In this document: in pieces, positions 1 to 28,081 of the stretch
Layout: each line of letters begins with the position of its first letter
Position numbering within the stretch: the first letter of the stretch is position 1
NCBI GenBank assembly: GCA_965644315.1
Contig: CBFFRQ010000138.1
Span: forward strand, 1-28,081
DNA: 28,081 bases
Origin: Caecitellus pseudoparvulus
Taxonomy: Eukaryota; Protista; Bigyra: Bicosoecida
Direction: 5' to 3'
Program-made: the position numbers and the translations under genes
The notes under the pieces: generated by a model
Told to the model about the DNA's origin: nothing
Seen by the model: only the letters and a program-made list of their open reading frames with translations
Database searches by the model: none

Positions 1-2320
1 AGCGCCATTTGCGATGTCGCTCGGACTCTTCGACGACCAGGCCTTGGCATTGCCGTGGGATGGCTGCGAAGTGTGGGACCACTTGGGGCCGGAGTCGATA
101 ATGCGGGGGGAAGCACGGCGTGGGGCGCATCGTGCCTCTTCCTCGGGGTGCTGCATGAGCCTGCTGCTGGGACGCATGCGCAGCATATCGTTCCGGCCGC
201 TGTTGCTCTGTAGCCCACGCGGGGCTATTGAAGGATGCATTTTGTGTCACGGTGTGCGGAACGTTGCCGCTGCAGACCGAGCGGGGTGGTGACGCCCGTC
301 ACAGCCAAGCAAGGGTGGTCGTGCCGCTTCATTTTGGTACTGGGCACAATCGGCACATTGCAGCATGAACCATTTTTGACTTGGACAGATCTCGTAGCTC
401 CAATGTTCTGCTGTGTGAGTATTTCAAAGGGCCTTCGCGCTTGGGTGCCCGGGAATCGCCTCCGCTTCTTGATGGCGCGTGAAACGCCCATCAGATGCTG
501 TCAACGCGTGCTGCTCGCGCCACAATGCTTGACTAGTGCTGTCGATGCACTGTGTTGCACATGAATTCTCATTTTTACCACTACTAGGGTCCATGTATCA
601 TGCTCTTTTCCCTGTACCACTCGCAGGCGCGAATCAGGCAACAGCGCTTTCAGAACGTGCAGTGTCGGATTCTTCAGGACGCGCTGCGTCCCACGCAGCA
701 TCCCTCATTGCCGCCTGGCATTGCCATGGGTCCCCATGGTATGAACCAATGCGCTAGCGCCTGTCTGTCTTGCGCTGCGCACTTGCCAAAGCGGGCAGGA
801 GCCGGCGCAGCGTGCCGGTGGCGTTTCGCAGTGCTCTCCGCTGCCTTCCTGGCAACGTTGGGCTGCGCCGAAGCTCACGTTGCACTTCGTGGACTCAGTA
901 TGAAGATGAATGATGTCAACTTTCATCGCCGCTTGGCGAGCACGTCTGTTGAAGACACTCAGCTATCTTCCGGCGGCTTGCATACCTGCGCCGTGACGGA
1001 CGGCAAGGTTCGATGCTGGGGTGGAGGCTATAGTGGGCAGCTCGGGTACGGGAACTTGAACCCCATCGGAGACAACGAGCTACCAGAAACTGCAGGCAGT
1101 GTGAACGTAGGCGCTGGTGTTGTCGTGGTCCAAGTTTCGGCAGGAGGCAGCCACACTTGTGTTGTGCTGGATGACGGAGGTGTCATGTGCTGGGGCTCCT
1201 CCATTGCCGGCCAGCTGGGGTACGGCAATAAGGAGAACGTTGGCGCCTCTGAGGATCCAGCTGCGGCGGGAACCGTTGATTTGGGCTCTGGTGCAGCCGC
1301 TGCCCAAGTGTCTGCAGGCAAGAGCCACACGTGCGCAGTGTTGACATCTGGGCTACTTATGTGCTGGGGGTTTGGGTCAAACGGCCGGCTTGGGTATGGT
1401 AACACCAACAACATTGGTGACAATGAGCACCCATCTGCTGCAGGCGCTGTCAACCTTGGTGCAGGACTTGCTGCAGCACAGGTTTCAGCTGGAGACAGCC
1501 ACACCTGTGCTGTGTTGACGAACGGTGGGGTCATGTGCTGGGGGACAGCATTCTCCGGCAGGCTCGGATACAGCAACTTCAACCACATTGGTGACAACGA
1601 GCACCCTGCTGCTGCAGGTCAAGTGAACTTAGGCGCGGGGCGCGCGGCAGCACAAGTTGCTGCAGGGCAGAGCCACACGTGCGTGCTTCTCACGAGCGGA
1701 GAGGTCATGTGCTGGGGTTCGGGGTCCAGTGGCCAGCTTGGGTACGGCAACACCGAGTTCATTGGCAACGATGAGCACCCAGCAACTGCTGGGACTGTCG
1801 ATCTTGGGGGCGCAACAGCATCTCAGATCACTGTCGGGAATGATCACAGCTGTGCGCTCTTGACGTCCGGTGGGGTCATGTGCTGGGGGCTGGGGTCACA
1901 TGGTATGCTTGGGTACGGCAACACCGCCAGTGTTGGAGACAATGAGCATCCAAGCTCTGTTGGTACTGTGAACATGGGCATTGGGGTTGTGGCAACTCAC
2001 CTGTCTGCAGGAGAGCGCCATACGTGTGTGCTGCACTCCCCAGCAAGTGCCATGTGCTGGGGTGAAGGCCAACATGGCAAGCTTGGCTACGGCAACACGC
2101 AGAACATCGGTGACGATGAGCACCCTGCAGATGCAGGCTTCGTTCGATTTGTCCCCTCTCCATCCCCGTCGCCCACCTCCTCACCCAGTAGCACTCCCTC
2201 CGCAACAGTCTCCCCTACTGTGTCCCCCACAAGCTCGGCCACGCCCTCTGTATCGCCGACGGCAAGCTCCTCTTCCAGCCAAACAGCCACTCCCTCAGCG
2301 ACTGCTTCAACTACACCCTC
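1..2320. repeat. Left arm of a diverged inverted duplication; its partner is ~11612-13406
   Basis: Position 1 AGCGCCATTTGCGATGTCGC matches the reverse complement starting at 13406. Translations of ORFs 14-292 (+) and 13118-13327 (-) align. The partner appears to lack roughly 290-650. Confidence 0.85.
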
Positions 2321-2333
2321 TCCATGCACCTAA
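600..2333 (+). CDS. RCC1/BLIP-II-type 7-blade beta-propeller surface protein, 3'-truncated in its Ser/Thr/Pro stalk by the telomeric tract
   Basis: Seven repeats of HxCxxxxxGxxxCWGxxxxGxLGYxN. Hydrophobic signal-like stretch WRFAVLSAAFLATLGCAEA. S/T/P-rich stalk at the C-terminus. The TAA stop (2331-2333) is part of the first telomeric unit. The true start is probably a downstream ATG (726 or 741). Confidence 0.85.
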   Translation: MLFSLYHSQARIRQQRFQNVQCRILQDALRPTQHPSLPPGIAMGPHGMNQCASACLSCAAHLPKRAGAGAACRWRFAVLSAAFLATLGCAEAHVALRGLSMKMNDVNFHRRLASTSVEDTQLSSGGLHTCAVTDGKVRCWGGGYSGQLGYGNLNPIGDNELPETAGSVNVGAGVVVVQVSAGGSHTCVVLDDGGVMCWGSSIAGQLGYGNKENVGASEDPAAAGTVDLGSGAAAAQVSAGKSHTCAVLTSGLLMCWGFGSNGRLGYGNTNNIGDNEHPSAAGAVNLGAGLAAAQVSAGDSHTCAVLTNGGVMCWGTAFSGRLGYSNFNHIGDNEHPAAAGQVNLGAGRAAAQVAAGQSHTCVLLTSGEVMCWGSGSSGQLGYGNTEFIGNDEHPATAGTVDLGGATASQITVGNDHSCALLTSGGVMCWGLGSHGMLGYGNTASVGDNEHPSSVGTVNMGIGVVATHLSAGERHTCVLHSPASAMCWGEGQHGKLGYGNTQNIGDDEHPADAGFVRFVPSPSPSPTSSPSSTPSATVSPTVSPTSSATPSVSPTASSSSSQTATPSATASTTPSPCT

Positions 2334-3402
2334 CCCTAACCCTAACCCTAACCCTAACCCTAACCCTAACCCTAACCCTAACCCTAACCCTAACCCTAAC
2401 CCTAACCCTAACCCTAACCCTAACCCCTAACCCTAACCCTAACCCTAACCCTAACCCTAACCCTAACCCTAACCCTAACCCTAACCCTAACCCTAACCCT
2501 AACCCTAACCCTAACCCTAACCCTAACCCTAACCCTAACCCTAACCCTAACCCTAACCCTAACCCTAACCCTAACCCTAACCCTAACCCTAACCCTAACC
2601 CTAACCCTAACCCTAACCCTAACCCTAACCCTAACCCTAACCCTAACCCTAACCCTAACCCTAACCCTAACCCTAACCCTAACCCTAACCCTAACCCTAA
2701 CCCTAACCCTAACCCTAACCCTAACCCTAACCCTAACCCTAACCCTAACCCTAACCCTAACCCTAACCCTAACCCTAACCCTAACCCTAACCCTAACCCT
2801 AACCCTAACCCTAACCCTAACCCTAACCCTAACCCTAACCCTAACCCTAACCCTAACCCTAACCCTAACCCTAACCCTAACCCTAACCCTAACCCTAACC
2901 CTAACCCTAACCCTAACCCTAACCCTAACCCTAACCCTAACCCTAACCCTAACCCTAACCCTAACCCTAACCCTAACCCTAACCCTAACCCTAACCCTAA
3001 CCCTAACCCTAACCCTAACCCTAACCCTAACCCTAACCCTAACCCTAACCCTAACCCTAACCCTAACCCTAACCCTAACCCTAACCCTAACCCTAACCCT
3101 AACCCTAACCCTAACCCTAACCCTAACCCTAACCCTAACCCTAACCCTAACCCTAACCCTAACCCTAACCCTAACCCTAACCCTAACCCTAACCCTAACC
3201 CTAACCCTAACCCTAACCCTAACCCTAACCCTAACCCTAACCCTAACCCTAACCCTAACCCTAACCCTAACCCTAACCCTAACCCTAACCCTAACCCTAA
3301 CCCTAACCCTAACCCTAACCCTAACCCTAACCCTAACCCTAACCCTAACCCCTAACCCCTAACCATCCCTAACCCTAACCCTAACCCTAACCCTAACCTA
3401 AC
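2329..3402 (+). repeat. Telomeric repeat tract (CCCTAA)n = (TTAGGG)n on the minus strand, ~179 units, interstitial in this assembly
   Basis: Directly visible. Variant units: CCCCTAA near 2424 and twice at ~3349-3362, CCATCCCTAA at ~3363-3372, CCTAA at ~3397-3401. Confidence 0.99.
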
Positions 3403-3448
3403 AGGCCCGGATGTTCTGAGATGCCTCGCAGAGACGCTACAGCACCTG

Positions 3449-6358
3449 GTGAAGGGAGACGGTCTCCTGCCACGGGAGCTGCACCACGGCAAGGGAGTAC
3501 TGCTCGCAAAGAAGGGTCAGACCCCCGGGGTCGCGTCGACCTACCGGCTGATCGTGTGCCGGAGCCCGCTGAGCAAGTTGGTGAACAGTGTTCTTGCATT
3601 CAGGCTGGAACAAGCCGTTCAAGGCCTCATCACTCCGCAGCAAGCAGGGTTCTCCAGAGGCCGCGGGTGCCACGAGCACGTTTTTGCGATGCTCGAAGGA
3701 CCAAGAACAGCACTGAGAACAGCGACTGCGACGTGTTCCCGGGACATTGGACCCAAGAAGAGCCCTCCACTGGCCGTTTTCGCCGTGTTTATCGACTTTC
3801 GAAAGGCTTTCGACTCCGTTGATCACAGGGCGTTGCGCGTGCTGTTAGACCACCTGCCGCTGGACCGCACCACCAGGCGACTCCTCGTGGACTTCATCGA
3901 GAACGCCAGCGTATGCATCGACACGGAACACGGCATGACCGAGGCCATTCACGCGACCAGTGGCGTAGCGCAAGGAAGCGTCCTCTCGCCCCTCCTATTC
4001 AAGATCGCGGTCGACCTGGTGTCCCGTGCGCTCTCCTTGAACCACATTCCGGGGGAGGGAACGGGGGAAAAACCGACACTGGGGATCAAGCTACTGCATT
4101 CAAAGGGGGACCCAGTCCACACTGGACCCCGATTCAGCCATGCGCTGTACGCAGACGACCTGGGACTCGTCGTAGACAGCGCGGACGCCGTGATCCGTGC
4201 GATCACCATCGTCAGGCGGGTCGGGGCGCTGCTTGGGCTCAGAGTCAACGCCTCCAAGTCGGCCATCCTGATCATGCGACCAACACCACGACTTGCGTAT
4301 CGCATGAGCCGACTCCATGTGCAGATAGTCAGCGCCAAGAAACGCCTTGCTGCGGAGTCACAGGCGCTAAAAGTCGACGGAAAGCGGATCCCTCTCGTGG
4401 ACGAATACGAGTACTTAGGAACACCGCTGCAAGCCAAGCTGTTCATACAGCATAAAGTAGCTCGTCGACATGCCGCAACCACCTTGAGCATGGCTGGGCA
4501 CTCTTCTGTGGCGATCTCTGCGGCCGAATGGCTCGCCCCGTCGGCAGCGCACCGCCTTTTGAGGACCTCAGTGGTCGCAGCAGCCGACTACACGCTGGCC
4601 ATCACCGGCAAGCACTCACTCATGCCCGACCGCATGTGCGACAATGCCGTTGGCAGTGTTCTGGACAAATCCGTGTTCGGTTTTCAGCTCCATCCGATGC
4701 GCGTCCAACACGGCGCGGTCCTTGCAGCGGCTGGTATTCCTCTGACGCACATGCGCACGATGCGAAGTCGCATTGGTTTCATAGTCCGGACACTTAAGCA
4801 GGCTGTGGTGGATTCGCCTGCTTTCAGAATCCTGATGGTGAGCGTGTGGCAGGGCCGAACGATGGTCGCGGACGTCCCGGACGAGAGGGTCCCTTCGGCC
4901 CTACTTTTGGAAGACGTAGCGGCCTCAAAGCACACCTTTTACGGTACAGGCACTCCGTGGGCGGTCAGACCCCTACTTGAGTTGCGCCTGTTGGGGTACC
5001 ACGAGGGTGTGTTCGGCGTTCTGGCCATGGCCGCGAGGTGGCACGATTTGAGCGGAAATCGGGACACCACGGCCCTACACGAAGAGATGCGATCTCTTCA
5101 AAAGGCCTTAAAGCTGCCCAAGAACACGGCCCAAAACGGCCCGAAGTTGTTCGTCGCAACAAGTGTTCCTGTGGCCTCTGCGAGGTTCGATAGGTCGGTT
5201 GACTTCCCGGCCACTTTCACGTTGAGGCAGCGTTTGGACCTCCTGGAGTCGTACTTGTTCATTGCACGAACGCAAAGAACAGACACGTATCGGGAGACCA
5301 TGTTCCTACCTGCTGAGTACCCGGGCCACTCGCCTCGGGGAGAAATAGGCGACAAAAGAGTGAATCCGACGCTCTCGCCGAGGCCTCACCATTTGGACGT
5401 CCGAGCGCGAACACACGCGGAACTGCATCCGATTCCGAGTGTTCCCTGTAGTGCTTGGACTGCCCGTCATCCTGACAGAAGTTGGTTGCCGAAGGTGTTC
5501 ATGCTGCAGACACAGCAGCTCCTGCATCCGGGTGCACTCCTGACACCGTATATCGCATGTCCCCTCTGTCTGGACCCCGAAATACGCGATGCGGAGTTCA
5601 TTTTAGACCACATTCTGCTGGACTGCCCTTCAGTGTCTCCAGAACGTCTGGCGTTCTTCCGAGAGGCAGCGCAGAACATGCAGGACTGTGACGAAGCGGC
5701 GAAGTCAACCGCTGTGCCGAGGCGGCCGATGGCCGAGGCCCTTCGGCACCCACCTCTGAGATACGTCACCATTCCAGAAAGCCTGCACACAGCGGTGCAG
5801 GCTGGCTGTCAACTGGACACTGGAACACGTATCTCATGCCAGAACACCCGGGCGTTGCTGAAGCGGCTCGCCCTGTGTGGTCAGTGGCCCACGGGAGCAC
5901 CCGAGTGTGCGGACTGGGATCACGCAACTTGTGCTGCCCTCACGGCGCCACACATGGAACGGTTGCGTGTTCCAGTCCGAAACTCGACCCATCTACTGGA
6001 CCAAGCCCCAGTGAAAGCCGCTGAAGCATTGGAGGCATTTGCTGGGCCCTTGCGGCAAAAGTTACTCCCGAATTCTGGGGGTGCCGCAGACGGCAAAAGT
6101 TTCTACTGGCCCCACGAGGTGGTCGCCGCACCTCCCGGATGGGTGCAAGTCCTGAAAACGTGCATCCGGTACTGTGGGGCCGTGTTTGATCACGTGGTAG
6201 AAGCTCAACTTCGGGGCGCAGGTGTGGAACGCGGGCAGCCCGCCGCGGACCTCGCGCGGCGAGCCCGCTACACGGCCGCCACGCCTGCTGCCTGGACCAT
6301 GCCAAGCCACCTCGCTCCCGGGCGAGATGGCGCAGCAGAGGAGCAAGAAAGTGAGTGA
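3449..6358 (+). CDS. Non-LTR-type reverse transcriptase RT-A (N-terminally truncated) with C-terminal CCHC zinc knuckle
   Basis: Motifs YRLI, QAGF, FIDFRKAFDSVDH, GVAQGSVLSPLLF, LYADDL, LRVNASKS, YEYLG, then CPLC..HILLDCP. The frame is open upstream to 3401 (TGPDVLRCLAETLQHL), so the GTG at 3449 is not a real start. Confidence 0.95.
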   Translation: MKGDGLLPRELHHGKGVLLAKKGQTPGVASTYRLIVCRSPLSKLVNSVLAFRLEQAVQGLITPQQAGFSRGRGCHEHVFAMLEGPRTALRTATATCSRDIGPKKSPPLAVFAVFIDFRKAFDSVDHRALRVLLDHLPLDRTTRRLLVDFIENASVCIDTEHGMTEAIHATSGVAQGSVLSPLLFKIAVDLVSRALSLNHIPGEGTGEKPTLGIKLLHSKGDPVHTGPRFSHALYADDLGLVVDSADAVIRAITIVRRVGALLGLRVNASKSAILIMRPTPRLAYRMSRLHVQIVSAKKRLAAESQALKVDGKRIPLVDEYEYLGTPLQAKLFIQHKVARRHAATTLSMAGHSSVAISAAEWLAPSAAHRLLRTSVVAAADYTLAITGKHSLMPDRMCDNAVGSVLDKSVFGFQLHPMRVQHGAVLAAAGIPLTHMRTMRSRIGFIVRTLKQAVVDSPAFRILMVSVWQGRTMVADVPDERVPSALLLEDVAASKHTFYGTGTPWAVRPLLELRLLGYHEGVFGVLAMAARWHDLSGNRDTTALHEEMRSLQKALKLPKNTAQNGPKLFVATSVPVASARFDRSVDFPATFTLRQRLDLLESYLFIARTQRTDTYRETMFLPAEYPGHSPRGEIGDKRVNPTLSPRPHHLDVRARTHAELHPIPSVPCSAWTARHPDRSWLPKVFMLQTQQLLHPGALLTPYIACPLCLDPEIRDAEFILDHILLDCPSVSPERLAFFREAAQNMQDCDEAAKSTAVPRRPMAEALRHPPLRYVTIPESLHTAVQAGCQLDTGTRISCQNTRALLKRLALCGQWPTGAPECADWDHATCAALTAPHMERLRVPVRNSTHLLDQAPVKAAEALEAFAGPLRQKLLPNSGGAADGKSFYWPHEVVAAPPGWVQVLKTCIRYCGAVFDHVVEAQLRGAGVERGQPAADLARRARYTAATPAAWTMPSHLAPGRDGAAEEQESE

Positions 6359-6732
6359 TAAAAGCTTGCTTTGGGTTGATAGTGCATTCTAAGATGTTAT
6401 TCCGAAATTCCCAGTGTCGTAACGCGCGGCGGGGCCGTTTTGGGTCGCGGGGTGGCGCGGTGTGCGCGGGGTCGCCGCGGCGCCCCCAACACACCAAGGC
6501 CGAAACCCGCACCCAACTCGCCCAACAGGCGCCGAACGCCTGAACAACGACGACTAACATTGAACTACCATGTTCTGAAAAGAACAAGCTTACTTCACAT
6601 GGTGACTCACCATGCTTTGTGCAAGATATGTGTACGGAGCAAGCGAGCGCTGTGGCCCGCTTCTTTCGAGGAGCAAGTGTGAGGTGAGTGTGGTGAAAAA
6701 AAACAAGAGGCGACAATGCATTGAACTTCCTA
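6359..6732 (+). ncRNA. Putative structured 3' UTR RNA of element A
   Basis: Nested stems 6440-6451/6506-6516 and 6459-6464/6490-6495. Hairpins at 6526-6542, 6571-6586 (GAAA loop), 6598-6614 and 6659-6674 (UUCG loop). The second copy carries structure-preserving substitutions. Confidence 0.6.
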
Positions 6733-9700
6733 CGTTGTGCGGATGAACGAAAGCACATGCTCATGGAGGACCTTGCTGCCACCCATGTTGAAAGGAAGAA
6801 GGCGATGCGCAAGTGTACTCGGCTGGTTGCCAAGAAGCACAAGGCTGCCATGTTCCAAGTCCAGCAGCGCATCCGGGACCTTGCCCGGCTTGACCCCTTC
6901 ACTGCTCACCTGCATGTGCGGAAGCTGTCCGGCAGAAGGAGGAAGGGCACTTCGTCGTCCATCCAGTCAGTCATGGACGACAGCGGCACCCTCATCACAG
7001 ACCCATCACAAGTGCGGGCTGTGGTCAGGGACCAGATGGCCCAGATCATCAGCCCCCCTCCACGGCAAGTCGTGTCCCTGAAGTTCGGACTGGGCCGGCT
7101 GCTCCCATCGGCCCCGACCCACATGTCGACTGAAGCCGCCTGGACCCCGAGCGTGGACCATATCCTGAAGAAGATCCAGTCCCTGAGCCTCCACCGCAAC
7201 CCTGGCACAGGGCACTACCAGGCTGAGCATGTCAAGTATGCCAGCGAGGACTTCCGGAAGAGGTACGCTGCCGCTCTTCAACAGGCCATCAGCACCGGTT
7301 CATGTCCAAGTCAGTACCACAGTGGGGTGGGGACACTCATCCCCAAGACCGCCAGCCAGGCCGGGAGGGTGCAGACATACAGGCTCATTGTCTGCCGTCC
7401 CCCCCAAGCCAAGCTCTTCTTCTCGGTCGTGGCCTCATGTGTCGAAGACTGGGTGCAGCACTGGATCTCACATGAGCAGGCAGGCTTCACCCATGCCCGC
7501 AACACCCACGAGCAGATCCTGGCCTTGCAGGAGGTGTCCACTGCCCACCTGCGCGCCAAGCCCACTGCCAGTGTCCTTGTCCTTTTCGTGGACTTCAAGA
7601 GTGCCTTTGACACTGTTAGCCACGAAGCGATACTCGAGATCCTCGAGTCAGCAAGCCTCCCACAGCCCCTGCTCAGCTGCGTGAAGGACTACATGCAGCG
7701 CGCCACAGTGGCCATTCACACTGGCCATGGTCTTTGCGACCCCCTCCCAGTCACCAACGGGGTCCCCCAGGGTGGCGCACTGTCGCCTCTGTTGTTCAAG
7801 GTGGCTATTGATGTGCTCTCTCAACGCCTGAGAGAGCTGCCAAGTCAGGGAGTGTCAGGGGCAGGAGTGCCGACACCCCGCGGCCACGTCACGCATACGC
7901 TCTATGCGGACGATCTTGCTTGCCTCGCCACCACCCCTGCTGCCCTCCATCGGATGTTCCTTGAAGTCAAGGCCCTGGGCAGCCGGGTGGGCTTGGCCAT
8001 CAACCCGCGCAAGTCCGGGGTCATGGTCCTCACCGGGGCGCAACAGGTCAATGGGGTGTCAGCCACGGAGCGGCGGAAGCTCATCTGGCGGTCCCGCTGG
8101 CTGAGGTCAGGGCAGTCCATGAAGGTCAAGGGGACACCCATCCAACGCACGAGCACCTACTCGTACTTGGGTGTCCCCCTGTCTGAAACTGTCAGCCGAA
8201 CCCGACTGCTTGCCACGAGGCAGGCCACTCTGTCCTGCACTCGGGCTGGGTTCGGCTGCGGTGCCCTCCTCAGTAGTGCGTGGCTGAGTCCGATCCTGAA
8301 GCAGCGGATCGGCACTGCATCCATCAACAGTGCCGCCGACTACATCTTGGCGTCCCAGGTCAGCAACTCGGTGCTACCTTTGCGGGACGTCGATCGTGGA
8401 CTTGCCATCGCCTTCAGCAAGGCCCAGCTGGGGATGCAAAGCTCGCTAGCACGTATGCACAACTATGCAAAGCTTGCTGTGTGCGGCGTCTTGCCAACAC
8501 ACATCCGGGCGACGAAACTCCGCAGCAACATCTTCATGAAGCTGCTGAAGAATGTCCAAGTGCCCACCCCCATGGCCAAGGCGCTGTCCATCAGCCTGCG
8601 CCAAGCCCTGGACCTGCTGCCCTCCCCCCTGGACATGGCCAGCATCTTCCTGGCCAATGTCCGCCTCGACAGGCCAGGCGCTGGAGGCATCCCAGATCCA
8701 TGGGCCTTACACGGTCTACTCGACCTCTGGCTCCTTGGATGCCTCCCTGACCGCGCACGCCTGGAGGCTGTGTGCCTGGAGCCGCCGCCTGACTCTGCCC
8801 CAGACACACACGGGGTCGACATCACCGCTGGGATGGACCCCGCCCCCCCCAAGATCCAGCTGCTTGGACTCGCGGCAGCGGAGTCCTCAGATCTGTCGGC
8901 TGCCCCCCAGTTCCCGGACACCACCCCCTGGGCCACTCGGCAACGCGTCGTCGCCTCCTTCCTTCATGTGGCCCAGACGGTCAAGTGCGGTGCAGTTGGC
9001 TACACTCCCACGGGGGAGATGAAGGCCACCAGGCGTCCGAAGGAGTACCACATCGGTGTGGGTGCTCGCTTCTTCGCCTGGCTGCACCCGATCCCTTCCT
9101 CTGTGAACCCAGTCTTCTGGGTCCACGAAGGCGATCAGGAGAGACGTGTGAAGGTGCACCTGTGGCAGACGCTTCAAGTGTTCAACGGGGATGACACCCC
9201 GACACTGTTCAGCGCCTGCCCCCTGTGCCACAGCGTCTCCTGGTGCAGCCTGCAGGAGCACGTCCTTCTTGACTGCCCCCACCACGCCCTGGTCCCTGCG
9301 AGAAGGTCCGCCCTGTCAGAGGTGCGGAACCTCCTGTCCAGATCCAATGATGCAGTGAGGGGGGTCGCCAACTGCCAGTACCTCGAAGTACCCCCCCCAC
9401 TGCTGGATGCTGTTGTCCACGCCGACGAAGGCCGCTTGTTGGGCCGCCCGTGTCGCCTGCTGCTGCTGCGACTGCTGCTGTGCGGCCAGTGGCCCCATCG
9501 GTGGGGCCAGCCTCCGGCACAACAGCCCTGGAGTCCCGAGGCAGCCGCGGTCCTGAGTAACCCTCATGTCACTCTCCGCGGCTCCTCGGGTCCACTCCGC
9601 CCACCCAAGTACTGGCGCGAGGCCCTGGTAGCTGCCACGGGCCTCGCGGTATCTGCGTGGGACGCGGTGGTGACGTGCATGCTCAGCCTTACCTCTCGTG

Positions 9701-10020
9701 CCGACCGTCACATCCAGAGGCACGCCCGGTACCTCTGGTGGGCGGCGCATGGACGAACGTGTCCTCTCCCAGGTTACTCGGCTCCTGATCCGAGTACTGT
9801 GAGGAAGCATGTGCGGGACGTGAAGACGCGGCGCTTCGAGCGCACTTACTTCCCTGTCAAGTCCCCTCGTCGGCCGCCTCGCTCCTTCACGAGGCAGGCC
9901 ACCTTGCTCGACTTCGGGCTGGCACGGCCGGAAGTCCACGAGGAACCTCCGGCACCGTCGATTTCATCCGCGGCGTCGTCCTCTGGGTCGTCCTTGAAGT
10001 GTCCATCTGACTCTGAGTAG
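6721..10020 (+). CDS. Non-LTR-type reverse transcriptase RT-B with C-terminal CCHC knuckle (first four codons belong to element A; first ATG at 6757)
   Basis: Motifs YRLI, EQAGF, FVDFKSAFDTVSH, GVPQGGALSPLLF, LYADDL, LAINPRKS, YSYLG, then CPLC..HVLLDCP. The N-terminal IQSVMDDSGTLITDP resembles the post-endonuclease linker of APE-type LINE ORF2. Confidence 0.95.
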   Translation: MNFLRCADERKHMLMEDLAATHVERKKAMRKCTRLVAKKHKAAMFQVQQRIRDLARLDPFTAHLHVRKLSGRRRKGTSSSIQSVMDDSGTLITDPSQVRAVVRDQMAQIISPPPRQVVSLKFGLGRLLPSAPTHMSTEAAWTPSVDHILKKIQSLSLHRNPGTGHYQAEHVKYASEDFRKRYAAALQQAISTGSCPSQYHSGVGTLIPKTASQAGRVQTYRLIVCRPPQAKLFFSVVASCVEDWVQHWISHEQAGFTHARNTHEQILALQEVSTAHLRAKPTASVLVLFVDFKSAFDTVSHEAILEILESASLPQPLLSCVKDYMQRATVAIHTGHGLCDPLPVTNGVPQGGALSPLLFKVAIDVLSQRLRELPSQGVSGAGVPTPRGHVTHTLYADDLACLATTPAALHRMFLEVKALGSRVGLAINPRKSGVMVLTGAQQVNGVSATERRKLIWRSRWLRSGQSMKVKGTPIQRTSTYSYLGVPLSETVSRTRLLATRQATLSCTRAGFGCGALLSSAWLSPILKQRIGTASINSAADYILASQVSNSVLPLRDVDRGLAIAFSKAQLGMQSSLARMHNYAKLAVCGVLPTHIRATKLRSNIFMKLLKNVQVPTPMAKALSISLRQALDLLPSPLDMASIFLANVRLDRPGAGGIPDPWALHGLLDLWLLGCLPDRARLEAVCLEPPPDSAPDTHGVDITAGMDPAPPKIQLLGLAAAESSDLSAAPQFPDTTPWATRQRVVASFLHVAQTVKCGAVGYTPTGEMKATRRPKEYHIGVGARFFAWLHPIPSSVNPVFWVHEGDQERRVKVHLWQTLQVFNGDDTPTLFSACPLCHSVSWCSLQEHVLLDCPHHALVPARRSALSEVRNLLSRSNDAVRGVANCQYLEVPPPLLDAVVHADEGRLLGRPCRLLLLRLLLCGQWPHRWGQPPAQQPWSPEAAAVLSNPHVTLRGSSGPLRPPKYWREALVAATGLAVSAWDAVVTCMLSLTSRADRHIQRHARYLWWAAHGRTCPLPGYSAPDPSTVRKHVRDVKTRRFERTYFPVKSPRRPPRSFTRQATLLDFGLARPEVHEEPPAPSISSAASSSGSSLKCPSDSE

Positions 10021-10859
10021 CGGGCGATGTGTGTAGAGCGCGGCGCGAGGCGGTGCAAGCTTACGGCGTGGCGTGGTGACAACCACGGTCGTGGCTGAGC
10101 GAAGTGCGAGAGCAGGGTGATGTGATGTCCTTGATGAATGACGGAACCTGCGGAAAGTTGGAAGATGATGAAGTGAATATGTCCAGTATACTTACATGAT
10201 GGCTCGGGGTCCACGTGCAGCCCGAGATAGATTCCTGTGACGGGGCGCGCGGAATTTGGCAGGGTGAACACGCGGGCGCGCGGGGCAACGTCGCAGGCGG
10301 GGCGCACAGGTCCTCAGGGCCTTGAGTGATGAGTCAGCTGGATTATCTGTGAAGAAAAGGAGGTGTTCTTGGTGTTCTTGGTGCGCGGGTGGCGTTGTTC
10401 CGGCGGTGCGCGCTGCTACCACCGGCGTGGTGCAGTGCAACACCGTCGTGAAACGCCACCCGAAGGCGGCCACTGCGGCTCAGGACAGCGCGCAGTGGCC
10501 CCAGGCACACGTGCAGTGCCTGGCAAGGGCCAGGAGAAGCGGGGGTTTCTGAATTATGAAGCGAAGTGTGGACTGGAACGAAGCAAGAGTGGGCCCGGCC
10601 CCCTCTGGCTCAGCCGACTGAGCCGAGAGGGCGCGGGCGGGGCAGTTCGACACGTATGGGCGGGCGCGGGCGCGCCCTAGCAAGCGGCAGCTCATACAAC
10701 GGACGTATGTCCGTGATGGCTGCAGACCCACGAGAGTGGGAGCCGCTGTAGCGCTCCTGGTGTGCCTTGTGCACAGCAGCGAACGCTACATGTGATGCCC
10801 AAGCTGTATCGCGTGCAAGCGTGAAGGCGACATGCAATGCATTGAATGAACTAACCCTA
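6733..10859 (+). mobile_element. Non-LTR retroelement B, 5'-truncated, joined directly to the 3' end of element A
   Basis: The RT frame runs from the A/B junction. An ~840 nt 3' UTR ends in CAATGCATTGAATGAACTAACCCTA (10835-10859). Confidence 0.8.
10021..10859 (+). ncRNA. Putative structured 3' UTR RNA of element B
   Basis: Hairpins at 10072-10087 (GACA loop), 10468-10500 (10 bp), 10501-10523 (8 bp) and 10601-10631 (13 bp plus a bulge). A multi-stem domain at 10683-10747 includes CCCAC-GAGA-GTGGG. Confidence 0.5.
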
Positions 10860-10973
10860 GGGGTGCACGGGGGGGACAGAAAATCTCTTGACTGGCCGCA
10901 TGTGACGCCCAAGCCGAACCGCGCAAGTTGCAAGCGTGGAGGTGAAGTGCAATGCATTGAACAGCTAACCCAA
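10789..10973 (+). repeat. Diverged direct repeat of the ~70 nt element terminus (10789-10859 and 10899-10973); the second unit is probably the 3' fragment of a third element
   Basis: CATGTGAyGCCCAAGC...TGCAAGCGTGrAGGyGA..TGCAATGCATTGAA..CTAACCC is present twice. Confidence 0.8.
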
Positions 10974-11140
10974 CAGAGTAAATCAATCTCAGTCCCAAAC
11001 TTCGACTCATGATCAGCGAGTCGAAATTCGTCACCACAATTGATTCACTCTGTATATGGCGGTTGAGTCCCGAGATACATTCGCTCCAACCCTTTACGAG
11101 CCTTTGAGCGCGGTCCATCCTGCATCAGCTTGTGGGGCTG

Positions 11141-13090
11141 TCATGAATGTGTCCGGGCAGGGTCACTTTCTGCACTTCCTGTTGTCGTATAGCGTGGCAT
11201 TCGCCTGCGTTGAAGCATTACGAATGCAGCAACAGCAGCAACCAAACCCATAATCAATACAATGCCAGCTACCATCCAAGACTGCCCCCCTGCACTCGGC
11301 CCACTGCTAGAGGCCTGTCCCTGTATGGCTGAAGGATTGAAGGCCTGGGGTGACTGTGAGGCAGCTGCAGTTGAGGAGGGCGATGAGGTCACACTGCTTA
11401 TCGTGGACACTGTGGCGGTTGCACTGCTAGACGCCGTCGAGCTGGGTGTCGGTGTCACAGACAAGGACGGGGTGCCTGTCGGAGAGCTGGACATTGTGGC
11501 TGCTGTAGTCGATGTCACCGAGCTTGTTGCAGTTGGGCTGTAAGTTGCCGTCGCCGAGCTTGACGCAGTGAGACTGTGGCTGGGCGTCAGAGGGCGACAG
11601 CGAAAGGGGCGGTGTAATCGAAGCAGTCGCTGAGGGGGTGCCTGTATGACTGGAAGAGGAACTTGCTGTCGTCGACGCAGATGGGGTGGCCGAGCTTGTG
11701 GGGGACACAGTAGGGGAGACTGTTGCGGAGGGAGTGCTACTTGGCGAGGCAATGGGCGACGGGGATGGAGAGGGGACAAATCGAATGAAGCCTGCAGCTG
11801 CAGGGTGCTCGTCGTCACCGATGTTCTGCGCGTTTCCGAAGCCAAGCTTGCCATGCTGGCCTTCACCCCAGCACATGGCACTTGCTGGAGAGTCCAGCAC
11901 ACACGTATGGCGCTCTCCTGCAGACAGGTGAGTTGCCACAACCCCAGTGCCCATGTTCACAGTACCAACAGGGCTTGGATGGTCGTTGTCTCCAACATTG
12001 GCGGTGTTGCCGTACCCAAGCAACCCATGAGACCCCGAACCCCAGCACATGACCTCTCCGCTCGTGAGAAGCACGCACGTGTGGCTCTGTCCTGCAGCAA
12101 CTCATGCTGCCGCGCGCCCCGCGCCCAAGTTCACTTGACCTGCAGCAGCAGGGTGCTCGTTGTCACCAATGTGGTTGAAGTTGCTGAATCCGAGCCGACC
12201 AGAGTATGCTGTCCCCCAGGCACATGACCCCACCGGACGTTAACACAGCACAGGTGTGGCTGTCTCCAGCGGAAACCTGTGCTGCAGCAAGACCTGCACC
12301 CAGGTAGACAGCGCCTGCAGCAGATGGGTGCTCATTGTCACCAATGCTGTTGGTGTTACCATACCCAAGCCGGCCATCTGATCCGAACCCCCGGCACATA
12401 AGCAGCCCAGTTGTCAACACTGCGCACGTGTGGCTCTTGCCTGCAGGCACTTGGGCAGCGGCTGCACCAGAGCCCAAATCAACGGTTCCCGCCGCAGCTG
12501 GATCCTCATTGTCGCCAACGCTCTCCTTATTGCCGTATCCCAATTGGCCGGCAATGGAGGAGCCCCAGCACATGATACCTCCGTCATCCAGCACAACACA
12601 AGTGTGGCTGCCTCCTGCCAAAACTTGTGCCACAGCAACACAAGCCCCAAGGTTCACACTGCCTGTGATCTCTGGAATCTTGTTGTCCCCGATGGAGTTC
12701 AAGCTCCCGTACCCGAGCTGTGCGCCGAAACCGCCTCCCCAGCATCGAACCTAGCCATCGGTCACTGCGCTGGTATGAAATCCACCTGAAGATAGCGTAG
12801 TGTCTTCAACAGAGGTGCTCGAAATGCGATAAGGAATGCTGACATCATTCAGCTACAGACTGAGTCCGCACAGTGCAACGTTGGCTTCGATACAGCTTGG
12901 TGCTGCAGGGAAGGTTGCGGAGAGCACCGCAACACGTCTCCGGCACCATGCACCGCTGTCCATCCGCCTTGACCAGAAGAAAGTGTGGAAGCAACGGAAG
13001 CTCGTGACTTGGTTCACAGCATGGGAACCTATTGAAGCTTCTGGCGACGATGAGGGACGCTGCGCGAGCCGCAGCTCGACCTTCCACATT
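11141..13090 (-). pseudogene. RCC1-repeat type I membrane protein pseudogene, an inverted paralog of 600-2333 that retains the stalk, TM helix and tail
   Basis: Fragments in ORFs 12163-12702, 11427-12074 and 11141-11941. Lesions: AAG>TAG at ~12752, a +C frameshift at ~12220, CAA>TGA at ~12103 and a frameshift at ~11590. Six repeats. TM helix WMVAGIVLIMGLVAAVAAFVML followed by QRRR. Confidence 0.85.
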
Positions 13091-13643
13091 CGTCAGCTCT
13101 AGGAATCACCGCACCGTTCAGATTACTGAGGCAACCTTCCGCACACCGTGACACAATACGGAGCCTTCAACATACCCACATGAGCTACGTGGCAGCAGCG
13201 GCTGGGGCGATATGCTGCGCGTGCGTCCCAGCAGCAGGCTGATGTAGCACCTCAAGGAAGAGACACGATGCGCCCCACGCCGTGCTTCCTCCTCCATCAT
13301 CATCCCGGGGCCAAAGTGTCCTTCCATTTGGACAACACTTCATAGCTGCCTCTAAAGCTGTCAAGGCCCGGACATCGAAGGGCCCAGCGACATCGCAAAA
13401 GGCGCTGAAGCTGCCGTGCACCCCGATCCAGTTGATGGTTGGCAGGTTGGAATCCCCTCAAGTTCAGACCTCAAAACGTGCCACAGGAGCCTCTGTCAGT
13501 CTCGCGAGTTCTGCAGCTTACTGTTTTCAACTGTTGATCACGTTCACCTGCATCATCCGGCCAACGCCTACAAATACTCTTCACAATGCCTCAGCCGCCC
13601 AGAACTGAACTCTGCAGCCAGGACCGACGACCACATGTAAACA

Positions 13644-15143
13644 TCACCGCCCACAAGCTGCCCTGAGGAGTAGAAAATGGCGCCTCCCACTTCTCGTGCT
13701 TGTTCCGCACCAAGCAGCGTCTTTCACTGCCTGCAGGGCAGTGTCCCCCGCCAACGCTGCAGCTTCCAGCGGGATGGCCCGGCTGCCTGTGAGCCCCATC
13801 AACTCTCGCACCACGTGCGAGTGGCCATTCCTGCACGCCATGCGGAAGCCCACGTCAGGGCCGTCCCAGCTTCCCACATGGACATCCACAGCTCTTTGTC
13901 CAGTGAGGGCCAACAACTCGCGCACCACGTGCACGTGGCCACGCTCGCAAGCACTCCGAAAACCAACCTCTGGCCCAGTCCCATCTGCAACGTGAACATC
14001 AATCGCCCTGTCGCCAACCACGCCAAGTAACTCGCGCAGCACGGCCAAGTGGCCAAGATAGCAAGCCCATCGGAAGCCATACTCGGGCCCAACTCGGTCT
14101 CCCGCGTGGATATCCACCGCATGCTCCGCTGGCAACGCCAACAGCAAACGCACAACGTTTGCGTGGCCATACCGGCAAGCGAGCCGAAAGGCAGACTCAG
14201 GCCCATCAGCATCCCTTGCATGTACATCCACGGCCAGCTCGCCAGAAAGGGCGAGCAAGTCTCGCACGACAGCCTCATGTCCTCCTGCACATGCAGATCG
14301 AAAGCCAGCTTCAGCCCCATCCTCGTCACATGCGTGCACGTCTACCTGCAGATCACCACTGAGAGCCAGCAGCTCTCGAACTACAGCGTCATGGCCGTGC
14401 TGACATGCCCTCCGAAAGCCAGCCTCTGGTCCTTCCCAATCTCCAGCGTGCACGTCCACAACGCGGTGGCCTGTCAGCGCCAGGAGTTCGCGCACCACAC
14501 CAACGTGGCCCCGTGCACACGCGTACCGAAAGGGGGCCTCAGGCCCATCTTCATCTCCCACGTGCACATCAACCTCACGGTCCCCATCAAGCCGCAGCAA
14601 CACACGCACAACATCCAAGTGGCCGTGCAAGCACGCGGCTCGGAAGGCAGCCTCAGGCCCAGCCGAGTCCCCAGCGCGCACGTCCACTGCACGGTCGCTG
14701 CCGAGACGCAGCAGCTCAGAAACAACATCCAGGTGGCCTTCCGAACTGGCCGCTCGAAAGGCAAACTCAGGCCCGTCTTCATCCCCGGCGTGCACATCCA
14801 CCGCTCTTTCCCCGCTCAGCGCAAGCAGCTCCCGCACCGTCTCCACATGCCCATTCCAGCAAGCCAATCGAAAACCCGCCTCAGGGCCAATCTCATCACC
14901 TGCATGGACATCCAGGCCTGCCTCTTCCTCCACGGCCAGCAGCGCTCGCAACAGGCCAACGTGCCCTGCTCCACATGCTCTCAAAAAGCCAGCGGTAATG
15001 TCGTCCCCTGTCAGAGCCCCAAGCACAGACTCTGCACTCGCCTTTGACCCGTGGAGCATGTCCGTCAGTGTGATTACGTCACCACCTGTGCAAGCAGCCC
15101 TCCACTCTCCCACGGCACCGGCATCGTCCGCCTCACTCGCCAT
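13644..15143 (-). CDS. Ankyrin-like repeat protein, about 11 repeats of 38 aa
   Basis: Repeat FRxACxxGHxxVVRELLxLxGxRxVDVHAGDxxGPExx. ATG at 15143 (MASEADD) lies within ORF 13644-15206. Confidence 0.85.
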   Translation of the reverse strand: MASEADDAGAVGEWRAACTGGDVITLTDMLHGSKASAESVLGALTGDDITAGFLRACGAGHVGLLRALLAVEEEAGLDVHAGDEIGPEAGFRLACWNGHVETVRELLALSGERAVDVHAGDEDGPEFAFRAASSEGHLDVVSELLRLGSDRAVDVRAGDSAGPEAAFRAACLHGHLDVVRVLLRLDGDREVDVHVGDEDGPEAPFRYACARGHVGVVRELLALTGHRVVDVHAGDWEGPEAGFRRACQHGHDAVVRELLALSGDLQVDVHACDEDGAEAGFRSACAGGHEAVVRDLLALSGELAVDVHARDADGPESAFRLACRYGHANVVRLLLALPAEHAVDIHAGDRVGPEYGFRWACYLGHLAVLRELLGVVGDRAIDVHVADGTGPEVGFRSACERGHVHVVRELLALTGQRAVDVHVGSWDGPDVGFRMACRNGHSHVVRELMGLTGSRAIPLEAAALAGDTALQAVKDAAWCGTSTRSGRRHFLLLRAACGR

Positions 15144-15652
15144 GGCGTTGCGGCGCAGATTCCGCACATGTGGCCTCGATGCACCTCCGCGCTGTGGAAG
15201 GAACAAGGCTCCAGCAGGCCGACCAGGGTCAAATTCTAAGTTGCACTTTCACACTCCAGTTGTGAACATGAACGGCACGTGGGCTTCCGCGTTTTCCTCA
15301 CGCACCGTAACTGCTCCAAGTGTCAGCCGAGGCAGTGGCGTCTGCTGCCCCTCGTGCCTTTCGCCTCGTGCTGCCTCCACAGCTTCTTCGAGCTGGACCT
15401 TTCACTCTCTTTTCAAATCAAACACCTTCGTGGTCCTCTAGAGATCGTTCCACTTCCTAGTCTTTGCCGAGATCAGTTGCACGTCGCAAGACCATCCGTG
15501 CAAATTTACAACTGCCATCGGCAGTGCTCCATAGAGCAAAAATTAATCACAGCTTGTCGACCTCACGTGAATGTAAATGTGCCTGCCACCAAGCCAGGCA
15601 AACTAGTGTGTGCATTTTGCAGCCCATGTCACCCTCTCTTTCCATTCTTTCC

Positions 15653-18600
15653 TCAAGAGCGAGCAATGGCAGGGCCGACGACCAAGGGCGACTTGGTGCG
15701 AGTGGCTGGGGTCTCCACACTCGAGTCCTCTGCTTCCTGGCGCAGGCCAGCTTCCCGCACCATGGCCACATCACGCGAGAGAGCGATTGCCTTGTCCACA
15801 GAAATGCAGCTGCCGAGCGCAATGCAGGCCGCTGCGCTCCTGCGTGGCCCAAACATGCAGCACCAGAGGCCTGGGTGTGGGACGTGCTTCAAGTGTGAAT
15901 GCGTCGGCGATTGCTGCAGGTACAGCTTCAGCCAGTCAAAGACTGCAGCGTGCCGCGTACGCAGGGTGGCGACGCCTGCGCCGAGCAGGAGGAGGAAGGT
16001 CATGACCAAGAACAGTGTGTTGGCGAGGAAGATGGCGCCCTGCAGCAGGAACTCCGTCTTCTCCCCGACCAGTAGTTCGTCGCCCAGCGCCAGGCCTCCG
16101 AAGGCAGACACACAAATGGCGGTCAGTGCTGCGGTTTCCACAGCATTCATCAGCGTGGCCTCGTACGGCAAGGATGCAACATGGACGACAAGGGAAGCTG
16201 ACAGCACGAGGCAGATCAGCGCTGCTTGCAGCTCGGCATTGCGCACGGTGACAGCGACTGCAGCAAGGAGCACTTTCCGTGGCAGCACAACCAGCAACTC
16301 CCAGTACCAGAAGTTGGGCTCCTCTTCTTCTTTGCGGGGAGAGTCGTCAGAGTGCGCACGAGGGATTCTGAACCCTTCATACACCGCGCCGTACACTGCC
16401 TTCACGCTGTGCTTGTAGACATGGTGCCTTTGGCGGCAGACCAGGCAGGCGCTGCCGACCGGGATGCGGACGCCCCACACCAGCAAGCCAAGGTATGCCG
16501 CCAGCTGGGCGGTTTGGAACATGGAGTCCATGCTTCCGTGTGCGACATCTGAACGGAGGAACAGGAAGCCCGGGATGCGGAAGTCGTACGTGTCCAGCAT
16601 GCGCAGACATGCCTCGACTACAGGGAAGTGCACCAGCAAGAGCAGGATGAAGGCTGCGCGATAAGCTTGCTCAGCATACCTGGCGCGCCGCTTGAAGAGG
16701 TTCACAGTCTTTGCCAGCACAGCTTTCTCCTCAGAGCGCATGCTTGCAGGGTGTGCCGGCGGTGCGCCAGGCATCACAGCTGCTTCAACCTGCGCTGCCG
16801 CCTGGCTGCGGCTTGATCGCGGCTTGCGCATATCAATGACGACTGAGCCTTCCGACTCTTCATCAGCCTCGGCCAGGTCGTCCAAGTCAGCCCACGCAGA
16901 TGTCCGTCTCGCTGCTGGAGATGGGTCTGTCGGGCCTGTGTCGTCTTGGAATGAGGTGGATCTTGGAACCAGCGCGGAAGGTCTGGAAGTTGGAGACACC
17001 AGCGTCTTTGGCGCGGGGAAGGCAAAAGTATCATCAACCAGAGCACCCTCTTTCTTGGGAGGAGTGGAAGCGGCAAGGGGCTGCGGAGCCACTGCCCCAG
17101 ACTCGGCAACGCCTTCCCCGCCAACTGAGCCCCCACCCTTCTCCTCAGCATGCCTCTCAGCAGCAGCCTGCAGTACTGCGTGGCTTTGCCGCTGCAAGAT
17201 GCTGGTCACACCCGCTATGATCAACGGAATGCTCACTGCAGCAATGGGTATGCTCAAGGTGATGAAGAAGCGAGTGTACATGTCTGTGCGCAAGGCGCAC
17301 TGGGCAGGCACCGAGTTGGTGCTGACGCCGACCGACACTGAGGAGAGCCACGCCATGATGCCATCTAACGCGCTTTCAGGAGGCAAGCGGGTACTCAGCA
17401 GCACTGCGTACATCTGGGCCCAACCGGTCATGACACGGAACACCCCAATGAGCAGTCCCCTGCTCTGACCCTCCTTGCTTTCCCGATCACTCGTGCGCAG
17501 GGCCAGGTACACTAGGAGCCCCGTGAACAAAACCCAGGAGCCGATGCTCTGCAGAAAGCCAAAACTGTCATCGGGGCACTTCACTCAAAGCAACTGTGGG
17601 CTGGACCTTGCCCAGCCTTCAGCACACTCGCCACAAAGAATGCCCCTGTGCCCAGGCACACAGGAGATGCCACTCGAGTTCGCTACAGGCCTGCACGCGT
17701 CTGGAGGCGTGCACTGAAGGATGCTGGCACCAGCGTAAAGAACCGCTTTCCCTGCGACTGCGGCCTGCAACTCAGCTGTCTCATTCACAAGTGCTTGCAG
17801 ACGCCGTCTCGCGGGCGAATCAGCGCTGGTTGTGTCACCCTGTAACTCGGCACTGGCCACATCTTTCAGCTTGCTCCAGTACGTTTCCTGCAGCTTTGGG
17901 TGTGATGGCACCATGGACGCATCGGTCACGCAGGTATCACACCAGAAACCCGGGCGAGGCCTGAACTGCCCAGCAACGCAGCTGATGCCGTTCAAGGGGC
18001 ACTGCAAGCACTTGGTCTGGGCCAGGTTGGCAAAAGTGCCGCCAGGGCACTGCGTGCATGCGGCCTCTTGGTTTTCAACATTGGCACGGATTGTTCCAGG
18101 AGGGCAGCGTTCACAGCGAAGCCCAAAAGTGTCATTGGTGCTCTGGCGGCGCTGCCAGCCAGTAGCACAAATGCAGTCCATCTGCGAGTCAGCCAGCACG
18201 TCGCTGTCGGTGCGGCACGTTGGGCTCACAACCACAGCAGGCACAGCCACTGCACCTCGTGACAGGTAAGGATACATGGCTTCCCAGAGATAGAGGATGT
18301 GAACAGTGTAGTTTGTGGCTGAGATGGTTGGACTTGCAACACGGCACGCCCTTCGTCCAGGGCGGCGAGCCCGACAGTCAGGTCGGCTTCGCCAGTCACT
18401 AACTGTCGCACTTGCGGTAACTCAACGAGGGACTCCACTTCGCGACTTGCGGCATCTCGGGCATCAAGCAAGAGACCCACTTGCTGCCGCCCAGACACAA
18501 TGATTGTGCTTCCAGGGGCTGAGGCATCCACCATGGACATGTTGCGTTGCCCGCTCAAAGCAGATTGAATGGCGACCACTTCGCGGTCAGCGCGTTTGGG

Positions 18601-20750
18601 CCACGAAAAGGCATCTGGCAGCATGAATCTACTCGTGTGTGAGAACGCCCCTCCACCGCGCACCTGCACCCGCACTGGGATAGCCCGAATTTCTTCGTAC
18701 GCAGCCAGCGCGGCCACGTCCGTCGCACCTGACGCACCTTCTGCCACAGATGCAGTGATGCGCACCAGGATTGTTGCCGCAAGCTCTCCGCTGCCACACA
18801 GAAGCCCTGGGGGCGGCCGTGGTCCAAGACACAGCTCGCCTCCATGCACGACGCTAGTAGGTACCACCAGTTGCCCAGTGGAAGCAGGCAGCAATATCTC
18901 ATCCTTTGTCGTGGTTGTTTGCAGCCATGTGGCTGTGGACGAGGTGCCCTGCGACGGAACCACTTGCACGTGTAGATCAGCGAAGGAGGCCAACGTTTGC
19001 AGGATGGCAATGCCGGAGGCTTCCTTGCTGGGCGCCACTGCCAGCGACACGGTGCCAGGAACCACAGAAAGCAGCGTAGAGCGCATGGTCACAGGCAGCA
19101 CATGATCAAGCTGCCCAGCTTTGGACTTGGCATCGTACTCATTCGTGCGCAAGCGCAGGGTGCTCGAAAACAGTCCGCTGACAGCTGCACCTGGAGAAAC
19201 CAGCCACACTGTGAGGAGCACGCGCTCTCCCACGCCAAGGGACCCCTGCAGCACTCCCGACCCTTCGCGCAAGGATCCAACCGAAACGACGCCCAGCTCA
19301 CTGGCAAGCACGGACGCAATGTCGGAGCCAGTGCCTCCAGCATGGCCACATACACCTACCGGGGTGCAAACTGCGAGCCATGGAGCCAAGCTAGCTTCCG
19401 CATGGTCAAGTGTCCAGGTCAGGGTGCCAGACCCAACGTTTCGCAGAAGCAGCTGCTGGGTGCTGTTGCCGCCTGGGATGACGTTGCGCTCCACCACGCG
19501 AGGCCGTATGTCCGAGATCGGCGCGATGACCCGCAATGAAACCTGCACAATGACAGGCAAAAGGTCGGCCACCCGAAGTCGCCCACGTGCCCTGCCGGCC
19601 GCTTCGTTTGATACTGTCGAGTTTGCCTGTAAGGTAACAGAGGCCCGGTGCAGACCAGGGGGCAGGTTTGCAGACTGCATGGTCAAGATAACTCCTTGTT
19701 GGCCTTGGTTTGCGGGGAGTCGCGCCTTCTGGGATGCAGACAGGGTCAGCCAGCCCTGCTGTTGGCCCCGAAAGGATACCTGTGCGTCCCAGTGCACGTG
19801 TTCGGCACTGGACACAATGACAGCTTGAGACTTGGTGTCAGACTGGCCGCTGAGCTCAAAAGCAGCGGCCACTTCCACAGAGAAGGCGGTGAGGAACGGC
19901 AGGGGTTGGGGAGTGACCCTGGCGGTGGAAGAGGGGACGGCACCGGGTGACTTCGTTGGCTGGGCGGACGCACTGCTGGATGCCGTTGGCGTTGGCGTTC
20001 TGCTGCTCGACGGGCGCACGAGGGGCGACCTGGGCGGGGCGATGGAAGGCAGGGGCGCTGAGCTTTGAGCCAAGTCCACCACTTTCTCGGGTAAGACTGC
20101 AGTCGCATCCAAGCCGACGACGCCGCGGACGTGAACCACAAGGTCAAATGCTCCCGAGTTCCCAGTCGACTCCAAGTACGCGCTGGGGAGTCGTGGCAGC
20201 CCATCAACTGCGGCAGGCCCAAGCTGCAAGGAAAGGGAGACGACCAAGCGTGGAAACGTGGACGGAAAGGTTCGAGTCACCCTCACCAGTCAGTCGAGGG
20301 CAGACAAGGACCCCAAGCCGCAAGCCTCGCATCGATGCAAGACACGCTCAAAACAGCAAGTGTCGCAGCAGATCCGACGTCTGCTGCGTCAGATAGAAAC
20401 AAGGGGGCGCCGACACTGGTTCCTGTCTGGGCACCAACTAACAGCGCCGCTGGATCGTGCAGTGCTGCCACGGTGGTGCGCCCACTCAAGGCCACTTCTT
20501 GCTGCACAGTCGAGGACAGCCATACGGGCGGCCTTGAAGACGGAGCCACGCTGCGAGTTGCTGTCACTGATGGCGTCGCAGAGGGGGAGTTGCTGGGAGC
20601 GGATGCAGCTGGTGCTGGGGGCGTGGCGACGCCCAGTGTGGCAGTGGAGTGAATCCAAGCCCTTGTTATTCCAATGCCAGATGCAAGCACTGGCAATTCC
20701 TGATGAATCTCTGACCCCCCGCAATTAACTTGGCGTGGTACCCACCAGCT
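15653..20750 (-). pseudogene. Large surface/multi-pass membrane protein (S/T-rich stretch, BACON/Ig-like beta domains, TNFR/GCC2-GCC3-like Cys repeats, C-terminal TM bundle), disrupted
   Basis: Collinear ORFs 20283-20696, 18226-20286, 17585-18277 and 15653-17584. Motifs LLLRNVGSGTLTWTL..PWL, CERCPPGT..CTQCPGGT, CVPGHRGILCGECAEGW and FWYWELLVVLPRK. Frameshifts at ~20285 and ~18312 and an in-frame TGA at 17585-17587. The 5' end is not determined. Confidence 0.7.
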
Positions 20751-21459
20751 TCAAGCAAACTCACAGACAGCGGCGAACTCTCCGGGCAGAAGCGGCATCG
20801 GAAGGGATTCACAGCCGTTGTGCCTCGTAAAAGGCAATTCCCTAATGATACTGATCTGCCCATCGCTGCGGACACCCCTTCCCTGCGTCAGCTTCTCCAG
20901 CATCGACTGCGCCAGTCGTGGCGGGCACAACCAATTTCCGCAGCTCAGCTGCCTGCACTGCACAGCCCCCTGGCCCTTTTCGCGGATAAATATCAGAAAT
21001 GCAGATCTCTGACCATTTTCTACTGCGCTGAGACTTCGTGCTCGCCGTCCTGCTCTCCCATCTCTCGGGCTCTCGTTTCCAGGCTTCACGATATGGTTGA
21101 CTGGTTCATCCCGGCGGCAGCGTCAGCTGTTGCGAGGAGCCGCCCACAAAATCATGGCTGACCAAAAGTCACGATAGCAATAGAATGTGTAAACAGCCTG
21201 GATAGATTTCGGAATGGCAAGAATTATTTGTTTGGTGGGCACTTGCGGCGGCACGGCCTCAATCTGGTGAGACAACGCTCGCCCCCGGTTCGCCACGCGA
21301 TGCACTGCATGCCTCCAAAGCTGCCCGGAAGGGTAAAGCTTTTGCAACAGTCCCCTGCCTACTAGTTCTTGCTGGGACCGAAGCTTGCATTGAAAATGTC
21401 AAAGGCTGCTCTCCCAACGCTGGAGCCACTCCTCGTCCGTTGAATGTTGATCCAACGAA

Positions 21460-22238
21460 ATGCACATGAAGCAGGGTGTGCGTTTGAAACACGCACACAC
21501 GTTGTCCCAGGGCCCACTGGAAGCCGTTGAGGCACTGGAGGCTTTTGCCGGGCCTATGCGGCAAGGTTGCTCCCGAATTCTGGGGGTGCCGCTGACGGCA
21601 AAAGTTTCTCCTGGCCCCACGAGGTGGTCGCCGCACCTCCCGGATGGACGAAAGTCCTGAAAACATGCATCCGGTACTGTGGGGCCGTGTTAAATCACGT
21701 GGTAGAAGCTCAACTTCAGGGCGCAGGCGTGGAACGCGGGCAGATCGCCGCGGACCTCGCGCGGCGAGCCCGCTACACGGCCGCCACGCCTGCCGCATGG
21801 ACCATGCCGCGCCACCTCACTCCCGGGCGAGGTGGCGCAGCAGAGGAGCAAGAAAGTGAGTGATAAAAGCTTGCTTTGGGTTGATAGTGCATTCTAAGAT
21901 GTTATTCTGAAATTCCCAGTGTCGTAACGCGCAGCGGGGCCGTTTTGGGCTGCGGGGTGGCGAGGTGTGCGCGGGTCGCCGCGGCGCCCCCAACACGCCA
22001 AGGCCGAAACCCGCGCCCAACTCACCCAACAGGCGCCGAACGCCTGAATGACGACGAAGAACATTAAATGACCATGTTCTGAAAAGAACATGCTCATCTC
22101 ACACGGTGACTCACCATGTTTCGTGCAAGATATGTGCGCGACGCAAGCGAGAATTGTGGCCCGCTTCTTTCGAGGAGCAAGTGTGAGGTGAGTGTGGTGA
22201 AAACAAGAGGCTACAATGCATTGAACTTCCTAACCCAA
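21460..22238 (+). mobile_element. Internal relic of the 3' end of element A (RT C-terminus plus complete 3' UTR)
   Basis: ORF 21567-21863 (LPNSGGAADGKSF..AAEEQESE) is nearly identical to the RT-A C-terminus. The UTR aligns with 6359-6732. There is a 1-bp deletion near 21565. It ends CAATGCATTGAACTTCCTAACCCAA. Confidence 0.9.
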
Positions 22239-23206
22239 ATCAGAGACGGAGTCTCGGAGTTCGTAAGAACCGTGGAGCGTAGCGTAGCCCTGTGGTATGA
22301 TGATTCATTCATCAATCACCCTTTTTTTCGTTGATCCCCCCCCCGTGGCTGCGTGGCTCAGACACGGCCTTGGAAGACCCCCACGGCGCTGTAGTGAGAC
22401 ACCGCGGGATTCGCATGAACGCCCATGCAGTACCTGCGGAGGGTACACCTCAATGAGCTTAGCTACACACCCGCGGCTGGTCGCAGTCGCAGTTCGTCCC
22501 CATCTGCACAAAGTGGCAGCAACACCAACGCATCACCCTCAAGTCCACGGCAGCAAGCAAAGCGGAGGAGGCACCCCGCACAAGCAAATCTTCTTGCGTG
22601 AGTATGTAGGGGTGAGCCCCTGCCCCCAGAAAGCCATTGTCGGCAAGTCGCCACCATCATCCGAGCCATTTTCCTTCGAGCAGCAGTACCCTGTCCCGAC
22701 AGGAGCTGCACCACGGAGAAAAACAGCCTTCGCACTGTGCACCAAGCGGAAGATTTACGGTTTCAATTCTAGCCTGGACAATTTTTCCAGCCACGCGTCA
22801 GGGTTTCCAAAATCGACTGCGCCAGTCCCGGCAGCGAAAACCGATTTCCGCAGCTCAGCTGCCTGCTCTACGCAGCCTCTTGGAGGTCTGTCACAAAGCG
22901 ATTGCAAGCAAGTAAATCACGACACGCCATTTTACTCGAAACAGTGCTTAGTTCTAGCCACCTATGACTCTCATTCCTGCAGCACTCGTTGCTCAGCACA
23001 TTGCTTGCTGGCCCAGCCCAGCTGGGAGGATAAAACACACAGATGAGTGTGCACAGTTCTGAATTCCTCCACACAAGTTTCTGAGACCACGCGGTTAGCC
23101 TCGGGGACCTAGCTGACTAACTTTGGCCACTCGGTGCTGCGCGTGCAGTGGAAGCAGGCTCGAATGCTGCTTCTGTGGTTCGATGCTGCCCATCCACACC
23201 GATACC

Positions 23207-24744
23207 TCAGCTCTGGGCAGGCAACCAGCTCTCGACCTGTCCCAAGTTACGTGGCGCGGACGCACACTCCTTGTGCAAGGGAAGCGTCTGAAACAAATCG
23301 TACAGCTCATCAAACTGGTCCCCAGTGCGGGGAAGTGCTACATCGAGCACTCCCCACATGCCGTACTTCTGAAGGCACTCTGCCTTCTTTTTTGCTCCAG
23401 TCACCCAATTCGCATGAACCAGTCGTGCTTCTGCCAGAGGCTCTTCTGGCAAACAGGCCCAGTTGCCTGTGCTCCACTTCTTTCCATTTGGAATGGAGCA
23501 GAACATCTTTTCGCCGGTGTCCAGGATGCTGTGCCGCTCCGGGCGCCGGTACACTCGGTGCTGTTGGGCATGAGCTGTGAAGGCCAACTGGTCATAGTCC
23601 CCTTTCCCATACGCCGCTCCATCAAGCAGGAACAAGGTTGACCAACGTGGCCGAGCAATGAACAGCCCTGTGTTCCATTCTTTCCAAGGTGCATCCAGTT
23701 CCCGGGCATCAGTCATGAGGGCCAGAGAACAGTGCCGGGAGTGGACCCACTCTTCAAGTTCTTCAACAGCATTCTTACCGGCATAGCCAATGTCTACGTC
23801 GTGAAAGAAAACCGTGTAGCCCTGCACCAAGAAGGCTCGAACAATGATATGCTTGACGCGGGTGAGCGCGTTGTAGCGTTTCTCCCTGTACTTTGCCTCG
23901 GCTTCAGAGCCGAGAGCCGTGTTGACAAAGTCAGCATCGCGCATGTCAAGCCATTCTGGCCGGGCACGGAGCGTAGGTATGCCATGGGATTGGAGGGTTT
24001 CATGTGCTTCGTCATCCAGCGCAACAATCAAGAAGCGCTGTGTCCCAGCCTTTACCAGAGACTGCGCCAAATTCACTGCAAGGGCAACCATGCCAGAATT
24101 GGTCACAGAGAGCAATACGGTGTTACCCTTCGGCCTCACAGCTGATTGGACGATGCACGCTTCCGAAGGAGTCAGCCCAGGAAGTTCATGCGTCTGCCAG
24201 AGTGTTTGCATGCCATACGGGTTTGGTGGTGGCATCGGCAAGCCGACGGCGTCCCAAGCTTCCTCCTGAGAAGGGGAGCTCGAGGCTTGGTGAAGCAAGT
24301 TGACAAGCAGGCACGTACATGGGCGAGTGCAGTGAGCTGGGGTGTTGACTCACAGTTCGATGCAGCTCTCTCAGTTCGGCTGGCTGTTGTGCCTGCAAGT
24401 TGGGGGAAAGTGAGTGCAAGGTCGGCCATCCAGCCCAAGAGCTGCGCACGCTGACACGGTACTGCGAATAAGGCTGGAACGTGAACCGAAGCTTGGCAGA
24501 AAATTTCCCTTACCTTAGACGCCCTTGCCTGGGGCAGTGCTTCAGCAGGCATTGCAAGGCCCTCAGTCCTGGGGGTGTCGTGTTGCGGACGAAGCTGCCT
24601 TGGAGGAAAATCTGGCGAGCCTGGCAAGCTCGTCCAAGTTGGTGAGGCAACAATGCCAAGCAGACAGCCAAGTACAGCTCCAGCAGCTACGCCTGTGGCG
24701 AGGCTTGCAATGCGATGCCTGCACGGGTGGCATTGAACGCGCAT
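23207..24744 (-). CDS. Nucleotide-diphospho-sugar transferase (GT77 / Nucleotid_trans-like), type II membrane glycosyltransferase; one frameshift (or an intron) near 24300-24350
   Basis: ORF 23207-24298 has FLIVALD, K..IVRAFL.QGYTVFFHDVDI (DxD), NTGLF, DQLAF and VHANW...K...L...GMW. ORF 24172-24744 supplies an N-terminal signal anchor (LATGVAAGAVLGCLLGIVA). Confidence 0.75.
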
Positions 24745-25554
24745 GATGATAAGACGAGTAATTCCGGAGAGGTGTTTAGGTTTGGGAGTGAGATAAATTC
24801 CCAGTGTTGAGTGAAGCTGACGCGCTCTCGACCCGTCACCTTCAAGTGATTCGGCTCAAGTCTCACTATTGTGCCCGGTTGGCTCAAGTTTGGTCTTCCG
24901 CGAGTTGTGAATGTCCTTCCATCGCGCCTCGGCTGTTGTTCGTCAAGTGCGTGATGGTGCCGACCACTCACTGGGCACATCCAGGCATTCCTTGACCATG
25001 AAAGTGGCTTCCCTTGGTGTGGCGTGGAAAATCGCTGCTGGAGGTGTTGTCGACACTGGCCTGAGTCACAGGCCAAGCCTGCCCATGCGCCTGCTTTGCA
25101 TATCCCTTCGCCGCATGTCCCCGTCGGCCTGCCCCTGCTGCAGCTTCAGAAACCAGGCCAAGTTGGACACACTCACCGCCTGGGCACTATTCAAACCGAG
25201 CCATCCAATTGGCGACGAAATTACAACCTGAAACGTAGCAGACAATATCGTTCACTCGCTATTTGCGTGAGCCTGTCTGTCCCTGTACCGTGCTAGGAGG
25301 CGGTGCGTGTCGCGCTGGCGTGTCTGCTGCCGTTGCGATTTCCGCACGAGTAGGCTTGCCGCATTCGTCGCGCAAACACCGATATAGCGGCTGCATCTAC
25401 ATGTCCACAGGCTTGATATCTTTAGTGTACCATATCTACCCTTGCTGCACGCCCGCTGCTCTTCTGCGCGGCATCACGGAGCTTCACTTGCACGAGCCTG
25501 GTCCAATCTGTGGCTCCAAGTTCAACGTTGGCCACTGGCATTCTGGCTTCAGAC

Positions 25555-26490
25555 ATGGCAACCTTCGGTGACATAGCAAACCTCAAGACCCAATGGGAAG
25601 CCGCTTCTCAAGAGGGTGACGCAGATCAGCTGAGGCGCACCTTGCAGCAAGCAAACGCTCAGGCTTCCACTGTTGCTGATGCACTGGCAAGTTCAGATAC
25701 AATGGCTGGGTTTCAGGTTGCGTGCCAGAGAGGGCATTTGGAGTTGATGGGTGGGCCGCTGGCTTTTGTAGGGGGCGGAACGGTGGAATGGCGCGCAGCG
25801 GATGTTGATGGGCCTGAGGCAGTTTTCCGAGAGGCATGCAAGAATGGCCACCTCGACACTGTGCGTGAGCTGTTGAGCCTCACTGGAGCACGGGAAGTTG
25901 ATGTACACGCGAAAGACGCTCTGGGACCCGAGTGTGCCTTTCGAGGCGCATGCGAGAATGGCCACACAGACATCGTGCGTGAGCTGTTGAGCCTGACTGG
26001 GTCACGGGAAGTGGATGTGCACGCAGATGATGGGAATGGCTCCGAGGCCGCCTTCCGATACGCATGCTGCGCTGGCCAAACAGACGTCGTGCGTGAGCTG
26101 CTAGTGCTTGCTGGGGCACGGGAAGTGGATGTGCACACAGATGATGAGGATGGAGCTGAGGCCGCCTTCCGAGGGGCATGCCAGGAGGGCCACACAGACA
26201 CCGTGCGTGAGCTATTGGGGCTCACTGGGGCGCGGGAAGTGGATGTGCATGTGGCCGACCAGTATGGTCCTGAGGCTGCTTTCCGGGAAGCGTGTCGGTG
26301 GGGCCACACAGACGTCGTGCGTGAGCTGCTGGGCCTGACCGGTCACCGTGCCTTCCCGGCTATCATCTGGCAGCAAGAAGCGGAGTGTATCACACAAGCG
26401 GCACGTGATGCAGTGTGGGCTGGCACCAGCACTCGGACTGGGCGGCGAACGATGCTCTTGCTGAGATCTTGTGGTGCGGCCCGAGCGTAA
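25555..26490 (+). CDS. Ankyrin-like repeat protein, about 6 repeats of 38 aa, paralog of 13644-15143
   Basis: Same repeat consensus and the same C-terminal cap (WxGTSTRxGRRxxLLLR). ATG at 25555 lies within ORF 25510-26490. Confidence 0.85.
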   Translation: MATFGDIANLKTQWEAASQEGDADQLRRTLQQANAQASTVADALASSDTMAGFQVACQRGHLELMGGPLAFVGGGTVEWRAADVDGPEAVFREACKNGHLDTVRELLSLTGAREVDVHAKDALGPECAFRGACENGHTDIVRELLSLTGSREVDVHADDGNGSEAAFRYACCAGQTDVVRELLVLAGAREVDVHTDDEDGAEAAFRGACQEGHTDTVRELLGLTGAREVDVHVADQYGPEAAFREACRWGHTDVVRELLGLTGHRAFPAIIWQQEAECITQAARDAVWAGTSTRTGRRTMLLLRSCGAARA

Positions 26491-27136
26491 TGAAGTTGCA
26501 CCACTGCAGTAGATCTTGCCCGCATGAAGCCAGCTGGATCTGGCAAGCTTCGCACCCAGCCGCCCCCATTCTGCATTATTTTGCCATCAGAACTCCTTGG
26601 GGCAGCTATTGCAATGTTCGCTTGGGCTGCTTGCTTCTCAAAGTGACGCCCATGCCGACTTCGACACTCCCTCACAATCCTGCTCTTCAACGCCACTCTC
26701 CTCCCCATTCACTGCCAGATCAACACCGGCAACTGAGCCATACACAAGCGCACCCACATGCTAGGTGTCACTGCGTCACTCAGGTCCGTGTTGTCGCTGG
26801 ACTCTGGCTTTGCCTCCCATTTCGCCGAATGCAAGAATAAGTTGCCATCACAGGCAGATCCTCTTGCTCACCTTTATGCTTGAAAGGAATAATCGAAGAG
26901 AACGCTCAACACACATACACCGGACTCCAAATGCACCCGTCTTTGTGATCTCTGCAGCGGCTGCCTCAGCCTGTGTCCCCGCCTTTTCACGATGCTGGAG
27001 TGGCTTCGAAACATCCAACGTCTCATGTTCAGCCTCAGTACCTGCTGCTTGCAAAATCCAGCACCTGCCGAACGCCGTTGCGGGCCTTGCCCTGGACTCT
27101 GCAAGGCATTCAAGTTCATGGAGGCTTCTCGCGGAA

Positions 27137-28081
27137 CTAAAGGCTTGCTACTGCTCCCCGTAGTGCCACGGAGAGTGCCATGGCAGTAAGAAACTCTTTG
27201 AACTTCACCTTCAGCCACAACATGCACCTTGGCTTTGGCGGTATTGCAGCAGTTTGCCAAGTGTGTCCTAAACTGAACTGCTGCGACGCGGTCAACGTGG
27301 AATGGAGGCTCGCTTGCGAGCTGCATCCGCGCTTTGATGCTGACCGACATTGCGCGTCAAGGCTCTTGGCATGCCAAGGCATCTTCTGCGTGCAGTCTTC
27401 AACCTGGCCCTGAGCCTGTGAGCCTCGATACCCGAAGCTCACCATCACTTTGTCTACACAGCTTTCGCAGCGCTAATGATCAGCCGAACGAAGAATGACA
27501 GTGCCGCCACGACCGCTGAACCAATCACACTGTACACATATGTCGTGGACAACGTGATGGTGCACTTTGAAGATGCAAACAGTGGAAGCTGTATGCCCTT
27601 GTATCTCGAGTTCCATGCTTCTGCAACGGCTGTTGCATGGAGAATTCCTTGCATACGACTCAGGGCAACTATGGGAGTCTGCGTTCCTTTATCCGATGCT
27701 CGCGAGCCAGAGGATTTCTGATCCGTTCCGCCCCTGCTATGAGCCCGACCTCCCGTGGTGTGGCCATGGAACCCTCCGGAACCACTTTGTTCCTGCTCTG
27801 AATCAGATTGGTTGCGAGTCTGGAACATGTAGCTGCTCATGGCGTGGGGCTCCATGCCCCCCAACGCTCGATACCGCATGCCCGAGATAGCCTTCACAGT
27901 GTCTTGATCCACTCTGAAAAGCTGTTCCAGGAGTCTGCCCAGGACTGCAGAGTACACGACGCATATGATCTCTAGTGACCAGAACGCTGGGTTCAGGATG
28001 ACATCTTCATACGTGTCGTCATGAAACTTGCCAATAACAAGGGTCGCACTTCAGTGCACAGTGTTTCGTTTCCTGGCTGCC
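27137..28081 (-). pseudogene. Degraded 3' part of an unknown membrane protein gene running off the window
   Basis: Hydrophobic helices (FWSLEIICVVYSAVLG; YVYSVIGSAVVAALSFFVRLIISA) in and just upstream of ORF 27454-27957. It is interrupted by stops and frameshifts. No family recognised. Confidence 0.35.

What the first reader, a model, noticed from the sequence alone, without database searches (positions are those of the whole stretch)
2329..10973. Telomere-capped head-to-tail array of LINE-type RT elements: candidate telomere-primed end-elongation system
Seen: (CCCTAA)n, then 5'-truncated element A, 5'-truncated element B and a short third 3' end. All are co-oriented away from the tract, with no poly(A) tails and no evident target-site duplications, and each ends at a CTA(ACCC) motif. 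Known: this polarity and stacking matches retroelements that prime on the chromosome 3' end (Drosophila HeT-A/TART; endonuclease-deficient Penelope-like Athena, Coprina and Terminon elements). Here, however, the RTs carry non-LTR motifs (DFxxAFD, GVxQG, YADD, CCHC), not Penelope-like or TERT motifs. Inference: these LINE-derived families anneal their RNA to the TTAGGG overhang, extend the end, truncate, and are then re-capped by telomeric repeats or by another element. I do not know of a description of this combination.
Basis: partly seen in the sequence, partly recalled or inferred. Interest (0 to 1): 0.92.

Follow-up and report, generated by a model that had tools for sequence, protein, structure and literature searches.

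The report
Telomere-only LINE stack in a protist
This stretch is a real head-to-tail pile of broken copies of jumping genes (LINEs) that, in this marine protist, sit almost only at chromosome ends, all point the same way and end in one telomere unit instead of a poly(A) tail. It is a protist counterpart of the telomere transposons of flies and silkworm, in a cell that still has telomerase.

Summary
A (CCCTAA)179 tract (2329-3402) is followed by 5'-truncated element A (3403-6732), 5'-truncated element B (6733-10859) and a 112-nt 3' fragment of a third family (10860-10971). All are sense-oriented away from the tract, without poly(A) tails or target-site duplications.

Genome-wide, 25 of 25 RT-bearing copies on 19 contig ends with a checked terminal repeat tract point 5' outward. 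All families share one 3' end: a palindromic box, a 3-5 nt spacer, then CTAAC running in register into 0 to about 300 nt of telomere repeat (median 9.5 nt at 34 junctions). TERT is present.

Two corrections:
- Full-length copies encode a conserved, apparently intact APE endonuclease, so endonuclease-free priming is not shown.
- The tract is not a contig-end cap. An inverted paralogue of a subtelomeric RCC1 gene abuts it, and I could not support that joint with read data.

Telomere-specific LINEs are already known (TRAS/SART, HeT-A/TART, Zepp, Tx1-1_ACar). This is a new variant: a stramenopile, a single giant ORF, and a 3' end like the telomerase template. The short junction tracts favour attachment to short or eroded ends over insertion into long tracts.

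This scan has already reported the same system on other contigs of this genome.

The parts
1..2328 (+). Inverted paralogue of the subtelomeric RCC1-repeat gene block (ORF 600-2333). It is joined by its truncated 3' end to the distal end of the telomere tract, and the joint is unverified.
   Evidence: Pfam RCC1 / RCC1_2 / WD40_RLD. It is 94-95% identical to copies that lie on the opposite strand just inside the arrays on C163, C107, C28 and C114. C163 is 100% identical over 2174-2325 and then continues as gene, whereas the window drops one C and switches to repeats. No Logan contig of runs X1 or X3 covers 2326-2345.
2329..3402 (+). (CCCTAA)179 telomere tract, C-strand orientation, as at a left chromosome end. 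Variant units lie at its proximal (right) end.
   Evidence: The same 30-mer occurs 12,447 times forward and 3,856 times reverse in the genome, and at contig termini.
3403..6732 (+). Element A, 5'-truncated: RT plus C-terminal CCHC region (ORF to 6355) and 3' UTR. Its 3' box is at 6713-6724 and it ends in CTA, fused directly to B.
   Evidence: RVT_1 E 1.8e-24. There are 13 other copies at 94-99% identity, some with much longer open frames. Junction sequence; the junction is unique in the genome.
6733..10859 (+). Element B, 5'-truncated between the endonuclease and RT: RT plus CCHC (to 10017) and an 835-nt 3' UTR. It ends CTAACCCTA.
   Evidence: RVT_1 E 9.4e-32. Copies at 98-100% identity on at least 10 contig ends. 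The full-length relative on C105 has APE plus RT in one 2313-aa open frame. The junction is unique.
10860..10971 (+). Third element: only the last ~112 nt (3' box plus ACAG-CTAACCC) of a family about 60% identical to B.
   Evidence: Its final ~50 nt are identical to the 3' ends of L022 and L026; 79% identical to B's 3' end.
10972..13400 (-). Start of the subtelomere proper, with a second RCC1-family gene on the minus strand. The same boundary is shared with C163, C107, C28 and C114.
   Evidence: Homology to four other chromosome ends begins at the first base searched, 10974; the shared run AACAGAG... itself begins at 10972. In those ends an AT-rich block lies distal to this point.
21507..22236 (+). 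Fossil 3' fragment of an A-family element (730 nt, 91% identical), ending CTTC-CTAACCC, with no repeat tract upstream. It is part of a block duplicated among subtelomeres.
   Evidence: Copies at equivalent positions occur on C28, C114, C187, C116, C2, C107, C163, C109 and C136.

Best explanation
The region is the distal part of a chromosome end built by a telomere-dedicated superfamily of APE-type non-LTR retrotransposons. These are single giant ORFs carrying an N-terminal region, an APE endonuclease, an RT and a CCHC motif. Several families are present, sharing 32-76% amino-acid identity.

Inferred: their RNA ends in a conserved box (TGCAATGCATTGA), a 3-5 nt spacer and CUAAC(CC), which is the complement of the telomeric G strand and reads like a telomerase template. 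That end pairs with a G-strand 3' end at or very near the chromosome terminus, and the RT copies the RNA onto it. This would explain what is shown: every copy lies sense-strand 5' outward.

Also inferred: the new end then erodes, or reverse transcription stops early, giving 5' truncation. It is then re-capped either by telomerase or by another element.

In this window the inferred order is:
1. The third fragment was added to a nearly naked subtelomere end.
2. B was added.
3. A was added directly to B's eroded end.
4. At least 1 kb of telomerase repeats followed.

The elements appear to act mainly on short or uncapped ends. What the conserved endonuclease does (nicking the last repeats, or trimming the end) is inferred only.
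For: Location and polarity:
- All RT copies on contigs over 200 kb lie within about 21 kb of an end.
- 25 of 25 copies on 19 contig ends with a verified terminal repeat tract have the 5' end outward (binomial 3e-8).

Shared 3' end: all nine distinct 3'-end types keep the box and CTAAC, although A and B share only 32% amino-acid identity.

Junctions: at 34 distinct 3' junctions the telomeric run after CTA has a median of 9.5 nt. 31 of 34 are 40 nt or less and 13 of 34 are 6 nt or less, whereas the tracts measured are 258 to 1074 nt. If insertion were uniform along a tract of at least 258 nt, this would have a probability of about 1e-20. In the window the runs are 0, 6 and 4-5 nt.

Further points:
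- Stacks of tiny 3' fragments, as expected from repeated addition and erosion (window third fragment; C163 9100-9400).
- Recent activity: nine 3' UTR copies at 100% identity with different flanks.
- Both window junctions are unique in the genome.
- A TERT gene is present (PF12009, E 7e-21, 1389-aa frame).
- A full-length copy on C5 starts right after the terminal tract, and the stack it heads ends in register on a 415-nt tract.
Against: - The APE domain is complete. The catalytic E, Y, D-N, D-H and SDH residues are invariant in 8 copies from at least 4 families, and the model has an APE1/ExoIII fold. Selection therefore keeps a nuclease that simple end-priming would not need.
- Some junctions sit on long tracts (54, 63, 304 and 415 nt), which also fits insertion inside tracts.
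- Internal tracts might shorten after insertion.
- End-to-end template jumping between RNAs could also give repeat-poor junctions.
- No RNA or biochemical data were available. The junction sample comes from the flanks of RT-bearing copies only.
Confidence: 0.55

Rival explanations
1. TRAS/SART-type mechanism. The APE endonuclease nicks the G strand inside double-stranded telomere repeats at a fixed position. Ordinary target-primed reverse transcription then inserts the element within the tract, and the arrays build up by repeated insertion. The end itself is maintained by telomerase alone.
For: - Conserved, apparently active APE domain.
- The 3' end always continues in register into the repeats.
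- Some elements sit between two sizeable tracts (C5; L015, 304 nt).
- Known precedent in Bombyx; SART1 can also use (TTAGGG)n (PMC7265360).
Against: - 26 of 34 junctions have 18 nt (three units) or less of repeat downstream, and 13 have 6 nt or less. In the window, A is fused to B with no repeat at all, and the third fragment meets the subtelomere with about 2 nt beyond CTAAC.
- SART1 needs at least three units (PMC7265360).
- The phase of the tract end at 5' junctions varies.
Confidence: 0.3
2. The stack is not made by transposition at this end. It was copied from other chromosome ends by subtelomeric recombination or break-induced replication, or it is an assembly artefact of repeated sequence.
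For: - Subtelomeres here are heavily duplicated.
- The fossil A fragment at 21507-22236 was clearly spread by duplication.
- The contig is short, and its left joint lacks read support.
Against: - The A-to-B and B-to-third junctions and both truncation points are unique in the genome.
- The same architecture, with different junctions, recurs on dozens of contig ends.
Confidence: 0.05
3. This concerns the left joint only (2328/2329). It could be a real fusion of a telomere to a break in another subtelomere, leaving an interstitial 1-kb telomere tract. Or it could be a chimeric join made during assembly.
For: For a real fusion:
- The left arm is a distinct copy; its best other match is 95%, so it is not represented elsewhere in the assembly.
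- The tract's distal end is perfect, as in a former true terminus.

For an artefact:
- A 1-nt deletion lies 3 nt from the joint.
- No contig of the source runs crosses 2326-2345. The only exact contig there continues as the intact gene.
- The arrangement would be dicentric.
Against: Logan contigs show presence, not absence.
Confidence: 0.5

Closest known systems
TRAS and SART families of Bombyx mori and other insects (R1 clade, telomeric-repeat-specific LINEs)
   Same: APE-type LINEs confined to telomeric repeats, in fixed orientation and with many 5'-truncated copies, coexisting with telomerase repeats.
   Different: TRAS/SART have two ORFs and a poly(A) tail and insert inside (TTAGG)n; SART1 needs at least three units (PMC7265360). 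Here there is one giant ORF, no poly(A), a 3' end that is itself a telomere unit, and mostly very short downstream tracts. No sequence similarity to the TRAS1 or R1Bm endonuclease was detectable by phmmer against solved structures.
HeT-A / TART / TAHRE of Drosophila (Jockey clade)
   Same: Head-to-tail, 5'-truncated arrays at the extreme ends with the 3' end toward the centromere. Elements attach directly to eroded ends and to each other. TART and TAHRE also keep an APE domain. These points rest on my own knowledge of the families plus PMC10088271.
   Different: Drosophila has no telomerase and no short repeats, and its elements end in oligo(A). Here TERT and TTAGGG tracts are present and the elements end in CTAAC(CC).
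Endonuclease-deficient Penelope-like elements (Athena, Coprina; Gladyshev and Arkhipova 2007, cited in PMC10088271)
   Same: The 3' end carries a short stretch complementary to the G-strand overhang. Copies are interleaved with telomere repeats, in organisms that have telomerase.
   Different: Those are Penelope-like RTs without any endonuclease. Here the RT is LINE-type (closest to L1 ORF2p, then R2) and an APE endonuclease is conserved.
Tx1-1_ACar (anole) and Zepp (Chlorella), L1-like LINEs at telomeres
   Same: APE-type LINEs associated with telomeric repeats in telomerase-positive organisms (PMC10088271). One outside RT hit, at an E-value of about 1e-22, is a Chlorella vulgaris protein that its source names LINE-1 ORF2.
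   Different: No specific affinity: outside hits from arthropods and algae all score alike, about 1e-20 to 1e-25. Zepp has poly(A) and nests into its own copies (my own knowledge). Clade placement was not tested here.
MoTeR (Pyricularia) and GilM/GilT (Giardia), CRE-clade telomeric elements
   Same: Telomere-restricted non-LTR elements interleaved with telomerase repeats.
   Different: Those belong to the CRE clade (PMC10088271), whose restriction-enzyme-like endonuclease I state from my own knowledge, and MoTeR carries telomere-like repeats at its 5' end. Here the endonuclease is APE-type and the telomere unit is at the 3' end.

Membership tests
Non-LTR (LINE) retrotransposon, APE-bearing | RT of non-LTR type | tested here: met
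   RVT_1 hits. Best solved relatives are L1 ORF2p at 1e-21 and R2 at 5e-17; no TERT chain appears among the matches up to E = 1.
Non-LTR (LINE) retrotransposon, APE-bearing | APE-like endonuclease N-terminal to the RT, with catalytic residues | tested here: met
   Exo_endo_phos over the full profile. Invariant E, Y, D-N, D-H and SDH. AF2 model at pLDDT 75; Foldseek APE1/ExoIII E about 1e-11. This applies to full-length relatives; the two copies in the window have lost it by truncation.
Non-LTR (LINE) retrotransposon, APE-bearing | Poly(A) or A-rich 3' tail | tested here: not met
   All 3' ends finish in box-spacer-CTAAC followed by telomere units.
TRAS/SART (R1 clade) | Integration at a fixed position inside telomeric repeat arrays, with repeats on both sides | tested here: inconclusive
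   The 3' side is always in register, but the median is only 9.5 nt of repeat. Some copies lie between long tracts.
TRAS/SART (R1 clade) | Two ORFs (gag-like ORF1 plus ORF2) and a poly(A) tail | tested here: not met
   Single open frame of 2313 aa (C105) or at least 3394 aa (C147); no poly(A).
TRAS/SART (R1 clade) | RT groups within the R1 clade | not tested
   No labelled clade references were available. Exhaustive HMMER shows no close named relative.
HeT-A/TART/TAHRE-type terminal transposons | Head-to-tail arrays at chromosome ends with the 5' end outward | tested here: met
   25 of 25 copies on 19 verified ends.
HeT-A/TART/TAHRE-type terminal transposons | Replace telomerase: no TERT and no short repeats | tested here: not met
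   TERT RNA-binding domain hit at E 7e-21; abundant CCCTAA tracts.
Endonuclease-deficient Penelope-like elements (Athena/Coprina/Terminon) | Penelope-like RT and no endonuclease | tested here: not met
   LINE-type RT; APE domain present.
Endonuclease-deficient Penelope-like elements (Athena/Coprina/Terminon) | 3' end complementary to the G-strand overhang | tested here: met
   CTAAC(CC) at every 3' end. This is a functional resemblance only.

The most novel reading that the evidence does not exclude
A LINE lineage has evolved a built-in 3' end that reads like a telomerase template, and it uses this end to prime directly on short or broken chromosome ends. It would then serve as a second, retrotransposon-based end-healing system working alongside telomerase in a free-living protist. 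That would be a living intermediate between ordinary target-primed LINE integration and telomerase-like end extension, with the conserved APE nuclease repurposed to prepare the end.
Probability: 0.35. Interest if true: 0.8.

Novelty: new variant of a known kind. Interest (0 to 1): 0.6.

Why it matters
Telomere-dedicated retrotransposons are known from a handful of lineages: flies, silkworm and other insects, Giardia, Chlorella, rice-blast fungus, rotifers and one lizard. They are central to arguments about how telomerase and retroelements are related.

This adds an independent case in a stramenopile, built from APE-type LINEs that end in a telomere unit rather than poly(A), and it coexists with telomerase.

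The very short repeat runs at most junctions suggest the elements act on short or uncapped ends. That makes the question 'do LINEs heal chromosome ends in a telomerase-positive cell?' directly testable in a small (30.6 Mb), apparently culturable organism.

The family has almost no relatives among 1.84 billion representative proteins. The few there are come from marine samples, one of them again beside a telomere tract.

Tried and rejected
- **Reads.** I laid Logan contigs of four runs on window 1-2345 only, deliberately stopping 17 nt into the tract so that no long TTAGGG-type repeat went to the reads tool. The result gave no support for the RCC1/telomere joint, but it cannot exclude it. Only assembled contigs were on offer, no raw long reads, so single-read support for the array junctions could not be tested.
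- **RT phylogeny against named clades.** Not done, because no labelled reference sequences were reachable. The word-based homologue search gave only weak hits of 28% identity or less. The names of ten outside hits were uninformative, and so was the ESM Atlas.
- **Endonuclease against solved structures by sequence.** Only one marginal hit, a plant APE at E 0.69, and none to the TRAS1, R1Bm or L1 endonucleases. The fold search was needed instead.
- **Conserved RNA structure at the 3' end.** RNAalifold found only 3 compensatory pairs and a covariation term of -0.84. I do not claim a structure, only the primary-sequence box.
- **'Truncation at residue 111' shared by several B copies.** This turned out to be a 1-nt change in a C run inside longer copies, possibly a homopolymer error, not a common truncation point.
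- **An ATGCATTGA match in the foreign contig L074.** It is not followed by CTAAC and is probably chance.
- **The left arm as a retro-copied RCC1 mRNA.** Rejected, because it includes upstream intergenic sequence homologous to the other subtelomeres.
Full report
**What is in the window.**

The window is the whole contig C138 (28,081 bases) of a 30.6-Mb, 215-contig genome. Earlier notes of this scan describe the organism as a marine heterotrophic stramenopile; I did not test its identity. A 6-nt repeat, (CCCTAA)179 with 98% matches, spans 2329-3402. To its right, all on the + strand, lie three pieces:
- Element A (3403-6732). Its ORF to 6355 hits RVT_1 (E 1.8e-24), followed by a 3' UTR.
- Element B (6733-10859). 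Its ORF to 10017 hits RVT_1 (E 9.4e-32), followed by an 835-nt 3' UTR.
- A 112-nt piece (10860-10971), which is the extreme 3' end of a third family.

There is no poly(A) and no flanking duplication. The three 3' ends read box-ACTTC-CTA, box-ATGAA-CTAACCCTA and box-ACAG-CTAACCC.

**What the elements are.**

The RT is of non-LTR type. The closest solved proteins are human L1 ORF2p (1e-21) and R2 (5e-17); the only other RT chains listed, retron and group II intron RTs, are marginal (E about 0.01), and no TERT chain is listed.

A full-length relative of B on contig C105 has one open frame of 2313 aa. An Exo_endo_phos (APE) domain matches over the full Pfam profile about 350 aa upstream of the RT. 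The A family has an open frame of at least 3394 aa with the same domain.

I aligned eight endonuclease domains from at least four families. The catalytic E, Y, D-x-N, D-H and S-D-H residues are invariant. An AlphaFold model (pLDDT 75, pTM 0.81) matches APE1 and ExoIII with Foldseek E about 1e-11. The two copies in the window have lost the endonuclease by 5' truncation, but the lineage is not endonuclease-deficient.

Full-length copies start at a fixed 5' end (TTTCCAAATGTCAA..., sometimes preceded by AAC), directly after telomere units.

**Genome-wide distribution.**

Protein searches of the genome found 42 scored matches to B and its relatives (families at 98, 76, 60 and about 50% identity). 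They also found 13 other A-family matches on 12 contigs.
- On every contig longer than 200 kb, the copies lie within about 21 kb of an end.
- Copies near a contig start are on the + strand, and those contigs begin with CCCTAA repeats. Copies near a contig end are on the - strand, and those contigs end in TTAGGG repeats.
- Counting only ends where I verified the terminal repeats, 25 of 25 copies on 19 ends point 5' outward (3e-8).

A few old fragments (77-88% identity) do lie inside large contigs, for example at C30:253,727 and on C89. Nine copies of B's 3' UTR are 100% identical yet have different flanks, so the family is or was recently active. TERT is present: PF12009 matches at E 7e-21, above the Pfam cut-off, in a 1389-aa frame on C77.

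**The shared 3' end and the junctions.**

All nine distinct 3'-end types keep TGCAATGCATTGA (its core CAATGCATTG is a perfect palindrome), then 3-5 variable nt, then CTAAC. This holds even for A versus B, which share only 32% amino-acid identity. CTAAC then continues in register into telomere units.

At 34 distinct junctions the telomeric run after CTA has a median of 9.5 nt. It is 40 nt or less in 31 junctions, 18 nt or less in 26, and 6 nt or less in 13; the longest is 304 nt. The tracts I measured run from 258 to 1074 nt. If elements inserted at random positions in tracts of at least 258 nt, the chance of this distribution is about 1e-20.

Where the downstream sequence is not telomeric, the element stops anywhere from CTA to CTAACCCTA. 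This suggests the RNA itself carries about one and a half units.

In the window:
- A is fused to B's truncated body with no repeat at all.
- B meets the third fragment after 6 nt.
- The third fragment meets the subtelomere after about 2 nt beyond CTAAC.

Both element-to-element junctions are unique in the genome. Stacks of tiny 3' fragments occur elsewhere too (C163 9100-9400). Conversely, on C5 a full-length 5' end follows the terminal tract directly. About 10.3 kb further in, an element 3' end runs in register into a 415-nt tract, so additions onto long tracts also occur.

**Mechanism.**

Shown:
- location, polarity and truncation of the copies;
- the telomere-complementary 3' end;
- the scarcity of repeats at most junctions;
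- the presence of TERT and of a conserved APE domain.

Inferred: the RNA's CUAAC(CC) end pairs with a G-strand 3' end at or next to the terminus, and the RT copies the RNA onto it. The new end is then shortened, and either telomerase or another element caps it.

The junction statistics favour action on short or eroded ends over TRAS/SART-style insertion inside long tracts; SART1 needs at least three units and a poly(A) tail (PMC7265360). But conservation of the nuclease argues that a cleavage step matters, perhaps nicking the last repeats or trimming the end. Template jumping between RNAs could also produce repeat-free junctions. I therefore put the end-attachment reading at about 0.55 and the insertion-within-tracts reading at about 0.3.

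**The left side of the tract.**

Bases 1-2328 carry an RCC1-repeat gene on the + strand, and its 3' part runs straight into the distal, perfectly regular end of the tract.

The gene belongs to a subtelomeric family that normally lies on the opposite strand just inside the arrays (C163, C107, C28, C114 at 94-95% identity). A more distant paralogue sits in that normal position in this same window, at about 11,141-13,400. So the contig reads as two chromosome ends joined head to head.

The C163 copy is 100% identical over 2174-2325 and then continues as gene. The window drops one C and switches to repeats 3 nt later. In Logan contigs of the two runs of the source organism, the only contig covering 2213-2325 continues with the intact-gene sequence. 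The depth in the last bin is fully explained by that contig, so nothing covers 2326-2345.

Whichever it is, the tract's polarity and its degenerate proximal units show that it was the cap of the right-hand arm.

**Other context.**

- The subtelomere boundary near 10972 is shared with four other ends (the search began at 10974). In those ends an AT-rich block of more than 900 bp lies distal to it. Here the third fragment sits there instead.
- A 730-nt A-family 3' fragment at 21507-22236, ending CTAACCC with no repeats upstream, recurs at equivalent positions in at least eight other subtelomeres. It is a fossil end that was internalised and then spread by duplication.

**Relatives and literature.**

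- An exhaustive HMMER search of 1.84 billion representatives found only 12 proteins at 1e-30 or better.
- Two of these are full-length. One is a 2150-aa protein on a coral-metagenome contig (30% identical to B). The other is a 3724-aa protein on a Logan contig that begins with three CCCTAA units in the expected polarity (32% identical to A).
- Beyond these, hits are generic LINE RTs at about 1e-20 from arthropods and algae.
- About half of the sampled 31-mers of window 5100-11099 occur in several marine metagenomes from different studies.
- A 2023 survey lists the known telomeric retrotransposons as SART/TRAS, GilM/GilT, Zepp, MoTeR, Tx1-1_ACar, Athena and HeT-A/TART/TAHRE, none from stramenopiles (PMC10088271). 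Four full-text searches found no description of this system. The library is incomplete, so this is not proof.

**Verdict.**

This is a genuine telomere-specific LINE array. However, the elements encode an endonuclease, the tract is not terminal in this contig, and LINEs at telomeres are a known kind.

I class it as a new variant of a known kind, on four grounds: a stramenopile host, a single giant ORF, a telomere-unit 3' end, and a bias toward short ends.

The same system was already reported by this scan on other contigs of this genome, including an RT-less partner element that I did not examine here.

Noticed in passing
window 1-2328 and joint at 2328/2329: An inverted paralogue of the subtelomeric RCC1 gene is joined to the distal end of the 1-kb telomere tract, with a 1-nt deletion 3 nt from the joint. 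It is either a head-to-head end fusion or an assembly chimera.
   Followed up: partly
window 21507-22236: Fossil 3' fragment of an A-family element, ending CTAACCC with no repeats upstream. It is shared at equivalent positions by at least 8 other subtelomeres: an old chromosome end that was internalised and then duplicated.
   Followed up: partly
L075 (C163:9397-10316); C107:1-238; C28:1-238; L022: An AT-rich block of more than 900 bp, very unlike the 59% GC genome and containing a long palindrome, lies between the element arrays and the shared boundary AACAGAGTAAATC on four other ends. It is absent from this window. Its nature is unknown.
   Followed up: no
L005-L008, L016, L028 (about locus position 1500); window 7051-7056: Several otherwise 95-100% identical B copies, and one copy of the 76% family, lose the reading frame near the same place. 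In the B copy examined (L005) the cause is a C run of 5 instead of 6. This is either a homopolymer assembly error or a mutational hot spot, so 'open frame' lengths understate how intact the copies are.
   Followed up: partly
L002 about 4220-4250 (C99): After a B 3' end the sequence reads CTAACCTAA and then AGGGTTAGGG. That is a short telomere motif in the opposite orientation, possibly the trace of a head-to-head event.
   Followed up: no
L074 (Logan contig) and L073 (coral metagenome contig): Divergent full-length relatives (3724 aa and 2150 aa, about 30% identity) occur in other marine samples. L074 begins with three CCCTAA units, and its element points away from them.
   Followed up: partly
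window 14538-14804 and 25808-26336: Tandem 114-nt (38-aa) repeats lie inside ankyrin-repeat genes. With the RCC1 genes, these form multi-copy subtelomeric gene families, with dozens of paralogues at 65-94% identity.
   Followed up: no
window 5100-11099 in public runs: About 40-50% of the sampled 31-mers of the elements occur in marine metagenomes from several studies and in runs labelled as other organisms. This protist, or close kin, therefore seems widespread and may contaminate cultures.
   Followed up: no
all 3' ends, e.g. window 6713-6725, 10834-10846, 10949-10961: The conserved 3' box has a perfect 10-nt palindrome (CAATGCATTG) at its core. It could be an RT recognition site, an RNA dimerisation site or, as in HeT-A, a promoter for the next element downstream.
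   Followed up: partly
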